Assembly: GCA_003605065.1 (NCBI GenBank)
Contig: QZJM01000063.1
Span: 12,485 to 76,484 of the forward strand
From: Dethiobacter sp.
GTDB taxonomy: Bacteria > Bacillota > Dethiobacteria > DTU022 > UBA8154
Length of the DNA stretch: 64,000 nt
Direction: 5' to 3'
Shown: piece after piece, positions 1-64,000 of the stretch
Layout of the letters: the number at the start of each line of letters is the position of its first letter
Position numbering within the stretch: position 1 is the first letter of the stretch
Position numbers and translations under genes: made by a program
Notes under the pieces: model-generated
What the model saw: the letters and a program-made list of their open reading frames with translations, nothing else
Database searches by the model: none
Told to the model about the DNA's origin: nothing

Positions 1-143
1 GCAGGGAATATTTACAGGATATGACTACTGTGATATAATTAGATTGAAAAAAAGTGTTGTAATTTTTTTCAAAAATAAAGGAGATGAAGCCTATGAAGAG
101 GATTACACCTTATTGCTAATAAATATTGAAGGGAGGGGAAAAG

Positions 144-1511
144 ATGGCTTTTGATTCTGTAAAAAAAGTAGCGGCTGAATTTGCTCTGGACAGGGCCATA
201 AATTATATTACAAAAGATCCAGAAAAAAATCTGTCTACACTCCTTGATTTTATCGAAAAAGTAGCCATAGCTCCCGACCACAAAGAGGCAGTAAAAAAGT
301 TGAAAGCTCACTTCAAAAATAATCCCCAAATCATGGCGCAGACCCGGCGCATTGCCAGTAACCCCAAAATGTTATACAACCTCTTTAATTCCTGGGTCAT
401 TGACGGGACTTTCCTGGGCAGGCCCAAACGGGAAAAACTCAGCAGGGAACTTGGCATAAATATTCCCGCTTTAATTTTGATAGATCCTACCTCTGCCTGT
501 AATTTGCGCTGCGAAGGCTGCTGGGCAGGGGAGTACAGTAAGACAGATCACCTCGAACCAGAGTTGTTCAGCCGGATTATCTCGGAAGCCAAGGAACTGG
601 GAATTCATTGGATTGTTCTTTCCGGGGGCGAGCCTTTCTGTTATCCTTACCTGCTGGATGTGGTAGCCGATCATCCTGAGTCTGTGTTTATGGTTTACAC
701 CAACGGTACACTAATTAATGAGAAAGTAGCCGATCGCCTGGCCGAACTGGCTAATTTATCCCCTGCTTTCAGCCTGGAAGGCTGGCGCGAGCATACTGAT
801 ACCCGCAGGGGCACAGGCACCTTTGACAAGGTTATAAATGCTATGGACCTTCTGAGGGAAAGAGGGGTTTTCTTCGGTGCTTCCGTAACATCCATGCGCA
901 ATAATATTTACGAACTTTTTAGCACTGAATTTATCGATTTTCTTGTAGAAAAAGGTGTAACCTATATGTGGTCTTTTCACTATATTCCTGTAGGGCGCGA
1001 CCCCAATGTAGAGCTGATGCTTATTCCTGAACAGCGGCTCTGGATGCTGGAAAGAGTCAGGGAACTGAGACGGACAAAACCTGTGTTTATCGCTGATTTC
1101 TGGAATGATGGGGAATATACCGGGGGATGTATTGCCGGCGGCAGGCAGTACTTCCACATTAATGCTGCCGGTGACGTGGAGCCCTGCGCCTTTGTCCATT
1201 TTGCCGTAGATACTATTAAGGATAAAAGCCTGAAAGAAGTCCTGGGGAACCCCCTGTTCAAAGCTTACCAGAGGGAGCACCCCTTTAATAAAAACCACCT
1301 GGCTCCCTGCCCCATCATAGATTCCCCGGGGGCTTTAAGGAAAATGGTCAGGGAATGCGGGGCGCATCCAACCCATAAGGGAGCGGAACAAGTCCTGGGG
1401 GGAGAAGTAGCTGAATACCTGGACGATAATTCGCAGCGCTGGCTGCAGCTGGCCGATGAATTTAAGGCGGGAACCGTAGAACTAGATGAAGAGGTTAGTG
1501 CCGGAAAATAG
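144..1511 (+). CDS. radical SAM domain protein (CxxxCxxC, possible SPASM/twitch C-terminal region)
   Basis: ORF 126..1511. CNLRCEGC motif after a ~110-aa N-terminal extension. RBS GGGAGGGG precedes the ATG at 144. TAG stop. Confidence 0.65.
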   Translation: MAFDSVKKVAAEFALDRAINYITKDPEKNLSTLLDFIEKVAIAPDHKEAVKKLKAHFKNNPQIMAQTRRIASNPKMLYNLFNSWVIDGTFLGRPKREKLSRELGINIPALILIDPTSACNLRCEGCWAGEYSKTDHLEPELFSRIISEAKELGIHWIVLSGGEPFCYPYLLDVVADHPESVFMVYTNGTLINEKVADRLAELANLSPAFSLEGWREHTDTRRGTGTFDKVINAMDLLRERGVFFGASVTSMRNNIYELFSTEFIDFLVEKGVTYMWSFHYIPVGRDPNVELMLIPEQRLWMLERVRELRRTKPVFIADFWNDGEYTGGCIAGGRQYFHINAAGDVEPCAFVHFAVDTIKDKSLKEVLGNPLFKAYQREHPFNKNHLAPCPIIDSPGALRKMVRECGAHPTHKGAEQVLGGEVAEYLDDNSQRWLQLADEFKAGTVELDEEVSAGK

Positions 1512-1592
1512 CAGGTAAAGTAATGATTCCCCGCCGAAGGGATGGCGGCTGCGGGAATTCCACTTTAAACATAATTTCGACATATAGAGAGC

Positions 1593-1636
1593 AACCCTTA
1601 CTTCTTTGCTTTTAGAAGAGGTAAGGGTTTTGTTTT
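1593..1636. terminator. bidirectional rho-independent terminator between convergent genes
   Basis: Inverted repeat ACCCTTACTTCT / AGAAGAGGTAAGGGT followed by TTTTGTTTT. Confidence 0.6.
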
Positions 1637-1689
1637 AAAGATATGATAAAAGTATCCGTTTAAAGCACTGTCTTTCCTTAATTTTTCTC

Positions 1690-2583
1690 TTAAGTGAAGC
1701 TGTCTTCGCTTTTCCCCTTTTTCTTATGAAGTTCAATGAACCTTTGTTTTACCTGTCTGCTTTCTTCTGCTAGCACGACACGGCGGGCGGAAACGTTAAC
1801 CTGCGTAAATTGAAATCCGGTAAGATTTTCCAGCCTTTCTTTAACCTGCTGTTGTATTTCCTGCAGGAGCTGTGGAATATTGAAGCCGTATATTAAAATA
1901 ACATCCAGGTTTATCACCATACCGTTTTTACTGGAGATAACGGCCGTTTTTTTAGCCCGGGCCACCCCTTTGATCTGTTCTGTAACATAAACAGCTATTT
2001 GTTCGATGACATTTTCGGAGAGAAAATAATTTCCCAGGGAGCTGTACAACGGCCGCACTATGGAATGTTCCATGGACCGGTAGGGCGTAGCTTTACTTTT
2101 ACGGAAAAAAGCCTTTAAGGGATCCAGAAAGTAACCGGGGAAATCTTTTTCTATGGCAAATGTGGGTATGGGAATAACATGCCTGTTTTCCTTTTCTCTT
2201 ATTTCCAGCGCCCGCGTAATTTCTTCGGAGGTAGATACGTCTTCGATACGTATTACTTTCTGGGGAGCAGGAATTTCCAGCCTTTTGGTAATATAATTCA
2301 CCATGCGTTCGGAAGTGCCAAGGATGAGAATGCTTTCCGGCTTAATTTCCCTGATTTTCTCCCGGACTTGTTCAGCGTGCTGCGGATCTATAAACACAGC
2401 TCTTTTTGTGGCTGCCATCTTTGTGTTTTCTCTTTTGGCCGAACGGCCGGCCAGTACCTGGCTGCCCCGTATGAGCAGCCCGTCATCGATAATATATTCT
2501 ATTCCTTCCTGGAAAGATACCTGCACACATTGGTGGCTTTTACCTGATCCGCTGATTCCGATTAAGGCATATACCTTCATCAC
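1690..2583 (-). CDS. P-loop NTPase (GISGSGKS) fused to an Asp23/Gls24-like C-terminal domain, function unknown
   Basis: 297-aa ORF. Walker A motif at the N-terminus. The C-terminal half resembles alkaline-shock (Asp23) family proteins. Confidence 0.45.
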   Translation of the reverse strand: MMKVYALIGISGSGKSHQCVQVSFQEGIEYIIDDGLLIRGSQVLAGRSAKRENTKMAATKRAVFIDPQHAEQVREKIREIKPESILILGTSERMVNYITKRLEIPAPQKVIRIEDVSTSEEITRALEIREKENRHVIPIPTFAIEKDFPGYFLDPLKAFFRKSKATPYRSMEHSIVRPLYSSLGNYFLSENVIEQIAVYVTEQIKGVARAKKTAVISSKNGMVINLDVILIYGFNIPQLLQEIQQQVKERLENLTGFQFTQVNVSARRVVLAEESRQVKQRFIELHKKKGKSEDSFT

Positions 2584-2861
2584 TTTCCCTCCCGATTATT
2601 AAAATGAGTATACCATACCTTTCCGGAGAAGTCGATAAGACAAAAAAACTCTTCAGTTAAGCAGGATTTACTGCTTTTCTTTGCGAATGTAATTGTACCT
2701 GGCTTAAGAATTACTGGGCTTTTTGTATTGAAAAAGACAGGTGATATTGATATACTGGATTACGTGGTAGAATACATACAGGCAGAACTTCAGATGCGCC
2801 TGAGGGATAATTCAGGCTACAGGGTAGAGATAAAAGCTCAAGAAAAATAGGAGGTGCTGTT

Positions 2862-4403
2862 ATGGAAGACAAATTAAATTTTTTGCAGCAGAGAAGGAAT
2901 ATTATCCTTCAGGGCGGCGGGACGGAGCGAATTGAAGACCAGCATAAAAAGGGAAAGCAAACGGCCAGGGAGAGACTGGAACAATTTTTGGATCCGGGCA
3001 GCTTTACTGAAGTAGGTACCTTTGTCCAGGGCGGCCTGGAGGATGCCAGTACCATGGATATCCCTCTGCCGGGAGAAGGCGTGGTGACCGGTTATGGGAC
3101 ATTAGATGGGCGCCTGGTATATGTTTTTGCCCAGGATTTTACCGTTTCAGGGGGTTCCCTGGGTGAAATGCATGCCGCTAAAATTTGTCGCGTAATGGAT
3201 TTAGCTGCCCAAAACGGTGCTCCCTTTATCGGCATTAATGACTCCGGAGGGGCCAGAATCCAGGAAGGCGTAATGTCCCTGGACGGTTACGGTAATATCT
3301 TTTTCCGAAACACAGTTAATTCCGGGGTGATCCCCCAGATTTCCGTTATTATGGGCCCCAGCGCCGGGGGGGCCGTTTATTCCCCTGCGCTGACTGATTT
3401 TGTTTTCATGGTGGACAATACCAGCTATATGTTTATAACCGGGCCCCAGGTCATCAAGGCGGTAACCGGTGAAGAGGTTTCCCCCGGTAAGCTCGGTGGT
3501 GCCGCCACCCATAACGAGATAAGCGGGGTGGCTCATTTCCGGGCCAGGGACGAGCAGGAATGTTTTATGCTGCTTAAAAAACTTTTAAGTTACCTGCCTT
3601 CCAACAACTTAAACAATGCTCCTGTTGTTCCAACCGCGGAACCAACCCTGCCGGCGGAGGACCTGGTAAACCTGGTGCCTGCCGACCCCAACAGGGGCTA
3701 TGACGTGGTGGATGTTATCAAAAGGGTTGTTGATGGAAGCGAGTTTTTCCAGGTCCACGAGCATTTTGCCAAAAACGCCGTGGTAGGTTTTGCCAGGATT
3801 GCCGGCCAGTCGGTGGGGATCATCGCCAACCAGCCCAAGTTCCTGGCGGGATGCCTGGATATCAACAGTTCCGATAAGATTTCCCGCTTCGTCAGGTTCT
3901 GCGATTGCTTTAATATTCCCATGGTAACTTTTGTGGATGTTCCGGGTTATCTTCCCGGCGTGCACCAGGAATACGGGGGTATTATCCGCCATGGGGCCAA
4001 AATACTCTATGCTTACTCCGAGGCTACTGTTCCGCAGGTAAGCGTTATTTTACGCAAGGCTTACGGGGGCGCCTATATCGCCATGAACGCCCGCAGCCTG
4101 GGGGCGGACTATGCCTTTGCCTGGCCCACGGCGGAGATAGCCGTGATGGGACCGGAAGGGGCCATCAATATCATTAACCGCAGGGAAATAGAAAAGGCTG
4201 AGAACCCCGAAGGAGAAAGAAAAAACAAGGTAAATGAATACCGGCAAAAATTTGCCAACCCGTATATTGCCGCCGCCCGTGGCTGGATAGATGATGTCAT
4301 CGATCCCGGGGATACCCGCCGCCATCTCATCAGGGCCCTTGATTCGCTTAAAGATAAATTTGAGGACCGGCCCCGTAAAAAACATGGCAATTTCCCGGTT
4401 TAA
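2862..4403 (+). CDS. acyl-CoA carboxylase carboxyltransferase subunit (propionyl-CoA carboxylase beta / methylmalonyl-CoA decarboxylase alpha family)
   Basis: 513 aa, matches the carboxyltransferase family across its length. RBS AGGAGG upstream. Confidence 0.85.
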   Translation: MEDKLNFLQQRRNIILQGGGTERIEDQHKKGKQTARERLEQFLDPGSFTEVGTFVQGGLEDASTMDIPLPGEGVVTGYGTLDGRLVYVFAQDFTVSGGSLGEMHAAKICRVMDLAAQNGAPFIGINDSGGARIQEGVMSLDGYGNIFFRNTVNSGVIPQISVIMGPSAGGAVYSPALTDFVFMVDNTSYMFITGPQVIKAVTGEEVSPGKLGGAATHNEISGVAHFRARDEQECFMLLKKLLSYLPSNNLNNAPVVPTAEPTLPAEDLVNLVPADPNRGYDVVDVIKRVVDGSEFFQVHEHFAKNAVVGFARIAGQSVGIIANQPKFLAGCLDINSSDKISRFVRFCDCFNIPMVTFVDVPGYLPGVHQEYGGIIRHGAKILYAYSEATVPQVSVILRKAYGGAYIAMNARSLGADYAFAWPTAEIAVMGPEGAINIINRREIEKAENPEGERKNKVNEYRQKFANPYIAAARGWIDDVIDPGDTRRHLIRALDSLKDKFEDRPRKKHGNFPV

Positions 4404-4424
4404 ACTACCCTCGCTCCTTTTATA

Positions 4425-4453
4425 TTGACTTTTTAACAACCTGGTGTTAAGAT
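4425..4453 (+). promoter_or_regulatory. sigma-A type promoter (TTGACT-17-TAAGAT with extended TG) for the T-box leader / arg operon
   Basis: TTGACT at 4425..4430, TG at 4445..4446, TAAGAT at 4448..4453. Confidence 0.4.
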
Positions 4454-4474
4454 TTTTAAAAAACAACTGCATAA

Positions 4475-4768
4475 TAGCTGAAGAAGGGGAGAGTAGGGGC
4501 AGGAAAAGCCTAAGTGAGCCGGGGCTAGTGCGAACCCGGTGCCGGAACTGCTCTGAAGCGCACCCCGGAGGCGAAAGCTGAAGCCTGGAGGCAGGACCGT
4601 TTCCTTAACAAGCGGGCTTCCCGGTGTGTAGGCTTTTCCGGGTAAAATCCGTTAACGTTATGCTGCTTAGAGTTCCTGCAGCAGCCTTGAGGAGGGCCCA
4701 AAAGGGCCAATAAAGGTGGTACCGCGAGAATGCCTCTCGTCCTTTTGGAAGAGAGGCTCTCTTTATTT
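4475..4768 (+). promoter_or_regulatory. T-box riboswitch leader with intrinsic terminator, upstream of argC
   Basis: AGAGTA (GA/K-turn motif) at about 4490. Canonical T-box sequence AATAAAGGTGGTACCGCG at 4709..4726. Terminator hairpin GCCTCTC..GAGAGGC (4732..4757) plus TCTCTTTATTT. Confidence 0.7.
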
Positions 4769-4783
4769 AAGGGGGTATTTTTG

Positions 4784-5821
4784 ATGCGCGTGGGGATAAT
4801 CGGTGTTACAGGTTATACGGGAAGCGAGCTTTTAAGACTTGTTTTTGCTCATAAGGGTGTAGAGCTTACCTATGTTACCTCCCATTCCTTTACGGGAAAA
4901 CCCCTGCCCGAAGTGCATCCGCACTACCTGGGCATCCTGGAACCGGTATGCCGCCCTTTTTCTGTAGATGAGGCCGTGGAGAAGGCAGACCTGGTTTTTT
5001 CCGCCCTGCCGCACGGGGAGTCCATGGAAGCGGTCTCTCTGTTACGCGAGGCGGGCTTAAAGGTTATAGATTTAAGTGCCGATTTCCGCCTGGCAGATGC
5101 AAATCTCTACCTGGAGTGGTATAAAAAAGAGCATAGTGCACCCCGGCTTTTGGCGCAGGCCGTATACGGCTTGCCGGAACTTTACAGGGAGCAGATAAAG
5201 AAGGCCTCCCTGGTGGCTAACCCGGGCTGCTACCCCACTTCGGTTATTCTGGCCCTGGCCCCGCTGGCGGCCAGAGGCGTGGTGGACTGGGATACGCTGG
5301 TAGTGGACGCCAAGTCAGGGACTTCCGGGGCCGGGCGGGTGCCTTCACAGGTCCTGCATTTTCCTGAATGTGCGGAAAATTTTCGGGCTTACCGGGTTGC
5401 CCAGCACCAGCATACCCCGGAGATGGAGCAGGAGTTGAGCAAACTGGGGGGCCGGAAGGTGAGTTTTACCTTTGTGCCCCATTTGCTTCCCATGATCAGG
5501 GGTATTCTCAGCACCATTTACACGGGTTTGACAGTCCCCATCACGGAGGAAGAAATCCTGGATATGTACCGGGACTTTTACAGGGAAGAAAAATTTGTCA
5601 GGCTGCTGCCTCCACCTTTATTGGTGGAGACAAGAAACGTTTACGCCAGCAACTATTGTGATCTCTCTATCAGGTGGGACTCCCGCAACAACAGGTTAAT
5701 TATTCTTTCGGCCCTGGATAACCTGGTTAAAGGCGCTGCCGGGCAGGCTGTACAGAATATGAATCTTATGCTGGGCTTCAAGGAGGAAAAGGGACTGGAA
5801 ATGGTTCCCTTAAGGCCCTGA
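4784..5821 (+). CDS. argC: N-acetyl-gamma-glutamyl-phosphate reductase
   Basis: GVTGYTGSELLRL NAD-binding N-terminus. Start ATG at 4784 after RBS AAGGGGGT. The ORF-track start at 4730 would include the T-box terminator. Confidence 0.9.
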   Translation: MRVGIIGVTGYTGSELLRLVFAHKGVELTYVTSHSFTGKPLPEVHPHYLGILEPVCRPFSVDEAVEKADLVFSALPHGESMEAVSLLREAGLKVIDLSADFRLADANLYLEWYKKEHSAPRLLAQAVYGLPELYREQIKKASLVANPGCYPTSVILALAPLAARGVVDWDTLVVDAKSGTSGAGRVPSQVLHFPECAENFRAYRVAQHQHTPEMEQELSKLGGRKVSFTFVPHLLPMIRGILSTIYTGLTVPITEEEILDMYRDFYREEKFVRLLPPPLLVETRNVYASNYCDLSIRWDSRNNRLIILSALDNLVKGAAGQAVQNMNLMLGFKEEKGLEMVPLRP

Positions 5822-5843
5822 AGTTTCCTGGAGGTAGGTAAAA

Positions 5844-7061
5844 ATGAGCGCAAATAACATAAAGATTATTGAAGGAGGCATTACCGCCGTCCCCGGGATT
5901 GAGGCTGCGGGGGTACACTGCGGAATTAAGAAAAACGGAGAGAAAGATCTGGCCCTGATCTACAGCAGGGAACCGGCTGTTGCTGCGGGGGTGTTTACCA
6001 CGAACAAGTTCAAGGCGCCTCCATTACTGGTAACGGAGAAACACATCGGCAACCCTATCCGGGCCATTATTATTAACAGCGGTGTCGCCAATGCCTGTAC
6101 CGGTGACCAGGGCCTCCGGGATGCCCTGAACACGGCGGAATTTGCCGCCGGGAAACTGGGGCTTAAAAAGGAAGATGTTCTGGTGGCTTCAACCGGGGTA
6201 GTTGGTGCTTACCTGCCCATGAAGGAACTCTCCCTCGGTATTGAAGAAGCTGTAGGGAAGCTTTCCCCCGGGGGCGGGAAAGAGGCGGCCCTGGCGATTA
6301 TGACCACTGATACCGTCAGTAAAGAAAGCGCCTGCCGGGTGGAGGTTGAAGGGGACAACATTTCCTTTACTATTGCCGGGATGGCCAAAGGCTCCGGCAT
6401 GATTTGCCCTGACATGGCTACGATGCTTGCTTTTATCGCTACTGATGTAAAAATCAGCAGGGAAACTCTGCAGAAAGCCCTGGTAAAGGCTGTAGCGCAT
6501 TCTTTTAACATGGTAACGGTGGATGGGGATACCTCCACCAACGATATGGTCATCCTTCTTTCCAACGGAGCAGCTGAAGTGGAAGTAACAGAAGATGGTC
6601 CCCTGTGGGAAACTTTTAATAAGGCCTTACTTCACATTTGCCGGGACCTGGCTTACAAAGTCGTGGCTGATGGTGAAGGGGCCACCAAAGTAATTAAACT
6701 TACGGTTAAGGGCGCTCCTGATTACAGAACGGGGCGAAAGCTGGCCCGGGCCATTTTGAACTCCTCCCTGGTAAAAACAGCTTTTTTTGGGGAGGACGCC
6801 AACTGGGGACGTATCATCACGGCCATGGGCTATACAGATGTTGATTTTTATCCGGAACGGGTGGATATTTTCCTCGGCCGGGTGCAGGTAACTGCTTCCG
6901 GTAAAGGACTGCTTTTTGACGAGTACCAGGCCAAAGAGGTTTTAAGGCAGGGTGAGATCCCCGTGGTGGTTAACCTGCATATGGGACCGGAAGAGGTAAC
7001 GGCCTGGGGGTGTGATCTCAGCTACGAGTATATAAAAATAAACAGCGCTTACAGGAGTTGA
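5844..7061 (+). CDS. argJ: bifunctional ornithine acetyltransferase / N-acetylglutamate synthase
   Basis: 405 aa. ATML/TDV self-cleavage region (ATMLAFIATD). Confidence 0.9.
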   Translation: MSANNIKIIEGGITAVPGIEAAGVHCGIKKNGEKDLALIYSREPAVAAGVFTTNKFKAPPLLVTEKHIGNPIRAIIINSGVANACTGDQGLRDALNTAEFAAGKLGLKKEDVLVASTGVVGAYLPMKELSLGIEEAVGKLSPGGGKEAALAIMTTDTVSKESACRVEVEGDNISFTIAGMAKGSGMICPDMATMLAFIATDVKISRETLQKALVKAVAHSFNMVTVDGDTSTNDMVILLSNGAAEVEVTEDGPLWETFNKALLHICRDLAYKVVADGEGATKVIKLTVKGAPDYRTGRKLARAILNSSLVKTAFFGEDANWGRIITAMGYTDVDFYPERVDIFLGRVQVTASGKGLLFDEYQAKEVLRQGEIPVVVNLHMGPEEVTAWGCDLSYEYIKINSAYRS

Positions 7062-7077
7062 AAGGAGGTTGCCGCTT

Positions 7078-7974
7078 ATGGAAAAATCTATGGAGGCGCT
7101 CATTGCCAAGGCCGGGGTTTTAATCGAGGCGCTGCCTTATATCCGCAACTTTACCGGCAAAACTTTTGTGATCAAGTATGGCGGGCAGGCCATGATCAGC
7201 GATGAGCTTAAAAATTCGGTGGCCCAGGATATAGTTTTACTAAAATTTATCGGCATTAATCCTATTGTTGTGCACGGCGGGGGCAAGGAAATAACGGCAC
7301 TCATGGAGAAGACGGGAAAAAAGGCCCGCTTTGTCAGCGGATTGAGGGTCACCGATAAAGAGACCATGGAAGTGGTGGAAATGGTGCTGGTGGGAAAAGT
7401 GAACAAGGAGATCGTCACTCTGCTTAACCGGCACGGGGGTAAAGCGGTCGGGCTGAGCGGCAAGGACAGCAATCTTCTTGTCTGCCGGAAAAGATCTCCG
7501 TTGCAGGTAGTTGTGGAGGGGAAGGAACAATATGTGGACCTGGGCTATGTGGGGGATGTGGTCGTGGTGAGCCCCGAGGTAATACATACTCTCAGCCGGA
7601 ACGGTTATATACCGGTAATATCCTCCATCGGCGTCAGCCCGGAGGGAGAAGGGCTGAATATAAATGCCGATCACGTGGCGGGTGAACTTGCCGCCGCCCT
7701 GGGGGCGGAAAAATTAATTATTCTGACCGATGTGGAAGGCATTTTTGCAGAACCGGGAGATCCAGGCACGCTGATCTCTTCCCTCCAGCGCCAGAAAGTC
7801 CGGGAGATGATTATTTCCGGGGAAATATCTGCCGGGATGATTCCCAAGGTGGAGGCCTGTGTCAGGGCCCTGAACAATAATGTATCCCGAACCCATATTA
7901 TCGATGGCCGTCTTAACCATTCCATGCTCCTGGAGATTTTTACGGACAAAGGCATCGGCACAATGGTGATATAA
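7078..7974 (+). CDS. argB: acetylglutamate kinase
   Basis: Amino-acid kinase family. ATG at 7078 with AGGAGG at 7064..7069. The ORF-track TTG at 7069 lies inside the RBS. Confidence 0.9.
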   Translation: MEKSMEALIAKAGVLIEALPYIRNFTGKTFVIKYGGQAMISDELKNSVAQDIVLLKFIGINPIVVHGGGKEITALMEKTGKKARFVSGLRVTDKETMEVVEMVLVGKVNKEIVTLLNRHGGKAVGLSGKDSNLLVCRKRSPLQVVVEGKEQYVDLGYVGDVVVVSPEVIHTLSRNGYIPVISSIGVSPEGEGLNINADHVAGELAAALGAEKLIILTDVEGIFAEPGDPGTLISSLQRQKVREMIISGEISAGMIPKVEACVRALNNNVSRTHIIDGRLNHSMLLEIFTDKGIGTMVI

Positions 7975-8033
7975 GTAGGAAAATAGCCGGATAGCTTCCG
8001 CTGCTTTAGGCAAGTTTAAAGGGGTGGGGAAAA

Positions 8034-9236
8034 ATGTTAAAGGACGAGGAGAAGCATTTTATAATCAACACCTATAACCGCCAGCCGGACTTCACTCTGC
8101 TTATTACCAGGGGGAAGGGGACGCTGGTCTGGGATGAAAACGGAAAAGCATACCTGGATTTTGTAGGGGGGCTGGCTGTAAATGCTCTCGGCCATGCCTG
8201 CCCTCCGGTCATAAACGCTGCCTGGGAGCAGATGAACAAAGTTATTCATACCTCCAATTTATATTACAGCGAACCCCAGGTTAAGTTGGCCAAATGCCTG
8301 GTAGAAAATTCTGCGGCAGACAGGGTCTTTTTCTGCAACAGCGGGGCCGAGGCCAACGAGGCAGCGATTAAACTGGCCCGCAAGTTCAGCAAACTGCATC
8401 TTGGCGCCGCCAAAATTGAAATTATAACGGCGCTGAATTCTTTTCACGGTCGCACCCTGGCCACCATTACGGCCACGGGGCAGGAGAAATTTCAAAAAGG
8501 TTTTGAACCTCTTGTTCCCGGTTTCCGTTACGCCCGGTTTAACGATCTGGATTCTTTCCAGTCCCAGCTTAATGATTCCACCTGTGCGATCATGGTTGAG
8601 CCCGTGCAGGGGGAAGGGGGAGTCCATGTTGCTGCAGCGGATTTCCTGGTGGGGCTGCGGCGTTTATGTGACGAAAACCGGCTTTTGCTTATTTTTGATG
8701 AGGTGCAGTGCGGTACGGGACGTACCGGTAAGCTCTTTGCTTATGAGCACGATGCCGTTTTGCCGGATATTATTACCCTGGCCAAAGCGCTGGGAGGGGG
8801 CTTCCCCATCGGGGCGATGCTCTGCCGTGAAAAAGTGGCTTCAGGCTTTTCACCCGGTGACCACGCTTCCACTTTTGGGGGCAACCCTGTCGCCTGTGCG
8901 GCAGCTTTCGCTGTAATGCAGGAAATCTTACAGGAGGGTTTTTTGGATGATGTTACTGATAAAGGTATTTATTTTCAGGAGAAGCTACGGCTCCTTAACA
9001 GAAAATTTCCCGGTGTTATCATAGAGATTCGGGGAAAAGGCCTGATGATCGGGGTGGAGCTGAAGGAAAAAGGCCAGGCAGTACAGCGTCTATGCCAGCA
9101 AAAAGGCCTGCTTGTTAACTGCATCGGGGACAGGATTTTGCGTTTTCTTCCCCCCTTGAACGTAAGCCGGGAAGAACTGGATTTGGCCCTGGAAGTGTTA
9201 CAAAATACATTTACGGAGGTGTTTGGCGGTGAATAG
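8034..9236 (+). CDS. argD: acetylornithine aminotransferase (class III PLP aminotransferase)
   Basis: 400 aa. Typical AT-III motifs. Ends with TAG and overlaps the argF start. Confidence 0.9.
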   Translation: MLKDEEKHFIINTYNRQPDFTLLITRGKGTLVWDENGKAYLDFVGGLAVNALGHACPPVINAAWEQMNKVIHTSNLYYSEPQVKLAKCLVENSAADRVFFCNSGAEANEAAIKLARKFSKLHLGAAKIEIITALNSFHGRTLATITATGQEKFQKGFEPLVPGFRYARFNDLDSFQSQLNDSTCAIMVEPVQGEGGVHVAAADFLVGLRRLCDENRLLLIFDEVQCGTGRTGKLFAYEHDAVLPDIITLAKALGGGFPIGAMLCREKVASGFSPGDHASTFGGNPVACAAAFAVMQEILQEGFLDDVTDKGIYFQEKLRLLNRKFPGVIIEIRGKGLMIGVELKEKGQAVQRLCQQKGLLVNCIGDRILRFLPPLNVSREELDLALEVLQNTFTEVFGGE

Positions 9237-10161
9237 TCTGCGCGGCAGGCATTTTTTATCCCTGCAGGATTTTACCCCGACGGAAATCGCGGCTCTGCTG
9301 CATTTTGCCGGGGAACTTAAACAGCGGCAGAAAAAAGGCGAATCCCATCCTCTGCTGGCCGGTAAAACGCTGGGCATGATTTTCCAGAAACCTTCTACCA
9401 GGACCAGAGTGTCTTTTGAAGTGGGTATGTGGCAGTTGGGAGGGTATGCTCTCTTTTTGAGCAGCCAGGAACTGCAGATGGGCAGGGGGGAACCCATCAA
9501 AGACACTGCTGCCGTTCTCTCACGCTATGTAGACGGAATCATGATCCGCACCTTTAACCATAGTGAGGTGGAGGAACTGGCTTTCTATGCCTCTGTTCCC
9601 GTCATAAACGGCCTCACGGACCTGCTGCATCCCTGCCAGGCCCTCGCCGATTTGCTTACTGTGGAAGAAAGGCTGGGGAAGCTGGCGGGACTGAAACTTG
9701 CCTATACCGGCGATGGGAATAACGTGGCACATTCATTGCTGCTGGGTTGTTCCAAAATGGGCATGAACATTGCTGTAGCCGGACCCCGGCCATACTGGCC
9801 CCTCCCGGAAATAACAGCAAAGGCCAGGGAAAATGCCGCAGCAAGCGGGGGCAGCGTGCTCATTACGGAAGACCCCCTGGAAGCCGTGAAAGAGGCCGAT
9901 GTGATTTATACAGATGTGTGGGCCAGCATGGGAAAGGAAGCAGAAAAAATGGAGCGAAAGAAAATTTTTGCTCCCTACCAAGTCAACGATAACCTGGTCA
10001 AAGCGGCCCGGCCCGGGGCACTGGTCATGCACTGCCTGCCCGCTTACAGGGGTGAAGAGATAACTACCGAGGTTCTGGAAGGAGAGCAGTCTGTAGTCCC
10101 GGAGCAGGCCGAAAACCGCCTCCATGCCCAGAAATCCCTGATGGCCCTGCTGATGGGATGA
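9223..10161 (+). CDS. argF: ornithine carbamoyltransferase
   Basis: STRTR carbamoyl-phosphate motif and HCLP motif. The start is TTG 9223 or GTG 9229 after RBS GGAGG. Confidence 0.9.
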   Translation: MAVNSLRGRHFLSLQDFTPTEIAALLHFAGELKQRQKKGESHPLLAGKTLGMIFQKPSTRTRVSFEVGMWQLGGYALFLSSQELQMGRGEPIKDTAAVLSRYVDGIMIRTFNHSEVEELAFYASVPVINGLTDLLHPCQALADLLTVEERLGKLAGLKLAYTGDGNNVAHSLLLGCSKMGMNIAVAGPRPYWPLPEITAKARENAAASGGSVLITEDPLEAVKEADVIYTDVWASMGKEAEKMERKKIFAPYQVNDNLVKAARPGALVMHCLPAYRGEEITTEVLEGEQSVVPEQAENRLHAQKSLMALLMG

Positions 10162-10188
10162 GTAAAAATTAAGGAAAGGGTGACTAAA

Positions 10189-11412
10189 ATGTCCAAGGTG
10201 GTTCTGGCATATTCAGGTGGACTGGATACCTCCATTATCGTAAAATGGCTCAAGGAAGAGTATGGTTATGAAGTGATTGCCTTTGCAGCTGACGTGGGAC
10301 AGGGGCCCGGTGAGCTGGAGGGGCTGGAAGAAAAAGCCCTGGCCACAGGTGCCTCCAAAGTTTATATCCAGGATCTCAGGAAAGAGTTTGTGGAAGAATT
10401 TGCCTTTCCCATGCTTAAATCGGGGGCTTTCTATGAAAAGAAATACCTTCTTGGTACCGCTATTGCCAGGCCCCTTATTGCCCGCGCCATGGTTCAGGTT
10501 GCCCTGGAAGAAGGAGCCGGAGCTGTTGCTCACGGGGCTACAGGAAAAGGCAATGACCAGGTGCGCTTTGAGTTAACCGTAAAAGCCCTTGCCCCGCAGT
10601 TAAAAATTATCGCTCCCTGGAGGAGTTGGAAAATCCGCTCGCGCCGGGATGCCATAGAGTACGCCCGGAAATACAACATCCCCGTCCCTGTTACCGTGGA
10701 AAAACCTTATAGCATGGACCGCAACCTCTGGCATATAAGCTACGAGGGGGGTATTCTGGAAGACCCCGCCCGGGAACCCCTTGAGGATATGTTTTTGTTG
10801 ACCCGTTCGCCCGAGCAGGCACCAGACAAGCCTGCCACAGTGGAAATTTCCTTTGAAAAAGGAATACCCGTAGCTTTAAACGGCACACCCACGGACAGCG
10901 TGACCCTCCTTGAATCTCTCAACCAGATCGCCGGCGAGAATGCCATTGGGAGGGTCGACATAGTGGAAAACCGCCTGGTGGGAATGAAATCCAGGGGCGT
11001 TTATGAAACTCCGGGGGGAACGTTGCTTTACTTTGCCCACAGTGAACTGGAACAGCTGACACTGGACAGGGAGACGATGCGCTACAAAGAAGCGGTGGCC
11101 ATAAAATACGGGGAGATTATTTACTACGGCCTCTGGTATTCCCCCCTGCGCAGGGCGCTCGACGCTTTTATCCAGAGCACCCAGGAAAATGTAACAGGAG
11201 AGATAAAGTTAAAACTGTACCGGGGAAACATAAGCGTCGTAAGCCGGCGTTCACCCTGTTCCCTTTACCATCCCGATCTGGCCACCTTTGAAGAAGATGA
11301 ACTCTACAACCAGGCAGATGCCGGTGGATTTATCAACCTTTTCGGCCTCCCCCTGCAGGTAGAGGGACTGTTGAGGGGAACATGGAAAAATGAGGTGGAA
11401 AGAAAAAAGTGA
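10189..11412 (+). CDS. argG: argininosuccinate synthase
   Basis: [11 protein letters not shown]-loop. ATG at 10189 ([11 protein letters not shown]). Confidence 0.9.
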
Positions 11413-12824
11413 ACGGTAAAGAGAAAAACAATAACCAGGATAAGCCCTGGGGCGGAAGATTCAAAGAAAGCCTGGATAAAAGGGTAGAAGCTTTTACCGC
11501 TTCCCTGCCTTTTGACCGCCGACTGGCAGCGGAGGACATCCTGGGGAGCATGGCCCATGGCCGGATGCTGGTGAAAGCCGGTATTATCGCACCCCCGGAG
11601 GGCGAGATGATTCTTAAAGGGCTGCAGGAAATCCGTGAGGAAATTTCCCGGGGAGAGTTTCCTTATGATATTTCCCTGGAAGATATTCATATGAATATCG
11701 AGAAAAGGCTGATAGATAAAATCGGTCCTGTTGGAGGAAAACTGCACACGGCCCGCAGCCGCAATGACCAGGTGGCTCTGGATATGCACCTCTACGTGAA
11801 AAAAGAGCTCCGGGAGGTGGAAAAACTGATCTCTGCGCTCCAGGAGGTTATCCTGGAGCTGGCGCAGGAGAACCTGGAGGTAATTATTCCCGGTTATACC
11901 CACCTGCAAAGAGCCCAGCCCGTTCTGCTTTCTCACCATCTCATGGCCTATTTCTGGATGCTGCAGAGAGACAGGGAACGTTTTCTTGATGCTCATAAAA
12001 GAGCGGATCTTATGCCCCTGGGAGCCGGCGCTCTCAGCGGAACAAGTTTTCCCATCGACAGGGAAGAGGTAGCCCGTGAGCTTGGTTTCGGTGCCTTGTA
12101 TGAAAACAGCATGGATGCTGTAAGTGACCGTGACTTTGTTCTGGAATTTTTAAGCTGTTCCTGCCTTCTTTTAATGCACCTGAGCCGGTTAAGTGAAGAA
12201 CTGGTATTGTGGTCATCCCAGGAATTTTCCTTCCTGGAACTCGGTGACGCCTTTACGACAGGCAGCAGCATGATGCCCCAGAAAAAAAATCCCGATGTGC
12301 CGGAGCTTGTCCGTGCCAAGACAGGACGTGTTTACGGGAACCTGATGGCACTTTTAACGGTATTCAAGGGGCTTCCCCTGACCTACAACAAAGATATGCA
12401 GGAAGACAAGGAATCCTTATTTGATTCTGTGGATACGGTAAAAGATGTCCTGACTATTTATGGGCAGCTTTTAAAAAGTATCAAGGTGTCCAGGGAAAAG
12501 ATTGCGACGGCTTTGCAGGACGACTTCTCCACGGCTACGGAACTGGCCGATTTTCTGGCTCTCAAAGGGGTGCCCTTTCGGGAAGCCCACCATATTGTAG
12601 GGCGGCTGGTCCGGCACTGTCTCCAGGAAGGGAAGCTGTTAAAAGATTTATCCTCCGGGGAGCTTACAGCCTTTCACGCTCTGCTGGGTTCTGACGACGC
12701 CCTGTCCAGGCTTAGCCCCGGTGAAGCCGTGAAGGCCAAAACATGCCGCGGGGGAACAGCGCCGGAAGCTGTAAGGAAGCAGCTCCAGGCAGCGAGGGAA
12801 GCATTAAATACATCTTTTATATAA
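11409..12824 (+). CDS. argH: argininosuccinate lyase
   Basis: WGGRF N-terminus and fumarate-lyase signature region. 4-nt overlap with argG. Confidence 0.9.
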
Positions 12825-12845
12825 GGATAGCGTTACGAAGCTTTT

Positions 12846-14468
12846 TTAATTACACTTTAAAGAACGCACAGTTTCATGATGGTTATAGCTCGGAAAAAGA
12901 AGGGGAGAAATGCTTTCTGTTTCTAGCCCGTTTTGCTCCAGTTGACGACGAAACTGGCAAACATGCTCAAGGGTAAGCTTTTTCAACTTTATCTCTTTTG
13001 ATTTCTGGGCGGCATGAAACCCTGCACGTCGACCAAAAACAAGAATGTCAAGCAGCGAATTTCCCATAAGCCTGTTACGACCATGAATTCCTCCGGTATT
13101 TTCTCCGGCGGCATAGAGGTTTTCTATACTTGTACGGCTGTACTTGTCAATTAAGAGACCCCCGTTCTGGTAATGAAGGGTCGGGTAAACCAATATAGGC
13201 TCTTTACGAATATTAATACCAAACCTGGCGAACTGTCTTAACATGGCTGGGAGCTGTCTTTCGATGGTCCCCTCACCATGGAGCAGTTCGATCAGCGGTG
13301 AATCAAGCCAGACACCTGTCGTACCGTCAGGAGTGCTTATACCCTTCTTTTTGTAACTGCATTCCTTAATAATAGCAGCAGATTCCACATCACGGATTTC
13401 CAGATGATAAACAAACTGATCGCCATCAATGTTCAGAGGTGTGGCGCCAAGACCGCGTACTTTTTCCGTCACCAGCAAGCCCATGATCTGGGAAGGAAAA
13501 ACAACGCCAGTGGGGTGGTACTGAATGGTATCCATAAAGGCTAACCTGGCTCCCGCACGATAGCCCATGACCAGCCCATCACCAGTGGCACCATAGTGGT
13601 TGGTAGTGGGGAAACCCTGGAAATGAAGCCTCCCGGAGCCACCCGTAGCAAGGATTACCGTTTTGGCCCGTACAATCAGGTATTCCTCTGTCTCCAGGTT
13701 AAAAAGAACAGAACCGGCTGCTTTACCTTCTTCATCCAGCAAAAGTTCTACTGCAGGGCAAAATTCCAGCACGTTAATTCCCCTGTTAAGAGTTTCGTCT
13801 CTCAGGGTACGCATAATCTCTGTACCGGTATAGTCCCGGGCAGAATGCATCCGTTTTCGCGAGGTGCCGCCACCATGGATGGTGAGCATCGTGCCGTCGT
13901 CTGCTTTATCAAGCATGGCACCCAGATCTTCAAGCCATTTAATAATCATGGGAGCATCGTTAACCAGAGTATAAACAAGCTCTGGTATATTGGTAAAATG
14001 CCCTCCGCCCATGACGTCAAGGTAATGTAGGGCAGGGGAATCATTTTCTTTATCAGCTGCCTGGATGCCTCCTTGGGCCATTATAGTATTGGCATCGCCA
14101 AAACGCAGCTTGGTCACAAGCAAAACTTTTGCGCCTTCCTTTTGAGAGGCTAGAGCCGCCGCTGCGCCTGCCCCCCCACCGCCGATAATGAGGACATCCA
14201 TATCATAAGCGATTTTTTCCAGGTCAATTTCAATATGCTCAATCCTGCTGTGTGCTTCCAGAAGTTCAGCCAGCTCACAGGGAACCCTGTCGCCCTTGTT
14301 CCCCCCCGCCTTTAGCGTCTGGAAGCCATTTTCAAGATAATCGGGATGAAATTTTTTAACTACTTCCCTGCACTCATGGGGAGCCATGCGTGGAAAATCC
14401 TGGTACAGGCGCCTGGGGCGTGTTTTTTCAACTTTTTTGACGAGCTCTTTTAAATACGATATATACAT
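12846..14468 (-). CDS. FAD-binding flavoprotein of the succinate dehydrogenase / fumarate reductase flavoprotein family (soluble type, N-terminal ~80-aa extension)
   Basis: IIGGGGAGAAAA dinucleotide-binding motif. 540 aa. Cotranscribed downstream of the iron-sulfur subunit. Confidence 0.7.
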   Translation of the reverse strand: MYISYLKELVKKVEKTRPRRLYQDFPRMAPHECREVVKKFHPDYLENGFQTLKAGGNKGDRVPCELAELLEAHSRIEHIEIDLEKIAYDMDVLIIGGGGAGAAAALASQKEGAKVLLVTKLRFGDANTIMAQGGIQAADKENDSPALHYLDVMGGGHFTNIPELVYTLVNDAPMIIKWLEDLGAMLDKADDGTMLTIHGGGTSRKRMHSARDYTGTEIMRTLRDETLNRGINVLEFCPAVELLLDEEGKAAGSVLFNLETEEYLIVRAKTVILATGGSGRLHFQGFPTTNHYGATGDGLVMGYRAGARLAFMDTIQYHPTGVVFPSQIMGLLVTEKVRGLGATPLNIDGDQFVYHLEIRDVESAAIIKECSYKKKGISTPDGTTGVWLDSPLIELLHGEGTIERQLPAMLRQFARFGINIRKEPILVYPTLHYQNGGLLIDKYSRTSIENLYAAGENTGGIHGRNRLMGNSLLDILVFGRRAGFHAAQKSKEIKLKKLTLEHVCQFRRQLEQNGLETESISPLLFPSYNHHETVRSLKCN

Positions 14469-14530
14469 AAATTCACCTGCTTTCCAAAAGCCAGGTTCCT
14501 CCTTTTGTTAAGAATAAATTCCTTCCGGCG

Positions 14531-15211
14531 CTATTCTTCTATATCACGGCTATTATAAATAATCCTTAGTTCATCAGAACTTAACTTCATTAATTGCCGC
14601 AATTCCGCCTCATACTTTCCCTCTTTTATCTCCATAACCCTTCGCTTAAGGTGTGAAGCCTGGGGCAAAAGGTGCTTGCTATAAAGGCGGCGGGCTAAAA
14701 TAGTAACGTGATACTGCACAATATGTACCGGGCACCGGGAGGCACAGAGGCCACACATGATGCAGTCAAAAGATTCTGTAGCACACTGTGCAATTTCTCC
14801 CCTCTGGGCATGGGCGATGTAGTGCATGACATTTATGTTCTGCGGGCATACCTTTGTGCAGGAGCCGCACCCTATGCAGCGGTAAATTTCCGGGTAGTAA
14901 AGGGCAATTGAAGAGGCAGTGGGGGTTAAGGTGTTAATGTCATAGGTGCCTTTTAAGGGGGGGGAATATGGAATCTGTGCCAGGAACATGTTAGCCTCAA
15001 CTTTGGTCTGGCAGGCAAGACCAACTTTCAGCTCATAGTTACCGGCGGTGCGGTAAACAATAGCACAAGCACCACAGAATCCTGCCCGGCACCCGCAACC
15101 ACGCTTTAATTGGAATCCGGCATATTCCATGGCATTCATTACTGTTAATGATGCGGGCACTTTATACTTTTTACCCATAATATATATATCAACCAACGGC
15201 ACCTTAGTCAT
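14531..15211 (-). CDS. iron-sulfur subunit (2Fe-2S plus two 4Fe-4S) of an SdhB/FrdB-like oxidoreductase
   Basis: CGCRAGFCGACA, CIGCGSCTKVCP and CIMCGLCASRCP cysteine clusters. Confidence 0.7.
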   Translation of the reverse strand: MTKVPLVDIYIMGKKYKVPASLTVMNAMEYAGFQLKRGCGCRAGFCGACAIVYRTAGNYELKVGLACQTKVEANMFLAQIPYSPPLKGTYDINTLTPTASSIALYYPEIYRCIGCGSCTKVCPQNINVMHYIAHAQRGEIAQCATESFDCIMCGLCASRCPVHIVQYHVTILARRLYSKHLLPQASHLKRRVMEIKEGKYEAELRQLMKLSSDELRIIYNSRDIEE

Positions 15212-15351
15212 TTCTCAACTCCAACATATTTTTAAAGTTGTGTTTAAATATTCTTGAATCATTTTCATTAATGAATCCTGCCAGGGTGTTCTATATTTCT
15301 GGTATTTGGGATTCACAACTGATACAAGACTCAAGCCTCATTAAATATTTA

Positions 15352-15367
15352 TGCAATATTTGTACCA
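15352..15367 (-). promoter_or_regulatory. candidate sigma-54 promoter (TGGTAC-N5-TTGCA on minus strand) for the FeS/flavoprotein operon
   Basis: The plus strand reads TGCAATATTTGTACCA. GG/GC spacing is canonical, with one mismatch in the -24 hexamer. It lies 140 nt upstream of the start at 15211. Confidence 0.35.
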
Positions 15368-15618
15368 TTTGTAATTGAGGCCTTACTGAAAAATTGTTTA
15401 AAAAAACAAAAAACAGTCTTATTAAAAAAATACAATGACATAAAATCTATTTACTTTTAGCAGTTTAGGGGGTTGTATTATCCATTTCTTTTAGATAGAC
15501 TAGAAAGGGTTTTATATAAATTCTTTGTGGCAATTACTTCCAATTTTAAACATAAATTATGACAATACTTTTGGAGTAGATTTAGGAGGTGAAACCTGGT
15601 TCTCCAACCGGGCGTTAA

Positions 15619-16464
15619 ATGTTTAAAAAGGTATTGCTGGCCATGGACTCCTCTTCTGCGGCGCAGGAATTGTTCAACTGCATACCTGACCTCAGGCTGA
15701 TGGGAATGGCAGAACTGGTCATTGTTCATGCCATTAGCGTAGAGCAGCTGCAGGGCAGAAGGCTGGATGCGTACCGGGATGCTTTTACCAGGAGGATGGA
15801 GGATAAGATAAAAGCTTTAGAGCAAATAGGAATTGCTGTAAAACTCTTATTACCATTTGGCAACCCCGCAGAAGAGATCGCCCTGACGGCGGAAGAAGAA
15901 GATGTAGATCTTATTTTTATCGGTTCCATCGGTGAAAATATTATTCGGGAGTTTCTGCTGGGAAGCACCGTAACCGAAGTAATACGCCGTTCCAGCAGGC
16001 CGATTTTAATTGAAAAGTATATTACCCTGGGAGAAAGAACACGTCTTATTCCTATCTTCCTGCAGAAATGGTCCACCGTACTGCTTCCCACTGATTTTTC
16101 CAGAGAAGCAGAAAGCGTCTATAGCAAGTTTTCGGCGGTTGCTGATAAAATTCACCGCATTATTTTTTTGCACGTTATCGATAAAGCGCAGGGGGGAAAG
16201 GAACTGTCCAGGCAAGAGGAAAAAGCCTTACATGGTCTGCAGGATTGGCAGGAGAAATTTCGCCGGAATGGAGGCAATGTAGATATAAAAGTATCGGCGG
16301 GTATTCCTTCGCAGCGAATAAACGAAATTGCTGAAACCGAAGGTGTTACCCTCATTGCTATGCCCACCAGGGGAGTGGGACTGGTGAAACTTTTTATGGG
16401 AAGAACGGCTGATGCTGTGGTGAGACGTTCCAGTGCACCTGTTTTACTTTTCAAGATCGACTAA
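15619..16464 (+). CDS. universal stress protein, tandem UspA domains
   Basis: Two UspA-like halves (LVIVHAIS.. and IIFLHVID..), 281 aa. Confidence 0.75.
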   Translation: MFKKVLLAMDSSSAAQELFNCIPDLRLMGMAELVIVHAISVEQLQGRRLDAYRDAFTRRMEDKIKALEQIGIAVKLLLPFGNPAEEIALTAEEEDVDLIFIGSIGENIIREFLLGSTVTEVIRRSSRPILIEKYITLGERTRLIPIFLQKWSTVLLPTDFSREAESVYSKFSAVADKIHRIIFLHVIDKAQGGKELSRQEEKALHGLQDWQEKFRRNGGNVDIKVSAGIPSQRINEIAETEGVTLIAMPTRGVGLVKLFMGRTADAVVRRSSAPVLLFKID

Positions 16465-16510
16465 AAAATAAAGTACAGCCCAGCGTTTATAAAACAGTAT
16501 ATCAAAAATT

Positions 16511-16538
16511 AAAAAGGCCCAGGAAAACGGGCTTTTTT
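16511..16538. terminator. bidirectional intrinsic terminator
   Basis: GGCCC-AGGAAAAC-GGGC followed by TTTTTT, between convergent genes. Confidence 0.6.
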
Positions 16539-16540
16539 AA

Positions 16541-18481
16541 TTATTCTTTTTCTAATCCTGCTTCACTTAGTTTGCGCCATAATGTTGTTCGCCCGATACC
16601 AAGCTTTTCTGCTAATTTGGTTTTATTTCCTTTTAAACGAAAATACTCTTCTCTAATTAATTGATTCTCAATTTGTTCCATAATTCTTTTTAAATCTCCG
16701 TTTGGCTCAACTTTTAAATAATTATTTTCATTTGTTACTACAGATTCACTGGCAAAATCCAGCAGGATTTTTTTAATGTAACGACCTACGGCTTTAGGGG
16801 TGGAATCCGGTTCTACCAATACCATAAGACGTTTTATAAGGCTTTCCAGTTCCCTTACGTTACCGGGCCAATCATAAGCAGTTAATAACTCATTATATTC
16901 CGTTAGAGACTTTTTCAGCAGGGAAAAAAGATTCTCATCTGTTATTTCTGTCAACAGGTTAAAAGCAAGAGGCAGTATATCTTCTTTCCTCTGGCGTAAA
17001 GGCGGGATAGATAATTTCAGGATATTAAGGCGGTAGTATAGATCACGGCGGAATGTACCCTGCTCTACAGCTTTTAATAAATTGCGGTTAGTAGCAGAAA
17101 TTACCCGAACGTCTATCGGTATTAACCTGTTATCACCTATGCGCATGATTTCTTTTTGCTGTAACACCCTGAGCAGCTTGGACTGAACTTCCGGGGAGAT
17201 CTCACCGATCTCATCCAGAAAAATGGTGCCGCGGTGAGCTAATTCAAACAACCCCTTTTTGCCTCCCTTTTTGGCTCCGGTAAATGCTCCTTCGGCATAA
17301 CCAAATAATTCGCTTTCCAGGAGCGTGGAAGGCAGTGCGGCACAATTTACAGCGACAAAAGGTTGGGATGCCCGAATACTGGCATTATGAATGCTTTGGG
17401 CAAAAAGCTCCTTTCCGGTACCTGTTTCACCGGTAATTAGAACAGTTTCATCAGTATAAGCATATTTTTTGGCCTGGTGCACCGTATCAATGATTTCTTT
17501 GCTTTTGCCTATAATATCCTTAAATTGATAACTGGCCTGAAGTTTACTTTCATGATTGGCCCGGCGAATTTTCTCTTCCATATATTGGATGCGGTTTACT
17601 TCGTGAAAAGCAAAAATAGAGCCTACTATTTGCCCATGATCATAGATAGGAATCTTATTTACGATCAGTTGTTTTTTTCTAAAATTGCATATTTTATCTG
17701 TTTCAATCTCGTTTTGATTAACTACAAAGGGTTGAGGTCTGTCCGTTGTGATTACTTCATGAATAGGCCTGCCGATAGCTGTTGCTGCTTTAAGTTCTAA
17801 AATATTTTCGGCTACGGGGTTAAATACAGTAATGATATTATGGGCATCGACGGCAATAATTCCCTCGAAAGAGTAATCAACAATGGCCTTTAACTTGAAA
17901 GCTTCACGCCGTTCCTTCCGTCTTGCCCAGGCTACCTCTTTAGCGTGGGAATAAGCTCTCATGATGGCATCTTTGCTGATAGAAACGGGGATGCAGGGGC
18001 ATCCCTGGGAGCGGGCCAGTTGGGCAATAACACCCCCGCTGACGATTGCTTTTATATTTCGCTTTTTAACTTCTTTAAGTTTGGTCAGGCCGTCATGTTC
18101 GTTAAAATAAATAAATTGCTCCAGTTTAACATTTATTACTTCTTTTATTTCATGGAAACGCGGGTTGGGATTATGAAATTCAAACAAAGCCAAAGGTTCA
18201 CCAAATAATCTTTTGGCCTTATGCAGGGCGAATACAGTTTCAAAAATGCCTACGGGGATAGCGATTAGGGGAATATCAAATTTTTTTCGCAGGTGCCGGG
18301 TATTACCTTCAGTTGTTATGATTACTTCTACACCCTGCTCCTCAGCCCTGGCTACTGCCGGTTCAGCATTCTCGATAGCTCCTTCTTCCAGTAAAACCTT
18401 TTCAGGAAGATCGGGCAGCACCTCTTGAATAAGCTGGGTAAGTTCGGAGTATGGTGAAAGAAAGCAAACTTCATAATTCAT
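16541..18481 (-). CDS. sigma-54-dependent transcriptional activator (PrpR-type N-terminal domain, PAS, AAA+ sigma-54 activation domain, Fis HTH)
   Basis: GETGTGKE Walker A, GAFTGA loop (GYAEGAFTGA), ESELFGY motif, and a C-terminal HTH (TKLAEKLGIGRTTLWRK). Confidence 0.85.
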   Translation of the reverse strand: MNYEVCFLSPYSELTQLIQEVLPDLPEKVLLEEGAIENAEPAVARAEEQGVEVIITTEGNTRHLRKKFDIPLIAIPVGIFETVFALHKAKRLFGEPLALFEFHNPNPRFHEIKEVINVKLEQFIYFNEHDGLTKLKEVKKRNIKAIVSGGVIAQLARSQGCPCIPVSISKDAIMRAYSHAKEVAWARRKERREAFKLKAIVDYSFEGIIAVDAHNIITVFNPVAENILELKAATAIGRPIHEVITTDRPQPFVVNQNEIETDKICNFRKKQLIVNKIPIYDHGQIVGSIFAFHEVNRIQYMEEKIRRANHESKLQASYQFKDIIGKSKEIIDTVHQAKKYAYTDETVLITGETGTGKELFAQSIHNASIRASQPFVAVNCAALPSTLLESELFGYAEGAFTGAKKGGKKGLFELAHRGTIFLDEIGEISPEVQSKLLRVLQQKEIMRIGDNRLIPIDVRVISATNRNLLKAVEQGTFRRDLYYRLNILKLSIPPLRQRKEDILPLAFNLLTEITDENLFSLLKKSLTEYNELLTAYDWPGNVRELESLIKRLMVLVEPDSTPKAVGRYIKKILLDFASESVVTNENNYLKVEPNGDLKRIMEQIENQLIREEYFRLKGNKTKLAEKLGIGRTTLWRKLSEAGLEKE

Positions 18482-18752
18482 CCTTAATCCCCACTTTCTT
18501 TAGTTATAATTATAATAAACTATTTAGCAAATTCAATCAATGGTATTTTGTTTACTTTTTGAAACAAATTTATACTGTAAAAAGCAAAATACTTTTAAAT
18601 CTAATACAAAGGAAAAAAGAAAACGTTCCATTGATGAAATTCTATGTTTCGCCAAAGAAACATAGAAGTATTTTTTTGGGAAAAATTTTTAGGAAAGCCT
18701 TAAAGAAAGTTTAAAAAAGCATTAAAATAGTTATTTTTTTTAGATATTTTTT

Positions 18753-18768
18753 TGGCACATCTTTTGCA
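18753..18768 (+). promoter_or_regulatory. sigma-54 (-24/-12) promoter TGGCAC-N5-TTGCA
   Basis: TGGCACATCTTTTGCA exactly matches the consensus. It sits 165 nt upstream of the UbiD-family gene and is divergent from the sigma-54 activator gene. Confidence 0.75.
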
Positions 18769-18932
18769 TGTTATAATTATAAATTTCAATATTAAATATT
18801 TATTCAATAAATTTTTTAAGTTTAACTTTAAGAGGAGTGATATCCATAAAAAATTTAACCAGTTTTTACTAAATAGTTAGTTTTATTAAAATTAAGCGGC
18901 TCAAAGAAATTTTTTACAGGAGGTTTTAGTTC

Positions 18933-20474
18933 ATGACGAAAGATATAACAAGTTTAAGAACAACAATTGATTTTCTCAAGGAAGAAGAAGGTGAGTTACT
19001 GGTAACCGATGTAGAGATTAATCCAGAACTGGAGATGGCTGCAATTCAGAAAGCCCTGGATAACGGTCCTGCTCTTTTGTTTGAAAACGTTAAGGGCTAT
19101 CCCGGAAAAAGGTTATTTACCAATCTTATGGCCTCGGAAAAACGTATTGCCAAAATCTTCGATGTAGATGAGCCCAAGAATTTTAAACACAAGATCAGAA
19201 ATGCCCTGCACAACCCTATCCCCCCCAGGTTAGTGGAAAAGGCCCCCTGCCAGGAAGTAGTTATTACCAAGGATATTGATGTCTGGCCTGTTGTTCCCAT
19301 GATCTCTCATACCCCCCAGGATCCGGGGCGTACCTTGGGAGGCGGCAATACTCTTATCTGTGGCAAATATTTCTTTGGGGGGCGTCATATCAGCTACAAC
19401 CGCATGAGCTTCGTATGTGGCGGGCCGGATTATTCCAGCTTCCAGATAGCCCCGGGTTCACATACGGATATGGCCGTATCGCAGTTTTATAAAAAAGAAC
19501 ATGTTCCCATGACCATTAACATGGGAGTGCCCCCGGCCTGTACGATCATGGCCGGCGCCGGTTTCAACTATGTAATTCTTAATCCCGGTTGTGACGAAAT
19601 TGCCATTGCCGGGGGAATACAGGGCTCACCGGTCGATCTTGTGAAGGCTAAAACAGTTGATGCCTATTCCATCGCTAATGCCGAAATCGTCCTTGAAGGC
19701 TACGTGGATACAACGCAGAAAGTATGGGAACACCCCGAAGCCGAGAAAGAGAATAAACAGGGCGTTTATCCCTTCCATCCCGAGTGGTCCGGCTACATGG
19801 GCCGCGCTTACCGTACCTACAAATTCCAGGTGACAGCCATTACCCACCGTAAGGAGAACCCCATCTACTATCCGCTGATTGTCCATAGCTACGATGACCA
19901 TCATATTGACTGTAAAGTACGGGAGGCCTCCTTCCTGGAACTGGGAGAAAGAATTTCCCCAGGCTTTGTAAAAGACGTGTATGCTCCGCTGGGCATGACT
20001 GACTGGGGCGGTGCTATCTTCCAGGTTCGCAAGACTAAGAAACGGGATGAGGGCTTCCAGAAAAACCTGCTGTCTGCTGCTCTTTCTGTTTCTCAGGGCA
20101 TGCGTCTGGCCATAGCCGTGGATGAAGATGTAAATATTTACTGTGCCGAAGATGTGCTCTGGGCTCTTACTACAAGAGTCGATGCCGACAAAGATATCCT
20201 GATAGTCAATCCCGGCGGTATGGGTCAAACCTTCCAGCCTGCCGAGCGCAGTGCTGCTGCTCCCGGTGCCCAGTGGGTGCGTTCGGAATCCAAGTATGCC
20301 GGAGGTATTGGCTTGGATGCCACGGTACCATTTGAGTTTCAATGGGCTTATGAACGTGCCAGTTACCCGGTTGAACTGGTAGATCTCAAAAAATGGTTCA
20401 GCGAGAACCAAATCGACAAAGCTAAAAGCTCCATGTGTGAATATGCCCGCTGGCTTGCTGAGGTGGGAATCTAA
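18933..20474 (+). CDS. UbiD-family (prFMN-dependent) decarboxylase
   Basis: 513 aa with UbiD-family architecture over its full length. First gene after the sigma-54 promoter. Confidence 0.85.
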   Translation: MTKDITSLRTTIDFLKEEEGELLVTDVEINPELEMAAIQKALDNGPALLFENVKGYPGKRLFTNLMASEKRIAKIFDVDEPKNFKHKIRNALHNPIPPRLVEKAPCQEVVITKDIDVWPVVPMISHTPQDPGRTLGGGNTLICGKYFFGGRHISYNRMSFVCGGPDYSSFQIAPGSHTDMAVSQFYKKEHVPMTINMGVPPACTIMAGAGFNYVILNPGCDEIAIAGGIQGSPVDLVKAKTVDAYSIANAEIVLEGYVDTTQKVWEHPEAEKENKQGVYPFHPEWSGYMGRAYRTYKFQVTAITHRKENPIYYPLIVHSYDDHHIDCKVREASFLELGERISPGFVKDVYAPLGMTDWGGAIFQVRKTKKRDEGFQKNLLSAALSVSQGMRLAIAVDEDVNIYCAEDVLWALTTRVDADKDILIVNPGGMGQTFQPAERSAAAPGAQWVRSESKYAGGIGLDATVPFEFQWAYERASYPVELVDLKKWFSENQIDKAKSSMCEYARWLAEVGI

Positions 20475-20555
20475 CAACACAAAAGAAAGAGATGAGAGGG
20501 GTGTGCCCCTCCATCTCTCTCTTGCCTTCAAACAATATGGAAAGAGGGCTGCACT

Positions 20556-21818
20556 ATGAGTACGAATATAGAAGAAAAAGGATTGTTAACCTCCTTTCGT
20601 GTGCTTGATTTGTCAAATGAACGGGGATTTTTATGCGGGAAAATACTGGGTGATTTGGGAGCGGATGTCATCAAAATTGAAAAGCCCGGCGGTGATCCTG
20701 CCCGTAATATAGGTCCTTTTTTTGAAGATAAGCCTGATCCCGAGAAAAGCCTGTACTGGTTCGCTTATAACAATAATAAGCGTGGTATTACCCTCAACCT
20801 GGAAACTGAAAGCGGCAGGGATATCTTTTGCCGCCTGGTAAAAACTGCTGATTTTCTCATAGAATCTTTTAGCCCGGGTTACATGGAAAGCCTGGGGCTG
20901 GGCTATGAACGAATAAGCCGGGTTAATCCCCAACTGGTAATGACCTCCATTACACCTTTTGGGCAAACAGGGCCTTACAGCCAGTACAAAGCTTCCGACC
21001 TGGAAATTATGGCTATGAGCGGTTTGATGTCATTATTGGGTTATCCGGACAGGCCGCCTGTACGTGTAACTGTACCCCAGTCCTACATGTGGACCGGAAT
21101 GCAGGCCGCATCCGGCACTTTGCTGGCCCATTATTACCGCGGCCGGACCGGCAAAGGCCAGCATGTGGATGTTTCAGCCCAGGCCAGTATACTCTGCGCC
21201 CTGGCCCATGCTCCTACTTTTTGGGATGTAAACGAGGTGCTTACGGTTCGGGAGGGCCCCATAATGAGCGGGCGCAGCGTTAAAGGTGCCAAGATGCGCT
21301 GTATCTTTCCCTGTAAGGACGGCTTTATTAACTTTATTGTTTATGGCGGCCCGGCAGGGATTACTACTAACAAGGCCCTTACCGAATGGATGGATTCGGA
21401 AGGAATGGCTACGGAATATCTCAAGAATAAAGATTGGGACAGTTTTGATATCGCTACGGTGACGCAGGAAGAAATTGACCAGATCGAAGGGCCCACTGCT
21501 GAATTTTTGAAGACCAAGACCAAGAAGGAGTTTTTTGAAGAGGCCATCAAGAGGCGTATGTTAGGTTATCCTGTTACTACTGCCGAGGAGATTTTAGCAG
21601 ATCCCCAGTTGTATGCCCGTGATTACTGGCAAAAGGTAGCACATCCGGAGCTGGATCAGGAAATCACTTACCCGGGCGGTTTTGGTAAATTTTCTCTTTC
21701 TCCCTGCCGTATTTGGCGCAGGGCGCCCCTTATCGGCGAACATAACGAGGAGATTTACGGAGAATTAGGTTTAAATGGTAATGACCTGCTTATGCTAAAG
21801 CAGGCCGGTATAATTTGA
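20556..21818 (+). CDS. family III CoA-transferase (CaiB/BaiF family) subunit
   Basis: 420 aa. N-terminal VLDLS..GPF..L..LGADVIKIE motif typical of family III. Confidence 0.85.
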   Translation: MSTNIEEKGLLTSFRVLDLSNERGFLCGKILGDLGADVIKIEKPGGDPARNIGPFFEDKPDPEKSLYWFAYNNNKRGITLNLETESGRDIFCRLVKTADFLIESFSPGYMESLGLGYERISRVNPQLVMTSITPFGQTGPYSQYKASDLEIMAMSGLMSLLGYPDRPPVRVTVPQSYMWTGMQAASGTLLAHYYRGRTGKGQHVDVSAQASILCALAHAPTFWDVNEVLTVREGPIMSGRSVKGAKMRCIFPCKDGFINFIVYGGPAGITTNKALTEWMDSEGMATEYLKNKDWDSFDIATVTQEEIDQIEGPTAEFLKTKTKKEFFEEAIKRRMLGYPVTTAEEILADPQLYARDYWQKVAHPELDQEITYPGGFGKFSLSPCRIWRRAPLIGEHNEEIYGELGLNGNDLLMLKQAGII

Positions 21819-21856
21819 TCAGTTGTTAAGAAACAGGCCCCTAGGAGGTAAAAGAG

Positions 21857-23074
21857 ATGAACAAACGGGTATTTGAGGAGATAAAAGTAGCAGAATTTGG
21901 AGGTTTTGCCGCTGGCCCGGGTGTGGGGAAAATGATGGCGGACTTTGGGGCGGAGGTAGTTCGCGTAGAATCGTTTGCACGCCCTGACGGCTTCAGATCC
22001 CATTATCCGCCTTATACGGATAACGAGCCCGGCTTAAACCGTTCCGGTTGTTTTGCCATTCATAACAATAATAAATATGATATAACTTTGAACTTAAAAA
22101 CGGAGGGCGCATTAGAGGCTGCCAAAAAGGTTATCGCCTGGGCTGACGTTGTTATAGAGAACTTTACGCCAGGGACCATGAGCAGGCTGGGTTTGGGATA
22201 TGAAACCCTGTCTAAAGATAAACCTGATTTAATTATGCTCGGCTCATGCAACCAGGGTCAGACCGGGCCCCATGCCGAACACCCGGGTTTCGGCTCACAT
22301 TTGACTTCATTAAGCGGTTTTACCCACCTGACCGGTTACCCCGATGCCCCGCCGGTAATTCTTTATGGCCCTTATATCGATTATATCGGGGTTGGCTATG
22401 GCATGATTGCCATAGCAGCGGCCCTGGATTACCGCCGGCGCACAGGTAAAGGACAATACATTGACCTTGCCCAGTACGAGGGGGGACTGCAATTCGTCGC
22501 CCCGGTTTTACTGGATTATCTTATTAATGGCAGGATTACTTCCCGCATGGGAAATCGCAATCCTTATGCTGCTCCCCACGGGGCGTACCCCTGCCTGGGC
22601 GAAGACCGCTGGTGTGTCATCAGTGTTTTTAGCGACGAGGAGTGGCAGCAGTTGATAAAGACTATGGGTTATCCTCATTGGGCCAAAGAGTCCAGGTTTG
22701 CCACCTTACTGGGGCGTAAAGAAAACGAAGATGAATTAGACAGCCTTATAGGACAGTGGACATCTGGCTTTACTGCGGAGCAGCTCATGGAAAGGTTACA
22801 GGCGGTAGGTGTACGTGCTGCCGTAGTTAATAACATGAAAGATATTTATACTGATCCCCAGTTGAAACATCGTCATATCTGGCGGGAATTGGAACATGTG
22901 GAGATGGGCCGCTTTAACTACCAGGCGCCTGCCTTCAACCTTTCGGAAACGCCGGCCGAAATTGACCGCCCCAGTCCCTGTATAGGTGAACATAACCATT
23001 TCTTTTTTACCCGTATATTGGGGTACTCAGAGGAAGAATATAAGACCATGCTGGAGCAAAAGGTCATTGCCTAA
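21857..23074 (+). CDS. family III CoA-transferase (CaiB/BaiF family) subunit, paralog
   Basis: 405 aa. Second adjacent family III member, suggesting a heteromeric SptAB/BbsEF-type transferase. Confidence 0.85.
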   Translation: MNKRVFEEIKVAEFGGFAAGPGVGKMMADFGAEVVRVESFARPDGFRSHYPPYTDNEPGLNRSGCFAIHNNNKYDITLNLKTEGALEAAKKVIAWADVVIENFTPGTMSRLGLGYETLSKDKPDLIMLGSCNQGQTGPHAEHPGFGSHLTSLSGFTHLTGYPDAPPVILYGPYIDYIGVGYGMIAIAAALDYRRRTGKGQYIDLAQYEGGLQFVAPVLLDYLINGRITSRMGNRNPYAAPHGAYPCLGEDRWCVISVFSDEEWQQLIKTMGYPHWAKESRFATLLGRKENEDELDSLIGQWTSGFTAEQLMERLQAVGVRAAVVNNMKDIYTDPQLKHRHIWRELEHVEMGRFNYQAPAFNLSETPAEIDRPSPCIGEHNHFFFTRILGYSEEEYKTMLEQKVIA

Positions 23075-23106
23075 AGCACAAGTGTAGTACCTGAGGAGGA
23101 AATGAT

Positions 23107-24243
23107 ATGAAGTTATTTGAGTACATGGGTAAGGAAATATTTTCCCGCTACGGTATCCCTGTCCCCAGGGGGAAAGTTGTATCTGATTCCCGGGATGCTG
23201 TAGAAACAGCATCTGAGCTGGGCCAGGTGGTTTTGAAATCACAGGTGCTAAGCGGTAAAAGAGGAAAAGCGGGAGGCATAAAATTTCCGGCGACTTCTGA
23301 AGAAGTTATCACTTTTTCCAGTCAGCTACTCGGGTCCGACCTGCGGGGAGTAAAGGTAGAAAAATTGCTGGTAGAAGAAAAGCTGAATATCCAGCAGGAA
23401 ATCTACCTGGCCTTAACTGTGGACGGTTCACTGCGGGTTCCTGTGATATTGGCATCGTCCCAGGGGGGAATGGATATCGAGGAAGTGCCGGAGGAAAAAA
23501 TTATTAAGCAGCCGGTGAGCTTGAAAACAGGTGTCATGCCCTATATGGGGCGGGAGCTTGCGCGCCGGCTGGGATTTCAAGGTAAAGCCCTTTCACAGTT
23601 TGCTGAAATTGTAGTAAAGCTTTATCGTGTTTTTACGGAAATAGATGCCGAACTCGTAGAGATCAACCCGCTGTTTCTTTGTGACAAAGGTTTTGTCGCC
23701 GGTGATGCCAAGATAACCCTGGATGATGAAGCAGCTTTTCGCCGGCAGGAATTCCCGCGGGTAAAAGAAGGCAGCCCCCTGGAAGAGCGGGCTAAAAGTA
23801 TCGGGCTTTCCTATGTAGAACTCGATGGTGATATCGCTGTTATGGCTAACGGTGCCGGCATTACCATGGCTACACTGGATATGATCCAATATTTTGGCGG
23901 CCAGCCTGCAAATTTCCTTGACGCCGGGGGCGGTGCCAATGTGGAACAGACCTCCAAAGCCCTGGAGATACTCCTGGCCACCAACCCTAAAGTTGTTTTT
24001 ATTAATATTTTTGGCGGTATTACCCGTTGCGATGATGTGGCCAATGCTTTTGTCCAGGTAAAGAATATGCAGGAGATTACTGTTCCGGTAGTCATCCGTA
24101 TGAGCGGCACCAATGAGCAGCAGGGTCTGAAGATACTGGAAGAGAATGGTATTGGGGCCTGCCGCGATATGCAGGAAGCAGCAAAAAAAGCTGTGGAACT
24201 GGTTAAAGGAGGAGACTGTGATGGCTATCTATGTTGCTCATAA
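23107..24243 (+). CDS. succinyl-CoA synthetase beta-like subunit (ADP-forming acyl-CoA ligase, ATP-grasp)
   Basis: MKLFEYMGKEIF..GIPVPRG N-terminus typical of SucC. Confidence 0.8.
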   Translation: MKLFEYMGKEIFSRYGIPVPRGKVVSDSRDAVETASELGQVVLKSQVLSGKRGKAGGIKFPATSEEVITFSSQLLGSDLRGVKVEKLLVEEKLNIQQEIYLALTVDGSLRVPVILASSQGGMDIEEVPEEKIIKQPVSLKTGVMPYMGRELARRLGFQGKALSQFAEIVVKLYRVFTEIDAELVEINPLFLCDKGFVAGDAKITLDDEAAFRRQEFPRVKEGSPLEERAKSIGLSYVELDGDIAVMANGAGITMATLDMIQYFGGQPANFLDAGGGANVEQTSKALEILLATNPKVVFINIFGGITRCDDVANAFVQVKNMQEITVPVVIRMSGTNEQQGLKILEENGIGACRDMQEAAKKAVELVKGGDCDGYLCCS

Positions 24244-25090
24244 TGCGCAGGTAGTGGTGCAGGGAATTACCGGGAACCAGGGAAATTTTCATACACGCCA
24301 GATGCTGGCCTTTGGCACTCAAATTGTGGCCGGGGTTTCTCCGGGAAAAGGCGGTCAGCTGGTTGAAGGGATCCCTGTTTACGATACCGTAGCCGCAGCT
24401 TATGAAAAACACCAAATTGATGCCACAGCCATATATATTCCTGCTCCTTTTGCCCTGGATGCGGTCATGGAAGCGGTGGACGCCGGAGTAAAGGTTGTGG
24501 GCTGTATTACGGAACATATTCCCCTGCATGATGAGATGAAACTGGTGGATTATGCCCGTCAGAAAGGATCGGTCGTAGTAGGGCCAAATACCTTTGGCAT
24601 AGTTACTTCCCGCGGCTGTAAGATTGGTGTCGCCCCCAGCCATGTATTCAGGGATGGCCCCGTGGGCGTAATTTCCCGAAGCGGTACCCTTACCTATGAA
24701 ATTGTCGGCAATATGCTGGCACATGGCATCGGGACCAGTACAGTGGTAGGGCTGGGGGGTGACAGGGTTACAGGGCTTAATTTTGTGGAGGTGTTAAAGG
24801 AATTTTTCCTCGATGATGAAACTAAAGCTATCGTTATGATCGGTGAGATCGGTGGTACGGCGGAAGAGGAAGCGGCAGAATTTATCAAGGCCAACCCTGT
24901 AAAACCTGTCATCTCTTACCTGGCCGGTAAAAGTGCCCCACCCGGTAAGCGTATGGGGCATGCCGGAGCGATCATTGAAAGGGGTAAAGGCACCTTTGAA
25001 AACAAGGTAAACGCTTTAAAGGCAGCAAATGTGCAGGTGGCCGTACTCCCTTTTGAAGTCCTGGATTTAGTAAAAAAGGTGTTAAAATAG
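24221..25090 (+). CDS. succinyl-CoA synthetase alpha-like subunit (CoA-binding)
   Basis: VVQGITGNQG CoA-binding motif and phosphohistidine region (GHAGAII). Overlaps the beta gene end. Confidence 0.8.
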   Translation: MAIYVAHNAQVVVQGITGNQGNFHTRQMLAFGTQIVAGVSPGKGGQLVEGIPVYDTVAAAYEKHQIDATAIYIPAPFALDAVMEAVDAGVKVVGCITEHIPLHDEMKLVDYARQKGSVVVGPNTFGIVTSRGCKIGVAPSHVFRDGPVGVISRSGTLTYEIVGNMLAHGIGTSTVVGLGGDRVTGLNFVEVLKEFFLDDETKAIVMIGEIGGTAEEEAAEFIKANPVKPVISYLAGKSAPPGKRMGHAGAIIERGKGTFENKVNALKAANVQVAVLPFEVLDLVKKVLK

Positions 25091-25752
25091 ACAACCCTGG
25101 TAAGATTTTCCCCCGCGGATTTCGATTTCTTTAAGGTTTTTAATATAAAACATATTGCCATTAGTCAGGACATTTCGACTTCGGTTGTGACACGCACATT
25201 ATAGCTGCTGCAAAGTGCCGGAATAATCGAATATCATTCCTTGGGTCCCAAAGGCAGCATTATCAGGATTACTAATTCATATCTCCTTAACAACCTGGGC
25301 ACCTTTGCTCAGCAAGTATCTACAACACCCCATAAATGAAGAAAGAGTATAAACGTGTAATCATGCATAAAGGAGGCAATTACAATTTCCTTAAAAAATT
25401 TATATTATTGACCTGTTCAAGGGGGTGCATGGATTGACAGAAGATTTACACAAGGTTAATAGAGGAGGGATTAGATGACAGAGTAGCTTGGGAGCGTAAT
25501 TATATAAGCTGAGGCTTTATGTTAGGGAACTTATATAGTTATTAAATTTAATTATAAACATGATGTTCTAGTTAAAGCTTGTAGGCAGAGTAGTACTAAA
25601 GCGAGATTTATATCAATGCCAGAGTTGTGGCCCTCGGAGGAGAAGATTGTTAAATGGCTGGTGAACCTAACACAGGTGTAATGTATTACATGGGCCGGAA
25701 GATGGTTACGTCAGAGGGTTGTAAAACAATAAGATAGGGGGTTGAATAAGGT

Positions 25753-26817
25753 ATGTTGAAATTAGGTAAATTAGCTATTATTGGAGTAACTCTAAGTATT
25801 CTACTTCTAATGGTTACCTCCTGTGGAGGTAACATCACCCAAAATGAACCAGGGTCTAGCGGGCAGGCGGGAAGTATTGATGTGTCTCAAGGTAGCGGAG
25901 AAAAAAGCGGCCCGTGGGAGGTTACTATTCTGGGCGGTTCAGTAGGCGGTGTGTGGGCGGCTATCACCGAAGGGGTGGCTGAGAGCGTGCGGCGTACTGC
26001 ACCGCCCGGTTCCAATATTACGGCTGAACCTGGTAAGGATGGCCCCAACAGTATAATGGTGGCTAAGAAAGAGGCCGAGTTAGCTATTTCTTATTCGCCT
26101 ACAGCATACACAGCATTAAAAGGAATTGATCCCTATCAGGAGGCTTACCCCGGCATTCGGGCGGTGGCCGTTCTAAATCCTAATTCTACGTTTCATTTTT
26201 TGGTTTTAAAGAATACAGGGCTGACTTCTATTGAAGACCTCAAGGCTAAAAAGTATCCACTACGTATTTCGGTTAATAAACAAGGCTCCACTATGGAACT
26301 GGTTTCCAAGGCTGTGCTCAAGGCTTACGGGATAAGTTACCAAGATATTGAAAGTTGGGGCGGCAAGGTCTATTTTCTATCCACTAAGGAGACCATGGAA
26401 GCCATTGATAACGGGCAGGTTCAGGCTCACTCTATTACTGGAGAACACCCAGTTTCACACTTTGTAGAAGCGGCGATGAGGCGAGAATTTGCTCTTTTGC
26501 CAATTAGTTCGGAAGCAATAAATAAGGTCAATCAAGAACTGGGGACCCGTGCGGGGATTATCCCGGGTGGCACCTATTCTTTTGCCCCCGAAGACGTCCC
26601 TACTTGTGCCGCATCCCTGTTACTGGTTACCGGAGCCGAACAGCCAGAAGATTTTATTTATAACATAACCAAGGCCCTGAACGATAACCTGGATTACCTG
26701 CGTACAGTTCATGCTATCTTGAAGGATATAAATCCAAAAACCATGGCAGATACCTCGCCTATTCCACTGCATCCCGGGGCGGAAAAGTACTACAAAGAAA
26801 TTGGAGCCCTGAAATAA
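25753..26817 (+). CDS. TAXI-family TRAP transporter solute-binding lipoprotein
   Basis: Lipoprotein signal ..LLLMVTSC. TAXI-family fold. Adjacent to the fused TRAP permease. Confidence 0.75.
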   Translation: MLKLGKLAIIGVTLSILLLMVTSCGGNITQNEPGSSGQAGSIDVSQGSGEKSGPWEVTILGGSVGGVWAAITEGVAESVRRTAPPGSNITAEPGKDGPNSIMVAKKEAELAISYSPTAYTALKGIDPYQEAYPGIRAVAVLNPNSTFHFLVLKNTGLTSIEDLKAKKYPLRISVNKQGSTMELVSKAVLKAYGISYQDIESWGGKVYFLSTKETMEAIDNGQVQAHSITGEHPVSHFVEAAMRREFALLPISSEAINKVNQELGTRAGIIPGGTYSFAPEDVPTCAASLLLVTGAEQPEDFIYNITKALNDNLDYLRTVHAILKDINPKTMADTSPIPLHPGAEKYYKEIGALK

Positions 26818-26841
26818 CTATTTGTTAAGAAGGTTCGAAAC

Positions 26842-26882
26842 GGGTACCTGCTTTTGGTCTTATATGACAAGAGCAGGTACCC
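26842..26882 (+). other. perfect 11-bp stem-loop (GGGTACCTGCT / AGCAGGTACCC) in the SBP-permease spacer
   Basis: Direct reading of the sequence. No T-run follows, so it is not a classic terminator. Confidence 0.5.
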
Positions 26883-27183
26883 TTGGGGGTGATAATACAT
26901 ACAGGAATGCTTCGCTTGTGAACGTTCAATTCACAGCAAAGTTTATAAAGGACTTGCATCTGAATCTTCTCTTTAAATCTCCTAAAAATTCGAAAAATAT
27001 TCTGGGAACGATCTACCCAAAAACAGCAGTTATTAACCATAATATGTTATTTTTAACGTCAGCGAAATTTAGGTTGCATTTTCAAAGAAAATTGCTTAAA
27101 AATGGAAAATTTGCTAGTCGTTATTTTTAACCTTAAAAATAATTGTTACAGCGCAAATGGCTTTGTAACAAAGGAGGAGCAAC

Positions 27184-29112
27184 ATGTCTAAATTTTTTCA
27201 GGGTGGGGAACGGCGTAAGTTAACGGGGTGGTGGAAGACCTTAGTTACCTTAATCGGAGTTGCCCTGACCTTCTATGGAATTTGGACAGCTCTATTTGTA
27301 AAGCTGGATCCCTGGCTCCACCGTAGTGTTTTTTTAACCTTCATTCTGATTTTAACTTTCATAGTTTATAGTCCTAGTAAGAGTTCCCAGGAAAAAATGG
27401 GCCCGTCATATGTAGATATATTTTTAGCTGTATTGGGTACGGCAGCCGGTGTTTATTTTGTCTTAAACGCTGAGCGGTTTATTACCCGCTGGCCCCAAGT
27501 GGATCCTTTGAGTTTTATGGACGTGTTTTTCGGGTTGGTCGTATTTTTGATGGTTCTCGAGATTACCCGGCGGACAGTAGGTTTTCCGCTCTTAGTAATC
27601 GTATTGATTTTCCTGGTTTATAGTTTTCTCGGCAAGTACCTTCCTGCCGGGTTTTCCCACCGGGGCATGACCATAGTGCGCTTTGTTGACCAGATGATTT
27701 ATACTCTTGATGGGGTTTTCGGTACGCCAATCGGGGTTACTGCCACCATGGTTTATATGTTCGTTCTTTTTGGCGCTATACTAGATAAATCCGGAGGGTC
27801 CGACTTTTTCTTCAAAATGGCCACGGCCCTGGCTGGACGTTCAGTTGGGGGACCGGCTAAGGTTGCCGTAATCTCCAGTGGGTTGTACGGCAGTATCTCT
27901 GGGAGCCCCACTGCCAATGTGGTAACCACCGGGGCCTTTACCATTCCCTTGATGAAAAGGATCGGTTATTCCCCGGTCTTTGCCGGAGCTGTTGAGGCGG
28001 CAGCCTCTACCGGTGGGGGTATTTTGCCACCGGTTATGGGTTCAGCTGCCTTTCTAATGGTTGAGTTTACTGGCATCTCTTATTTGTCCATCATTATTGC
28101 CGCTGCCATTCCCGGTATTTTATATTACATAGGCATACTTTTACAGGTTCATTTCCGGGCCCTCTCTAAGGATATGCGGCCAATGGAAAGGGAGGATATT
28201 GAATCGCCGGTTACGGTACTAAAAAAGAACTGGTACTTTCTCTTGCCATTTATATTATTGGTCTGGCTGCTGGTTGAGGGTTACACGCCCACCTTTGCTG
28301 GAGCAATTGTTAGTTTCGTCACCATTGCTGTCAGCTGGCTGCGCAAGGAAACCAGGATGGGGCTAGACAAGATTATTGAATCCTTTGAAGAGGCGGCCTT
28401 GAGTATAATTGTTGTGGCCAGCGCTTGTGCAGCTGCTGGGCTGGTTATTGGCGGGATCATGTTTACAGGTCTAGGAAACAAAGCCACCAGCTTGATCTTC
28501 CGTGCAGCCGGAGGGTTTAAGCTAGTGGTTATGTTATTTACAGCAATTGTTTGTATACTACTAGGCATGGGAATGCCTGTGCCTTCGGCGTACGTTTTAA
28601 CCGCTGCGATGGCCGGGCCGGTGTTACTGCAGGTGGGCTTACCCTTATTGCAATCACACTTGTTTATTGTTTATTATGCAACATTGTCGGCAATTACACC
28701 TCCGGTTGCCGTAGCTGCCTTCGCTGCATCAGGTCTGGCTAAGGCAAACCCCAACCAAATCGGTTTTCAGGCCATGCGCCTGGCTTTTGTGGGCTTCTTA
28801 ATACCATTTTTTTTCTCTTTTCAGCCAGCTTTGCTATTGGTAGGGAATGTTGGCGAGATTATATTAGCGTCTCTAACGGCTATTGTGGGCGTTATTGCCC
28901 TCGCTGTAGCCATGGAGGGTTGGTTCCGGAAAGGCATATCAGGATGGGGGCGGCTGATCTTGCTGTTTGCGGGTCTCATCCTTATTTACCCCGGTGTGTT
29001 GACTGATTTGATAGGTTTAGTTTTGGTGGTTCTGGTTTTGGGACCCCAGGTGTTGAGTCGGGGGATCCAGAGACCGGTGGTAGCTAGAAGCAATAAAAAT
29101 GGTTCTGTATAA
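27184..29112 (+). CDS. TRAP transporter fused permease (TAXI-associated DctQ/DctM fusion)
   Basis: 642-aa polytopic membrane protein of the fused 4TM/12TM TRAP permease type. Confidence 0.8.
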   Translation: MSKFFQGGERRKLTGWWKTLVTLIGVALTFYGIWTALFVKLDPWLHRSVFLTFILILTFIVYSPSKSSQEKMGPSYVDIFLAVLGTAAGVYFVLNAERFITRWPQVDPLSFMDVFFGLVVFLMVLEITRRTVGFPLLVIVLIFLVYSFLGKYLPAGFSHRGMTIVRFVDQMIYTLDGVFGTPIGVTATMVYMFVLFGAILDKSGGSDFFFKMATALAGRSVGGPAKVAVISSGLYGSISGSPTANVVTTGAFTIPLMKRIGYSPVFAGAVEAAASTGGGILPPVMGSAAFLMVEFTGISYLSIIIAAAIPGILYYIGILLQVHFRALSKDMRPMEREDIESPVTVLKKNWYFLLPFILLVWLLVEGYTPTFAGAIVSFVTIAVSWLRKETRMGLDKIIESFEEAALSIIVVASACAAAGLVIGGIMFTGLGNKATSLIFRAAGGFKLVVMLFTAIVCILLGMGMPVPSAYVLTAAMAGPVLLQVGLPLLQSHLFIVYYATLSAITPPVAVAAFAASGLAKANPNQIGFQAMRLAFVGFLIPFFFSFQPALLLVGNVGEIILASLTAIVGVIALAVAMEGWFRKGISGWGRLILLFAGLILIYPGVLTDLIGLVLVVLVLGPQVLSRGIQRPVVARSNKNGSV

Positions 29113-29372
29113 TATCGCTGTTTTATGAACAGGAAGATTGCCCTATTGACAGAAAAAGAAACAAGATAGATCCTTATACTGCTGACCGCGGCACCAGCAG
29201 GGGATAAGGTGTTCAGAACCGTAATCTTTATGGGTTTCAAATGGGAGATTGTAATGGACATCTATGTGAATGAAAATTCTCAGGTACTATTTATGCTTGA
29301 AGGCATAATAAAACTTAAGAAAATTTCGAGAAGAGGAAAATTTTATTCCAGTGGCGGGGAAAAACAATTTAG

Positions 29373-29504
29373 ATGATTTTCAAACGTGGTTTTGGTCAAA
29401 CCATTGGATTCGGGGAGTATCCGGCCCTAATAGCTATTGATATAATGAAAGCGTTTACTGATGAATCTTATCCCCTTGGTACATGCATGGATGTGGAAAT
29501 ATAA
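29373..29504 (+). pseudogene. 5' fragment of an isochorismatase-family hydrolase gene (43 codons)
   Basis: ALIAIDIMKAFTDE resembles the isochorismatase N-terminal motif. The ORF is truncated by a stop. Confidence 0.25.
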
Positions 29505-29680
29505 CAGGTTTGTCGTTTGCTAAAAACAGCAAGAGAAGTATCCATACCTATTTTTTATCCGATCGTTCAATATGATAAACGAGATTATTTGTGCGCAGTC
29601 ACTGAACATGATGAAATTTCCTTTACTGGTATTAACTGTGATAGAATACTGGCAAATACCAGGAAGGGAAATGAAAATCG

Positions 29681-30524
29681 ATGCTTACCGAAAAGAGCCT
29701 TTCCCTGGAAGAAGCTCTGGATTTAACCTTAAAGTGCGCTGAGCAGTCCGGTTACGGGGAGGTGACCAGGAAAGGTTTCCGAGGCAATTTATTTACTTTT
29801 ATGAAGTGGTGCTCAGCACAGAACGTTAGCTGCGTAGGCGATATTAACACAGCGCTTCTAAAGCCATATTTTCTGTATCTGAAAGAAAAGCAGCTATCCG
29901 GCTATACCGTGAAAAGCAGGTGTAATAGCCTGCGCTACCTGTTTGGCTGCCTGGAAGAAAAGGGCATTATTCCCGACAACCCCATGAACTATCTCAAGAT
30001 ATGTCCCCGTCTTGGAGAAAAAGCCTGGGACGTACTTACCCTGGAAGATATGGGCCTCCTTTTGAAGGGAGTAGAAAAGCGCTACCAGGATGCTTCAACG
30101 GAATACAAGCGCTCTACTCTCCGGGACAAGCTCATGTTAGAGATGCTTTTGGCTACAGGTATGCGTTCCTGCGAGATTGCCGCGCTGAAAGTCAAAGATG
30201 TGGACCTGGAAAAAGGTACCGTCCGTATCTAGGGCAAGGGCAGCAACTGGTACATCAAGAGAAACCGCTGTACGCACAATCATTCAAAAAATTGCCCGCT
30301 CTGCCGGTTTGGAAAGAAAGGTTACTCCCCTACTGCGCCACAGCTTCTGCTCCTTTTTGATCAACCGGGGAGCCGATGCTTTCAGCGTCCAGCGGCTCAT
30401 GGGGCACTGGCAGGTCCAGACGACGCTGCGTTTCTACCTGCACCTGACCCCCGAGGAAGTGAAAAAAGACTGGCAAAAGTACAGCCCCTTAGCCGACGGG
30501 AAGATGCCTGCTGTGCTGGTTTAA
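29681..30524 (+). pseudogene. tyrosine recombinase/integrase (XerC/D-like) pseudogene with an in-frame TAG and a frameshift
   Basis: The N-terminal SAM-like domain plus ..VDLEKGTVRI runs in frame 1 until TAG at 30230..30232. The catalytic C-terminus (LLRHSF.., GHWQVQTTLRFYLH with Tyr) runs in frame +2, 30198..30524. Confidence 0.7.
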
Positions 30525-31150
30525 TCGGCAGCGGATGGCAGGCCGGGGCTCAGCTTCTGGCTCTCCTGGCGGTACGGCCTGTTAAAGAAATTAAGGTTTA
30601 CAGCCTGCGAAAAGAAAAACGTGAAGCGTTTGTAGAGGAAATGTGCCTTAAAACAGGGGCTAATATCCGATCTGTAGAAAGCCCCGAGGAATGTGTCCGG
30701 GAAGTAGACATTATTTTAGCTGCCACCTCGTCTCTTGTCCCTGTAATACGCCCGGAATGGTTGTCAGAGGGTGTACATATAAGCTGCATTAAAGCACAGG
30801 AAGTGGATGAAGCAGTTTTAAATACCTGCCAACGAATTGTCGTTCATACCAGGGTCCAACAAAAACAGATAGATAATATTCTTCCGGGCACAAAGTATAT
30901 TCCACAGGAACATGAACAAGGATGGTGGAATAAAGAGAGCCTGTGGGAAAGCCTTCCGGAGCTCTCTGATCTGATTGCCGGGCGTATTGCCGGACGGAAA
31001 AATGAGAAAGAGATTACCTGTTTTGTCAATAATGTCGGGGCAGGCCTGCAATTTGCTGCCCTGGGTGCCTTAATATTGAAAAAAGCCGGGACCCTTGGCT
31101 TGGGCAGGGAACTCCCCGGCGAATGGTTCTCCGAAGATGTACATCCTTAA
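30525..31150 (+). pseudogene. 3' fragment of an ornithine cyclodeaminase / mu-crystallin family gene (N-terminal part missing)
   Basis: Rossmann motif LIGSGWQAGAQL and OCD-like C-terminus. It starts exactly where the integrase C-terminal frame ends, and no upstream N-terminal part exists. Confidence 0.55.
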
Positions 31151-31245
31151 ATCTCCGGGCTATATTGATGAGTCTTAAGGACGATACTAACTGGAATTGT
31201 CATGGCAACCGTAATATCCTATTTCACCTGGGCTTAAATTAGCCG

Positions 31246-31742
31246 GTGCTCACTGCTATTTTTGGTGAAGGTTATTTTGCAGGGATAGAGGAGGTGTTTT
31301 CAAAAATATCAGGATTAGCCATAAATTCAACTCTGGTAATTCTTATTATCACATTTCTTTACAACTTATTTCTTCACATGCTGCTTACGCTTTTTCCTCT
31401 CTATATTGCATATCTGGGGCTAAGCCCCGCATTTCTGGGCTTTATTGTCTCACTTTCTGCTGTTATCCAGGTATTTTTTCGCTTGCCTGCCGGAATGGCT
31501 GTGGACAGGTGGGGGGAAAAGGCAGTACTTTTATTCAGTATTGTTTGTATGATCCTTTCAGCTGCTTATTGGTTTTTCGCGAGCCTTATATTGGCCTCCT
31601 TCGGAATCTTATGTCAGCAAAGGTTTTGGGTTTACCCTGGAACGCAGGTTGGGTTTTTTTAATCTGGCAGTAGGTACCGGTCTTATCCTGGGGCCGTTGC
31701 TGGCCGGCTTCTTACTTGGCCGCTTCTATTTGTGTCTTGTTT
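31246..31742 (+). pseudogene. MFS transporter gene fragment (frameshifted and truncated)
   Basis: MFS motif GMAVDRWGEK. Reading continues in another frame after a stop at 31662, and the total length is far short of 12 TM. Confidence 0.45.
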
Positions 31743-31802
31743 AACACCTGTTTTGTTTAAGACCAGCATAAAAGAAAAAATGGTTAAAAAGTAGATTTTG
31801 AA

Positions 31803-32507
31803 TTACAGGCAGTTATTACGATAGTTTCTTTTTACTTTCCGGACGAAGTAATTCCAAAAGTTTTTAATGTTTTGGGGATGATAAATCTGTTCTTTTTTAC
31901 GATAAACCTCTATTTCGGAAGTCCAGTGATACGCACCCAATAGCTCAGTATAAAACTGCATTTTAGCGGCCTTTTCCAGAAGAACTGCATAAATGGCGGC
32001 CTCTTCTACAGATTCACCCACTACTACTACCCCGTGATTGCGCATCAGCATGGCTTTTTGCCTACCCAGCTTTTCAGCGATTGCTTTTCCCTGCTCTGGT
32101 TTGACAATTAACTCCGTAGTTTCGGTAAAGACAGGCAGGTTTGTGAAAAGCACCCCTTCGTGGCTGACCGGACGCAATTTCCGGTCTGAAGCTGCTAAAG
32201 CTGTGCTGAAGGGCGGATGTGTGTGAATGACACAATTTATTTCAGGTCGAACCCTGCAAATTTCGGTATGAATGGGGTATTCGGAGTGGAGCCCCCTATG
32301 TCCTGCAATTTTTTTCCCATCAAGATTAATCATAATTATATCCCTGGCGGTTACTTCATCCAGGCCGATACCTTTTGGTTTCATATAAAGATATTCAGAG
32401 CCTTGCTCTCTGGCGGTCACATGTCCCAGAGTTATATCCCCGTGGCCCTCCAGGGAAAGGATGTTACAGGCCAGGGCTACTTTTCGGGCAAGCTGATAAT
32501 TTAACAT
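31803..32507 (-). CDS. class II aldolase/adducin-family protein (fuculose-phosphate aldolase / ribulose-5-P epimerase-like)
   Basis: 234 aa with HTH/H..H metal-binding region (IHTHPPFSTA). Confidence 0.7.
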   Translation of the reverse strand: MLNYQLARKVALACNILSLEGHGDITLGHVTAREQGSEYLYMKPKGIGLDEVTARDIIMINLDGKKIAGHRGLHSEYPIHTEICRVRPEINCVIHTHPPFSTALAASDRKLRPVSHEGVLFTNLPVFTETTELIVKPEQGKAIAEKLGRQKAMLMRNHGVVVVGESVEEAAIYAVLLEKAAKMQFYTELLGAYHWTSEIEVYRKKEQIYHPQNIKNFWNYFVRKVKRNYRNNCL

Positions 32508-32811
32508 AGCAAAACTTCTTTCTATATTTATTTTAAAACCAATTTTAGAATTGATAGGAAACTTCCCAAAATAAATGCTTGGCGCTGTAATTTATTTTAC
32601 CACGTAAGTGCTACTATTTTAAGAGTAAAATAACGGATTTTTTGAGTGAAATACAATTTAATATTGAACCCAAAAAGGTAGAAAAACCTTCTAAAGTAGC
32701 ACAACAATAAGTGGCTTATAACTTTTACTGTTCAAATATTAGCAGTAAGGCAATAATTTCGAAATATAGAACTTTCACAAGTAAAATTCCTTTATTCTCC
32801 TCTAAATACCT

Positions 32812-32839
32812 TTCAATATCTCCTAATTTCTGGTATAAT
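32812..32839 (+). promoter_or_regulatory. candidate sigma-A promoter TTCAAT-16-TGgTATAAT (extended -10)
   Basis: TTCAAT at 32812..32817 and TATAAT at 32834..32839 with upstream TG. Confidence 0.35.
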
Positions 32840-33088
32840 TAACTTATGGTACATATTATCATTTATGCCAGAAAGGAGGTTCGCCTTAGATGTTTAAGAA
32901 AAAATCTACCCATAAGCAGATGAATATTATGGATCCTTAACTCAGCTTTCCAAAGTATATCAAAGAGCAAAAAGGGGCACTCAGTATCAGGAAGCTTCCC
33001 ATGTTCAGCGAGCATGGCGCTACCGGCGTGAAGTGGGTTTGATCTGAAAAGTTGAGACAGAGAAAATATCCAGCCAAATTGGGGGTTT

Positions 33089-34087
33089 ATGAAAATGAGT
33101 AGAGTTTCAATTACACTTGCTTGTGAGGCTTACGACCGTGTTCGTGGATTGATAGATGGCACTGTAGATGTTGAAGGGGTTGATTTGAACTTTATCCCCT
33201 TGGGAGTTGAAGAAATTTTTTGGCGGCAGATAAAACACCATGAATTCGATGCTTCGGAGTGTTCCTTGTCTTCCTATACCATGTTGCGTTCAAAAGGTGA
33301 TGAAACATTCATTGCCATTCCGGTATTCACATCCAGAGCTTTTCGCCATGCCAGTATTTTTATTAATATCAGAAAAGGCATATCAACTCCCGGGGATTTG
33401 AAAGGGAAAGTGGTAGGAGTTCCCGAATATCAAATGACTGCAGCGGTTTGGGAACGGGGAATACTGGCTGATGAATACGGTGTAAACCCGCATGAGATAT
33501 CCTGGCGTTCAGGTGGGGAGGAAAATCCGGGAAGGGAAGAAAAGGTCAAACTCGATCTGCCCTCAAATGTGCACTACGAGCCTATCCCTGCTGATAAAAC
33601 TTTGTCTCAAATGCTGGACAATGGTGAAATTGACGCACTCTTTACTGCACGTGCTCCATCATGTTATTCAAAAAACTCTCCCAATGTAGCCAGGTTATTT
33701 GAGAATTATCGTGAAGTTGAGGAAGAGTATTATAAAAAAACCGGTATCTTTCCCATCATGCATGTAATTGTAATAAAAAGGGAGATATATAAACATAACC
33801 CGTGGATAGCAATGAGCCTGTACAAAGCTTTTTCTGAAGCAAAAAAAATAGCGCTTAAGAGTTACTCCAAGACAGAGGCCTTGGGAATAACTCTCCCATG
33901 GGTCATACATGAAGTGGACGAGACAAGGAAGGTTATGGGAGACGACTGGTGGTCCTATGGAATTGCCAAAAACCATAAAACACTGGAGACGTTTCTGTGT
34001 TACCACTATGAACAGGGGCTTTCGGCTGAAAAAATGACTGTTAAAGATTTATTTGCTGTAGAAACATTCGATGAATTTAAGATCTGA
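33089..34087 (+). CDS. NMT1/THI5-like (SsuA-fold) domain protein; the family includes 4,5-dihydroxyphthalate decarboxylase-like enzymes
   Basis: 332 aa with no signal peptide. The family assignment comes from overall sequence character and is uncertain. Confidence 0.45.
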   Translation: MKMSRVSITLACEAYDRVRGLIDGTVDVEGVDLNFIPLGVEEIFWRQIKHHEFDASECSLSSYTMLRSKGDETFIAIPVFTSRAFRHASIFINIRKGISTPGDLKGKVVGVPEYQMTAAVWERGILADEYGVNPHEISWRSGGEENPGREEKVKLDLPSNVHYEPIPADKTLSQMLDNGEIDALFTARAPSCYSKNSPNVARLFENYREVEEEYYKKTGIFPIMHVIVIKREIYKHNPWIAMSLYKAFSEAKKIALKSYSKTEALGITLPWVIHEVDETRKVMGDDWWSYGIAKNHKTLETFLCYHYEQGLSAEKMTVKDLFAVETFDEFKI

Positions 34088-34295
34088 TCTAAAAGTTACC
34101 GATTTTTGAACCTACTTCTTTACTTTTTTAAAGGTCAGATTAGGCCTATTTTATTTGACGCAATTCCTGTTAATTTAATCTAGTTGCCATTTTTCTTGTT
34201 AAAAGGTTATAATCAAATAGGTTTTAGAAATTTTAGAGTACAGCTTCCAAATTAAAAGTGGGAAATTTTTTTGTTTAGCTTATTTAGGAGGTTTT

Positions 34296-34529
34296 TTGTT
34301 GAATCGAATCGAAATCAGGGACGAAAGCTGTAAGGGCTGTCAATATTGCGTCATTTTTTGCCCCAGGGAGCTGGTCCAGATTGATAAGGGCAGGATAAAT
34401 GCCCTGGGCTATAACCCGGCAAGGTTTGTCGACAACCCTGACAGGCCCTGCCGGGGATGCGCTCTTTGTGCCGAGATATGCCCCGATGCACTGATCGAAG
34501 TTTACCGGAAAGAAAAAGGGAGAAGTTGA
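34296..34529 (+). CDS. 4Fe-4S ferredoxin-type delta subunit of 2-oxoacid:ferredoxin oxidoreductase
   Basis: Two CxxCxxCxxxCP motifs in 77 aa. Immediately precedes the alpha subunit. Confidence 0.7.
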   Translation: MLNRIEIRDESCKGCQYCVIFCPRELVQIDKGRINALGYNPARFVDNPDRPCRGCALCAEICPDALIEVYRKEKGRS

Positions 34530-34536
34530 AAAGAAT

Positions 34537-35622
34537 ATGTCCGAACGCAAAATACTCAGGGGATGTGTTGCTCTCGCCGAAGGAGCCATAGCTGCCGGGT
34601 GCCGCTTTTATTTCGGTTACCCCATCACTCCCCAGAATGATATTCCTGAATATCTTTCAGCCAGGCTTCCCCAGGTCGAAGGGGTCTTTATCCAGGCAGA
34701 AAGCGAGATAGCTTCCATTAATATGCTGTTGGGGGCAGCAGCCGCAGGAGCCAGGGCCATGACTTCTTCTTCGGGCCCGGGAATTTCTCTCATGCAGGAA
34801 GGTCTTTCCTATATGGCCGGATCAGAGCTGCCCGGGCTGGTAGTAAACATAACCAGGATTGGCCCCGGGCTGGGTGGGATTGCCGCCTCCCAGGGTGATT
34901 ACCGGCAGGCTACCAGGGGCGGCGGTCATGGTGACTATCATTTAATTGTCCTTGCTCCCAACTCGGTGCAGGAAATGTACGATTTGACCATAAAAGCATT
35001 TTACCTGGCTGACAAGTACCGCAACCCGGCCATGATCCTCTCAGATGCCATCCTGGGGCAGATGAAAGAACCTCTTTCCCTGGACCCACCCCCTCTTGTT
35101 CTCCCGGAAAAGCCGTGGGCCCTTACTGGGGCCAGGGGGAGAAAAGCGCAGCTAATCAAGTCACTGTACCTGGCAGATGGAGAAATGGAGCAACACAACT
35201 GGCATTTGCACGAAAAATACCGGCGCCTGGAAAGGGAAGAGGTGCTGGTGGAAACGGACCTGGAGGAGAAGATGGAGGTCTTGCTGGTGGCTTTCGGCTC
35301 CTGTTCCCGGATGGTTCATTCCGCAGTGGAGCTGGCCCGTTCCCGGGGGATCAGGGTGGGATTTCTCCGCCCTGTTACCGTTTACCCCTTTCCTCGCCAG
35401 GCACTCAGAGAGGTTTCCAGGGAAGTGGGAAAAGTGCTGGTCGTGGAGATGAATACCGGCCAGATGTGGGACGATGTGCGTTTGTCCCTGTACCCGGGAT
35501 GCCGGGCCGGGCTTTTGGCCCGCCCCGGTGGAGGCATACCTGCTCCCGGGCAAATACTGGCAGAAATTGAGAACTTAGTAAAGGCAGGGGATGGCATTGA
35601 CGAAAGTGTTTACCAGGCCTGA
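34537..35622 (+). CDS. 2-oxoacid:ferredoxin oxidoreductase alpha subunit
   Basis: 361 aa of the KorA/VorA/PorA type. Confidence 0.85.
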   Translation: MSERKILRGCVALAEGAIAAGCRFYFGYPITPQNDIPEYLSARLPQVEGVFIQAESEIASINMLLGAAAAGARAMTSSSGPGISLMQEGLSYMAGSELPGLVVNITRIGPGLGGIAASQGDYRQATRGGGHGDYHLIVLAPNSVQEMYDLTIKAFYLADKYRNPAMILSDAILGQMKEPLSLDPPPLVLPEKPWALTGARGRKAQLIKSLYLADGEMEQHNWHLHEKYRRLEREEVLVETDLEEKMEVLLVAFGSCSRMVHSAVELARSRGIRVGFLRPVTVYPFPRQALREVSREVGKVLVVEMNTGQMWDDVRLSLYPGCRAGLLARPGGGIPAPGQILAEIENLVKAGDGIDESVYQA

Positions 35623-36340
35623 TTCTTTGCGGGATCTGGATTTTCATTTCTGTCCCGGCTGCCATCATGGTACTGCCCATCGTTTGATTTGTGAAGCCAT
35701 CGATTACCATGGAATTAAGAAGAAGACCATCGGGATACCGGGGGTAGGGTGTGGTGTTTTTCTGTACAACTACTTTGATCTGGATGTGTGCGAGGCGCCT
35801 CACGGCAGGGCGCCTGCCGTAGCCACGGGGTTTAAAAGGGTTCTTCCGCAAAATATTATCTTTACTTACCAGGGAGATGGGGACCTGGGCTCCATCGGCA
35901 TGTCGGAAATAATCCACACGGCCAACAGGGGTGAAAACATCACCGTTTTTTTTATTAACAACAGCGTTTACGGTATGACCGGAGGGCAGATGGCACCAAC
36001 CACGCTGCCGGGCCAGAAAACAACTACAACTCCCTATGGCAGGGATTTTCGCACAGAAGGTTATCCTATCCGCATGACGGAAATGCTCGCCCCCCTGGAA
36101 GGAGTGGCTTTTGCCGCCAGGGTTTCTCTCCATACACCCTCCCAGGTCAAAAAAGCAAGGAAAGCGGTCTTGAGGGCTTTGGATATACAGTTAAAAAATG
36201 GGGGCTTTTCTTTCGTGGAATTCCTTTGTGCATGCCCGACCAACTGGGGGCTTTCTCCCCGGCAGTGCATCGAAAAGATCGATAAGGAGATGCTTCAAGC
36301 CTTTCCTTTGGGTACCTATAAAGACAGGCAGGGTTCCTGA
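35591..36340 (+). CDS. 2-oxoacid:ferredoxin oxidoreductase beta subunit (TPP-binding)
   Basis: FCPGCHHG motif. Overlaps the alpha gene end by 32 nt. Confidence 0.85.
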   Translation: MALTKVFTRPDSLRDLDFHFCPGCHHGTAHRLICEAIDYHGIKKKTIGIPGVGCGVFLYNYFDLDVCEAPHGRAPAVATGFKRVLPQNIIFTYQGDGDLGSIGMSEIIHTANRGENITVFFINNSVYGMTGGQMAPTTLPGQKTTTTPYGRDFRTEGYPIRMTEMLAPLEGVAFAARVSLHTPSQVKKARKAVLRALDIQLKNGGFSFVEFLCACPTNWGLSPRQCIEKIDKEMLQAFPLGTYKDRQGS

Positions 36341-36363
36341 TCCTTAGGTAAAGAGGTGGAAAA

Positions 36364-36927
36364 GTGTATTATGATGTCATTTTCTCAGGGTTCGGCGGCC
36401 AGGGTGTTTTGCTTATAGGCGATATTCTGGCCCAGGCGGCAATGCTGGAGAACAGGCATGTAACCTGGATGCCATCGTACGGGGTGGAGATACGGGGCGG
36501 TGCAGCGAGCTGTACGGTGGTTATTTCCTCGCAAAAAATCGGCTCTCCGATTACGGAGGAGCCCTGCGGGTTACTGGCCATGAGCAAGCCCGCTCTCTTA
36601 AAATTTCAGCATAAAGTTAAAAAGGGGGGGCTTCTGGTTGTTAACACCTCTTTTGTGGAACCGGAAATGATAACCAGGGAAGATGTGATAAAGATCTGCC
36701 TCCCCGCCAGCGAAATCTCCTACCGGGAAACAGGAGATTATAAAATGGCCAATGCTGTTCTCCTCGGCGCTTTTGTATCTTTGAGCCGTGTCGTAACGCT
36801 GCAGGGGATGGAAGAAGCCTTGGGTGTTTTTTTTAAAGAAGAAAAGCAAAAGCTCTTGCCGTTAATGATCAAGGCCCTGCAATACGGTAGTGAGTTTGTA
36901 TGTGCCGGGATGAACGGGGACGGTTAA
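36364..36927 (+). CDS. 2-oxoacid:ferredoxin oxidoreductase gamma subunit
   Basis: GFGGQGV motif, 187 aa. Confidence 0.8.
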   Translation: MYYDVIFSGFGGQGVLLIGDILAQAAMLENRHVTWMPSYGVEIRGGAASCTVVISSQKIGSPITEEPCGLLAMSKPALLKFQHKVKKGGLLVVNTSFVEPEMITREDVIKICLPASEISYRETGDYKMANAVLLGAFVSLSRVVTLQGMEEALGVFFKEEKQKLLPLMIKALQYGSEFVCAGMNGDG

Positions 36928-37064
36928 GGGCGTATTTCAATGCGCTCCACTTTATCTTTCACTGGCAAGCCTGGGGCCTGGGGCCCTCTTAATTGACAAA
37001 AAGAAGAGATTGTTGTAACTTTAAAGATGGACTTATTACTTTTTAGGGAGGGAAAGGAGAAAAA

Positions 37065-37232
37065 ATGGAAGAGGTTAAAAAAAAGTTGCTGGAAACAGCA
37101 GCAAAAGGTAAGATGCCCTGCGTTATGGCCTTTAAGATTGCCAGGGAATGCAATTGTTCTGTTGCCGAGGTGGGAGAGCTCTGTAATGAGTTAAAAATCA
37201 AGATAGTAAGCTGCCAGCTTGGTTGTTTCTAG
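37065..37232 (+). CDS. small Cys-rich hypothetical protein (55 aa), not in the ORF track
   Basis: ATG preceded by GGAAAGGAG RBS. Five Cys (C..CNC..C..C). Located directly upstream of moeA. Confidence 0.3.
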   Translation: MEEVKKKLLETAAKGKMPCVMAFKIARECNCSVAEVGELCNELKIKIVSCQLGCF

Positions 37233-37260
37233 TGTTAAAGGGGATTAGATTATATCTTAA

Positions 37261-38517
37261 GTGGAGTCGATTGATTTGCTTACAGTTCTAACTGTTAAAG
37301 AGGCCCAGCAGCGCATCCTTAGTTCCTTAAACGGCAAACGGACAGATATGGAAATCGTTCCTGCCATGAATCTGCTGGGGCGTGTTGCCGTTGAGGAAAT
37401 TGTGGCAACGGAAATGGTTCCGTCTTTTGCCCGGTCTACCATGGACGGTTTTGCTGTCCGCAGTACCGATACCTTTGGGGCATCGGAAAGTATTCCTGCT
37501 CTGCTCACATTAAAAGGCAATATCCTCATGGGGAAAGAGCCCCCGGGAAACCTGGAGCCCGGTGAAGCAATGGCTATCCCTACGGGAGGCATGCTCCCCC
37601 CGGGCAGCGATAGCGTTGTAATGGTAGAATACAGCGAAGTACTGGGAAACCAGGTGGCTGTCTATCGTCCTGCTGCCCCCCTGGAAAACATTATCCGTAT
37701 TGGAGATGATTTTCAACAAGGGGATACTGTGATACCTGCGGGTCATGTCATACGTTCACAGGATATCGGAATTTTATCAGCCCTGGGCCATCTGCAATTA
37801 AAAGTGTATGCCAGACCCAGGGTGAGTATTTTTTCCACCGGGGATGAAATTATTTCTCCGGCGGAACAACCGAAACCCGGCCAGATCAGGGATATCAACG
37901 GCTTTGCCCTTTCGGCCCAGGTGCTGGAAGGCGGGGGAGATCCGCAGTACCGGGGAATTATCGCCGATGAAAAGGAAGAACTGAGAAGCGGCCTGCTTGC
38001 TTCTTTTGATGATGCCGATATTATCATTATCTCCGGGGGGAGCTCCGTAGGGACCAGGGATGTTGCTGTAAAGGTAATTGATGAGCTTCCCGGAGGCGGG
38101 GTGCTTTTTCACGGGGTTTCCATGAGGCCGGGGAAACCCGTTATTTACGGGATTAGCGGGGGTAAACCAATTTTTGGTCTTTCGGGGAATCCTGTTTCTG
38201 CCATGTTCAGCTTTATTTTATTTGTCAGGCCTGTCTTGCGCCTGATACAGGGTCTGCCTGCCTTTCCGGCTTTTGTTCCTTACGTGGAGGCCTGTTTGGA
38301 AACTAACTTATCTTCTCCCGGAGGCAGGGAAGATTATGTAAGGGTAATGCTTTCCGGGGAAGAATCCTCTGGAAAAGAAATACTGCTCCGGGCCAGGCCT
38401 GTCTTCGGTGGGCCGGGCCTGCTGAGTACCATGGTCAAAGGAGACGGTTACTTTGTTATCCCCCGTGATCAGGAAGGCATCCCGGAAGGAAGTAAGGTTA
38501 AAGTATTTCTTTTTTGA
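37261..38517 (+). CDS. moeA: molybdopterin molybdenumtransferase
   Basis: 418 aa. MoeA N-terminal domain, MoCF-binding domain (GGSSVG) and C-terminal domain. Confidence 0.85.
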   Translation: MESIDLLTVLTVKEAQQRILSSLNGKRTDMEIVPAMNLLGRVAVEEIVATEMVPSFARSTMDGFAVRSTDTFGASESIPALLTLKGNILMGKEPPGNLEPGEAMAIPTGGMLPPGSDSVVMVEYSEVLGNQVAVYRPAAPLENIIRIGDDFQQGDTVIPAGHVIRSQDIGILSALGHLQLKVYARPRVSIFSTGDEIISPAEQPKPGQIRDINGFALSAQVLEGGGDPQYRGIIADEKEELRSGLLASFDDADIIIISGGSSVGTRDVAVKVIDELPGGGVLFHGVSMRPGKPVIYGISGGKPIFGLSGNPVSAMFSFILFVRPVLRLIQGLPAFPAFVPYVEACLETNLSSPGGREDYVRVMLSGEESSGKEILLRARPVFGGPGLLSTMVKGDGYFVIPRDQEGIPEGSKVKVFLF

Positions 38518-38561
38518 TTTAGATAAGGGCTCCAGGTTTATGTGATACAGGAGGTACGCTT

Positions 38562-40487
38562 GTGGAAAGAAAAATTTACCTAAGTAATATTTCGCTGTCC
38601 AAAGCCCGGGAAATTTTTTGGGAAGCAGCCCTGAAAAGAGAGCTGGGAACGGAAGAGATTATAACTACTGAAGCTGCGGGGAGGGTAACTGCCGAGCCTG
38701 TTTTTGCCCGCCTCTCATCACCCCATTATCACGCTGCGGCTATGGATGGTGTTGCTGTTAAAGCCGCTGATACTTTTGGCGCGGCTGCCACCTCTCCCCG
38801 GAGACTTTGCCTGGAAAAGGATGCTTTTTACGTGGACACCGGGGGGCTGCTGCCGCACGGCTGCGATGCCGTGATTATGATTGAAGATGTCTTTTTCCCG
38901 GATAAAGAGAATAGCCGTGCCATAGAAATAAGAGAGCCGGCTACTCCCTGGCAGCATGTCCGTTCTATCGGGGAAGATATTGTAGCCACGGAAATGATCC
39001 TGCCCTCCTTTCATCACATCAGATCTTTTGATATTGGAGCTTTGTTAAACGGCGGGGTATTTACGCTTAAAGTTTTTAAAAAACCGCTGGTTGCTTTAAT
39101 ACCGACAGGTTCAGAGCTGATAGATCCTGTACGTTTACCCGAACCGGGAAAAATTTTGGAATCCAATTCATATACATTTTCCGCTGCCGTTCGGAACTGG
39201 GGCGCTGAAGCCGTCAGGTTTCCCATCGTTAAAGACGATCTGCAGGAGCTGGAGGCAGCCCTTTCCAAGGCTGCAGGAGAAAGCGATTTGCTGTTAATAA
39301 GCGCCGGCTCTTCCGCGGGCCGCAAGGATTATACTTTCAATATACTGAACAAACTGGGCGAGGTGCTTGTCCACGGGGTAGCCATGAGACCTGGAAAACC
39401 GGTTATCCTGGCCATGATTGGTTCAACTCCGGTAGTAGGCCTTCCCGGTTATCCCGTTGCTGCCTATATGGCGCTGGAGCTTTTTGTGATGCCCCTGTTG
39501 TATTACTGGCAGAAGCAAAATCCGCCTCAACGTCAACTTCTGGAGGCGTACAGCTCCCGGCGTGTCCTTTCTTCTTTAAAAGAAGAGGAGTTTTTACGCT
39601 TAAAAGTGGGAAAAGTAAATGATCATTTTGTAGCTACCCCTCTGCCCCGGGGCTCGGGCGTGAGTATGTCCCTGGTGCGGGCCGACGGGGTAACTTCAAT
39701 TCCCCAGGATAAAGAAGGTATCGAGACCGGGGAAGCTGTTTCCGTAGAGCTGTGGCGCTCTGCCGCGGAAATCGAAAACACCATTGTTTGCCTGGGAAGC
39801 CACGACTTGAGCCTGGATATCCTGAATGATCACCTGCAAAAGCAGGGTCTTGGATATACCCTTTCTTCTGCACACGTAGGCAGTATGGGGGGTATAATGG
39901 CCCTAAAACGGGGAGAGACTCACCTGGCCGGCCTGCATTTGCTTGACCCGGACAGCGGACTTTATAATATACCATATGTACAGCGTTATTTGCCCGAAAC
40001 GGAAATCGTTCTGGTCCACCTGGCCAAAAGAGAACTGGGCCTTATGGTAGCATCTGGCAACCCCCTTAAAATTGCCGGTTTAGAAGATCTGGGCAGGAGC
40101 GATGTTGTCTTTGTCAACCGGCAAAAAGGTGCCGGGACACGTATATTTCTTGATTTCATGCTCAGGAAAAAGGGGATTGACCCCGTGAGTATCAGCGGCT
40201 ATGAACGGGAAGAATACAATCACCTTTCTGTTGCTGCCGCTGTAGCCGCAGGCGGAGCTCACGCGGGCCTGGGAATTCGGGCTGCTGCAGGAGCCCTTGG
40301 CGTGGATTTCATTCCGCTGGCTCAAGAGTCCTATGATCTGGCCATTCCTTTGTTTTTCTATAATTCCGCCAAATGCCGGGCTCTTTTGGAGGTGATCAGT
40401 TCTCCTGCTTTCCGGGAAGCAGTGGAGAAAATGGGAGGCTATGATTTACAGCAGAGTGGGGAGGTTGCCTGGCGCTCCAAGCAGTAG
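38562..40487 (+). CDS. moeA: MoeA paralog fused to a C-terminal periplasmic-binding-protein-like (molybdate/tungstate-binding type) domain
   Basis: 641 aa. The first ~400 aa are MoeA-like. The C-terminal ~230 aa are PBP-like (GSHDLSLDIL..). Confidence 0.75.
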   Translation: MERKIYLSNISLSKAREIFWEAALKRELGTEEIITTEAAGRVTAEPVFARLSSPHYHAAAMDGVAVKAADTFGAAATSPRRLCLEKDAFYVDTGGLLPHGCDAVIMIEDVFFPDKENSRAIEIREPATPWQHVRSIGEDIVATEMILPSFHHIRSFDIGALLNGGVFTLKVFKKPLVALIPTGSELIDPVRLPEPGKILESNSYTFSAAVRNWGAEAVRFPIVKDDLQELEAALSKAAGESDLLLISAGSSAGRKDYTFNILNKLGEVLVHGVAMRPGKPVILAMIGSTPVVGLPGYPVAAYMALELFVMPLLYYWQKQNPPQRQLLEAYSSRRVLSSLKEEEFLRLKVGKVNDHFVATPLPRGSGVSMSLVRADGVTSIPQDKEGIETGEAVSVELWRSAAEIENTIVCLGSHDLSLDILNDHLQKQGLGYTLSSAHVGSMGGIMALKRGETHLAGLHLLDPDSGLYNIPYVQRYLPETEIVLVHLAKRELGLMVASGNPLKIAGLEDLGRSDVVFVNRQKGAGTRIFLDFMLRKKGIDPVSISGYEREEYNHLSVAAAVAAGGAHAGLGIRAAAGALGVDFIPLAQESYDLAIPLFFYNSAKCRALLEVISSPAFREAVEKMGGYDLQQSGEVAWRSKQ

Positions 40488-40639
40488 TTTATAGTGCAAC
40501 CGGGATGATGGCGGAAAAAATTTACCTGAATATACAAACCGCCATGATCCAGCTGGTCACAACAGCGGATGAAAATGCAAGTAACAAGTAGTAAGATTTA
40601 GCCTTCTCTATTCCCGACCTCCAAATGGGGGGCAGCGCT

Positions 40640-40800
40640 GCAGGTAGAGTAAATTGTTTAAGTGGCTAAAAGCTCCTGGTGAAGCGAAGGCTGAAGGCGG
40701 ACCGGATGGCATGGATGCCAGCCGCCGAAAGGCGACTATGGATGGGAGTTCTGGAGGGGAGACCAGCCGGAGGCCTGAGATGAACCATGGAGCTTTCCAC
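40640..40800 (+). promoter_or_regulatory. candidate Moco (molybdenum cofactor) riboswitch in the GC-rich leader of mog/moaB
   Basis: Structured GC-rich leader (GCCGCCGAAAGGCGAC.., GGAGGGGAG near the 3' end) upstream of a Moco gene, the genomic context in which Moco RNA motifs occur. I cannot align it to the consensus here. Confidence 0.3.
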
Positions 40801-40876
40801 GAAAACACCTGAACGATACCTGTACGCTGACACACATTTTTATAATAGAGATTTTGACAAAAAGAGGTGGATACTT

Positions 40877-41410
40877 ATGGAAGAAATTCAGCAAAGCGTT
40901 CGTAAAATACAGGCGGCCATTCTAACTGCCAGTGACCGTAGTGCCCGGGGTGAAAGGGAAGATCTCAGCGGAAAAGTGATCGAAGAGATAGCCTGGTCAA
41001 ATGGTTGGGAAATTGTATGTTATGGTGTTGTTCCCGATGATAAAGAAACTATTAAGGTGGAACTGATAAGGCTGGCGGATAATGTAAAGGCTGATCTTGT
41101 CCTTACCACAGGTGGGACGGGGCTGGCTCCCAGGGATTTTACTCCTGAAGCTACACTGGAAATCATAGAAAAAGAAGTTCCCGGGATAGCTGAAACAATG
41201 AGAATGGAGAGCCTTAAAAAAACCCCTCATGCCATGCTCTCCCGTGCCGTCTGCGGAGTGCGCGGAAAAACTCTGATCGTAAACCTGCCGGGAAGCCCCC
41301 GGGCAGTAAGGGAATGCCTGGAGGTTATCCTGCCGGTTATCCCCCATGCTCTTCAGTTAATGCAGGGAGAGGTATCTGACTGCGGAACAACACTCCGCAT
41401 AAATAAATAA
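40877..41410 (+). CDS. mog: molybdenum cofactor biosynthesis protein MogA/MoaB family
   Basis: LTTGGTGLAPRD motif. Start at MEEIQQ (40877) rather than the ORF-track start at 40787. Confidence 0.8.
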   Translation: MEEIQQSVRKIQAAILTASDRSARGEREDLSGKVIEEIAWSNGWEIVCYGVVPDDKETIKVELIRLADNVKADLVLTTGGTGLAPRDFTPEATLEIIEKEVPGIAETMRMESLKKTPHAMLSRAVCGVRGKTLIVNLPGSPRAVRECLEVILPVIPHALQLMQGEVSDCGTTLRINK

Positions 41411-41505
41411 GTTAAACCAGCAGGAAAGTATGGTAAAAATGAGGAATAAATATTAAGCTTGAGAATTTCCGAACTTGTTATTTTTAGAGAAAGAGGGTTA
41501 GGTTT

Positions 41506-42036
41506 TTGGAAAAGCGGAAAGGTCTTGTTCTTGTTTATACCGGAAACGGGAAGGGAAAGACAACGGCGGCACTGGGCCTGGCCCTGAGGGCTATGGGGCA
41601 TGGCTGTCGCGTGTTTATGGTCCAGTTCAAAAAGGGAAATCCCGGTTACGGGGAAATCCAGGCCATTTATAAGTACCTGCCGGACTTCAAAGTTGTACAG
41701 TCAGGAAAAAATAAAATGTCTCCCGACGGGGTTCTTGCTGATGATGAGAACGGTGTTGTTTTAGATGGATTTAACCAGGGGAAAGAGGCGCTATGCAGCG
41801 GGGAATATGATCTGGTAATCTTTGACGAGATAAATGTGGTCATGGATCACGGGCAGCTTGCCGTTCAGGAAGTGACTGAGATGCTTTCCAGGCGCCCTGA
41901 ACACGTTGATGTTGTTTTAACCGGGCGTAATGCCCCTGAAGAAATAATTAATCTTGCCGATCTCGTCAGCGAGGTGAAAGAGATTAAACATCATTTCAAG
42001 GCGGGTGTTAAGGCCAGGGCGGGTGTGGAGTTTTGA
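41506..42036 (+). CDS. cobO: cob(I)yrinic acid a,c-diamide adenosyltransferase (CobA/CobO/BtuR family)
   Basis: YTGNGKGKTTAALG P-loop typical of the family. 176 aa. Confidence 0.85.
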   Translation: MEKRKGLVLVYTGNGKGKTTAALGLALRAMGHGCRVFMVQFKKGNPGYGEIQAIYKYLPDFKVVQSGKNKMSPDGVLADDENGVVLDGFNQGKEALCSGEYDLVIFDEINVVMDHGQLAVQEVTEMLSRRPEHVDVVLTGRNAPEEIINLADLVSEVKEIKHHFKAGVKARAGVEF

Positions 42037-42053
42037 CCAGAGAACATTCTCAA

Positions 42054-42872
42054 ATGAAAAAAAGAAAAATATCGTCTTCCTCCACGAAAAAATCCGACAA
42101 GAGCATACTCGGTAACAGGATAAGATCTTTCCGCGTTGAACGGGGGCTTACCCTGAATCAGCTTGCCGGTATGGCCGGGCTTTCGGCATCGTATTTAAGC
42201 ACGATTGAACGGGGCCTCAAAAAACCGTCAATTCCTGTGCTGAAACAGATTAGCGAGGCGCTCAATGTTTCTCCTTCTTTGCTTATTAGAACAGAGGAGG
42301 AAGCTTTTACGGGAAGTAAAATGCGTTTTCTTCGCGAGGGTAGAGGACTATCTGTAGAGGAACTTGCTGAAATCAGTGACATTCCGGCCCCAATGATTTC
42401 CAAATTTGAATCCGGTGAGGCTCAACCCGACTACGAACAACTGGAGCGCCTCGCTGAGGCTTTGAATTTAACGGCAACATGTTTTGTAGAAAAAAGCTAC
42501 TATAAGACGAGTATTGGTGACCGCCTGAAACAGCTCAGGGAAGCCCAGGGAATGACGCTTTCATTTCTGGCTGAAAAAGCTGGTGTTTCTCCTGGCCTGA
42601 TCAGCCAGATCGAAGGCGGTTATACCATCCCTTCCCTGGATACTCTGGAACGGATCTCTGTAGTACTGGGAACTTCACTTAATTATTTCTTACTTGAACA
42701 CGAGGAGGTAGAGAATCTTCTGACTTCCCTTGGGCCTGATTTACTCGAACTCCTCAGTGATCACAATGTCCAGGCTGTGCTGCGCTCCATTCGTGATTTT
42801 AATTCCGCAGAACTTCGTTATGTTCTTAATTATTTGCAATTTTTTAAAAGAAACCGCAAAATACTTTCTTAA
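42054..42872 (+). CDS. XRE-family transcriptional regulator with three tandem HTH_XRE domains
   Basis: Three repeats of the ~60-aa cro/C1-type HTH (IRSFRVERGLTLNQLA.., MRFLREGRGLSVEELA.., LKQLREAQGMTLSFLA..). Confidence 0.75.
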   Translation: MKKRKISSSSTKKSDKSILGNRIRSFRVERGLTLNQLAGMAGLSASYLSTIERGLKKPSIPVLKQISEALNVSPSLLIRTEEEAFTGSKMRFLREGRGLSVEELAEISDIPAPMISKFESGEAQPDYEQLERLAEALNLTATCFVEKSYYKTSIGDRLKQLREAQGMTLSFLAEKAGVSPGLISQIEGGYTIPSLDTLERISVVLGTSLNYFLLEHEEVENLLTSLGPDLLELLSDHNVQAVLRSIRDFNSAELRYVLNYLQFFKRNRKILS

Positions 42873-42986
42873 GAGAAGTGAGCCTCTGAAAAGAAAATTT
42901 GCCCTGGTAAGAAGCAACCAAAAAGGTTAAAGCAAAGAAATCTTTTGTCGTATTTAATAAAAGAAAAATTCTTATAAAATTCATAC

Positions 42987-43015
42987 TTGACAAAATAAGA
43001 AGATTTTGCTATTAT
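42987..43015 (+). promoter_or_regulatory. consensus sigma-A promoter TTGACA-17-TATTAT
   Basis: TTGACA at 42987..42992, 17-nt spacer, TATTAT at 43010..43015. About 260 nt of AT-rich leader lie before the corrinoid protein gene. Confidence 0.5.
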
Positions 43016-43277
43016 GCTTATGTAACCCTGCCAATAAAAAAATTAATACAATTAAATTCCACTCTTTAATCCTGCGGAATTTTTTATTATGCCCCTTATT
43101 TAGTAGCAGTAAAAATAAATTTTTTTAATAAATAATTTAGTAAAAGACAAATTACATTATTTTAATTTTAATATTGTTTTAAGTTTTAGATTTAAATGAT
43201 AATTTAAAAAAGGTAAAAAAGTTAAAGGTTAAAAACTAGAGGTTTCGGGCAAGTAATAAATAAGGGAGGCAAAAAAA

Positions 43278-43958
43278 ATGTCTGAAGAAAAACAAAAAGA
43301 ACTATTTGAGAGGTTAAAGCAAGGGGTTATCAATTATGATGAGGAAGAAGTAGCCAGCGCAGCCAAAACGGTCTTAGAAGAAGGGATTGATGCTGTAAAG
43401 GCGGTCTTTGAAGGCCTGGTGCCGGGTATGGAGCATGTTGGAGAACTGTATGAACAGCAGGAATATTTTGTTCCTGAACTTTTAATGTGTGCCGATGCCA
43501 TGTATGCCGGTCTCGATATCTTAAGGCCCCATATGTCCAAAAAAGACCTTGGCATTACAGGAGTTGTTGTCATGGGTGTTGTCCAGGGGGATGTTCACGA
43601 TATCGGCAAAAATATCGTCAGGATGATGTTCGATGTAGCCGGTTTTGAAGTACATGACTTGGGACGCGATGTTCCCCTGGAGGTTTTCGTGGAAGAGCAG
43701 CTTCGTACCGATGCCGATCTGGTTTGTTTGTCAGCGATGATGACCACCACCATGGTAGGGATGAAAGATATTATTGCCCAGATTAAAGCCAAAAACCCTA
43801 ACGCCAGGATTATGATTGGCGGCGCTCCTGTAACAGAAGAAATCGCCGAGAAGTTTGGAGCTGATGGTTATGCTGAAGATGCCAGTAATGCTTTGAAAGA
43901 CGCTATTAAAATGTTGAGCACGCTTAAAAAAATTCAGGAAGAAGCAGAAACAGCTTAA
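43278..43958 (+). CDS. cobalamin-binding corrinoid protein (methyltransferase cognate corrinoid protein)
   Basis: DxHxxG motif (GDVHDIGKN) plus a B12-binding Rossmann domain. 226 aa. Confidence 0.9.
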   Translation: MSEEKQKELFERLKQGVINYDEEEVASAAKTVLEEGIDAVKAVFEGLVPGMEHVGELYEQQEYFVPELLMCADAMYAGLDILRPHMSKKDLGITGVVVMGVVQGDVHDIGKNIVRMMFDVAGFEVHDLGRDVPLEVFVEEQLRTDADLVCLSAMMTTTMVGMKDIIAQIKAKNPNARIMIGGAPVTEEIAEKFGADGYAEDASNALKDAIKMLSTLKKIQEEAETA

Positions 43959-43989
43959 AGCAGAAATTGTTTTTTAAGGAGGAAACACG

Positions 43990-45933
43990 ATGGGGCACAC
44001 CGTTATTTTTCAGCCTTCCGGCAGGCGTGGCATTGTTGAAGCCGGAAAGAATCTTCTCGAGGCGGCACGCGAGCTGGGGGTGGATATTGAATCTCCCTGT
44101 GGGGGGTCTAAAGTCTGCGGTAAGTGTAAAGTAAAAATCGAGGAAGGGTTTTTTGAGAAATTTGGTATCGAATCCAGAATGAGCAGTCTTTCGCCCACGA
44201 TGGAAGAGGAGAAAGACGAACTGGAGAAGCAGGAATTGGAGAACAACTACCGGTTAGCATGTTGTGCCGAAGTCCAGGGAAATATCCTGGTTTTTGTCCC
44301 TGAAGAGTCCCGGGGTGCGCAGCAGGTGATCCTGGAAACCGGAAGAGAGAGGGAGATCTCTGTAGATCCTGCTGTCCGAAACTTTTATATTGAAATGGTC
44401 CCTGCAACTCTTCATGATCAGACCGACGATTTTGTTCGTATCAAGAATGCCCTGGAGGAAAAGTATGGACTTAAAGACATCGAATATATTGACTATCCTG
44501 TGGTTGTAAATCTTCCCGAGACTATTCGTTCTGCTAACTGGAAGGTGACGGTCAGCATCTGGAAAGGATGTGAAATAATCAAGGTTTCCTCCGGGCTGGT
44601 GGAAAACCCCTGGGGAATTGCCATTGATGTGGGCAGTACCACAGTGGCGGCTTACCTCTGTAATCTAAGGACTGGTGAATCTCCCGTGAAAAAATCCATG
44701 ATGAATCCCCAGATTACCTATGGGGAAGATGTCCTTTCCCGTATAACCTATACGATGATGAATGAAGACGGGCTGGAGAAAATGAGCAGGGCGATTATTG
44801 GAGGTATTAATTCTCTTGTAAAGGGGATTACAGAGGAGGCAGGTTTAACCCCGGAAGACATAATTGATATGGTTCTTGTGGGCAATACGGCTATGCATCA
44901 TCTTCTCCTGGCTATTGATCCCAAATATGTCGGTCGTGCTCCTTTTGCACCGGCGCTAAAATGCGGTATTGATTTCAAGGCGCGCGATCTCGGCATAAAC
45001 ATTAATAAAAATTCGTATGTGCACTGGCTGCCCATTGAAGCAGGTTTTGTCGGTGCGGACAACGTTTCGGTGCTCATTGCCGAGGAACCATATAATCAGG
45101 ACAAGATGATGCTGGTTATAGATATCGGTACCAATGGAGAAATTGTTTTCGGCAACAGGGAAAAGCTTTTTTCAACATCCTGTGCAACAGGCCCTGCCCT
45201 GGAAGGAGCACAGATTGCCTTTGGTATGCGTGCCGCTCCTGGGGCTATTGAATGGGTAAAGATTGATCCGGAAACGAAAGAGCCACAATTTAAAGTTATC
45301 GGTCAAAATGACTGGTATAAAGAAGGTGACGAACCCCTGGCTAAGGGGATTTGTGGCTCCGGTATCATTGACGTTATTGCGGAAATGTTTAAGGCCGGGG
45401 TTATTGAAAAATCGGGCCGTATTAACCAAAAAATCGACAGCCCCAGAATTCGTAAAAAGGCCGACGGTAAAATGGAGTATGTGCTCTGTTATGCCCATCA
45501 AACTTCCATAGGAAAGGATATTACTGTTACACAGGGAGACGTCCGTGCTGTGCAGCTGGCCAAAGCAGCTCTCTATTGTGGTGCTGAGTATCTCATTGAA
45601 AAGCGCGGCATGGAAAAACCGGATCAAATTGTGCTTGCAGGTGCTTTTGGCAGCTATATTAATAAGGAAAGCGCCATGGTTATGGGCATGATTCCTGACT
45701 GTGATCTGGACAATGTCCAGGCGGTGGGGAATGCCGCCGGTGACGGAGCCAAGCTGGCTCTCTTGAGCATGCAAAAACGCCGGGAAGCTGAGACAGTAGC
45801 CAGGTTTGTGGAGTTTATTGAAACAGCTACAGAACCAGATTTCCAGCCCCGGTTTGCGGAAGCTATGGCTTTTCCCCACAGAAGCCACCTATTTCCCAGC
45901 ATCCAGCATATTCTTGATAAAATTCCCAAGTAA
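43990..45933 (+). CDS. corrinoid activation/regeneration protein (RACo/RACE-like: N-terminal 2Fe-2S ferredoxin plus ASKHA ATPase domain)
   Basis: CGG..CGKC plant-type 2Fe-2S motif at the N-terminus. 647 aa. Confidence 0.8.
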   Translation: MGHTVIFQPSGRRGIVEAGKNLLEAARELGVDIESPCGGSKVCGKCKVKIEEGFFEKFGIESRMSSLSPTMEEEKDELEKQELENNYRLACCAEVQGNILVFVPEESRGAQQVILETGREREISVDPAVRNFYIEMVPATLHDQTDDFVRIKNALEEKYGLKDIEYIDYPVVVNLPETIRSANWKVTVSIWKGCEIIKVSSGLVENPWGIAIDVGSTTVAAYLCNLRTGESPVKKSMMNPQITYGEDVLSRITYTMMNEDGLEKMSRAIIGGINSLVKGITEEAGLTPEDIIDMVLVGNTAMHHLLLAIDPKYVGRAPFAPALKCGIDFKARDLGININKNSYVHWLPIEAGFVGADNVSVLIAEEPYNQDKMMLVIDIGTNGEIVFGNREKLFSTSCATGPALEGAQIAFGMRAAPGAIEWVKIDPETKEPQFKVIGQNDWYKEGDEPLAKGICGSGIIDVIAEMFKAGVIEKSGRINQKIDSPRIRKKADGKMEYVLCYAHQTSIGKDITVTQGDVRAVQLAKAALYCGAEYLIEKRGMEKPDQIVLAGAFGSYINKESAMVMGMIPDCDLDNVQAVGNAAGDGAKLALLSMQKRREAETVARFVEFIETATEPDFQPRFAEAMAFPHRSHLFPSIQHILDKIPK

Positions 45934-45983
45934 TTGGATTTTTAGATTTCGGATTAAAAAGAAAACAAAGGTGGGTACGTAAG

Positions 45984-46928
45984 ATGTTTACCATAACAAA
46001 AGAACAAAAGGTTTGCCAGATTGGCCCTTGGACGATTGGCGGGCAGCCGGGCGATAATCCTCCGCTGTTGATTGCCTCCATGTTTCATAAAGGCGATCGC
46101 ATCCTGGAAAAGCGGAAGGAAGGAAAATTCGATCGCGTAAAGGCGGCTGACTACATCAAACGGCAGGAGGAGCTTTCTGAACAGACAGGGATCCCTGCTC
46201 TTACTGCCATGGTGGCCAATTCTGCCGATGAGATGAAGCGCTATATAGATTTTTACACCGGGTTGAGCAGTAAGCCCTTTGCCGTTGACATGTGGATGCA
46301 GGACCCTCGTGTTGAAGCTGTAAAATACGTCGCGGAGCTCGGCTTAACTGACCGGCTCCTTTATAACAGCATTACTCCCTGGGATAAGGATATTCCCGGA
46401 CAGGTGGCCATGCTTAAAGAGCTGGGTGTCAAGCATGTTGTTGTCCAGGTCTATGATGATAATGATCCTACTCCACAGGGAAGGGTTTCCAGTTTTCGCA
46501 GGATGATGGATATGATCGGTGAGGATAATTTTGAAACGATCCTGGTGGATACCTCCGTGATGAACCTGCCTGCTACTTCCTTTTCGTCTGTGGCAAACAG
46601 GTTAATTAAGGAAGAATTCGGGGTTCCGGTAGGCCTGGCTTCATCAAACGGCACTTTTATGTGGAAGGCGGCCCGCGAAATGTGGGGAGACGAAGGCTTT
46701 TCCTCCATGAACGTGGCGGGGCAGGCAGTGGCGACTATGTTCTGGTGTGATGCCATCTTTTACGGGCCGCAGGTTATAGCACCGCGTGTTTTCCCCGCGG
46801 TGGTAAGTGCAGCGTTAATGCTGGCCACATTTGTTTACCAGGAAACAAACAGTTTGCCATCCAATCCCAATCACCCCCTGTATAAATTTTTCGGAGACTT
46901 TGTGGAAAAGTTGAAGGCCGGTAAATAA
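45984..46928 (+). CDS. MtrH-family methyltransferase (methylcobamide:tetrahydrofolate/pterin methyltransferase, MT II type)
   Basis: 314 aa. Overall resemblance to tetrahydromethanopterin S-methyltransferase subunit H homologs used as MT II in bacterial O-demethylases. Confidence 0.7.
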   Translation: MFTITKEQKVCQIGPWTIGGQPGDNPPLLIASMFHKGDRILEKRKEGKFDRVKAADYIKRQEELSEQTGIPALTAMVANSADEMKRYIDFYTGLSSKPFAVDMWMQDPRVEAVKYVAELGLTDRLLYNSITPWDKDIPGQVAMLKELGVKHVVVQVYDDNDPTPQGRVSSFRRMMDMIGEDNFETILVDTSVMNLPATSFSSVANRLIKEEFGVPVGLASSNGTFMWKAAREMWGDEGFSSMNVAGQAVATMFWCDAIFYGPQVIAPRVFPAVVSAALMLATFVYQETNSLPSNPNHPLYKFFGDFVEKLKAGK

Positions 46929-47063
46929 AAAAAGGAAAGGTAAAAAATCAGTGGCTAAATTTGACAGACAACGGGTTCAGGAATTAACTAATGTATCTGG
47001 TTCCTAAAAGAATAGCAACGTAAATAGTGATAAATTAAAAAAATCAATAGGGTGGTGCGATAA

Positions 47064-48134
47064 ATGACTTTAACATCAAAAGAACGGGTATTAAACCAGC
47101 TACAGGGCAAGGAGATAGACCGGGTGCCCTGCTACAGCGGGATGGGCAATGTTACAGTAACGGGGTTGAAACAACTGGGCTACAGGTTCCCCCATGTGCA
47201 CAGCGACGCCGAAAAAATGGCCAAACTGGCGGCTACTTCATACAAGCTGTTTGGCTATGAGTGCGCTGTGGTTCCCTTTGATTTCTGCCTGGAGGCAGAA
47301 GCGCTGGGTTGTGTGATAAATCCTTACGAGGATGTAGAGCACCTTCTTTACCCTACCATCAAGGAGAAAGCTATACACAGCGAGGCGGAGATGGCCACTT
47401 TTCCCGTCCCGGAAGACTTAGAAAATGTTGGCCGGGTTCCTGTAGTAGTCGAGGCCATCCGGCGTTTGAAAGAGGATATCGGAGATAAAGTAGCTGTGGG
47501 CACATATTTCACTGCCCCCTTTACTTTGGCTGGTCAAATTTTTGATCTGGACCAGCTCTTTAAGCTATCCTTCAAAAAACAGGATCTTGTTGGCCAAATG
47601 CTCGACAGGCTCGCCGATGTCCTTATCGAACTGGGTAAAATTTATCGTGATGCCGGGGCCGATTATATTAACGTGCGTGAAATGGGGGCAACGACGGATA
47701 TCTTAAGTCCCCGCAGCTTTAAATCCTTGATTTTGCCTCCTCTCCAGAAAATTCATGCCGCGTTAAGTGCTTTAGGAATTCCCAATATCCTGCACATTTG
47801 TGGAGCGACTAATGCTATTGTTCCACTTATGATTGAAGCTGGTGCTGATGCTATTACCGTTGAGGTTAAAAACAATATGCTGAAAACAAGGGAAGATATT
47901 GGTTTTGAACCACTTGTTTTCGGCAATCTTGATGCTTATAAATTATTTGTCCATGACAGCGTGGAGGATGTGGAAAAAGCTGTTATAACTGCTCTGGAGC
48001 AGAGTGTCGACGCTATATGGCCCGGCTGCGATATCTGGCCTGAGGCCAAGCCGGAGAACTTTAAAGCTATGGTCGAGGCTACGGAAAAATATGGCGCGGA
48101 AAAATGGGTGCGCAAACAAAAGTCCGCATCGTAA
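47064..48134 (+). CDS. uroporphyrinogen decarboxylase (URO-D) family methyltransferase (MtaA/MtbA/OdmB-like MT I)
   Basis: 356 aa. URO-D fold signatures (ERVLNQLQGKEIDRVP..). Confidence 0.8.
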   Translation: MTLTSKERVLNQLQGKEIDRVPCYSGMGNVTVTGLKQLGYRFPHVHSDAEKMAKLAATSYKLFGYECAVVPFDFCLEAEALGCVINPYEDVEHLLYPTIKEKAIHSEAEMATFPVPEDLENVGRVPVVVEAIRRLKEDIGDKVAVGTYFTAPFTLAGQIFDLDQLFKLSFKKQDLVGQMLDRLADVLIELGKIYRDAGADYINVREMGATTDILSPRSFKSLILPPLQKIHAALSALGIPNILHICGATNAIVPLMIEAGADAITVEVKNNMLKTREDIGFEPLVFGNLDAYKLFVHDSVEDVEKAVITALEQSVDAIWPGCDIWPEAKPENFKAMVEATEKYGAEKWVRKQKSAS

Positions 48135-48163
48135 TGTCATAAATTATGGAGGAGGTAAATAAA

Positions 48164-49192
48164 ATGTCGGCAATGACTGCAAGGGAACGTTTTTTAAACA
48201 AGCTGGCAGGAAAGGAAACTGATCGTGTTCCTGTTTTTTGTGCTGATCAAACGGGAACTTATGAACAGATGGATAACTTACGGTCTTTTTGGCCGGAAGC
48301 CCATCAGAAGGCCAAAGAAATGGCCGGGCTGGCCCTGGGCGCCTTTACTGTTGCGGGCTTTGATGCTGTAAGAGTTCCGTTCTGCCAGACAATTGAGGCC
48401 GAGGCACTGGGAGCGGGCATAAAATATGCAGGAAAAGAGGGGATCCCCAGTGTTAACGTCCACCCCTACAAGCTGGGTGAGCCTGTCGGACCTCTTCCGG
48501 AGAATTTTTTAGAACGGGGCAGAATACCGGAATTAATTGAGGCGGTAAGGATCTTGAAACGTGAAGTGGGGGATCAGGCTGTTATTATTGGCGGCATCAT
48601 TGGGCCTTTCAGTATTGCCGCCAGCCTGATTGGTATTACCGATATTTTGAAGGCAGCTTTTAAGACCCCGGAAAAGGTTAAACCTTATCTGGACCTTGCC
48701 GGGGAAGCGGGAACAACTTTAGGAAAAGCCTTAATCGAAGCCGGAGCGGATTTGATCTGTGTTGAGGATATGATGGCCTCTATGGATATGATTAGCCCCA
48801 AAATTTACAGGGAACTGGTGGCTCCCTGGGAAACAAGGCAAAATGCCGCTTTATCCGTGCCCGTTATTCTTCACATTTGTGGAAAGACCGATATAATTAT
48901 TGACGATATGGCCAATACAGGAGCCAGTATACTCAGTGTCGAACCAAAAGTTGATGCACCTGCTGCTAAGGAAAAATTAAAAAAATACGACCGCTTTATT
49001 CCTCTAATCGGTGGTGTGGATGCCGTAACAACACTCTTTTCCGGCAGCGAGGAAGAAGTTGTACAGGAGACGATTAAAGCTATCAATCAGGGTTACGACA
49101 TGATTGCACCCGGTTGTTCCATCGCTCCTGGCTCCCCTGTCGTTAATTTACGGGCGATGATCAAAGGCGCTACCCTGGCAAAGGAACAGTAA
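48164..49192 (+). CDS. URO-D family methyltransferase, paralog
   Basis: ATG at 48164 after GGAGGAGG. ARERFLNKLAGKETDRVPVF parallels the upstream paralog. Confidence 0.8.
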   Translation: MSAMTARERFLNKLAGKETDRVPVFCADQTGTYEQMDNLRSFWPEAHQKAKEMAGLALGAFTVAGFDAVRVPFCQTIEAEALGAGIKYAGKEGIPSVNVHPYKLGEPVGPLPENFLERGRIPELIEAVRILKREVGDQAVIIGGIIGPFSIAASLIGITDILKAAFKTPEKVKPYLDLAGEAGTTLGKALIEAGADLICVEDMMASMDMISPKIYRELVAPWETRQNAALSVPVILHICGKTDIIIDDMANTGASILSVEPKVDAPAAKEKLKKYDRFIPLIGGVDAVTTLFSGSEEEVVQETIKAINQGYDMIAPGCSIAPGSPVVNLRAMIKGATLAKEQ

Positions 49193-49271
49193 AATAGGCC
49201 CGGTGTTAAAATAAATATCCGCAGTCTTTTCAGCGAAAAACATCACCTTTTTATTTAGTATAATTTCTGGC

Positions 49272-50009
49272 ATGGGAAAGAGCTGTGGAGAACGGGTGAT
49301 ATTTGTGAGAGTTAAAATTCCGTATCCATTTTTGGACTTTGAAAATTTGGATTTACAGATTAAAAAAATGGGTGCTGATCTGGTGGGATTTGGTGATGTG
49401 AGTTCCGGCCTTGCTCCTGAATTTTCTCATATTCCCAAAGCCATTGCCCTTGGCATTAAGTATCCGGTATTTGAGGTAGATATTAATAAACCAAATTGTT
49501 TTTTGGAACGGTGCTTTTCCATCGATAAGCGTTTGCAGGAGATTCAGAAAAAAGTTGCGGCAATTTTAAGAAATAACGGCTGGCGGGCGTTGCTAATCCC
49601 CCCGGACTCTCACCGGGAAATCTCCAGTTTTATTGCCAGGTTGTACCATTTATTTCCTCACAAAACAGCAGCTACTTGCTCCGGGCTTGGCTGGATCGGC
49701 AAAAACGGGCTGTTGATCAGTCAGGAATTCGGGCCGCGTTTGAGCTGGGCTACAGTTTTAACGGATGCACCCCTTTTGCTAACCCCTTATCCTATTACTA
49801 TCAGCCACTGCGGTAATTGCCGCTATTGTGTGGACGCCTGCCCGGCTGGAGCCATTCGTAACGTTCTCTGGGAGCGGAAGAACAGTTATGAACCTTTAAT
49901 TGATGTACAGCGCTGCTTTGCCCAGTTGCAAAAAAACCAGGAACTCTACGGGCATTTTTCCTGTGGGGTTTGCGTACTGGTTTGCCCGCAGGGTATATCA
50001 CAAAAGTAA
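49272..50009 (+). CDS. QueG-like (epoxyqueuosine reductase-like) 4Fe-4S protein
   Basis: GLGWIGKNGLLIS..FGPRLSWA and two Cys clusters (CGNCRYCVDACP; CGVCVLVCP) resemble the QueG C-terminal region. The ORF is shorter than canonical QueG. Confidence 0.55.
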   Translation: MGKSCGERVIFVRVKIPYPFLDFENLDLQIKKMGADLVGFGDVSSGLAPEFSHIPKAIALGIKYPVFEVDINKPNCFLERCFSIDKRLQEIQKKVAAILRNNGWRALLIPPDSHREISSFIARLYHLFPHKTAATCSGLGWIGKNGLLISQEFGPRLSWATVLTDAPLLLTPYPITISHCGNCRYCVDACPAGAIRNVLWERKNSYEPLIDVQRCFAQLQKNQELYGHFSCGVCVLVCPQGISQK

Positions 50010-50061
50010 GGCTTACTATCAAAAACAATCTGCTTTTTTTAACATTTAAAAATGTTTAGTC

Positions 50062-50090
50062 TTGACAAAATTAACTTTACTTTATATAAT
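50062..50090 (+). promoter_or_regulatory. consensus sigma-A promoter TTGACA-17-TATAAT upstream of the cobalamin riboswitch
   Basis: TTGACA at 50062..50067, 17-nt spacer, TATAAT at 50085..50090. Confidence 0.55.
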
Positions 50091-50179
50091 TAAAGACAAC
50101 ATAAACTTTACTGTTACTAAATATTTTAACACTTAGAGTTGTTAATAAATATGTTAAATATACTTGGTAATGATTCGGG

Positions 50180-50336
50180 TGCTTCTCTTTCACCTGGAGA
50201 AGATAATAGGGAACCAGGTGTAATTCCTGGGCGGTCGCGCCACTGTGAAGGGAGAGCTTATTTCAGAAAGGTCACTGGATAAAATCCGGGAAGGCAGAAA
50301 TAAGCTATGACCCCAAAGTCAGGAAACCTGCCCGTT
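50180..50336 (+). promoter_or_regulatory. cobalamin (B12) riboswitch
   Basis: AATAGGGAACCAGGTGTAATTCCTGG, B12 box GCCACTG (50239..50245), CCGGGAAGGCAG, and AGTCAGGAAACCTGCC all match conserved blocks of the cobalamin riboswitch. Confidence 0.85.
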
Positions 50337-50423
50337 TCATAGTACATAAAAAAACCTTCTTCGCGTTAAGGGAGGGGTAATTAACATATTAAAACTCGCG
50401 CGGATAAGGTGGTATTATTTAAA

Positions 50424-50561
50424 ATGGAGAATATGGTTAATAAAAAGACCAATTCTACTGCTATTGTTAACAATCTTTTGGGCAAAGAATGGTCTTTTGT
50501 TGTTCATAAGACCGGTGCAACACAATATTTTCTCATTACGCAGTTAATGCCTGTTTATTAA
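50424..50561 (+). CDS. small hypothetical ORF (45 aa) between the riboswitch and pylSn
   Basis: ATG after TAAGGTGGT. It is followed by an imperfect 10-bp hairpin plus T-run (50562..50600). Its coding status is uncertain. Confidence 0.2.
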   Translation: MENMVNKKTNSTAIVNNLLGKEWSFVVHKTGATQYFLITQLMPVY

Positions 50562-50667
50562 AGCGGCTATATCCTAATAGGAGTTATATGGCCGCTCTAA
50601 TTTTTGAACAGATCAAAAGCGATTTTCAGGTGTAGACAGTAAATAGCTTGCCGGGGGTTAAAATAGT

Positions 50668-51006
50668 ATGCCTCTTAAAAATGTTATAGAAGCCAAAAAG
50701 CAGAAAGGGGAAAAAATTGATAATAAAGTAAGATATATCCAGAAACATAAACCCATATTTTCAGTGCTTGAAAAAATTAAGCTTTGGCCTTCAAGTTCAG
50801 GTATCTTACATGGTATTAAACATTTAACCAGGGATGGCAATTATATAGTAATTGAAACACATTGTCATGAGCAGATAAAGGTAAGGATATCAAAAAACAG
50901 CCGAGCTGCAAGGTGGCTGAGGAACAAGTGGGCTGAAAGGGTATGTACTGTTTGTCGTATTCCGTCCTGGAAAGTTAATAAGTATCTAAATACATCGTTT
51001 AAATAA
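50668..51006 (+). CDS. pylSn: pyrrolysyl-tRNA synthetase N-terminal tRNA-binding domain protein
   Basis: 112 aa. Matches the bacterial PylSn free-standing domain. Directly precedes pylSc. Confidence 0.85.
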   Translation: MPLKNVIEAKKQKGEKIDNKVRYIQKHKPIFSVLEKIKLWPSSSGILHGIKHLTRDGNYIVIETHCHEQIKVRISKNSRAARWLRNKWAERVCTVCRIPSWKVNKYLNTSFK

Positions 51007-51018
51007 GTGGAGGCATTA

Positions 51019-51834
51019 ATGAAGTTTACTCATGTGCAAATACAACGTCTTATTGAACTTGGTTTAAATACCGGCCTTGAGTATGAATTTGCCAATAGTA
51101 TTGAAAGGGAAGCAAATTTTAAGCAACTGGAAAAAGAACTAGTCAAACAAAACAAAGCTGCATTAAAAAGATTGCATGAAGAGAAACGTCCTTTGCTTAA
51201 AACTGTAGAACAAAAACTTATTGGTGTTTTAACTGAAAATGGATTTATTGAAGTAATCACACCTATTTTAATGTCCAGGGGCTTGCTGGAAAAGATGGGA
51301 TTAACTCCTGAATTATTTCGACAGGTGTTTTGGGTTGATGAGGGGAAAAAAAGGTGCTTGCGCCCAATGCTGGCTCCTCATTTATACTACTTGTTAAGAA
51401 AAATGAAAAAAATATGGCCTGCTCCCCTGAAAATATTTGAAGTTGGACCGTGTTTTCGCAAGGAGTCAAAGGGAGGGTACCATATGGAAGAATTTACCAT
51501 GTTGAATCTGGTGTGCTTTAGCTGTACTGAACCCCTTGCTGAGTTGCTGGATCTGGCTGATAAACTGCTTGACCCTTTTAATATACCATTTAACATTACT
51601 GATGAGTATAGTGAAGTTTACGGCCGGACGATTGATATAGTAGTAAATGATGTAGAAATTGCTTCTGCCGCGGTTGGCCCGCATGAGCTTGACAAAAACT
51701 GGGATATTACCGGCAGCTGGTATGGAATCGGTTTGGGATTGGAACGTTTGGCTATGGTTCTCCAGGGGTATCAAAATATAAGGCGCGTGAGCAGGAGTTT
51801 AAGTTACCAAGATGGGGCCCGCCTTAATATTTAG
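51019..51834 (+). CDS. pylSc: pyrrolysyl-tRNA synthetase catalytic domain (class II aaRS core)
   Basis: Class II motifs (FRKESKG..; GIGLGLERL). ATG at 51019 after GTGGAGG. Stop is TAG. Confidence 0.9.
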   Translation: MKFTHVQIQRLIELGLNTGLEYEFANSIEREANFKQLEKELVKQNKAALKRLHEEKRPLLKTVEQKLIGVLTENGFIEVITPILMSRGLLEKMGLTPELFRQVFWVDEGKKRCLRPMLAPHLYYLLRKMKKIWPAPLKIFEVGPCFRKESKGGYHMEEFTMLNLVCFSCTEPLAELLDLADKLLDPFNIPFNITDEYSEVYGRTIDIVVNDVEIASAAVGPHELDKNWDITGSWYGIGLGLERLAMVLQGYQNIRRVSRSLSYQDGARLNI

Positions 51835-51867
51835 AGTTGCACTTAAAACGGGGGTATATTTTTAAAA

Positions 51868-52980
51868 ATGCCGGACGAAAAATTTCCTGTTGAGAATTTC
51901 ACAAGAAAGGCTTTAATGAAGCAGCCGTTAACTGCCTCGGAAATTGCGGCCCTGGTTTACCTGCGTGATGAAGGGCAAATTGCCAGGCTTAAAAAGGGTG
52001 CCTGCCAGATCAGAACACAATTTTTTGGCAATCATGTTTTCCTTTACGGGTTTGTTTATTTTAGCACATATTGTCGAAACCTTTGCTCATTTTGTAATTA
52101 TGCGGCGAAGAATAAGATGAACAGGTATCGCAAATCAGTTCAGGAGATACTGGCAGTATGCAGAAGCCTGCAGTTCTCAGGAGTTCATCTTATTGATCTG
52201 ACCATGGGAGAGGACCCTCATTATTTAACACATGAAGGTGATGCTCTCCTGGAACTGGTTAAATTTGTTCGCTCCCAGGTAGATTTGCCGCTAATGTTGT
52301 CACCGGGAGTTATCGGAGAACATTTGCTTGAAAGCCTGGCTGAACTTGGAGTGGCCTGGTATGCCTGTTATCAGGAAACCTATAATCCTAATTTATTTCA
52401 ACAGCTAAGGGTGGGGCAAAGTTTTACCAGGCGTTTGGGGGCGAAACAGAAAGCCAGAGAAGCTAACCTGCTGGTAGAGGATGGGATGCTGTTGCATCTC
52501 GGAGAGAGTGAACAGGATATTATTTCTTCCATTCTCGCTATGCAAAGACTCGGAGTTCACCAGGCCAGGGTTATGGCTTATGTTCCTCCGGAACCTAACG
52601 GTCTACCTAAAAGGCGCTCTCACAACCTGGAAGAAGAAACGGTTATCGCCATTTTGCGCCATGTTTTTCCGGACAGATTGATTCCCGCGTCACTGGATAT
52701 AGAAGGTTTAAAAGGTCTCTCTTCCCGCTTGAAGGCCGGAGCCAATGTCGTTTCTTCCATTATTCCCCCCATGACCGGGCTAAGGGGAGTATCTCAAACT
52801 ACCCTTGATATTGATGAGGGGAGAAGGACTGTGGAAAACGTCAAAGAGGTGTTGAAATCGCTGAATTTGGAAGTTGCACCTTTAAGTATGTATTTTGCCC
52901 TGGTGCAGCGTTTTAGAGAGGAACAAAGAATGGGAACTATGGGGAATATAGGGGAAGAAAGGGTAGGCTTGCTTCTATGA
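51868..52980 (+). CDS. pylB: methylornithine synthase (radical SAM lysine mutase)
   Basis: FSTYCRNLCSFCNY radical-SAM cluster motif. Close overall match to archaeal PylB. Confidence 0.9.
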   Translation: MPDEKFPVENFTRKALMKQPLTASEIAALVYLRDEGQIARLKKGACQIRTQFFGNHVFLYGFVYFSTYCRNLCSFCNYAAKNKMNRYRKSVQEILAVCRSLQFSGVHLIDLTMGEDPHYLTHEGDALLELVKFVRSQVDLPLMLSPGVIGEHLLESLAELGVAWYACYQETYNPNLFQQLRVGQSFTRRLGAKQKAREANLLVEDGMLLHLGESEQDIISSILAMQRLGVHQARVMAYVPPEPNGLPKRRSHNLEEETVIAILRHVFPDRLIPASLDIEGLKGLSSRLKAGANVVSSIIPPMTGLRGVSQTTLDIDEGRRTVENVKEVLKSLNLEVAPLSMYFALVQRFREEQRMGTMGNIGEERVGLLL

Positions 52981-53861
52981 CAAGGTTAAAGCAGGAAAAT
53001 TTACTCTCTCTCGATCTTAGGAAATATGATTGTGAACTGGAGGAAAAAGCCGGGAAGACTTTGGCTCAGCTTGTTCAGGAAGGGGCGGGCTTAACTCAAC
53101 CCCTGGAAATGTTTACAAAGGAAAAAGCAGCAGTTATACCGATTACTGCAGGCCTGGGAATAATTACAGGTTTTACTGCGGCAGTGGAATCAATACTTAA
53201 GCATGTGGGTCTTAATGTTAAACTGACGGAAAACACAGATATGGCAGGAATAAGTGAAGCTCTGGACTGGGGTGCAAATCTTCTCTTTTGTGCTGATGAC
53301 AACATCTTTTTCGTGCTGGATATGCTTAGTGGTAGCTATGTTGATAATGCCCTGGCTACAGCGGATATGTTTATGTTTGCGATCAACAAGCTGGCTGATG
53401 GTCTCCAGGGGAAGAGCACTTTGATTGTAGGCCTGGGTAAAGTTGGTAATGCCTGCTTGCTATCTGCTTTGCAGAAAGGTGCAAAAGTGTACGTTTATGA
53501 TAAATTGCCGGAGCATTGTGTAACCGCTGCCCGTAAGTATCCAGGTGTATCCCCGGTAAAGGAATCATTAATGAATGCCTGCCGGAAAGCGCAGGTAATT
53601 ATTGATGCTTCCCCGGAAGGAAGTTTTATCAGGGATGAGTGGTTGTCAGATGATGTGGTAATCGGGGCACCCGGTGTGCCGCTCGGTTTGGAGGAAAAAG
53701 CATATAAACGGCTGTTTAAAAGAGTTATTCATGATTGTCTTCCCCTGGGGGTTGCCGGTATGGTTGCCAAAGTTTTCTCCCAGCGGAAAGGACTTAACAA
53801 GTCTGTAAGAAAGAAGGTGGGATATGAGCAAGTGGTAACAGCACTCGGCAGGCTTGACTAA
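52977..53861 (+). CDS. pylD: pyrrolysine synthase (NAD-dependent dehydrogenase)
   Basis: LIVGLGKVGNACLLSALQKGAKVYVYD Rossmann motif paralleling the archaeal PylD region. 4-nt overlap with pylB. Confidence 0.85.
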   Translation: MTRLKQENLLSLDLRKYDCELEEKAGKTLAQLVQEGAGLTQPLEMFTKEKAAVIPITAGLGIITGFTAAVESILKHVGLNVKLTENTDMAGISEALDWGANLLFCADDNIFFVLDMLSGSYVDNALATADMFMFAINKLADGLQGKSTLIVGLGKVGNACLLSALQKGAKVYVYDKLPEHCVTAARKYPGVSPVKESLMNACRKAQVIIDASPEGSFIRDEWLSDDVVIGAPGVPLGLEEKAYKRLFKRVIHDCLPLGVAGMVAKVFSQRKGLNKSVRKKVGYEQVVTALGRLD

Positions 53862-53963
53862 AGGTGGATAAAGTGTGGAATCTCTTACAAGAGCGTGGGG
53901 GATTCAGGCATCGGGAAAGATGGTCAAGTATATTAAAACCGCTTAACAAAGGAGTGAGCAAAA

Positions 53964-55133
53964 ATGAGTAAACGGCATCTTCTGTTTCTGGTCTCCGGAG
54001 TTGTTGCCTTGCTGGTTTTAAGCACTACCGCTTTCGCCCAGGAAGTTACCCCTCTTGCTGAACAGCTTTTCCGCTATCACCGCGGGCAGGACATCTTTTT
54101 TATGTTCATGCTGGTGGCATTTCTGATGTTGTTCATCAAACGCTATGAGTGGGGCGTTTGTTTGATGACAATGCTGATCATATCGGTTGCCTTTCCTTTC
54201 TATTTTGCAGTGCAGACAATTTATTTTGGCAATGCCTGGAATATGGATCTGATTATCCTGGGAGTAGTCTGTGCCATTACCCTGGTAATCTCTGCAGGTA
54301 TGTTTCTCGGCCAGGTTAAAACATGGCAGTATATAATTATTGGATTATTATTTGTTATCGCTTATTCCATTAATGAATGGTTTCTTTTTACCTACCTGGA
54401 AGGAGTTGCTGATATGGGCGGCAGCCTTCTGGTCCATGCTTTTGCAGCCTACTTTGGCTACGGGATGATCTTGTCGTTACGGCATAAAAAGATCATGGAT
54501 GCTCCCATGAAAGTAACGGTCCACAGCGTTTCTTTTGTCTGGCTGGCATCCATGTTGCTATGGATGCTCTGGCCATCATTTACAACTGCGCTGCTTGCAC
54601 CGGACCAGGTAATCGGCGGTATGCTTGCCACTTACATGGCCTTAATGGCTTCCACTGTGATAACTTACCTGGTGCTTCTGGCAATCCATAAAAAAATCGA
54701 TCCTTTAGTTTATACCTATGCCATCCTGGCTGGTGGGGTAGCTATTGGCTCTACGGTTGATCTTGTCGGGCCGTGGGCTGCTTTTGCTATAGGACTGCTG
54801 GCCGGCATTGTTTCCTCCCTGTGCTTTGTTTACCTGCATCCTACCCTTGAAAAAGTACTGGGTGTTCGTGATGTAATGGGTGTACACAACCTGCATGGTG
54901 TTCCAGGAATTCTTGGTGCTCTTTTTGCTATTCCTTTTGCCGGAGCCATACAGGTTACAGCTGCAGTAGGGACATTTGTAATAGCAATAGTTACCGGACT
55001 GGTTGCCGGGTTGATTATGAGAGCTTTCGGAAGAAACGAGGAATACATCCTAGACGATGCTGAAAGCTTCTCCATGGAAGACGCCAGGGGCACTGAAAGC
55101 GTTTCCATAGGAGAATCAGGTATTTCTGTATAA
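53964..55133 (+). CDS. Amt/MEP/Rh-family ammonium (methylammonium) transporter with N-terminal signal peptide
   Basis: Signal peptide ..TTAFAQEV. 11 predicted TM segments. Amt signature region VDLVGPW..GVHNLHGVPGILGALF. Confidence 0.8.
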   Translation: MSKRHLLFLVSGVVALLVLSTTAFAQEVTPLAEQLFRYHRGQDIFFMFMLVAFLMLFIKRYEWGVCLMTMLIISVAFPFYFAVQTIYFGNAWNMDLIILGVVCAITLVISAGMFLGQVKTWQYIIIGLLFVIAYSINEWFLFTYLEGVADMGGSLLVHAFAAYFGYGMILSLRHKKIMDAPMKVTVHSVSFVWLASMLLWMLWPSFTTALLAPDQVIGGMLATYMALMASTVITYLVLLAIHKKIDPLVYTYAILAGGVAIGSTVDLVGPWAAFAIGLLAGIVSSLCFVYLHPTLEKVLGVRDVMGVHNLHGVPGILGALFAIPFAGAIQVTAAVGTFVIAIVTGLVAGLIMRAFGRNEEYILDDAESFSMEDARGTESVSIGESGISV

Positions 55134-55208
55134 TTAAACCCTGTTTTAAATTGGCTGCTCTCATAGAGCGCATACAGCGGGTTTTTTGCTAAAAACCCCG
55201 TAATTCAT

Positions 55209-55280
55209 GGAGGGTTGATCGGCAGGATCACGTAGACTCTAAATCTGCGCAGCCGGGTTTGACTCCCGGACTCTCCTCCA
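55209..55280 (+). tRNA. pylT: tRNA-Pyl (anticodon CUA), encodes CCA
   Basis: GGAGGGT..ACTCTCC 7-bp acceptor stem. 6-bp anticodon stem CGTAGA/TCTGCG with loop CTCTAAA. A single nucleotide separates the acceptor and D stems. Short variable loop. T-arm CCGGG-TTTGACT-CCCGG. These are all hallmark pylT features. Confidence 0.85.
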
Positions 55281-55368
55281 GTTACCCAACAGATTTAGTA
55301 TCCTTGCAAGGAGGTGAATCTTTTGACCGGCATTTAAAAGTTCAATCTTCCGGGAAGGAGGTGATTCT

Positions 55369-56014
55369 GATGAGTAAAGAAATTCTGGCCAAATTACAAC
55401 GTGCTGTCGAAGAACAGGATGTGGAAGCCGCTGAGGCTGCGGCCCGTGAAGCAGTTGCCGCAGGGATCGATCCCTTTGTGGCTATCAACGAGGGCCTATC
55501 TCCCGCTATGCAGACCATTAGTGATCTGTTTGATGACGGAGAACTGTATGTGCCCCAGATTTTGTTTGCGGCAGAGGCTTTTATGAATGCCATGGCTATC
55601 CTGACAGAAAAGCTTTCGGCAGAAGAAGTAAGCAAAACTAAGCGCGGCAAAGTTATCGTGCATACAGTCCAGGGAGATATCCATGACATCGGAAAAAATA
55701 TTGTCGGCACAATGTTAACAGCCAACGGCTTTGAAGTAATTGACCTGGGCCGCGATGTTCCGATTGATGTGGTTGTGGAGAAAGCAAAAGAGCTCGGAGT
55801 AGACATGGTTACCGGTTCGGCGCTTATGACCACCACTATGCCATCCCAAAGGGATATTGTTAAGGCACTCGACGAAGAAGGTATCAGGGGAAAAGTCAAA
55901 TGCATGTTTGGTGGTGCCCCGGTTACTAAGGAGTGGGTCGACCAAATCGGTGCCGATGGTTATGCAAGTAACGCCTCTGAAGCGGTAATTGTAGCGAAGG
56001 AACTTATGGGTTAA
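55369..56014 (+). CDS. mtmC: monomethylamine corrinoid protein
   Basis: GDIHDIGKNIV DxHxxG motif. Strong similarity to archaeal MtmC across the full length. RBS GGAAGGAGG. The ORF-track start at 55259 overlaps pylT and is rejected. Confidence 0.9.
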
Positions 56015-56042
56015 AAAAATCTTTAAGAAAGGAGTGAGAAGA

Positions 56043-57422
56043 ATGTCTAATGTTCCCAAGGTTGGGGTATTTGAAGCCTATGCCAGGGCAACTACAGGAC
56101 CACGCGTCCCTGAAAAAGACTGGGACTACAAAATCATTCCCCAGGCCGCCAGCCGCCTGAAGGAAAAATACGGCATCAAAATGGATAAAAGGAAGATGAT
56201 TCCCACAGATGAAAATCTAATAAACAATCTCTTCAGGGCAGGCATGGAAATGCTGGTGGAATGTGGAGTTTACTGTATGGATACTGGGCGGGTTATCAAG
56301 TACACCGAAGAAGAAGTCTGGACGGCCGTTAAAAATGCCCCCAGGTGTTTAACGCTCGGTGAAGGCCGTGATTCAAGAGAACTCAAAGGGCGCAGGTATG
56401 ACGACAGCAGGCCGCCTATCATCCAGGGGGGACCTACCGGAGCACCGGTAGCAGAGCAGGACTTTGTAGCCATGCACGAAGCCTATGCCCGTGAGCCGAT
56501 CGTCGATACCATTGTTGACGGTGTTATGCAGACGATCAATGGCTACGATCCGAGGCCTAACACCCCCTTCGAAATTGCGGCGGTCAAGAACGAAGCGATG
56601 ATGATTAGACTGGCACAGGTCCGTGCCGGTCGCCCGGGGATGGGATTGTAGGGCAACGAAACTTCACTCAGTGCCGCAGGGGTTATCGCTGCTGATTTTC
56701 CCGGCGGCATGAGGGCATCAGATAGCCATGAAGTTTCCCAGCTGAACGAGCTGAAGATAGATGTAGGTGCACTATCTTTTGTTGCTCACTATGTTTTGGC
56801 TGGAGATATCATCATGTGTGAACAGATGCCCATCTTGGGAGGCTATGCAGGTGGTCTGGAGGAAACGACCATTGTTGACGTTGCCACCACGCTGAATGCC
56901 TTCCTAATGACACAGGCGCACTGGCATCTTGATGGCCCGATCCATGTGCGGTGGGGGATTACCACGGCCAGAGAAGTGCTGGCGGTAGCCGGCCACTGTG
57001 CACGGGCAATCGAGGAAAATACACATTTACTTCTTGGTAACCAGTATTATACATTGGCCGGTCCCTGCACGGTAATGTGCCTGTTGGAAACGGCAGCCCA
57101 GTCTATCACCGATACAGCCAGCGGCCGGGAACTTGTTTCCGGGGTAGCCTCGGCCAAAGGAGTGGCCACAAACTATACTACTGCCATGGAAGCCCGCTTC
57201 ATGGGTGAAGTGGCCCATGCTGTAGCCGGGATGGATTTAGAAAAGGTTAACGGGATTCTTGATGAGCTGGTAGGTATGTACGAGACCCAGTACAAGACAG
57301 CTCCCAAAGGAAAAACTTTCAATGAGTGCTATGATCTTGTCAGGTTGACTCCTTCTGACGAGTACATGCAGGTTTATAAAGAGGCGTGGGGGATTTTAAA
57401 TAAACTCGGCCTCAAGTACTAA
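56043..57422 (+). CDS. mtmB: monomethylamine methyltransferase with in-frame UAG (56649..56651, codon 203) decoded as pyrrolysine
   Basis: Two same-frame ORFs (56034..56651 and 56709..57422) are separated only by TAG. Flanking sequence ..GMGL-UAG-GNETSLSAAG.. and ..DSHEVSQLNELKID.. matches archaeal MtmB around its Pyl codon. pylT and pylSBCD are in the same locus. Confidence 0.9.
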
Positions 57423-57523
57423 GGGCCAGGGGTAAGATGCAGCAGCCTGTACCCCGGTCCGCTTTCTTGGGCCGGGGTACAGGGTATTTTGTTTACGTAA
57501 TTAAAAAAAAGAGGAGAAGAACT

Positions 57524-58087
57524 TTGTTTAATTACTGGCGAAATAAAAAAAAGAAAAGGCTTTTGCTCTCTCTTTTGGAGAAAAAGGCCGCAGAGGCAAA
57601 TCTTGCTGTTATAGTTGTCAGCCCCAAAGAAATTACCGTTCACGAAGGTGTCAGGCTTAAGTGCCTGGTTCCCCAGTGTGAATACTACGGTGTTTGCCGG
57701 CTTTGCCCTCCCAATCTTCCCCCTGTTTCAGAAATACGGGCTGCTTTGTCTTATTTCCAGCAGGCATACCTGGTTGTTCTGAGATATCCTCCGGTTGCCA
57801 GGGAGGAGGTGTGGAAGCCAGAAAAAATCCTGCTGGATACTGTAAACGAACTGGAAAAAGTGGCCTGGTCGAAAGGTTTTTACCGCGCTGCCGGGCTGGT
57901 TGTGGGAGGATGCAAGCTGTGTGAACGCTGCGCGCCTCTGCATGAGCCGTGCCGGCATCCTTACCGGGCCAGGCCCAGTCCTGCAGGTCTGGGCATTGAT
58001 ATTACTATGCTGGCAAAAAGGAAGGGAATACCGCTAAGCTGGCCTCCCGGCGATGAGCTAATTTTTTTGGGTCTGCTCCTGGTATAA
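57524..58087 (+). CDS. DUF2284-family putative metal-binding protein
   Basis: Cys-rich with CPP motif (CRLCPPN), ~187 aa from TTG at 57524 after GAGGAG. Confidence 0.55.
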   Translation: MFNYWRNKKKKRLLLSLLEKKAAEANLAVIVVSPKEITVHEGVRLKCLVPQCEYYGVCRLCPPNLPPVSEIRAALSYFQQAYLVVLRYPPVAREEVWKPEKILLDTVNELEKVAWSKGFYRAAGLVVGGCKLCERCAPLHEPCRHPYRARPSPAGLGIDITMLAKRKGIPLSWPPGDELIFLGLLLV

Positions 58088-58183
58088 AACATTTGGGAAC
58101 AGGGATGGAAAACATTCATTCTACTACGTAACAAGCATACATTATCTATTGATGCGACTGATAGGGTCGTGTGGTTAGTGTAA

Positions 58184-58720
58184 ATACAGGAATTAAACGT
58201 TCCCCGTTATGGAAAAGTTGTGGCTGGTAGCAAATTCACTGTTGTTGCCGCACAAAATCCTTATGACGATGTTGGCACAGTACGCATTAGCCGTGCTTTT
58301 ATGGATCGAATTTGTCGCATTACTTTAGATTATCAAACCGAGGCCGAAGAAATAGAAATTGTTAAAAATAGAACCGGTTTATCTGATGATAATTTGGTCT
58401 TGTGGGCTGTAAAGCTAACGCGGCAGTCACGAAGTCACGATGATATTAAAATGGGAGCTTCAGTGCGTGCTGCCATTGACATAGTTGCCTTGAGCGAAAG
58501 TATGAAAAAAAGAGGGGCTTTCACCAGGGATAATGTTAAAGAAGCTGTTTTTATGGCTCTAAGCAGTAAAATATGGCTGACTGAAATGACCCCCAAAACC
58601 CCGGAACATGTGATACGTGAAATTATCAATGTTGTTGAACAAACAGAGGGGATTAGTTATTTTCCTGCTGCAGGACAAGAAGAACAAAAACCGCAGAAAA
58701 AAAAAGCGATGAACAATTAA
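58184..58720 (+). pseudogene. MoxR-like AAA+ ATPase fragment (C-terminal two thirds only, Walker A region missing)
   Basis: VVAAQNP..AFMDRI sensor/arginine-finger region of MoxR. The open frame begins at a stop at 58181 with no N-terminal ATPase half. Confidence 0.55.
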
Positions 58721-58737
58721 AACAGACGGGAAAAAAC

Positions 58738-58959
58738 TTGCCGCTAATCAGGCTAGATCAAGATCATGCAAGTGATCTTTCTTTGCCCTATCGTCTGGCG
58801 ATGTACTACAGTAATAATCCGGAAGAACTAGAGAATTTTTTTGAACAGGATGAGGCCATTACTATTTTCGGCACTTTTTTTGATATGCTTAAGTCGGAGG
58901 CAAAAAAGATAGCTAAGGGTATACATATTTATCTTTTATCTGCTGTATCAAATTTTTAA
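58738..58959 (+). CDS. small hypothetical ORF (73 aa)
   Basis: ORF only, with no recognisable motifs. Confidence 0.2.
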   Translation: MPLIRLDQDHASDLSLPYRLAMYYSNNPEELENFFEQDEAITIFGTFFDMLKSEAKKIAKGIHIYLLSAVSNF

Positions 58960-58976
58960 TGAGAGGATGTACTTAA

Positions 58977-60173
58977 TTGAACGTGGGTGTTCTGGGAGGT
59001 GGATTACAGGGTCTGGAGGCGGCTTATCTTCTTAAAAAAGCCGGTCACAGGGTTTTGATGCTTGAAAAGAGGCCACATGCTCCTGCTCTGGGGTTGGCTG
59101 ACGAAAAGTTTTGTTTTAACCTTACAGCTACCTGTCAACAGGAACTGCTAGATTTTTTAAAGAAAGTTGATGTAATTATTCCCGCTACGGAAAATAAAAC
59201 CACCCTTGTGGTTATGAATGAGGCGGCGAAAAGATATGCCAAAGTTTTCTGCTTTGATTCCCAGGCATATGAGCTAAGCAGCAGTAAAAGCCTGTCCAAT
59301 AAGCTTTTTTCTCAGCTGGCACTGCCCAGGCCTATTCCCTGGCCGGATTCCTCTTTCCCCTTAATAGTAAAACCGTCTGAGGAAAGCGGAAGCCGCGGTG
59401 TAAAAATTGTTTTTAACCAAAATGAACTGGATAAGGTCCTAACCGAAGAAAAACTGTATAAAGGCGGTTTTATCATTGAGGAATTTCTGGAAGGTCCTTC
59501 ATATTCCATAGAGGTGGTTACAATAAACGGTGAAGGTTTCGCTTTTGAAACAACTTTGCTTGGTTTTGACGAGCTTTTTGACTGTAACAGGGTTATTGCC
59601 CCCAACGGGTTAGATGAAAAGAGTAATAAAGAAATGCAGGAAATGGCACTGCGTATCGCGCAGTCCTTAAAGCTTACAGGTATCATGGATCTGGAAACTA
59701 TTTTACATGAAGGAAAGTTTAAAGTGCTGGAAATTGATGCCCGTTTGCCGAGTCAAACACCTACTGTTGTCTACAAGGCAACAGGCCTGAATCTGGTTTC
59801 TTATTTATTGTCGTCATTTCTTCACAAAGATTTACCGGGGGTAGAAGCAGGTGCAAAAAGAGCTGTAATTTATGAACATCTTTATTTTTGTGACGGCATG
59901 GTCTTTTTCCCCGGAGAACATATCATCACCTCCTGTAAAGAAAATCTTTTTTATATGGAGGATTTTTTTGGTGCAGACGAAGCCATTACGAACTGTGTGG
60001 AAAAAAAGGAGCAAAAATCCTGGGTTGCTACTGTTATCATAACGGGCCACAACCTGGAACAGGCCCGTACCAAAAGAGAATATATGCTGAAAAGGATTTT
60101 AGAAAAATACCGGGCTGAATTATTTCCTTCTAAAAATATCGAGAAAACTGCAGTAAAGGGAAGAAAAAGTTAG
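58977..60173 (+). CDS. pylC: pyrrolysine biosynthesis ATP-grasp ligase (3-methylornithine--L-lysine ligase)
   Basis: ATP-grasp. ..LEIDARLPSQTPTVVYKATGLNLV.. closely parallels archaeal PylC. TAG stop. Confidence 0.9.
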   Translation: MNVGVLGGGLQGLEAAYLLKKAGHRVLMLEKRPHAPALGLADEKFCFNLTATCQQELLDFLKKVDVIIPATENKTTLVVMNEAAKRYAKVFCFDSQAYELSSSKSLSNKLFSQLALPRPIPWPDSSFPLIVKPSEESGSRGVKIVFNQNELDKVLTEEKLYKGGFIIEEFLEGPSYSIEVVTINGEGFAFETTLLGFDELFDCNRVIAPNGLDEKSNKEMQEMALRIAQSLKLTGIMDLETILHEGKFKVLEIDARLPSQTPTVVYKATGLNLVSYLLSSFLHKDLPGVEAGAKRAVIYEHLYFCDGMVFFPGEHIITSCKENLFYMEDFFGADEAITNCVEKKEQKSWVATVIITGHNLEQARTKREYMLKRILEKYRAELFPSKNIEKTAVKGRKS

Positions 60174-60185
60174 GGAGGCTTGGAG

Positions 60186-61823
60186 ATGAACAAAATTGGT
60201 ATTGCCCTGGATTTGGGGACCAGCGGTTTTCGAGGACAGGCCATCGACTTGTCTGCGAATGCGGTTTTAAAAACAGTAATAACTGCCCGTCATCCCCTGC
60301 CTGGCGCAAACGTGATGGATCATCTCAACTTTGCCATTATGGCTGGGCCGGATGTAGCTCACCAGATCATCATGGCTACAATAAACCAGATTATAGATCT
60401 GCTAAATATGCCCGGTTTCGCCATTGAGTGTTTTGCCGTTTGCGGCAACCCGATTCAACTTTCCCTCTTTGAAAATATTGAAATCAGGGATTTGGCCTAT
60501 GCGGGTGAAAATTACCGCCGCCAGCTGGGGATTGTCTCTCCTGATCGCAGCAGCAAGGAATACCCGGCTGAGCGGTTTCCACTGTTAAACTTACCGGGGA
60601 ATTGCCTGGTTTTTATTCCCCCTGCTGTAAAACATGAAATAGGGGCAGATGCTCTGGCCATGTTGATTCTTTCCGGAATTCTGGATAAGGAAGAAATTTG
60701 CCTGGCTACCGATTACGGGACAAATGCTGAAATGGCTCTGAAAGTGGGAGATAAAATCATTACCGGTTCTGCCGCTGCCGGCCCTGCTCTGGAAGGACAG
60801 CATGTTGAGAACGGGATGCTGGCTGCACCTGGGGCCATTTCTGACCTCCGACCGGAAAACGGCGGCTACCGTTGTCTTGTTCTCAATACTGAGATGCAGC
60901 CTGAGGACGGAGATTTACTTACTCTTGACAATGGAACTGTACTTCAAAAGGGCCGGTTAGAGGCCAAAGGAATAACCGGAACGGGTGTAATAGCAACAGT
61001 TTCACAGGGTATGGACAGCGGCCTGGTAAGCCTTCCCAATATTAAAACTGCTAGCGGCTCACTGCATCTTTCCAACGGGATTCGTTTTAGTAAGAAGGAC
61101 TTAATCGAAGCCGGGAAGGCTATCGGCGCAATCCGGGCCGGTTACCTCACACTGGCCGCTGAGGCAGGAGTCTCTGTAGAAGATATCCGTGTTGCTTTTA
61201 TGGCCGGTGCATCGGGAACTTATGTGGATGCACGTAAAGCGATGAACATCGGCATGGTTCCTCCTAAGGTAAAGGAAATATATCAGGTTGGTAATACTTC
61301 CTTGTTGTTGGCAAGAGAAATTGTGCAGGATCCCCGGAGATTAAAAACTCTTGATGAAATTGCCCGACAGTTACGGGCAAGACATTGTATGTTTGGTCTT
61401 TCCAAGGTTTTTGAAAAGGCTTATTTGCTGGAGCTTTCATACTGGACGGAAGGCCTCCCATGGGAACTTTATAAAAAATACGCCAGAATGTACCAGCTTC
61501 CGGAGTTGCCGCAGCTTCACACCGATGTAAATGTTACTAAAAAGGTCACCCGTGATATAAGGGATATTGGGAAAGATGGCTTGATCACCATAGAGAGAGT
61601 CGGTGAAGAAAGACACTGGTTTGTACCCGGGTGTGTCAACTGTGGCCAGTGTGTAGAAGAATGCCCTGAAAATGCTATAAAGCTCGATGATACTCTGGGC
61701 GTTGTGATGCGCATGGACTGCTGCAGTGGAACTGCCTGCCAGCGCTGTGAGCATATTTGTCCGGAAAAAGTTTTTCGTCTTTCAGAATTTTGGATGAACT
61801 CTTTAAAAATTAGCTGTGATTAG
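60186..61823 (+). CDS. ramA: RamA-like corrinoid reductive activase (ASKHA ATPase plus C-terminal 2x[4Fe-4S] ferredoxin domain)
   Basis: ATG at 60186 after GGGAGG. C-terminal CVNCGQCVEECP and C..C..CQRCEHICP clusters. Confidence 0.8.
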   Translation: MNKIGIALDLGTSGFRGQAIDLSANAVLKTVITARHPLPGANVMDHLNFAIMAGPDVAHQIIMATINQIIDLLNMPGFAIECFAVCGNPIQLSLFENIEIRDLAYAGENYRRQLGIVSPDRSSKEYPAERFPLLNLPGNCLVFIPPAVKHEIGADALAMLILSGILDKEEICLATDYGTNAEMALKVGDKIITGSAAAGPALEGQHVENGMLAAPGAISDLRPENGGYRCLVLNTEMQPEDGDLLTLDNGTVLQKGRLEAKGITGTGVIATVSQGMDSGLVSLPNIKTASGSLHLSNGIRFSKKDLIEAGKAIGAIRAGYLTLAAEAGVSVEDIRVAFMAGASGTYVDARKAMNIGMVPPKVKEIYQVGNTSLLLAREIVQDPRRLKTLDEIARQLRARHCMFGLSKVFEKAYLLELSYWTEGLPWELYKKYARMYQLPELPQLHTDVNVTKKVTRDIRDIGKDGLITIERVGEERHWFVPGCVNCGQCVEECPENAIKLDDTLGVVMRMDCCSGTACQRCEHICPEKVFRLSEFWMNSLKISCD

Positions 61824-62053
61824 TTCAGGTTAATACTTGTCTCCGAGGTATTTTTCTGGTAAGATATAACAGGAAGAATAAAGCCTGTTTAGCTGATTAT
61901 TATAACAGTTACTTTAATTAAAAAAGTTTAAAAGTGTATTTTCCCGGAGATATAAAAAACGAAACTGGAGAATATACTTTTTCTATCTATAAAACATATA
62001 TTTTTTGTCATAAGATGTTGAAAAATTCTTAATATAGCAAGAGGTGGCTTCTC

Positions 62054-64000
62054 TTGACGGAAACGCTCTCTTTGGAAAAACGTACCGAGAGAATAGGGGC
62101 TTCATGGCAGAGATTTATTGTAAAAGGCAAAATTGAATCTTATGTCGTCAGTGAAATTATTGCCAATTCCTGGCAACGAAGCCTGGAAGCCGGTGTTAAC
62201 CCCTTTGTTAATCTGCAGACCTTTTTTACCGTTAAAAATATTATAGATTATAAGTATCTTGTGAAGGTAAGCCGTCCTTTTCTGGATAATCTTTATGCTT
62301 TTGTAAAAGGCTCTGACTTTTTGGTTCTTTTAACTGATGCAGATGGAACGATTATTAAAGTTCTTGGAGATCCGGTAATAGTACAGAAGTTAAAAAATAT
62401 TCCTTTTCGGGAAGGAGTTAACTGGGGTGAAGGCTGTCTGGGAACAAACTGTATTGCCCTTGCTGTAAAGGAAAAGATCCCTGTGCATGTTTTTGCTGCA
62501 GAACACTTTATTCAGCAGCTTCACTCCCTGGTAGGTTCAGCGGCGCCTTTTTTCTGCCAGAATGGAAATCTTCTTGGCGTTATTGCCATGTTCGGGTTAT
62601 TCAAGGATTTTCATCCTCATACCCTGGGAATGGTTGTCGCCTCTGTGAAGGCTATAGAAAACCAGATTTTATATATGGAAGCAAACCGTTCCCTGAAAAG
62701 ATCTTACAGGGAAGTCACTACGATTATGGAGGAGATAACTGCCGGATTGATTTCAGCTGATCACCAGGGCAGGGTAAGCATGTTGAATACAGCTGCCTGT
62801 AAAATGCTGGGCATTAATTATCAGGCAGGGGTTTCCCAGCATCTTGGTCAACTATTTGGGAAAGACTGCCCCTTTCTTCAGGCCATGGAAGAGGATCTAG
62901 AATATTCTGATCGGGATATAACATTGTCCTGTAACGGCATAACCAATCGTTTCTACTGCAGCCTTCGCATTATAAGAGATGAAAACAATAAGAAACTAGG
63001 TATGGTAATTACCCTCCGTGAACACAAAGCTATCCGCCGCCTTGTAAACAGGGCATTTGGCGCTCAGGCCACTTTTACCTTTTCTGATATCTATGGAGAG
63101 CACTTGTTAATTAAAAAGGCCATTAATGCGGCACAGCGTGCTGCCCATTCTAATAATACCATTTTAATTGTGGGCGAAAGTGGTACCGGCAAAGAAATGT
63201 TTGCCCAGGCCATACATAATGAAAGCGAGCGCTGCAGGGGTCCTTTTGTGGCTATCAACTGTGCCGGAATTCCCAGGGAACTGGTGGAAAGCGAACTTTT
63301 CGGTTACGAAGCGGGGGCTTTTACAGGTGCCAGGCGGGAAGGCCGTCCTGGAAAATTTGAACTGGCACAGGGCGGAACTCTCTTTCTGGATGAAATAGGA
63401 GATATGCCCCTGGAGATGCAAGCAAAGTTATTAAGGGTACTTCAGGATAAATTTATTACACGCCTGGGAGGAGATTCCCCTATCCTGGCAGATGTACGTG
63501 TAATCGTGGCTACCAACCGCAATATTTTTGCCCTGGTGGAGGAAGGAACTTTCCGCCCCGATCTCTTTTATCGCATTAATGTCATTACACTGCAATTGCC
63601 AAGTTTACGCACCCGTGAGACAGACATACTCCTGCTGGCTAATTTATTCCTTGAAAAAGCCATTTTTAAAATGGGACTCCCTTCCCCGCCAAGGCTTTCG
63701 GGGAGATTGGAAGAGAGACTTTTACGCTATTCCTGGCCGGGGAATGTCAGAGAACTGCAGAATGTAATAGAGCAAATGGTTTTTAACGCCAACGGTTCTC
63801 TCAAACTGGATGAAGAACACCTGCCCGAAAAAATGATGAAAACTGCTACAACACAATCAGGTTCCGAAGATATGGCCCTGGAAGCCCAGGAATTAAAACA
63901 TATTCTTTTGGCTCTGGAAATGTGCCAGGGCAATATTGCCCATAGTGCGCGGCTGCTAGGCATTGGCCGCAACACTTTATATCGCAAAATTAACAAGTAC
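62054..64000 (+). CDS. sigma-54-dependent transcriptional activator (AcoR-like: N-terminal GAF/PAS sensory region, AAA+ sigma-54 domain, Fis HTH), 3' end beyond window
   Basis: TTG start after AAGAGGTGG. GESGTGKE Walker A, GAFTGA loop (GYEAGAFTGA), ESELFGY and HTH (ARLLGIGRNTLYRKINKY). Absent from the ORF track because the frame runs off the window edge. Confidence 0.8.
   Translation, partial: MTETLSLEKRTERIGASWQRFIVKGKIESYVVSEIIANSWQRSLEAGVNPFVNLQTFFTVKNIIDYKYLVKVSRPFLDNLYAFVKGSDFLVLLTDADGTIIKVLGDPVIVQKLKNIPFREGVNWGEGCLGTNCIALAVKEKIPVHVFAAEHFIQQLHSLVGSAAPFFCQNGNLLGVIAMFGLFKDFHPHTLGMVVASVKAIENQILYMEANRSLKRSYREVTTIMEEITAGLISADHQGRVSMLNTAACKMLGINYQAGVSQHLGQLFGKDCPFLQAMEEDLEYSDRDITLSCNGITNRFYCSLRIIRDENNKKLGMVITLREHKAIRRLVNRAFGAQATFTFSDIYGEHLLIKKAINAAQRAAHSNNTILIVGESGTGKEMFAQAIHNESERCRGPFVAINCAGIPRELVESELFGYEAGAFTGARREGRPGKFELAQGGTLFLDEIGDMPLEMQAKLLRVLQDKFITRLGGDSPILADVRVIVATNRNIFALVEEGTFRPDLFYRINVITLQLPSLRTRETDILLLANLFLEKAIFKMGLPSPPRLSGRLEERLLRYSWPGNVRELQNVIEQMVFNANGSLKLDEEHLPEKMMKTATTQSGSEDMALEAQELKHILLALEMCQGNIAHSARLLGIGRNTLYRKINKY

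Follow-up and report, generated by a model that had tools for sequence, protein, structure and literature searches.

An operon in a Dethiobacter sp. MAG is probably a sigma-54-controlled catabolic operon for a phthalate-type aromatic dicarboxylate. The analyzed stretch of 64 kb, referred to as the window, carries seven supported genes on one strand for a UbiD-family decarboxylase, two CoA-transferase subunits, SucC, SucD, a TAXI binding protein, and a fused TRAP permease, and none of the seven is disrupted or shortened in comparison with its homologues (Table 1). The operon closely resembles the cluster for o-phthalate uptake, CoA activation, and decarboxylation known from denitrifiers, yet it belongs to a widespread, uncharacterized sister lineage. 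o-Phthalate specifically is not established as the substrate, because the decarboxylase belongs to a clade that is sister to the characterized phthaloyl-CoA decarboxylases (PCDs) and does not lie among them. Within the main explanation, o-phthalate is a tentative assignment, somewhat less likely than not, and the remainder is shared by isophthalate or terephthalate and by substituted or heteroaromatic analogues.

Gene content and proposed pathway

A preliminary description of this locus, made from the sequence alone, had proposed a phthalate-type CoA transfer/decarboxylation island in which SucCD regenerates succinyl-CoA and the TAXI-TRAP system imports the dicarboxylate. That hedged reading is supported by the PCD-like UbiD protein, by CoA-transferases resembling those of BbsEF and of the Aromatoleum aromaticum EbN1 phthalate cluster, and by the EbN1 gene order. 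The boundaries given for the operon were exact, and the domain calls (UbiD, two CoA_transf_3, SucC/SucD, TAXI, and a fused DctM permease) hold in Pfam and NCBIfam. The count of nine genes has to be lowered to seven; the additional TTG-start open reading frame (ORF) in front of the permease gene lacks a tblastn match in any of 89 related loci and is probably not a gene. The host had also been described as Pyl encoding, which agrees with a class II aaRS-like pylS candidate, a radical-SAM pylB candidate, PylD, a PylC-like ligase, tRNA-Pyl, and an mtmB gene with an in-frame stop, all in the window. The module is not confined to this Firmicute: Desulfosporosinus burensis and several MAGs of Bacillota carry related ones.

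Table 1. Features of the operon and its surroundings in the 64-kb window
Feature	Position	Strand	Basis or remark
Fumarate-reductase-like flavoprotein (soluble, TfrA-like, 540 aa) and Fe-S subunit (226 aa)	12846..15211	-	Candidate accessory operon
Sigma-54-dependent activator (PrpR_N, PAS, AAA+ sigma-54 interaction domain, HTH_8)	16541..18481	-	Pfam; divergent from operon
Perfect 11-bp inverted repeat	18640..18667		Unique in window, 0 expected
Sigma-54 -24/-12 promoter element TGGCAC-N5-TTGCA, TGGCACATCTTTTGCA	18753..18768	+	Exact match, 165 nt upstream of ATG
Operon, ATG of UbiD gene to stop of fused TRAP permease gene	18933..29112	+
UbiD-family, PCD-like (prFMN-type) decarboxylase, 513 aa, clade I	18933..20474	+	Pfam, PDB search, tree
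Family III CoA-transferase subunit A, 420 aa	20556..21818	+	CoA_transf_3; best PDB match 9fn0 chain A, 261 bits
Family III CoA-transferase subunit B, 405 aa	21857..23074	+	CoA_transf_3; best PDB match 9fn0 chain B, 258 bits
SucC, ADP-forming succinate-CoA ligase beta subunit	23107..24243	+	NF001913, 415.5 bits (cutoff, 370); ATP-grasp_2 and Ligase_CoA
SucD, succinate-CoA ligase alpha subunit	24221..25090	+	NF004230, 386.9 bits (cutoff, 336); CoA_binding and Ligase_CoA
Untranslated spacer, 662 nt, between enzyme and transporter genes	25091..25752		Between sucD and TAXI gene
TAXI-family TRAP solute-binding protein (NMT1_3)	25753..26817	+	TIGR02122, 196 bits (cutoff, 84)
ORF, 102 aa, TTG start	26822..27130	+	No Pfam or NCBIfam match
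Fused TRAP (DctQM-type) permease, 642 aa	27184..29112	+	TIGR02123, 647 bits (cutoff, 321); DctM
Gene debris directly downstream of operon	29373..31147	+	Fragments, split and truncated genes

In the pathway that we propose, the dianion would be imported by the lipoprotein TAXI binding protein and the fused TRAP permease, and the heteromeric CoA-transferase would transfer the CoA of succinyl-CoA onto one of the substrate's carboxyl groups, with the catalytic aspartate probably residing on subunit B and missing from subunit A. Regenerating succinyl-CoA from the released succinate would fall to the co-encoded SucCD and would consume one ATP. Removal of the second carboxyl group by the UbiD enzyme, which is PCD-like and prFMN dependent, would yield an aryl-CoA; with a phthalate isomer as the substrate, this product would be benzoyl-CoA. 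The divergently encoded PrpR_N-PAS activator is predicted to switch on the operon at the -24/-12 promoter.

A PCD-like decarboxylase in a sister clade

The decarboxylase has a full-length, three-domain architecture, with UbiD_N, UbiD, and UbiD_C all above the Pfam cutoffs. Its best solved relative is PCD (PDB entries 8oz5, 8p02, and 8pmk), which matches residues 8 to 512 at 493 bits versus 166 bits for the next family, the protocatechuate decarboxylases, and the protein does not group with the UbiD, Fdc1, or VdcC types. It is 47% identical to the PCDs of Thauera chlorobenzoica (the source of these structures) and EbN1 and shares with them both PCD-type signatures, H[IV][SG][YF]NRM.F and [PH]FHPEW[AS]G, which served as the family patterns for our locus scan. 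Across the window protein's clade and the true PCD clade, 133 alignment positions are identical, those of the two signatures among them.

Against an assignment as a true PCD, a neighbor-joining tree, built without support values and leaving out the PCD of Desulfosarcina cetonica, places the window protein in clade I, a sister to the clade that holds the characterized PCDs (clade II), and 20 positions are fixed differently between the two clades. Members of clade II are 69 to 78% identical to the Thauera PCD, compared with 47% for the window protein; the clade I homologues are 59 to 75% identical to the window protein and 47 to 50% identical to true PCD. The hosts of clade I are MAGs of Bacillota, Chloroflexi, Deltaproteobacteria, Acidobacteria, and Rokubacteria, and the UbiD gene followed by two CoA-transferase genes is retained as a triad in about 30 of the 65 clade I loci.

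CoA-transferases and a co-encoded succinyl-CoA synthetase

The two CoA-transferase paralogs map one to one onto the chains of BbsEF, the succinyl-CoA:(R)-benzylsuccinate CoA-transferase (PDB 9fn0), which is likewise a heteromeric family III enzyme of two paralogous subunits; the cross pairs reach only 104 to 106 bits. Both subunits are more similar to the CoA-transferases of the EbN1 phthalate cluster (324 bits for A and 412 bits for B), with subunit A 47% identical to the first of these and subunit B 51% identical to the second, and no other bbs genes for beta-oxidation of benzylsuccinate lie nearby. These matches agree with the heteromeric SptAB/BbsEF-type arrangement suggested earlier. Subunit B is probably the catalytic subunit, judging from Asp175, which is invariant in 40 of 40 subunit B orthologues and which may be equivalent to Asp169 of Frc/CaiB, and from the corresponding column of subunit A, which has no acidic residue.

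Both SucC and SucD exceed their NCBIfam equivalog cutoffs and thus constitute a bona fide ADP-forming succinyl-CoA synthetase, with their genes overlapping by 23 nt. Elsewhere, sucC and sucD lie next to the UbiD/CoA-transferase triad in L001, L008, L054, L058, and L062, five loci that represent two phyla. The co-encoded SucCD is a contextual clue that succinyl-CoA may be the CoA donor; o-phthalate is a candidate acceptor.

Transporter genes, promoter, and activator

Both transporter proteins exceed their NCBIfam subfamily cutoffs. The TAXI protein has an N-terminal region (including LLLMVTSCGG) that resembles a lipoprotein signal. It is 38 to 43% identical to the TAXI proteins of L008 and the Syntrophorhabdus loci, matches the nearest solved TAXI structures at no more than 97 bits, and is only 30% identical to the TAXI protein of the EbN1 cluster, which counts against the main reading; the permease is 43% identical to its EbN1 counterpart. 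The TAXI-TRAP system would be an importer of an aromatic dicarboxylate.

Exact matches to the sigma-54 element number two in the window versus 0.06 expected, and the one in front of the operon combines an intergenic GG-N10-GC -24/-12 element with an adjacent enhancer-binding protein gene, as is characteristic of sigma-54 operons. This arrangement is conserved in a related locus (L090), where an activator orthologue with 54% identity occupies the same divergent position and the orthologous operon is preceded by the element TGGCACGACTCTTGCA, again an exact match. The inverted repeat TTCTATGTTTC-N6-GAAACATAGAA, located some 90 nt before the -24 element, is a candidate upstream activator-binding site; the words TTCTAT and GAAACATA from its half-sites reappear in the intergenic region of L090. 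The preliminary description had a single sigma-54 promoter driving all of the genes. The promoter element itself is present, but drive from it alone is unproven, as the 662-nt spacer separates sucD from the TAXI gene. In this spacer, we found no ORF longer than 33 aa, no Rfam match, no terminator-like site, and no resemblance to related loci; a second promoter may lie within it, although the transporter genes would be cotranscribed with the enzyme genes under the proposed pathway.

Comparison with characterized systems

The closest characterized counterpart is the cluster on plasmid 2 of EbN1, which encodes UbiX, PCD, two CoA-transferases, TAXI, and a fused TRAP permease and whose transferase, decarboxylase, and TAXI-TRAP system are experimentally tied to o-phthalate (PMC13040137). 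The window contains the same families in the same UbiD-CoAT-CoAT-TAXI-TRAP order, each homologous over its full length at the identities given above. It differs in the sister-clade decarboxylase, in the insertion of SucCD between the transferases and the transporter, in lacking an adjacent ubiX, in its sigma-54/PrpR_N-type control, and in its host, which is a Bacillota MAG of strictly anaerobic type and not a denitrifying proteobacterium.

Ligase-type clusters of Pelotomaculum isophthalicicum JI and Syntrophorhabdus share the UbiD clade (63 to 65% identity) and the TAXI protein with a fused TRAP permease, but they have an AMP-forming CoA ligase in place of the CoA-transferase pair and SucCD, a GntR-type regulator, and an adjacent ubiX. 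Their UbiD proteins are candidate iso-/terephthaloyl-CoA decarboxylases. In Oxalobacter formigenes, oxalate is handled by Frc, a family III CoA-transferase, and oxalyl-CoA decarboxylase; the coupling of a family III CoA-transferase to decarboxylation of a dicarboxyl-CoA is analogous, but the decarboxylase is ThDP dependent and unrelated, the CoA donor is the product acyl-CoA, and there is no SucCD. Syntrophorhabdus aromaticivorans UI follows the same two-step logic, with an isophthalate:CoA ligase for CoA activation and a UbiD-type isophthaloyl-CoA decarboxylase that yields benzoyl-CoA (PMC9516798); the activating enzyme there is a PaaK-like ligase. Many PCD-like genes adjoin "UbiD2" paralogues of 470 to 480 aa, and the S. 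aromaticivorans decarboxylase, whose sequence was not part of our comparison, may belong to this group rather than to clade I.

Alternative substrates and integrity of the locus

The position of the decarboxylase outside the o-phthalate PCD clade leaves room for the same mechanism acting on isophthalate or terephthalate, which we consider rather unlikely but which would mean that the meta or para isomer is activated by a CoA-transferase, a route so far undescribed. One clade I subclade unites P. isophthalicicum, an isophthalate degrader in which the gene lies beside the AMP-forming ligase gene, with Syntrophorhabdus bins from terephthalate-wastewater reactors, where it occurs with the ligase, TAXI-TRAP, and UbiX; this subclade counts against the main reading, and the window TAXI protein is also nearer to the syntroph proteins (39 to 43%) than to that of EbN1. 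No anaerobic terephthalate pathway has been elucidated to date (PMC13040137), which leaves space for such a route. However, the syntroph proteins form a derived branch that has its own substitutions (T331, P356, V376, and I388), whereas the window's subclade retains the true PCD residues E, T, Q, and Q at these positions; the succinyl-CoA:phthalate transferases characterized so far accept only the ortho isomer (PMC13040137), and clade I contains no assayed member.

Accessory genes of the relatives, namely, those for NadC, OCD-like proteins, xanthine dehydrogenase-family enzymes, and extra UbiD paralogues, do not look like a simple phthalate route and count against the main reading. They would suit a substituted or heteroaromatic dicarboxylate as the natural substrate, such as quinolinate or another pyridine dicarboxylate, a hydroxyphthalate, or a benzene tricarboxylate pretrimmed by other decarboxylases, an explanation to which we also assign a low probability. 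In D. burensis, genes for Tct transporters and a genuine NadC, the quinolinate phosphoribosyltransferase (334 bits; cutoff, 198), come after the triad, but NadC occurs in only 1 of the 89 loci (that locus being present in two copies). Genes of the OCD/mu-crystallin family (imine reductase type) are found in L008 and L086, the latter with four UbiD paralogues, two Tct systems, and one TAXI-TRAP system, and a truncated remnant persists in the window; none of the accessory genes is intact there. L003 and L088 carry genes for Mo enzymes of the xanthine dehydrogenase family on the flanks of the triad, but this family also includes 4-hydroxybenzoyl-CoA reductase and is therefore not a specific pointer to N-heterocycles. 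The spread of clade I across soil and groundwater phyla and its deep divergence fit a natural rather than an industrial substrate.

As the preliminary description had noted, ubiX is missing from the window (tblastn with three UbiX queries; best E value, 0.5), whereas the closest syntenic relative, L008, carries it between sucD and ubiD, and EbN1 and at least 10 other loci have it beside the UbiD gene; every o-phthalate cluster known so far is said to have an adjacent ubiX (PMC13040137). Benzoyl-CoA reductase and ring-hydrolase families are likewise absent from the window, as they are from 107 neighboring ORFs of 17 related loci. Directly downstream, the debris includes short isochorismatase-like fragments (recognized by eye, with no family search), a tyrosine recombinase gene broken over three frames (positions 29681 to 30524), and a 5'-truncated OCD/mu-crystallin-family gene (30443 to 31147) that is 55% identical to residues 120 to 359 of an intact OCD-like gene inside the orthologous L008 cluster. 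The missing ubiX, the absence of ring-reduction and ring-hydrolase genes from the window, and the downstream decay all count against the main reading, and the missing ubiX, the decay, and the unexplained spacer would suit a horizontally acquired remnant that no longer functions in Dethiobacter. We regard this as very improbable given the seven intact genes, the exact promoter, and the intact activator gene. In addition, genomes often carry ubiX at a separate site, which would be the source of prFMN here, and the sequence seen for D. burensis (L001) and for L090 contains no ubiX either.

On the other side of the activator gene, the flavoprotein/Fe-S operon has a sigma-54-like site, TGGTACAAATATTGC, at positions 15367 to 15353. 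A fumarate reductase/SdhA-like gene directly follows the second CoA-transferase gene in L090, and in L003, the UbiD genes have an FAD_binding_2 and Fer4 pair next to them; the flavoprotein/Fe-S operon of the window is possibly accessory to the decarboxylation pathway.

Gene content and similarity to characterized enzymes

The operon consists of seven well-supported genes, and the nine reported in the preliminary description are an overcount. The family assignments made there (UbiD, a CoA-transferase pair, SucCD, TAXI, and fused TRAP) hold in family searches and against NCBIfam cutoffs. A 102-aa open reading frame with a TTG start between the TAXI and TRAP genes was rejected as a gene and left out of the count because family searches returned no match for it and none of 89 related loci contains a counterpart.

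Features of the operon and its surroundings in the 64-kb window
Feature	Position	Strand	Remarks
Operon	18933-29112	+	Seven supported genes
UbiD-family decarboxylase	18933-20474	+	513 aa
Family III CoA-transferase paralogue	20556-21818	+	420 aa
Family III CoA-transferase paralogue	21857-23074	+	405 aa
SucC	23107-24243	+	ADP-forming succinate-CoA ligase; above equivalog cutoff (NCBIfam)
SucD	24221-25090	+	ADP-forming succinate-CoA ligase; above equivalog cutoff (NCBIfam); 23-nt overlap with sucC
Untranslated spacer	25091-25752		662 nt, between sucD and TAXI gene
TAXI binding protein	25753-26817	+	Above TAXI cutoff (NCBIfam); N terminus resembles lipoprotein type
Fused TRAP permease	27184-29112	+	Above fused-TRAP cutoff (NCBIfam)
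Sigma-54 element, exact	18753-18768		TGGCAC-N5-TTGCA; 165 nt 5' of first ATG
Inverted repeat	18640-18667		Perfect; unique in window
Second exact sigma-54 match	9725-9740		TGGCAC-N5-TTGCT; within argF
TfrA-like soluble fumarate-reductase-like flavoprotein and Fe-S subunit operon	12846-15211	-	Upstream of main operon
Sigma-54-like site	15353-15367	-	TGGTACAAATATTGC; one mismatch; ~140 nt upstream of TfrAB-like operon
Decayed DNA	29373-31147		Directly downstream of operon
2-Oxoacid:ferredoxin oxidoreductase and molybdopterin genes	34537-41410		
Pyrrolysine system	51007-61823		
tRNA-Pyl (CUA)	55209-55280		
mtmB, two ORFs	56034-56651, 56709-57422		Read across in-frame stop

Searched against solved structures, the decarboxylase gives a full-length match of 493 bits to phthaloyl-CoA decarboxylase (PCD), with the next family, the protocatechuate decarboxylases, at 166 bits; it does not cluster with UbiD/Fdc1/VdcC-type enzymes, an outcome that the preliminary description had asked to be checked. 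Each CoA-transferase pairs with one chain of the benzylsuccinate CoA-transferase BbsEF (261 and 258 bits, compared with approximately 105 for the cross pairs), and both are nearer to the pair in the phthalate cluster of Aromatoleum aromaticum EbN1 (324 and 412 bits). Asp175 is invariant in all 40 subunit B orthologues, and the aligned column of subunit A lacks an aspartate, a pattern in the alignment that suggests a division into a catalytic and a structural subunit. Assignment of the pair to aliphatic CoA-transferases (mesaconate, glutarate, and oxalate) was rejected, as the NCBIfam scores of 175 to 214 bits fall below cutoffs of 500 to 750. The search of solved structures returned no close ligand-bound relative of the TAXI protein.

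The gene order is also that of the characterized o-phthalate cluster on EbN1 plasmid 2, UbiX-UbiD-CoAT-CoAT-(IS5)-TAXI-fused TRAP, except that ubiX is missing and sucCD is inserted. Identities of the EbN1 proteins to those of the window are 47% for PCD, 47% and 51% for the CoA-transferases, 30% for TAXI, and 43% for the permease. In denitrifiers, the transferase, decarboxylase, and TAXI-TRAP of this cluster make up the o-phthalate system that has experimental support (PMC13040137). The preliminary description's statement that ubiX is absent held in a sequence search, which found none in the 64-kb window, whereas the closest syntenic relative, L008 (Bacillota), carries ubiX between sucD and ubiD.

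Phylogenetic position and distribution

With each species represented by one genome, a scan yielded 562 related loci, the best 80 of which were kept. Identity tables and a neighbor-joining tree, constructed without the Desulfosarcina cetonica PCD and the isophthaloyl-CoA decarboxylase of Syntrophorhabdus aromaticivorans, resolved two sister UbiD clades. Clade II contains the Thauera and EbN1 PCDs, and its members are 69 to 78% identical to the Thauera PCD and 49 to 52% to the window protein. Clade I contains the window protein, to which its members are 59 to 75% identical, as opposed to 47 to 50% to PCD. The clades have 133 identically conserved positions in common, including two PCD-type signature stretches, and 20 positions are fixed differently between them. 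Window residues relevant to these differences include W118, G132, D179, T260, T261, Y312, F363, K369 (where the clade I consensus has Arg), and A472. The trees of the CoA-transferases broadly agree with that of UbiD. Among the loci kept, clade I hosts include Bacillota (L006, L008, and Desulfosporosinus burensis), Chloroflexi/Dehalococcoidia, Deltaproteobacteria, Acidobacteria, and many Rokubacteria/Methylomirabilota MAGs, and the decarboxylase is partnered by a CoA-transferase pair in approximately 30 loci and by an AMP-forming ligase in approximately 20. The preliminary description had singled out such an island in a pyrrolysine-encoding Firmicute; the pyrrolysine genes are present in the window, but the other Bacillota loci in clade I show that the island is not unique among Firmicutes. 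A separate group of UbiD paralogues of 470 to 480 aa ("UbiD2") adjoins PCD-like genes of both clades (L089 4735-6249; L003, L009, L017, L086, L087, and about 15 others), also on EbN1 plasmid 2; its members are 25 to 28% identical to the window protein and reach 66% identity among themselves.

Phthalate isomers are high-volume pollutants. In published accounts, their anaerobic breakdown is established for only a few Proteobacteria, with a reported split between a CoA-transferase in denitrifiers and a ligase in obligate anaerobes, and the anaerobic pathway for terephthalate has yet to be worked out (PMC13040137). The operon and its approximately 65 relatives among the loci kept represent a second lineage of the decarboxylase/CoA-transferase module. 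This lineage has diverged deeply, spans strictly anaerobic and soil phyla, often with its own succinyl-CoA synthetase, and adds to the organisms in which such acids may be removed anaerobically. The spread and depth of this lineage argue that the module predates industrial phthalates, and a clade of this size, with its PCD-like modules distributed over obligate anaerobes and soil phyla, speaks for an old origin and a natural substrate. This wide clade is more notable than the single instance, whose host is a Dethiobacter MAG.

Proposed function and substrate

The preliminary reading of a phthalate-type CoA-transfer/decarboxylation system is supported by the PCD-like UbiD, the EbN1-like transferases, and the gene order. 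An aromatic dicarboxylate would be taken up and activated by succinyl-CoA-dependent CoA transfer, SucCD would recycle the released succinate to succinyl-CoA, and prenylated FMN (prFMN)-dependent decarboxylation would yield an aryl-CoA; we consider this mechanism as a whole probable. The main support for succinyl-CoA regeneration is the recurrent linkage of SucCD to the UbiD/CoA-transferase triad, which is found in the window, in D. burensis and L008 (Bacillota), and in three Deltaproteobacteria loci (L054, L058, and L062). A rather unlikely variant is an Oxalobacter-like decarboxylation cycle, in which the aryl-CoA product would act as the CoA donor, the monocarboxylate would be released, and SucCD would serve for priming only.

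Which dicarboxylate is used is a separate question, and we know of no clade I enzyme that has been assayed. The true-PCD residues Q376, Q388, and G458 are kept in the subclade of the window protein and changed in the rest of clade I, a pattern compatible with, though not proof of, a retained ancestral, o-phthalate-like specificity. Relatives in this subclade also carry genes beyond the needs of a plain phthalate route, including a bona fide NadC (D. burensis), OCD/mu-crystallin-family genes (L008 and L086), xanthine dehydrogenase-family enzymes, ligases, and acyl-CoA dehydrogenases (L003 and L088), and as many as four UbiD paralogues (L086). In 107 neighboring open reading frames, a Pfam census recovered Tct transporters, cupins, enoyl-CoA hydratases, and riboflavin synthesis genes and no benzoyl-CoA reductase or ring-hydrolase genes. 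We therefore hold o-phthalate itself only as a tentative assignment, somewhat short of an even chance. It is rather unlikely that clade I as a whole, with this operon, handles an aromatic dicarboxylate other than o-phthalate and supplies its missing anaerobic route; the substrate would then be, for example, terephthalate or isophthalate, with a CoA-transferase in place of a ligase for activation, or else an N-heteroaromatic or polycarboxylated acid of natural origin. Elsewhere in clade I, one tight subclade (>90% internal identity, 63 to 65% to the window protein) is common to the isophthalate degrader Pelotomaculum isophthalicicum JI and Syntrophorhabdus bins from terephthalate-wastewater reactors; its gene neighbors are a ligase, TAXI-TRAP, and UbiX, which points to meta or para isomers as the substrate of that subclade. 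If clade I as a whole did supply a route for another dicarboxylate, the denitrifiers' xenobiotic o-phthalate pathway would be a recent offshoot of an old, widespread natural-product module. The locus fits best as a variant of the anaerobic phthalate module already known, distinguished by its sister clade, integrated SucCD, sigma-54 control, and lack of an adjacent ubiX. Aromatic dicarboxylate use by the Dethiobacter organism is a plausible, putative catabolic trait, and the operon provides a concrete gene set to express and assay.

Several relatives have features of their own. The UbiD proteins of P. isophthalicicum JI (Bacillota; L005 1911-3443) and Syntrophorhabdus sp. PtaB.Bin047 (Deltaproteobacteria; L013 4876-6405) are 94% identical, which indicates recent cross-phylum transfer among phthalate-isomer-degrading syntrophs. 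L086 (5973-13313) contains four UbiD paralogues in a row, two Tct transporters, a CoA-transferase pair, TAXI-TRAP, cupins, and an OCD-like gene and looks like a multistep decarboxylation cluster, perhaps for aromatic polycarboxylates. A CTP-dependent riboflavin kinase gene and the nadC gene (L001 6523-6933 and 14274-15161) flank the D. burensis cluster, and riboflavin synthesis genes (GTP cyclohydrolase II and DHBP synthase) recur near other clade I loci, possibly linked to flavin/prFMN supply.

Regulation

The sigma-54 promoter proposed earlier is borne out by an exact -24/-12 element, one of two exact matches in the window compared with 0.06 expected. The transporter genes beyond the spacer may share this promoter. 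A divergently transcribed activator gene encodes a PrpR_N-PAS-AAA+-HTH_8 protein (Pfam), and the inverted repeat between this gene and the promoter is, from its sequence, a candidate activator site. The metagenomic relative L090 (75% identical for UbiD, 71% for the CoA-transferases, and 54% for the activator) keeps the same arrangement, with a divergent activator and an equally exact element; sigma-54 control is thus conserved, and a chance match is excluded. The other exact match lies in the arg operon, inside the ornithine carbamoyltransferase gene and 5' of argG, where it may be an internal promoter or a chance occurrence. In the 662-nt spacer, Rfam, terminator, and promoter scans found no Rfam match, terminator-like site, or promoter, and blastx and blastn found no homology to the related loci fetched; a sigma-54 site there was rejected because its GG/GC spacing was wrong by eye.

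The same activator might control both the main operon and the TfrAB-like operon. An SdhA/FrdA-like gene lies directly 3' of the transferases in L090, and a similar flavoprotein/Fe-S pair adjoins the UbiD genes of L003; on these neighbors, the TfrAB-like enzyme may, speculatively, be part of the system, for instance as a source of succinate.

Genomic surroundings

The decayed DNA downstream contains short isochorismatase-like fragments recognized by eye, a recombinase gene broken across three frames, and the final 240 codons of an OCD-like gene, whose intact counterpart within the L008 cluster is 55% identical to this remnant. Probably, an integration event disrupted a local cluster that used to be larger. 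This decay and the patchy taxonomic spread favor the word "island" used in the preliminary description. G+C content of the region is not distinctive, the only direct repeats at the borders are short, AT-rich, chance-level pairs, and no tRNA lies there.

Farther downstream, a three-subunit 2-oxoacid:ferredoxin oxidoreductase is followed by two MoeA genes, one of which is fused to a periplasmic-binding-like domain, and then by a MogA/MoaB-type molybdopterin gene. The pyrrolysine region encodes a class II aminoacyl-tRNA synthetase-like protein (pylS candidate), a radical-SAM protein (pylB candidate), PylD, a PylC-like ligase, the monomethylamine methyltransferase MtmB, corrinoid proteins, and RACo-type activases.

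Follow-up and report, generated by a model that had tools for sequence, protein, structure and literature searches.

Results

The corrinoid methyl-transfer operon

The window analysed here, a 64,000-nucleotide stretch of Dethiobacter sp. DNA, contains six + strand genes within 43278-50009 that Pfam and other profile searches assign to a corrinoid protein, a RACo-type activase, an MtrH-family methyltransferase, two URO-D-family proteins, and an FeS protein. The original prediction named the same six genes and a complete corrinoid methyl-transfer operon, and both are borne out: methyltransferases of the URO-D and MtrH families accompany a corrinoid protein and a RACo-type activase. Profile matches for these genes and those of the pyrrolysine (Pyl) system downstream are far beyond chance, with E-values of 1e-20 to 1e-97.

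The first gene (43278..43958, +) encodes the corrinoid (cobalamin-binding) methyl-carrier protein of a core module, with Pfam B12-binding_2 and B12-binding matches (E 9e-23 and 3e-27) and a DxHxxG motif within GDVHDIGKN. It scores 204.8 bits with TIGR02370, slightly below the cut-off of 215.3, and shares 69% identity with the core corrinoid protein of Desulfofundulus, of which tblastn found copies in L001, at the expected place of Desku_0056, and in L003, which is strain TPOSR. The RACo-type ATP-dependent reductive activase (43990..45933, +) has an N-terminal 2Fe-2S domain and matches Fer2, RACo_linker, Raco_middle, and RACo_C_ter (the last with E 2e-97), and reaches 483 bits with the AcsV-like model NF040756, under its cut-off of 800. 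The MtrH-family methylcorrinoid:pterin methyltransferase (45984..46928, +; PF02007, E 6e-51) passes the family model NF002142 (362 bits, cut-off 287) and falls below both the MtgA equivalog (155, cut-off 550) and the mtrH equivalog (159, cut-off 271); other mtr genes are absent, and the protein is predicted to be soluble and outside any Mtr complex. Its PDB matches include 8z9u (E 2e-49) and 6sj8 (E 3e-38), the latter being the D. hafniense methylcorrinoid:THF methyltransferase, and its pterin is most likely tetrahydrofolate (THF). The last gene (49272..50009, +) encodes a small QueG/RdhA-like FeS protein with two [4Fe-4S] motifs (Fer4_16, E 3e-11), which matches RDH (E 2e-14) and QueG (E 8e-13) with both models under cut-off, and PDB QueG 5d6s (E 5e-11) over residues 133-239; it is a conserved accessory of the module whose relatives are the QueG and reductive dehalogenase cores.

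The two URO-D-family proteins

Between the MtrH and FeS genes lie URO-D#1 (47064..48134, +) and URO-D#2 (48164..49192, +; longest open reading frame from 48146), each matching PF01208 with E about 4e-68. The true start of URO-D#2 is probably the ATG at 48164, as a GGAGGAGG ribosome-binding site lies just 5' to it and a database protein with 100% identity is 342 aa long. Both proteins are present as predicted, but they share 34% identity over 342 residues, slightly lower than the 35-40% estimated, and neither is a bona fide HemE (68 and 35 bits with the hemE equivalog, cut-off 303). URO-D#1 is an SCMT-like (MtaA/CmuA family) zinc methyltransferase by its scores with TIGR01463 (241.1 bits, cut-off 235.4) and PRK06252 (261.9, cut-off 244), and the nearest solved structure is M. 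mazei MtaA (4AY7; 161 bits, 32% identity), on which its AF2 model (pLDDT 90.8) superimposes with rmsd 1.9 A and TM 0.88-0.93, against about 0.8 for UROD. URO-D#2 is of the bacterial MtaA/MtbA type of MT2, with higher scores (PRK06252 327.6, cut-off 244; TIGR01463 281.3, cut-off 235.4), although its 329.5 bits with MtaA_Meth are short of the 400 cut-off; M. mazei MtaA is its nearest solved structure (233 bits, 37% identity) and its sister in a neighbor-joining (NJ) tree. The His-x-Cys...Cys zinc ligands of both proteins line up with those of MtaA, and they are unchanged in the relatives of URO-D#1 (H244, C246, and C322 in 21/21 and 86/86) and across the aligned URO-D#2 family.

These properties bear on the original prediction that the operon encodes a phenyl methyl ether O-demethylase of four components, whose two MT I enzymes differ in the methoxylated aromatics that they accept. 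The parts do fit the general scheme, with a URO-D-family methyltransferase, a corrinoid protein, a THF-side methyltransferase, and a 2Fe-2S RACo-type activase, and a pair of URO-D-family genes with an MtrH-like MT II is also found in the archaeal Mto system (PMC8630106). However, we regard this reading as highly improbable. The invariant His-Cys-Cys site is the mark of UroD-superfamily S-methyltransferases, and its Cys ligands are replaced in O-demethylases (PMC10418091); the aryl O-demethylases MtvB, OdmB, VdmB, and MtoB, with replaced Cys ligands, fall outside the MtaA/CmuA branch (PMC8630106; PMC10418091), and published trees keep MtvB and MtoB apart from TIGR01463 proteins (PMC8630106). 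Both URO-D proteins here pass MtaA/CmuA cut-offs, and their identity to MtaA is 32% and 37%, whereas SCMT-like proteins are about 17% identical to OdmB and VdmB (PMC10418091). The MT II of acetogen and Desulfitobacterium O-demethylases is a pterin-binding (AcsE/MetH-like) protein and not MtrH (PMC13222342). MT II enzymes of the MtrH type are represented by MtgA and the archaeal MtoA. Moreover, no aromatic-acid transporter was seen in the neighbourhood of the operon, and methanol induces the orthologs, as described below. Exclusion of the O-demethylase clade draws on HMM thresholds, zinc ligands, and MtaA similarity and, as regards phylogeny, on published trees.

Genomic partners of URO-D#1 and URO-D#2

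URO-D#1 has a fixed place with the MtrH/corrinoid protein/RACo module. Of 46 species-representative loci, drawn from Bacillota and Nitrospirota, 96% have MtrH within 6 kb of it, 98% the corrinoid protein, 96% RACo, and 72% the FeS protein gene. URO-D#2 is found in only 11% of these loci and MtaB or MtmB is missing from most, which argues that the core has its own function. A second, distant His-Cys-Cys URO-D protein occurs in 57% of the cores, and in Nitrospirota and Thermincola the flanks hold AhpD-like (32 loci) and HdrD-like CCG (26) genes as well as an ABC transporter of the NitT/TauT type, neighbours associated with thiols, disulfides, and sulfonates.

URO-D#2-type genes keep different company. 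Of 54 metagenome loci, 37 place them beside MtaB, MtmB, MtbB, or MttB and only five beside MtrH, their companions being MtaBC, MtmBC, MtbBC, or MttBC plus pyl genes, and in a genome scan URO-D#2 was present at every locus with a tblastn-detected MtaB or MtmB. The MtrH core is absent within 10 kb in most of the metagenome loci, so that adjacency gives no sign of an obligatory coupling. In this operon and its closest relatives URO-D#2 is placed inside the module, following URO-D#1 after 29 nt and preceding the FeS gene. The two are separate orthologous groups with different genomic partners and not a recent duplication, and the description of them as two MT I paralogs does not hold. Because URO-D#2 travels with these methyltransferase systems and pyl genes, it is probably the MT2 that serves the Pyl-MtmBC genes lying 6 kb further downstream; by homology and neighbourhood it would fill the role that MtmBC had been thought to lack.

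Flanking genes and the pyrrolysine system

Upstream of the operon are an ATP:corrinoid adenosyltransferase gene of the CobA/BtuR family (41506..42036, +; CobA_CobO_BtuR, E 6e-58; TIGR00708 172.8 bits, cut-off 167.75), also found upstream of the module in the related loci L001, L005, L008, L010, and L012-L014, and a transcription regulator gene with three HTH_3 (Xre-type) domains (42033..42872, +; three matched stretches, E 5e-47). The regulator probably controls the operon, and its orthologs (41-89% identity) adjoin the module in D. kuznetsovii (L001) and many Dethiobacteria-type loci. The promoter-like site 5' of the corrinoid protein gene (42987..43015, +; TTGACA-17-TATTAT, 11/12 matches, extended TG) is a consensus match only, and such sites in the region total the chance expectation. 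A perfect TTGACA-17-TATAAT at 50062-50090 lies 5' of a cobalamin riboswitch (50160..50349, +; RF00174, 122.7 bits, E 3e-30) that starts the pyl transcription unit and is the 3' boundary of the operon.

Profile, Rfam, and translation evidence confirms the Pyl system, which comprises pylSn, pylSc, pylB, and pylD (50668-53861), tRNA-Pyl (55209-55280), mtmC, mtmB, pylC (58977-60173), and a RamA-type activase gene. MtmC, the corrinoid protein of the monomethylamine system (55370..56014, +; TIGR02370 252 bits, cut-off 215), has an ATG at 55370 preceded by a GGAGG site, and is 41% identical to the core corrinoid protein. The monomethylamine methyltransferase gene mtmB (56034..57422, +) is translated through one TAG, the in-frame UAG (pyrrolysine) codon at 56649-56651, where an Rfam PYLIS_1 match begins (56649-56748, 91 bits), and is 68-85% identical to the MtmB genes of most related loci. 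The activase (60180..61823, +; RACo_C_ter E 6e-62, plus Fer4) has a C-terminal 4Fe-4S domain, is 47-71% identical to RamA-type genes beside MtaBC and Mtm/Mtb/Mtt genes in related loci, and is predicted to serve the methylamine corrinoid protein. It is plausible that the operon serves the MtmBC system.

Expression of orthologs in D. kuznetsovii

URO-D#2 is 60% identical to Desku_0050, which adjoins MtaB and MtaC, and URO-D#1 shares 59% identity with P0226 of strain TPOSR, the strain 17 counterpart being the methanol-induced Desku_0060 (350 aa). Desku_0050 and 0056-0060 are up about 1000-fold on methanol plus cobalt (PMC5770442 supplement), the log10 LFQ rising from about 6 to about 9.4 for Desku_0050 (URO-D#2 type), 0051 (MtaB), 0056 (corrinoid protein), MtrH (F6CLN2), 0059, and 0060 (URO-D#1 type) (PMC5770442). 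This methanol plus cobalt set is the sole expression evidence for the orthologs, and the co-induction may reflect merely one long operon.

Discussion

We consider it fairly probable that the operon joins two units of anaerobic methylotrophy and is not an aryl methyl ether O-demethylase. The first unit would be the conserved core of corrinoid protein, RACo activase, MtrH-family methyltransferase, URO-D#1, and QueG-like FeS protein. As a zinc (His-Cys-Cys) methyltransferase of the MtaA/MtbA/MtsA type, URO-D#1 would exchange methyl groups between corrinoid-bound cobalt and sulfur (or selenium), MtrH would do so between the corrinoid protein and THF, and RACo would re-reduce the corrinoid protein after oxidation. 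The second unit would be URO-D#2, the bacterial MtaA/MtbA counterpart, which is predicted to demethylate methylated MtmC.

How the units might be wired together is a more tentative matter. The pyrrolysine-containing MtmB would methylate MtmC from monomethylamine, CH3-MtmC would be the methyl donor for URO-D#2, which would pass the methyl group to a thiol carrier, and URO-D#1 would take the methylated thiol to form the CH3-corrinoid protein that MtrH converts to CH3-THF for the Wood-Ljungdahl pathway. We give this possible relay somewhat less than an even chance. It would do with soluble proteins what Mtr does in methanogens, where methyl-CoM is converted to methyl-H4MPT. Each corrinoid protein has an activase class of its own, RamA for MtmC and RACo in the core, as fits a pathway with two corrinoid steps in succession. 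The nature of the sulfur substrate, which way the methyl group moves, and the link between the units are inferred.

Another route, in which MtrH itself would demethylate CH3-MtmC (or CH3-MtaC) and so methylate THF, in the manner of MtgA with MtgC, with the URO-D proteins being alternative MT2 isoenzymes (cf. MtaA/MtbA) or accessories in side reactions, is in line with the original suggestion that MtrH accepts methyl groups from Pyl-MtmBC. The MtrH family includes proven enzymes of this type (6sj8), and MtrH homologs beside MttBC have long been proposed as the Sporomusa THF methylase (PMC4031174). Nonetheless, we think it very unlikely, as it leaves unaccounted for a dedicated corrinoid protein and RACo that are tied to MtrH/URO-D#1 in 96-98% of loci, and it is URO-D#2, not MtrH, that accompanies the MT1/corrinoid-protein pairs (37 versus 5 of 54 loci).

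The proposed relay also faces an energetic difficulty. Moving a methyl group from a thioether onto a pterin is a strongly endergonic step, with a cost of about +30 kJ/mol in the case of methyl-CoM and H4MPT, so a soluble relay would need extreme substrate-to-product ratios, and coenzyme M synthesis is not known in these bacteria. Thermodynamically, methyl groups pass easily from THF to thiols, which favors a core running in reverse as a split methionine-synthase-like system, from CH3-THF via MtrH, the corrinoid protein, and URO-D#1 to a thiol, sulfide, or selenide, for biosynthesis, detoxification, or formation of volatile methyl sulfides. The module set parallels the pterin, B12, zinc-thiol, and reactivation modules of MetH, MetE zinc-homocysteine barrels appear, weakly, on the URO-D#1 Foldseek list (TM 0.52-0.59), and the related SCMT-like protein ClMlp2 methylates selenide and sulfide in vitro (PMC10418091). 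We find this unlikely, however, because strong methanol induction alongside MtaBC, in a sulfate reducer that oxidises methanol, speaks for catabolic methyl entry, the module lies within methylotrophy and pyl gene islands, and there is no obvious reason to spend methyl-THF during methylotrophic growth.

A more serious contender, although still somewhat doubtful, is that the core independently catabolizes a methylated sulfur or selenium compound, with URO-D#1 as an MT I for methanethiol, dimethyl sulfide (DMS), methylmercaptopropionate, a methylated sulfonate thiol, or a sulfonium compound, and the corrinoid protein, MtrH, and RACo bringing the methyl group to THF; URO-D#2 would then be an unrelated, merely co-located MT2 that sends methylamine methyl groups to an acceptor of its own. 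Most cores lack URO-D#2, MtaB, or MtmB, including that of D. kuznetsovii strain TPOSR, which is without MtaB (PMC10907483), the His-Cys-Cys site is common to MtsA-type enzymes (PMC10418091), the second URO-D protein of many cores suits successive demethylations such as DMS then methanethiol, and the thiol, disulfide, and sulfonate-transporter neighbours are in keeping. Transfer to THF would be equally uphill as in the relay, though, and this explanation gives no account of the URO-D#2 acceptor or of its insertion within the module here and in the closest relatives, and the D. kuznetsovii orthologs respond to methanol and not to an added sulfur compound.

Both URO-D proteins thus resemble the zinc-thiol methyltransferases of methanogens, and URO-D#1 belongs to a widespread module that would link sulfur-bound methyl groups to tetrahydrofolate.

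Results

The six genes of the operon at 43278-50009, all on the forward strand and separated by gaps of 11-135 nt, were recovered by family searches as the original prediction had described them. They encode a corrinoid protein (43278-43958; Pfam B12-binding_2 and B12-binding), a RACo-type activase whose N-terminus forms a 2Fe-2S domain (43990-45933; Fer2, RACo_linker, Raco_middle and RACo_C_ter), an MtrH-family protein (45984-46928; PF02007, E 6e-51), two URO-D-family proteins that share 34% identity, referred to here as URO-D#1 (47064-48134) and URO-D#2 (longest open reading frame 48146-49192), and a small protein that has two 4Fe-4S motifs and resembles QueG/RDH weakly (49272-50009). The most likely start of URO-D#2 is the ATG at 48164, because a GGAGGAGG site precedes it and a 100%-identical database protein of 342 residues begins at this second ATG; an exact-sequence search with the 348-residue version gave no match. 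Genes for a CobA adenosyltransferase and a regulator with three HTH domains sit 5' of the operon, and directly 5' of cobA (34537-40487 and 40787-41410) are, in this order, a three-subunit 2-oxoacid:ferredoxin oxidoreductase, two MoeA genes, one of them fused to a periplasmic-binding-protein-like domain, and a MoaB/Mog-like gene. Promoter and terminator scans of the region returned site numbers not above those of shuffled sequence, and all that we take from them, as a suggestive hint, is the position of the two best promoter-like matches, one 5' of the corrinoid protein gene (42987-43015) and one 5' of a cobalamin riboswitch (50062-50090).

The riboswitch (50160-50349, forward strand; RF00174, 122.7 bits) opens the next transcription unit, and since it lies directly 5' of pylSn behind a perfect TTGACA-17-TATAAT, it suggests that expression of the pyrrolysine machinery is linked to B12 supply. 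The island 3' of the operon is complete and has an unusual layout (50668-60173), running pylSn, pylSc, pylB, pylD, an Amt-family transporter, tRNA-Pyl, mtmC, mtmB, a DUF2284 gene, a 166-residue open reading frame that matches no family (58220-58720), and pylC. The tRNA-Pyl gene (55209-55280) is about 90 nt 5' of mtmC (55370-56014, forward strand) and not beside pylS; mtmB (56034-57422, forward strand) has an in-frame UAG at 56649 and a PYLIS element, and a RamA-type activase gene (60180-61823, forward strand) is 3' of pylC, so that all parts of a pyrrolysine (Pyl)-dependent monomethylamine system, including its corrinoid protein and pylS/B/C/D, are found. The Amt-family membrane protein (53964-55133) reaches only 77.6 bits on the ammonium transporter model, whose cut-off is 343; as its gene separates the pyl genes from mtmC, it is a candidate for methylammonium transport. 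Searches of the window for homologs of DUF6951, PNPOx, DGC, GcvH, CbbQ/VWA, MtaB, MtbB and MttB found none.

Several other features of the window stand apart from these two units. A T-box leader (4472-4747; RF00230, 100.7 bits) is 5' of an open reading frame at 4730-5821. An unrelated catabolic cluster at 18933-25090 contains a UbiD-family decarboxylase, two family III CoA-transferases and a two-subunit ADP-forming CoA ligase, and is followed by a TAXI-type TRAP transporter (25753-29112). Beyond it, a truncated phage-integrase-family reading frame (183 residues) and a C-terminal fragment of an ornithine cyclodeaminase-family protein (169 residues) lie in a segment of lowered G+C content (29681-31150; 0.41-0.46), which suggests a past insertion or rearrangement between two metabolic islands. 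At the other end, a reading frame of at least 656 residues (62033-64000) runs past the end of the window. It carries the Fis-type HTH found at the C-terminus of sigma-54 activators, and comparable regulators of the GAF-PAS-sigma54 type lie beside the module in two related loci (L002 and L017).

Both URO-D proteins pass the cut-offs of the models that cover the MtaA/CmuA family, URO-D#1 and URO-D#2 scoring 241.1 and 281.3 bits on TIGR01463 (cut-off 235.4) and 261.9 and 327.6 bits on PRK06252 (cut-off 244), and the NCBI name of a protein 100% identical to URO-D#1 is 'MtaA/CmuA family methyltransferase'. Neither reaches the narrower equivalogs MtaA_Meth (244.6 and 329.5 against 400) or MtbA (180.4 and 250 against 600). 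A HemE identity was rejected, as the hemE model gives 68 and 35 bits against a cut-off of 303. The sole close solved structure for either protein is Methanosarcina mazei MtaA (4AY7; 161 bits for URO-D#1 and 233 for URO-D#2), to which URO-D#2 is 37% and URO-D#1 32% identical, with UROD entries ranking after it at 40 bits or less. The AlphaFold (AF2) model of URO-D#1 (pLDDT 90.8) superimposes in Foldseek on MtaA (4AY8 and 4AY7) with TM 0.88-0.93 and an rmsd of 1.9 Å, compared to a TM of about 0.8 for UROD. The motifs 'LHICG' and 'PGC' in both proteins align on the zinc ligands of MtaA, and the corresponding residues are unvarying: H244, C246 and C322 of URO-D#1 in a 21-sequence alignment and in 86/86 clade members taken from the related loci, and H237, C239 and C318 of URO-D#2 in its own alignment. 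In a neighbour-joining tree of 150 URO-D reading frames, URO-D#2 falls beside M. mazei MtaA with URO-D#1 as sister to that pair. A recent duplication giving rise to the two was considered and rejected because they belong to different clades, each kept across phyla.

These properties bear on the substrate class, which had been predicted as phenyl methyl ethers with the two URO-D proteins as paralogous MT I enzymes. The operon has a corrinoid protein and an ATP-dependent RACo-type activase, although this feature is not specific to O-demethylases, and it shares the four-component logic and a UroD-superfamily methyltransferase with the aryl O-demethylases (OdmABCD and VdmABCD of Acetobacterium dehalogenans, those of Desulfitobacterium hafniense, and MtvABC of Moorella thermoacetica). 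However, their MT I enzymes, which act on an O-methyl group, belong to another clade with a different or absent set of zinc ligands. The methoxy-aromatic MT I cluster (MtvB and MtoB) is separate from TIGR01463 proteins (Kurth et al., PMC8630106, Fig. 1b), and both URO-D proteins fall within that family. According to a preprint by Kountz and Balskus (PMC10418091), UroD-superfamily S-methyltransferases have a His-Cys-Cys site, and in O-demethylases one or both of its Cys ligands are replaced; by this rule the His-x-Cys...Cys pattern kept in URO-D#1 and URO-D#2 shows no loss of a Cys ligand or its exchange for Asp or Glu. An SCMT-like protein (SCMT, soluble coenzyme M methyltransferase: MtaA, MtbA or MtsA) has only about 17% identity to OdmB and VdmB, while MtaA, MtbA and MtsA of methanogens are themselves only about 30% identical to each other (PMC10418091). 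Among PDB entries up to 2026-04-08, in which CdmB and the O-demethylase MT I enzymes are not represented, sequence searches (E up to 10) and Foldseek returned MtaA and UROD only. Both proteins are therefore SCMT-like enzymes that probably act on sulfur, set apart from aryl O-demethylases indirectly, through model cut-offs, zinc ligands, identity to MtaA and published trees, and we consider an O-demethylase operon very improbable.

The MtrH homolog bears on the MT II side of the comparison. It passes the family model NF002142 (362 bits against 287) but does not reach the MtgA equivalog (155 against 550), and it matches the D. hafniense methylcorrinoid:THF methyltransferase 6sj8 with 135 bits (E 3e-38), which together with the bacterial host points to THF as its acceptor and leads us to infer that it methylates THF from a methyl-corrinoid protein. 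Membership in a membrane Mtr complex was rejected, with 159 bits against 271 on the TIGR01114 equivalog and no mtrA-G among the neighbours. A PDB search matched MtrH and MtgA entries, and 4O1E was not among the matches. The last point is relevant in that OdmD, VdmD, MtvA, MtqA, bacterial 'MtaA' and CdmA have been grouped with the pterin-binding enzymes AcsE and MetH and modelled on 4O1E (Bernhardt et al., PMC13222342), so that the O-demethylase architecture of acetogens and Desulfitobacterium, with which the operon had been equated, is one without MtrH. MtrH-type MT II enzymes are known instead from MtgA and from archaeal MtoA, and in this component the operon departs from the bacterial O-demethylases while agreeing with the archaeal Mto form.

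We asked how the components of the operon are arranged elsewhere by scanning species-representative genomes with a URO-D#1 alignment, which returned 476 relatives. The best 80 of these loci are in Bacillota (Dethiobacter, Desulfofundulus, Thermincola, Desulfosporosinus and Formimonas) and about 30 in Nitrospirota/Thermodesulfovibrionales, with the closest in Dethiobacter, other Dethiobacteria-like MAGs and Ca. Contubernalis alkaliaceticus. Neighbours were mapped by tblastn. For the 46 loci that extend 5 kb or more to either side of URO-D#1, the genes found within 6 kb of it are those of the corrinoid protein (98%), MtrH (96%), RACo (96%), the QueG-like FeS protein (72%), DUF6951 (70%) and a second, distant His-Cys-Cys URO-D protein (57%), with URO-D#2 in 11%. 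URO-D#1 is a fixed component of an MtrH/corrinoid protein/RACo core. Beside the Nitrospirota and Thermincola cores lie genes for AhpD-like proteins in 32 loci, for two HdrD-like CCG proteins in 26 and for a PLP enzyme in 24, together with a NitT/TauT-type ABC transporter; the AhpD-like, HdrD-like and NitT/TauT neighbours provide supporting context for a sulfur chemistry of the core.

The surroundings of the core differ among lineages. In Nitrospirota (L051-L084; e.g. L058, 6031-20210) the order is fixed and comprises the distant His-Cys-Cys URO-D, AhpD-like, MtrH, URO-D#1, corrinoid protein, FeS protein, RACo and DUF6951, then the two HdrD-like CCG proteins and the PLP enzyme, preceded in some loci by a NarI-like membrane protein; in Thermincola (L017, 11260-14460) the ABC transporter is 3' of the core. 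Dethiobacteria-type relatives (L002, 3403-9820; L004, 11432-18359; L006, L007 and L009-L014) have 3' of URO-D#1 a block of two DGC-domain proteins, a GcvH-like protein (with a second GcvH in L002 and L004), a 310-residue URO-D with F/Y-C-gap in place of the His-Cys-Cys site, a radical SAM protein and a dihydrolipoamide-dehydrogenase-like flavoprotein. This block, which is absent from the window, might be a lipoyl- or thiol-protein-linked methyl-transfer system. A further His-Cys-Cys URO-D clade of about 355 residues recurs near the core (L003, 13013-20242; L004, 288-5702; L023, L035, L055 and L072), mostly accompanied by a CbbQ-like AAA ATPase, a large VWA protein and DUF2284, a set that may serve metal insertion or maturation.

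URO-D#2 keeps different company. By tblastn, URO-D#2-type genes in URO-D#1 loci occur almost only alongside MtaB (L001, L020, L036 and L043) or MtmB (the window, L034, L044 and L048), and each URO-D#1 locus with a detected MtaB or MtmB also carries URO-D#2. For the reciprocal test we used three look-ups (L085-L087) and scanned metagenomes with an alignment of URO-D#2, which yielded 54 loci of at least 5 kb; MtaB, MtmB, MtbB or MttB is present in 37 of the 54, and also in L085-L087, RamA in 22, pyl genes in 15, and MtrH in five. Taken with its homology to MtaA, the neighbourhood shared with MT1 genes identifies URO-D#2 as a predicted bacterial MT2 of the MtaA/MtbA type, serving methanol and methylamine systems and here partnered with MtmB/MtmC. 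The original prediction was thus sound in the architecture of the operon and in linking it to MtmBC; it does not hold in the substrate class, in counting two MT I paralogs where there are two orthologous groups with different gene partners, or in supposing that MtmBC lacks an MT2.

A gene set orthologous to that of the window, including the CobA gene and the three-HTH regulator, is present in Desulfofundulus kuznetsovii 17 as the 'methanol methyltransferase operon' Desku_0050-0060 (Sousa et al. 2018, PMC5770442). Its order is Desku_0050 (URO-D#2 type), MtaB, MtaC, CobW, RamA, Desku_0055 (a URO-D protein), corrinoid protein, RACo, MtrH, PNPOx-like and Desku_0060 (URO-D#1 type). Identities of the Desulfofundulus proteins to those of the window are 60% for Desku_0050 and URO-D#2, 69% for the corrinoid protein, 65% for RACo, 66% for MtrH and about 59% for the URO-D#1-type protein, the last measured on the strain TPOSR protein, which corresponds to Desku_0060 in strain 17; a QueG-like FeS gene follows the Desulfofundulus module as in the window, as seen in strain TPOSR (L003). 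The two differ in MT1 (MtaB/MtaC in D. kuznetsovii, Pyl-dependent MtmB/MtmC in the window), in the position of URO-D#2 (beside MT1 in D. kuznetsovii, inside the module in the window) and in the PNPOx-like gene between MtrH and URO-D#1, which the window lacks. The sole expression data for the orthologs are those for D. kuznetsovii induced on methanol plus cobalt, where log10 LFQ rises from about 6 to about 9.4 for Desku_0050, 0051, 0056, MtrH F6CLN2, 0059 and 0060 (PMC5770442, supplementary file 3) and drops again without cobalt (PMC5770442). Strain TPOSR has no MtaB, and the set that it retains (corrinoid protein, RACo, MtrH, PNPOx, URO-D and FeS protein) shows only slight induction (PMC10907483). 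Both URO-D proteins were treated as 'MtaA' with transfer to THF (PMC5770442), and MtrH, the second corrinoid protein and RACo were given no role (PMC5770442, PMC10907483).

Discussion

The family assignments and conserved gene contexts support a firm general statement of the roles within the core: URO-D#1 is predicted to exchange methyl groups between sulfur or selenium and corrinoid cobalt, the MtrH homolog between the corrinoid protein and THF, and RACo to repair the oxidised corrinoid protein. How the core would be connected to the methylamine system is a separate question, with several models to consider. In the first, MtmB would transfer the methyl group of monomethylamine to MtmC, which RamA keeps active, and URO-D#2 would pass it from CH3-MtmC to a putative thiol carrier; URO-D#1 would move it from CH3-S-X to the core corrinoid protein, kept active by RACo, and MtrH would deliver it to THF. 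As URO-D#2 is also a His-Cys-Cys enzyme, a thiol relay of this kind, leading from a methanol or methylamine MT1 system through URO-D#2 and a thiol carrier to a soluble Mtr-like core and THF in bacteria without coenzyme M, is the simplest scheme that uses every component, and we favor it tentatively, as possible but somewhat short of probable. Its main weakness is thermodynamic, as methyl transfer from a thioether to a pterin, the Mtr reaction, costs about +30 kJ/mol. The core could alternatively run in reverse as a MetH-like system for thiol methylation, to which the same energetics apply in the opposite direction; the orthologs are induced on methanol plus cobalt, and we regard this as unlikely.

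The adjacency of a URO-D#2 unit and the MtrH core is the exception and not the rule among the metagenome URO-D#2 loci, and this counts against the relay. A second model is that the core is an independent catabolic module for a methyl-sulfur or methyl-selenium compound, consistent with its sulfur-related neighbours in Nitrospirota and Thermincola; set beside this are the response of the D. kuznetsovii orthologs to methanol and the position of URO-D#2 inside the module in the window, and we consider the model doubtful, though a real possibility. A third would have MtrH act directly on MtmC, encoded in the same window, with no part for a thiol carrier; this is quite unlikely in our view, with URO-D#2 the predicted MT2 of MtmB/MtmC and the MtrH homolog accompanied by a corrinoid protein of its own.

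The operon can be compared with several characterised systems. The methanogen SCMTs (MtaA, MtbA and MtsA; 4AY7) have the same fold and His-Cys-Cys site as the URO-D proteins, whose 32-37% identity is at the level seen among SCMTs themselves, and URO-D#2 has the gene partners of MtbA or MtaA (MtmBC or MtaBC, RamA and pyl genes). However, coenzyme M is not known from the bacterial host, the MtaA and MtbA equivalog cut-offs are missed, and the tie of URO-D#1 to an MtrH-like enzyme and a RACo-type activase has no described parallel among methanogen SCMTs. MtgABC of D. hafniense (glycine betaine; 6SJ8) and MtoABCD of Methermicoccus shengliensis (methoxy-aromatics; PMC8630106) have, as here, a soluble MtrH homolog as MT II beside a small corrinoid protein, and in Mto it is also beside a 2Fe-2S RACo-type activase and two URO-D-family genes, but MT I is an MttB-family protein (MtgB) in the former and an MtvB-like O-demethylase (MtoB) in the latter, where the window has an SCMT-like His-Cys-Cys enzyme. 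Type 1 mlp clusters, for which a methyl-sulfur or methyl-selenium function is proposed, likewise occur in anaerobes and bring together several SCMT-like His-Cys-Cys URO-Ds, Mlp2 and Mlp3 among them, a corrinoid protein and a reductive activase of the bacterial type (PMC10418091). Assignment to these clusters was rejected by gene content, because they are without an H4folate methylase and MtrH is present here and in nearly all of the 46 loci.

The genes themselves are not new, since the module is orthologous to genes already in the D. kuznetsovii proteomes. What is new is the combination: there is no characterised example in which an SCMT-like His-Cys-Cys enzyme is joined by an MtrH-type THF methyltransferase, a corrinoid protein of its own, RACo and a QueG-like FeS protein. 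The known combinations are an MttB-family MT I with MtrH (Mtg), an MtvB-like MT I with MtrH (Mto), and an SCMT that has its corrinoid protein but lacks a pterin enzyme (Mts and type 1 mlp). A literature search on MtrH plus MtaA in sulfate reducers and Nitrospirota found no paper describing the module as a conserved unit, and PMC11264602 and PMC10223405 contributed nothing decisive.

The route by which methyl groups of methanol and methylamines reach THF in non-methanogenic anaerobes is usually assumed rather than shown, and although annotation makes the 'MtaA' homologs of these organisms THF methylases, they still have the zinc-thiolate site found in coenzyme M methyltransferases. In the window and about 130 related loci one such homolog is hard-wired to an MtrH-type enzyme with its own corrinoid protein and activase, and the other tracks the substrate-specific methyltransferases. 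Reading the module in this way corrects a tempting mis-annotation as a lignin-methoxy demethylase in a system that is widespread in Bacillota and Nitrospirota. The scheme concerns subsurface sulfate reducers, alkaliphilic Dethiobacteria and Nitrospirota, and with them the turnover of methylamine, methanol and methyl-sulfur compounds in anoxic habitats. If the relay is correct, it would imply that bacteria have a new methyl-carrier thiol and, in the cytoplasm, an equivalent of the reaction that Mtr carries out at the membrane.

Follow-up and report, generated by a model that had tools for sequence, protein, structure and literature searches.

A cobalamin riboswitch aptamer at the head of a pyrrolysine operon and its possible relay through a short leader ORF

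The window analysed here, a stretch of DNA of 64,000 nucleotides from a Dethiobacter MAG, carries a full-length cobalamin riboswitch aptamer ahead of the genes through which UAG is read as pyrrolysine (Pyl), the 22nd amino acid. Bacteria that decode Pyl must limit the proteome-wide cost of UAG as a sense codon, and the control of their pyl genes is largely unknown; the locus offers a cis-acting small-molecule sensor for such control that can be tested directly. There are no expression data, but we consider it likely that the riboswitch controls the pyl operon. The fuller reading, that a functional class-I (long-form) cobalamin riboswitch gates the pylSn-mtmB operon through an activating relay of leader ORF and terminator, remains tentative and falls a little short of an even call.

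Under this proposal, transcription would start at a sigma-70-type promoter, and a corrinoid would bind the aptamer so that its L5 loop (UCGCG) kisses L13 (CGCG) and locks the P13 hairpin. With P13 locked the leader ribosome-binding site would be free, whereas without corrinoid the P13 5' strand and L13 would pair with 50398..50410 and hide the site. A ribosome reaching the leader stop codon would block the terminator hairpin, allowing the polymerase to read into pylSn; without leader translation the terminator would form and the Pyl genes would be off. Overall, the amber codon would be reassigned only under conditions that supply corrinoid, which MtmC uses as its cofactor.

Aptamer, operon and distribution among Pyl loci

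The first-pass annotation had predicted a B12 riboswitch and proposed an Rfam search, which returned a full-model match to RF00174 (122.7 bits, E 2.6e-30, model positions 1-189) against a gathering score of 31.5 bits. The family threshold is thus exceeded across the whole model, and the conserved B12 box and core junction sequences of the family are present: both GGGAACCAGGUG (50208..50219) and GCCACUG (50239..50245) align to the consensus core (Table 1). The second of these blocks had been taken for the B12 box; it is instead a conserved core block overlapping the last base of L5, and the true B12 box lies some way downstream. Between the window and the strain variant L001, 99.68% identical over 17 kb, the aptamer shows no substitution. 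A kissing loop formed through the hairpin loop UGUAAUU (50217..50223) was considered and rejected, as its complementarity to the platform is inconsistent between loci and the Rfam alignment, together with PMC10653944, identifies UCGCG as the true L5. Although ligand binding is inferred in the absence of binding data, we have little doubt that the aptamer is a working corrinoid sensor.

The consensus sigma-A promoter described earlier was found as claimed, and about 70-78 nt separate the end of its -10 hexamer from the aptamer. The same TTGACA-17-TATAAT arrangement precedes the riboswitch in the related locus L003; L004, L163 and L166 are without such a promoter, and there the riboswitch lies ~10-50 nt after the stop codon of a URO-D-family gene. 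Just past the promoter, the block ACTTTACTGTTACTAAA is a candidate operator by inference only; a copy with three mismatches occurs on the - strand at 43099..43115, upstream of a corrinoid-protein gene (1 of 100 shuffles gave at least two matches).

The genes that follow make up a bacterial pyl cluster with all the parts expected of one, namely pylT(CUA), split pylSn and pylSc, pylB, pylC, pylD and a client with an in-frame UAG. The client is mtmB, with a PYLIS_1 match of 91 bits (56649..56748) at its TAG. pylC, not among the genes listed at first, is present as well, 5 kb downstream and ahead of a RamA/RACo-like activase. We take the operon under the riboswitch to extend from pylSn to mtmB and possibly further, pylC and the activase being on the same strand but a shared transcript being undetermined. 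The transcript headed by the riboswitch may end, or be attenuated, at the hairpin just past mtmB. The Amt-family permease is probably a (methyl)ammonium transporter, its substrate being inferred.

Table 1. Features of the riboswitch leader and the downstream pyl/mtm genes, in coordinates of the window
Feature	Position	Strand	Evidence
Sigma-70-type promoter, TTGACA-17-TATAAT	50062..50090	+	12/12 consensus positions (promoter scan)
Conserved leader block ACTTTACTGTTACTAAA, candidate operator	50105..50121	+	Identical in L003 just past the promoter
Cobalamin riboswitch aptamer, long form with P6 extension	50160..50349	+	RF00174, 122.7 bits
P1 helix	50168..50180 with 50330..50342	+	Part of aptamer
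L5, UCGCG	50235..50239	+	Rfam alignment
B12 box, AGUCAGGAAACCUGCC	50317..50332	+	Aligned to RF00174 consensus
Outer pairs flanking P13, UAC with GUA	50343..50345 with 50377..50379		
P13 hairpin of expression platform, P13/L13 kissing-loop partner	50355..50375	+	L13-L5 complementarity, covariation
P13 5' strand, CCUUCUU	50355..50361		
L13 loop, CGCGUU	50362..50367		
P13 3' strand, AAGGGAGG	50368..50375		
GCGCGGAUAAGGUGG, predicted sequestor-helix partner of P13 5' strand and L13	50398..50412	+	Minimum-free-energy platform pairing
Leader Shine-Dalgarno AAGGUGG, inside GCGCGGAUAAGGUGG	50406..50412	+	Sequence
Leader ORF, 45 codons, MENMVNKK...MPVY*	50424..50561 (stop 50559..50561)	+	ORF with Shine-Dalgarno AAGGTGG, 50406..50412
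Intrinsic-terminator-like hairpin and UUUUU, overlapping leader stop codon	50557..50605	+	Folding
pylSn, pyrrolysyl-tRNA synthetase small subunit	50668..51006	+	TIGR03912, 107.7 bits
pylSc, catalytic subunit	51007..51834	+	TIGR02367, 278.1 bits; 100% identical to 'MAG: Dethiobacter sp.' protein
pylB	51868..52980	+	TIGR03910, 404.5 bits
pylD	52977..53861	+	TIGR03911, 202.3 bits
Amt-family permease	53964..55133	+	PF00909, 123.8 bits
pylT, tRNA-Pyl, anticodon CUA	55209..55280	+	ARAGORN
mtmC, corrinoid protein, start uncertain	55304..56014	+	B12-binding domains
mtmB, in-frame TAG 56649..56651	56034..57422	+	MtmB Pfam matches on both halves
16-bp hairpin, 11 G-C pairs, then U-rich tail, just past mtmB	57446..57483	+	
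pylC	58977..60173	+	PylC-like_N and ATP-grasp domains
RamA/RACo-like corrinoid activase	60180..61823	+	RACo_C_ter domain

A comparison of pyl leaders, also proposed in the first-pass annotation, located intact RF00174 aptamers before pylSn in five further lineages: L003 (104.8 bits), L004 (112.5 bits), L163 (126.6 bits), L164 (102.6 bits) and L166 (111.8 bits), all of which belong to one clade with the window in a PylSn+PylSc tree. The six lineages thus retain full-length aptamers above 100 bits at a PylS divergence of ~62-81% identity. In L164, aptamer and platform run directly into the pylSn ribosome-binding site, without short ORF or terminator, and it is this abutment, together with the intact aptamers before pylSn, that ties the riboswitch to the Pyl genes. 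Nothing linking cobalamin riboswitches to pyrrolysine, pylS or Pyl genes was found in the literature searched, in agreement with the initial impression that the arrangement is undescribed.

About 170 other Pyl loci are without the riboswitch. None was detected by Rfam proper on 29 genome loci or by a clade-specific covariance model on 172, which could miss divergent riboswitches at loci not covered by Rfam proper; the Natroniella and Halanaerobiaceae loci scanned likewise had no cobalamin riboswitch. An nhmmer hit in L082 (5852..5933) was discarded for want of Rfam support at E <= 0.1. The aptamer is cleanly deleted in L083, L165, L175 and L177, and it is decaying, to below Rfam detection, in two distinct deletion alleles (L005/L167 versus L169) that share an identical PylSc. 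The L167 deletion takes out precisely the 5' strand of P13, leaving the 3' strand in place. A new promoter within the L005-type insertion was considered as the cause of decay, and the scan found no + strand site. The lack of strain changes in the aptamer, set against two non-synonymous differences in the leader ORF, and the clean or decaying nature of the losses may be counted in favour of selection keeping the aptamer, as far as sequence comparison allows.

Expression platform and sign of regulation

Downstream of the aptamer, P13 and its outer helix are 95.9% paired over seven sequences, with three pairs changed on both sides, compared with 53-75% in slid controls; the L001 variant G50370A converts a P13 G-U pair to A-U. 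Four bases of L13 (CGCG, 50362..50365) are complementary to the CGCG of L5, and six loci share the CGC core without change. The kissing loop with consensus L5 UCCCG was defined experimentally (PMC10653944), and the L5-L13 consensus and functional positions used here were taken from that work. Against this consensus, UCGCG paired with L13 CGCG would amount to a compensatory exchange in the kissing loop. The L5-L13 connection to a P13 hairpin that such a riboswitch should have is therefore met by complementarity and P13 covariation, the tertiary contact itself being predicted. P13 was also considered as an intrinsic terminator, and rejected because it lacks a following U-tract in the window and no such tract is conserved in the other loci. 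Its purine strand, AAGGGAGGGG, was likewise rejected as a regulated Shine-Dalgarno, having no conserved start codon after it. Such a start codon occurs only in L003 (AUG-CGC-UGA) and L164 (12-codon GUG ORF).

In the window, P13 and the predicted sequestor helix are mutually exclusive, because the P13 5' strand and L13 can pair with 50398..50410 instead. The duplex of 50353..50366 with 50397..50411 has a calculated energy of -16.4 kcal/mol, equalled by 3 of 1000 dinucleotide shuffles; the equivalent duplex in L003 is no better than its shuffles (395 of 1000). When P13 was forced, the unpaired fraction of the Shine-Dalgarno rose from 0.26 to 0.52 in the window, from 0.39 to 0.74 in L003 and from 0.32 to 0.53 in L166, and in L004, L163 and L164 the Shine-Dalgarno stayed paired with or without forced P13. 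On these folds the topology of the window platform is compatible with that of an activating switch; the relatives do not show it.

The same riboswitch, operon and relay could nevertheless work with the opposite sign, corrinoid hiding the leader ribosome-binding site (that of pylSn in L164) and lowering Pyl and Mtm. Prior expectation favours repression, since nearly all characterised corrinoid riboswitches repress and only one natural activating example has been reported, in 2023. Several of the relatives fit this picture. In L004, L163 and L164, P13 forms side by side with a local hairpin that occludes the Shine-Dalgarno by pairing ACCUU with AAGGU. Once the P1 3' strand of L164 is free, it can capture the sequestor, and the accessibility of the Shine-Dalgarno then climbs from 0.03 to 0.52. 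In L166 the partner of the P13 3' strand is a pyrimidine tract further downstream (a pairing equalled by 6 of 1000 shuffles), an arrangement also found in the repressing metE riboswitch of P. megaterium, and the L167 allele, with only the P13 3' strand kept, would lock expression on if the switch were repressing. However, repression makes poor physiological sense, because amber suppression and a corrinoid-dependent methyltransferase would then be made when the cofactor is lacking. The P13 5' strand of the window, moreover, is itself an anti-Shine-Dalgarno whose commitment to P13 raises accessibility, and forced P13 lowered accessibility in none of the six loci. Taken together, we regard a repressing switch as rather unlikely.

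Thermodynamic modelling (platform-alone, free P1 3' strand and forced-P13 folds) had to be abandoned as a means of deciding between activation and repression, as its results differ between subclades; the purine- and pyrimidine-rich tracts of these leaders make RNAfold predictions promiscuous. The sign assigned to the window, activation, is thus an inference that differs among relatives, and we hold it at roughly even confidence. This bears on the earlier suggestion that the riboswitch couples the Pyl machinery to corrinoid status. The aptamer is real and its linkage to pyl is conserved, but the logic of that suggestion, with Pyl on when B12 is present, requires an activating switch, with which the window platform is compatible and which is not established.

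Leader ORF, terminator and inferred read-through into pylSn

A 45-codon ORF had been noted between the riboswitch and pylSn, and this ORF and the pyl/mtm genes after it were all identified. It has no Pfam or NCBIfam family match. Initiation signals are conserved: AAGGUGGU followed 8-12 nt on by a start codon recurs in L003, L004, L163, L166 and L005; with the window this makes six lineages in which an ORF of 33-84 codons has a Shine-Dalgarno and a start codon. The ORFs at this position encode 84 (L003), 46 (L004), 48 (L163), 33 (L166) and 50 (L005) amino acids without a conserved peptide. A conserved small protein was rejected as the role of the short ORF, given the lack of a family match, the absence of similarity between subclades and the predominance of non-synonymous changes, seen in both differences from L001 and, by eye, between L166 and L005.

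In the window a short ORF, equipped with a Shine-Dalgarno and a start codon, runs at its 3' end into a terminator-like hairpin upstream of the structural genes, which is the layout expected of a translation-coupled transcription attenuator. The leader stop codon adjoins the core stem (50562..50596), which can be extended by pairing 50557..50560 with 50598..50601 and is followed by TTTTT (50601..50605). This T-run comprises only five U and starts 4 nt past the core stem unless the 3-4 bp extension forms, and the hairpin went unreported in the consensus terminator scan. In L003, L004, L163 and L005 the leader stop lies in the loop or arm of, or against, a hairpin of unrelated sequence with a T-run, which brings the arrangement to five lineages in all. 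Not every lineage has it: a leader ORF without a clear terminator occurs in L166, and L164 has neither element. Coupling of transcription to translation is often loose in Bacillota, and antitermination that relies on a ribosome would be weakened by this. Control through leader ORF and terminator is a reading we favour only slightly, leader translation and ribosome-dependent read-through both being inferred.

The hairpin and T-run had been proposed as either a regulated terminator or the boundary of a separate unit, and the presence of a strong hairpin with a T-run between short ORF and pylSn in five lineages could be read in the second way, with riboswitch, ORF and terminator forming a self-contained B12-regulated unit that makes a small protein or RNA while Pyl is expressed independently. 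B12 riboswitches that control stand-alone non-coding RNAs do exist (EutX/Rli55) and count for this possibility. Independent expression of Pyl, however, would need a promoter behind the terminator. Consensus scans, which do not exclude non-sigma-70 promoters, found none on the + strand at 50606..50667 of the window or at 357..457 of L005, and in L004 the pylSn ribosome-binding site follows the T-run after only ~25 nt, leaving no room for one. Taken together, the window gap without a detected promoter and the short gap of L004 make read-through into pylSn appear obligatory. Nor does a separate unit agree with the unconserved peptide, with L164, which lacks short ORF and terminator before pylSn, with L166, which lacks the terminator, or with the occurrence of the module only in front of pylSn, where its parts disappear or degenerate together. 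The hairpin therefore stands as a possible regulated terminator, and a unit separate from Pyl is improbable.

That the aptamer is an inactive relic lying upstream of the pyl genes by chance can be set aside almost entirely, since, despite the decaying copies in close relatives (L005/L167 and L169), six lineages keep it full-length, no substitution in it separates the window from the strain variant L001, and the true relics, already below Rfam detection, demonstrate how quickly an unselected copy decays.

Implications and relation to known regulatory systems

B12 supply probably helps to decide whether genetic-code expansion is expressed, a statement made without corrinoid-response data. Control of the operon by the riboswitch would extend the cobalamin riboswitch regulon to a cofactor-consuming pathway and to genes of the translation apparatus. 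If activating, it would bring the natural ON corrinoid riboswitches to just two and be the first of them to act on translation; that an activating, translation-acting corrinoid riboswitch relaying through leader ORF and terminator is here the first natural riboswitch gating genetic-code expansion is possible, though we would not yet lean on it. Among close relatives the element is intact, direct, decaying or deleted, a series of natural 'mutants' for dissecting the mechanism. It could also be used to place orthogonal PylRS/tRNA-Pyl systems under conditional control.

With classical RF00174 riboswitches (btuB, cob/cbi, metE, nrdDG) the window shares the aptamer architecture, the B12 box, the P6 extension and the L5-L13 partner, and it differs from them in its L5 sequence, UCGCG instead of UCCCG. 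Catalogued cobalamin regulons fall into four categories: biosynthesis, B12 transport, cobalt transport and isozymes of B12-dependent enzymes (PMC3766115). The window targets (a tRNA synthetase, a suppressor tRNA, amino-acid biosynthesis and a corrinoid-dependent methyltransferase) lie outside all four.

The only natural activating corrinoid riboswitch reported is that of Alkalihalobacillus halodurans cobT (Procknow et al. 2023, PMC10653944), in which, as predicted for the window by folding, a P13 with L5-L13 kissing shares bases with a negative element, and expression is switched on by the ligand. In cobT the element excluded is an intrinsic terminator immediately downstream, whereas in the window it would be a Shine-Dalgarno-sequestering helix, the terminator lying ~200 nt further on behind the leader ORF; activation in the window is inferred. 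Action through the Shine-Dalgarno of a short upstream ORF, as we propose, has a counterpart in M. tuberculosis ppe2, where a B12 riboswitch occludes the Shine-Dalgarno of a short upstream ORF that must be translated if the downstream gene is to be expressed (Kipkorir et al. 2024, PMC11260477). In contrast to the window proposal, ppe2 is an OFF switch that works by termination-reinitiation at an AUGA overlap (PMC11260477). The window leader ORF ends in a terminator 106 nt before pylSn, so that coupling would be transcriptional. Among the loci compared here an AUGA overlap occurs only in L164, with the 12-codon ORF.

In Acetohalobium arabaticum, the pyl genes are reportedly expressed in a substrate-dependent manner; there, as proposed here, the Pyl machinery is limited to conditions in which methylamine metabolism is useful, and we know of no RNA sensor or cofactor input described for that control. 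A likeness for the relay itself is E. coli pyrBI, in which a leader ORF runs into a terminator, a ribosome following closely prevents termination and the peptide sequence is unimportant. The input differs between the two systems: in pyrBI it is polymerase pausing at low UTP, and in the window it would be riboswitch-controlled initiation of leader translation.

Riboswitch and gene order at the pyl operon

The first-pass annotation had placed a cobalamin riboswitch upstream of the pyrrolysine genes, and an Rfam search confirmed it: RF00174 matched over its whole model length on the + strand with 122.7 bits (E 2.6e-30; gathering score 31.5). The promoter described ahead of it, as well as the short ORF and the hairpin with T-run before pylSn, are likewise present (see table). 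GCCACTG, which had been read as the B12 box, is instead a core block, the B12 box being AGUCAGGAAACCUGCC. The gene order had been given correctly, with the omission of pylC, which lies apart from pylB and pylD, ~5 kb downstream and directly 5' of a RamA/RACo-like activase gene. PylSc of the window is 100% identical to a protein labelled 'MAG: Dethiobacter sp.'.

Features of the riboswitch locus and the surrounding island (window positions)
Feature	Position	Remark
CobA/CobO/BtuR-type corrinoid adenosyltransferase	41506..42036	head of island
Triple-HTH regulator	42033..42872	three HTH_3 domains
Corrinoid protein, RACo activase, MtrH-like methyltransferase, two URO-D-family methyltransferases		island, after regulator
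Fe-S protein	49272..50009	followed by promoter and riboswitch
Promoter TTGACA-17-TATAAT	50062..50090	12/12 consensus positions
Block ACTTTACTGTTACTAAA	50105..50121	17 nt
RF00174 aptamer	50160..50349	+ strand
Loop L5, UCGCG	50235..50239
GCCACTG	50239..50245	core block sharing last base of L5
B12 box AGUCAGGAAACCUGCC	50317..50332
Hairpin taken as P13/L13	50355..50375	directly 3' of aptamer
Shine-Dalgarno AAGGTGG	50406..50412	3' of aptamer
Leader ORF	50424..50561	45 codons
Hairpin core; TTTTT	50562..50596; 50601..50605
pylSn, pylSc, pylB, pylD, Amt-family permease, tRNA-Pyl(CUA), mtmC, mtmB		in this order 3' of hairpin; mtmB with in-frame TAG
Amt-family permease	53964..55133	between pylD and pylT
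PYLIS_1	56649..56748	Rfam match
Hairpin after mtmB	57446..57483	16 bp, 11 G-C pairs, U-rich tail
Two small ORFs	58220..58720; 58738..58959	between mtmB and pylC
pylC, then RamA/RACo-like activase	58977..61823	downstream of mtmB; pylC 58977..60173
T-box leader	4472..4747	100.7 bits

The riboswitch lies inside a methylamine island encoded on one strand. The adenosyltransferase gene overlaps the start of the regulator gene, and its product would form AdoCbl, which cobalamin riboswitches of the long form usually bind. Between promoter and aptamer, the block ACTTTACTGTTACTAAA contains a TTACT-G-TTACT direct repeat; it is identical in a related Pyl locus, L003 (about 1312..1328), and a copy with 3 mismatches lies on the - strand between the regulator and corrinoid-protein genes (43099..43115). 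The block may be a shared operator giving a second, substrate-related input.

Further downstream, the hairpin directly after mtmB overlaps the annotated start of a DUF2284 ORF and may be a terminator, attenuator or stabiliser delimiting the riboswitch-headed transcript; the two small ORFs that accompany the DUF2284 gene gave no family match. The Amt-family permease, found also in loci L171-L174, scored 77.6 bits, far below the curated ammonium-transporter cut-off of 343, and may serve this pathway as a dedicated importer of methylammonium. The remaining Rfam matches at gathering score in the window were two, PYLIS_1 and a T-box ahead of a semialdehyde dehydrogenase family gene (4730..5821), whose annotated ATG overlaps the T-box end, so that its true start is probably further downstream.

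Distribution and probable selection of the aptamer

We compared 80 PylSc-encoding loci (one genome per species), 80 PylSn loci from metagenomes and the contigs of the closest PylSc and PylSn relatives. Rfam placed RF00174 upstream of pylSn in L163 (126.6 bits), L004 (112.5 bits), L166 (111.8 bits), L003 (104.8 bits) and L164 (102.6 bits), but gave no such match at 27 further genome loci, drawn among others from Bacillota, Actinomycetota, Chloroflexota, Thermodesulfobacteriota and Spirochaetota. No additional copies came up when 172 loci were scanned with a covariance model trained on three of the aptamers; this model is clade-specific, and divergent riboswitches could escape it. In a neighbour-joining tree of PylSn and PylSc the riboswitch-bearing loci form one clade, within which PylS identity with the window falls to ~62%. 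Loci of the sister clade (L006, L085, L171, L174) are without the riboswitch, and there a URO-D-family (MtbA-like) gene precedes pylSn by 28 nt. The arrangement is limited to a small, uncultured, alkaliphile-associated clade, for which deep-subsurface, serpentinite and soda-lake habitats are suggested only by the names given to MAGs and samples (DeMMO, CROMO, CSSed).

Four states occur within the clade. The window, L003, L004 and L163 carry riboswitch, short ORF, terminator hairpin and pylSn, and L166 has the short ORF without a clear terminator. In L164 the riboswitch runs straight into the pylSn ribosome-binding site. In the third state the aptamer is broken, falling under Rfam detection at E <= 0.01, in two deletion alleles (L005/L167/L168 and L169/L170) whose contigs encode identical PylSc (P0007), as if a single population were in the course of losing the riboswitch. 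One allele has lost the aptamer 3' half and the P13 5' strand, the other the aptamer core, with a mutated platform; both retain the 50-codon ORF together with an inserted terminator, which is absent from L166. The fourth state is clean absence, where ~40-55 nt separate the URO-D gene from pylSn (L083, L165, L175, L177). L003 (JAGVAS010000165.1) is labelled as a 'Desulfovibrio sp.' MAG, is 84-96% identical to the window in DNA across the whole locus and is probably mis-binned. Its pylSn ends in TAG (2294..2296), as does that of L005 (793..795), the codon being the one read as pyrrolysine by the very system to which pylSn belongs; the window has TAA.

A strain sharing 99.68% identity with the window over 17 kb shows 0 substitutions in the aptamer, two in the 138-nt short ORF, both non-synonymous, and in the platform hairpin a single change that turns a G-U pair into A-U. 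The aptamer has stayed intact over deep divergence, it decays fast where the linkage is broken, and L164 has nothing between riboswitch and pylSn; together these three points argue, from comparative genomics, that the aptamer is under selection owing to the pyl operon downstream. The proposed coupling of riboswitch and Pyl genes is supported at this level, by conserved linkage in one clade that is direct in L164. In L004, L163 and L166 the riboswitch lies 10-50 nt after the URO-D stop codon without its own promoter, and would act inside an operon, gating only the Pyl/Mtm part. As the upstream corrinoid-dependent genes are outside riboswitch control, the Pyl-dependent branch would be gated, not B12-dependent enzymes as such.

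Expression platform, leader ORF and sign of regulation

Mutational work on two Bacillota riboswitches established that L5 pairs with L13 of the P13 hairpin, in a kissing loop that stabilises P13 with corrinoid bound (PMC10653944). L5 of the window departs from the family consensus UCCCG (Rfam alignment), and the loop of the hairpin directly 3' of the aptamer, CCUUCUU-CGCGUU-AAGGGAGG, displays CGCG and so complements the variant L5. Its core, CGC, is invariant in 6/6 intact loci, and the hairpin with its flanking GYAC/GURC helix is 95.9% paired over seven sequences, against 53-75% for slid controls; at three of the pairs both partners have changed. On these grounds we take the hairpin to be P13/L13.

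In the window, the P13 5' strand and L13 (50354..50366) can also pair with 50398..50410, a segment that takes in the leader Shine-Dalgarno. Minimum-free-energy folding of the platform gives this alternative helix. Its duplex energy is -16.4 kcal/mol, whereas dinucleotide shuffles gave -8.4 +/- 2.3 and reached it in 3/1000 cases. With P13 forced, the Shine-Dalgarno became twice as accessible (unpaired fraction 0.52, against 0.26). P13 of the window is thus predicted to exclude a sequestering helix; exclusion of a negative element by P13 is the design of A. halodurans cobT, the only known activating corrinoid riboswitch (PMC10653944). Anatomy and physiology in the window point to activation, and accessibility also rises with P13 forced in L003 and L166. 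In L004, L163 and L164, however, the Shine-Dalgarno is held in a local ACCUU/AAGGU hairpin whether or not P13 is forced, and in L164 folding indicates that a free P1 3' strand could release it, as in an OFF switch. Repression is the prior for the family and agrees with part of this comparative picture. Such predictions are weak, since interchangeable purine and pyrimidine tracts abound in the leaders, and with the relatives in disagreement we regard the sign as unresolved.

Leader ORFs of 45 (window), 84 (L003), 46 (L004), 48 (L163), 33 (L166) and 50 (L005) codons all start 8-12 nt after a conserved AAGGUGGU; no common peptide can be recognised among the six, and neither Pfam nor NCBIfam has a matching family. 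The stop codon is placed, in five lineages, within or directly against a strong hairpin with U-run, the hairpin sequences being unrelated: UAA abuts the stem in the window, follows the 5' arm in L004 and sits in the loop of a perfect 16-bp stem in L163, and UGA lies in the 3' arm in L003 and in the loop in L005. It had been left undecided whether the window hairpin is a regulated terminator or the boundary of a separate unit. A scan for consensus (sigma-70-type) promoters found none on the + strand between hairpin and pylSn in the window or L005, and in L004 the U-run is ~5 nt from the pylSn RBS and ~20 nt from its start codon; the Pyl genes must therefore be transcribed through the terminators. 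Short ORF and hairpin have, as far as can be read from sequence, the anatomy of a translation-coupled attenuator, in which a ribosome finishing the leader ORF would occupy the terminator arms, so that leader translation would promote read-through. We propose the mechanism with moderate confidence.

Comparison with known systems

Full-text literature searches, with hits judged in part by title and abstract and most subscription journals outside their scope, returned no link between a cobalamin riboswitch and pyrrolysine or pylS, and nothing on topic for Dethiobacter with pyrrolysine by title or abstract; the link had been thought undescribed, and within this coverage it remains so. In a survey of 535 cobalamin riboswitch sites the functions listed were confined to B12 biosynthesis, transport of B12 or cobalt, and isozymes of B12-dependent enzymes (PMC3766115), none of which covers pyl genes. 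Experiments support a related relay at M. tuberculosis ppe2: the B12 riboswitch there masks an upstream ORF's Shine-Dalgarno, and the downstream gene depends on that ORF being translated, with coupling by termination-reinitiation (PMC11260477). L164 has a 12-codon ORF (343..383) from a GUG at the P13 3' end, with GAGGG six nt upstream, whose UGA overlaps the pylSn AUG (AUGA). Termination-reinitiation at ppe2 uses this stop/start overlap, and its presence in L164 could be coincidental. The aptamer is an ordinary RF00174 member but its target is not: a standard sensor heads an unprecedented regulon, combining genetic-code expansion machinery with a cofactor-consuming pathway, and the proposed relay from leader ORF to terminator is itself unusual.
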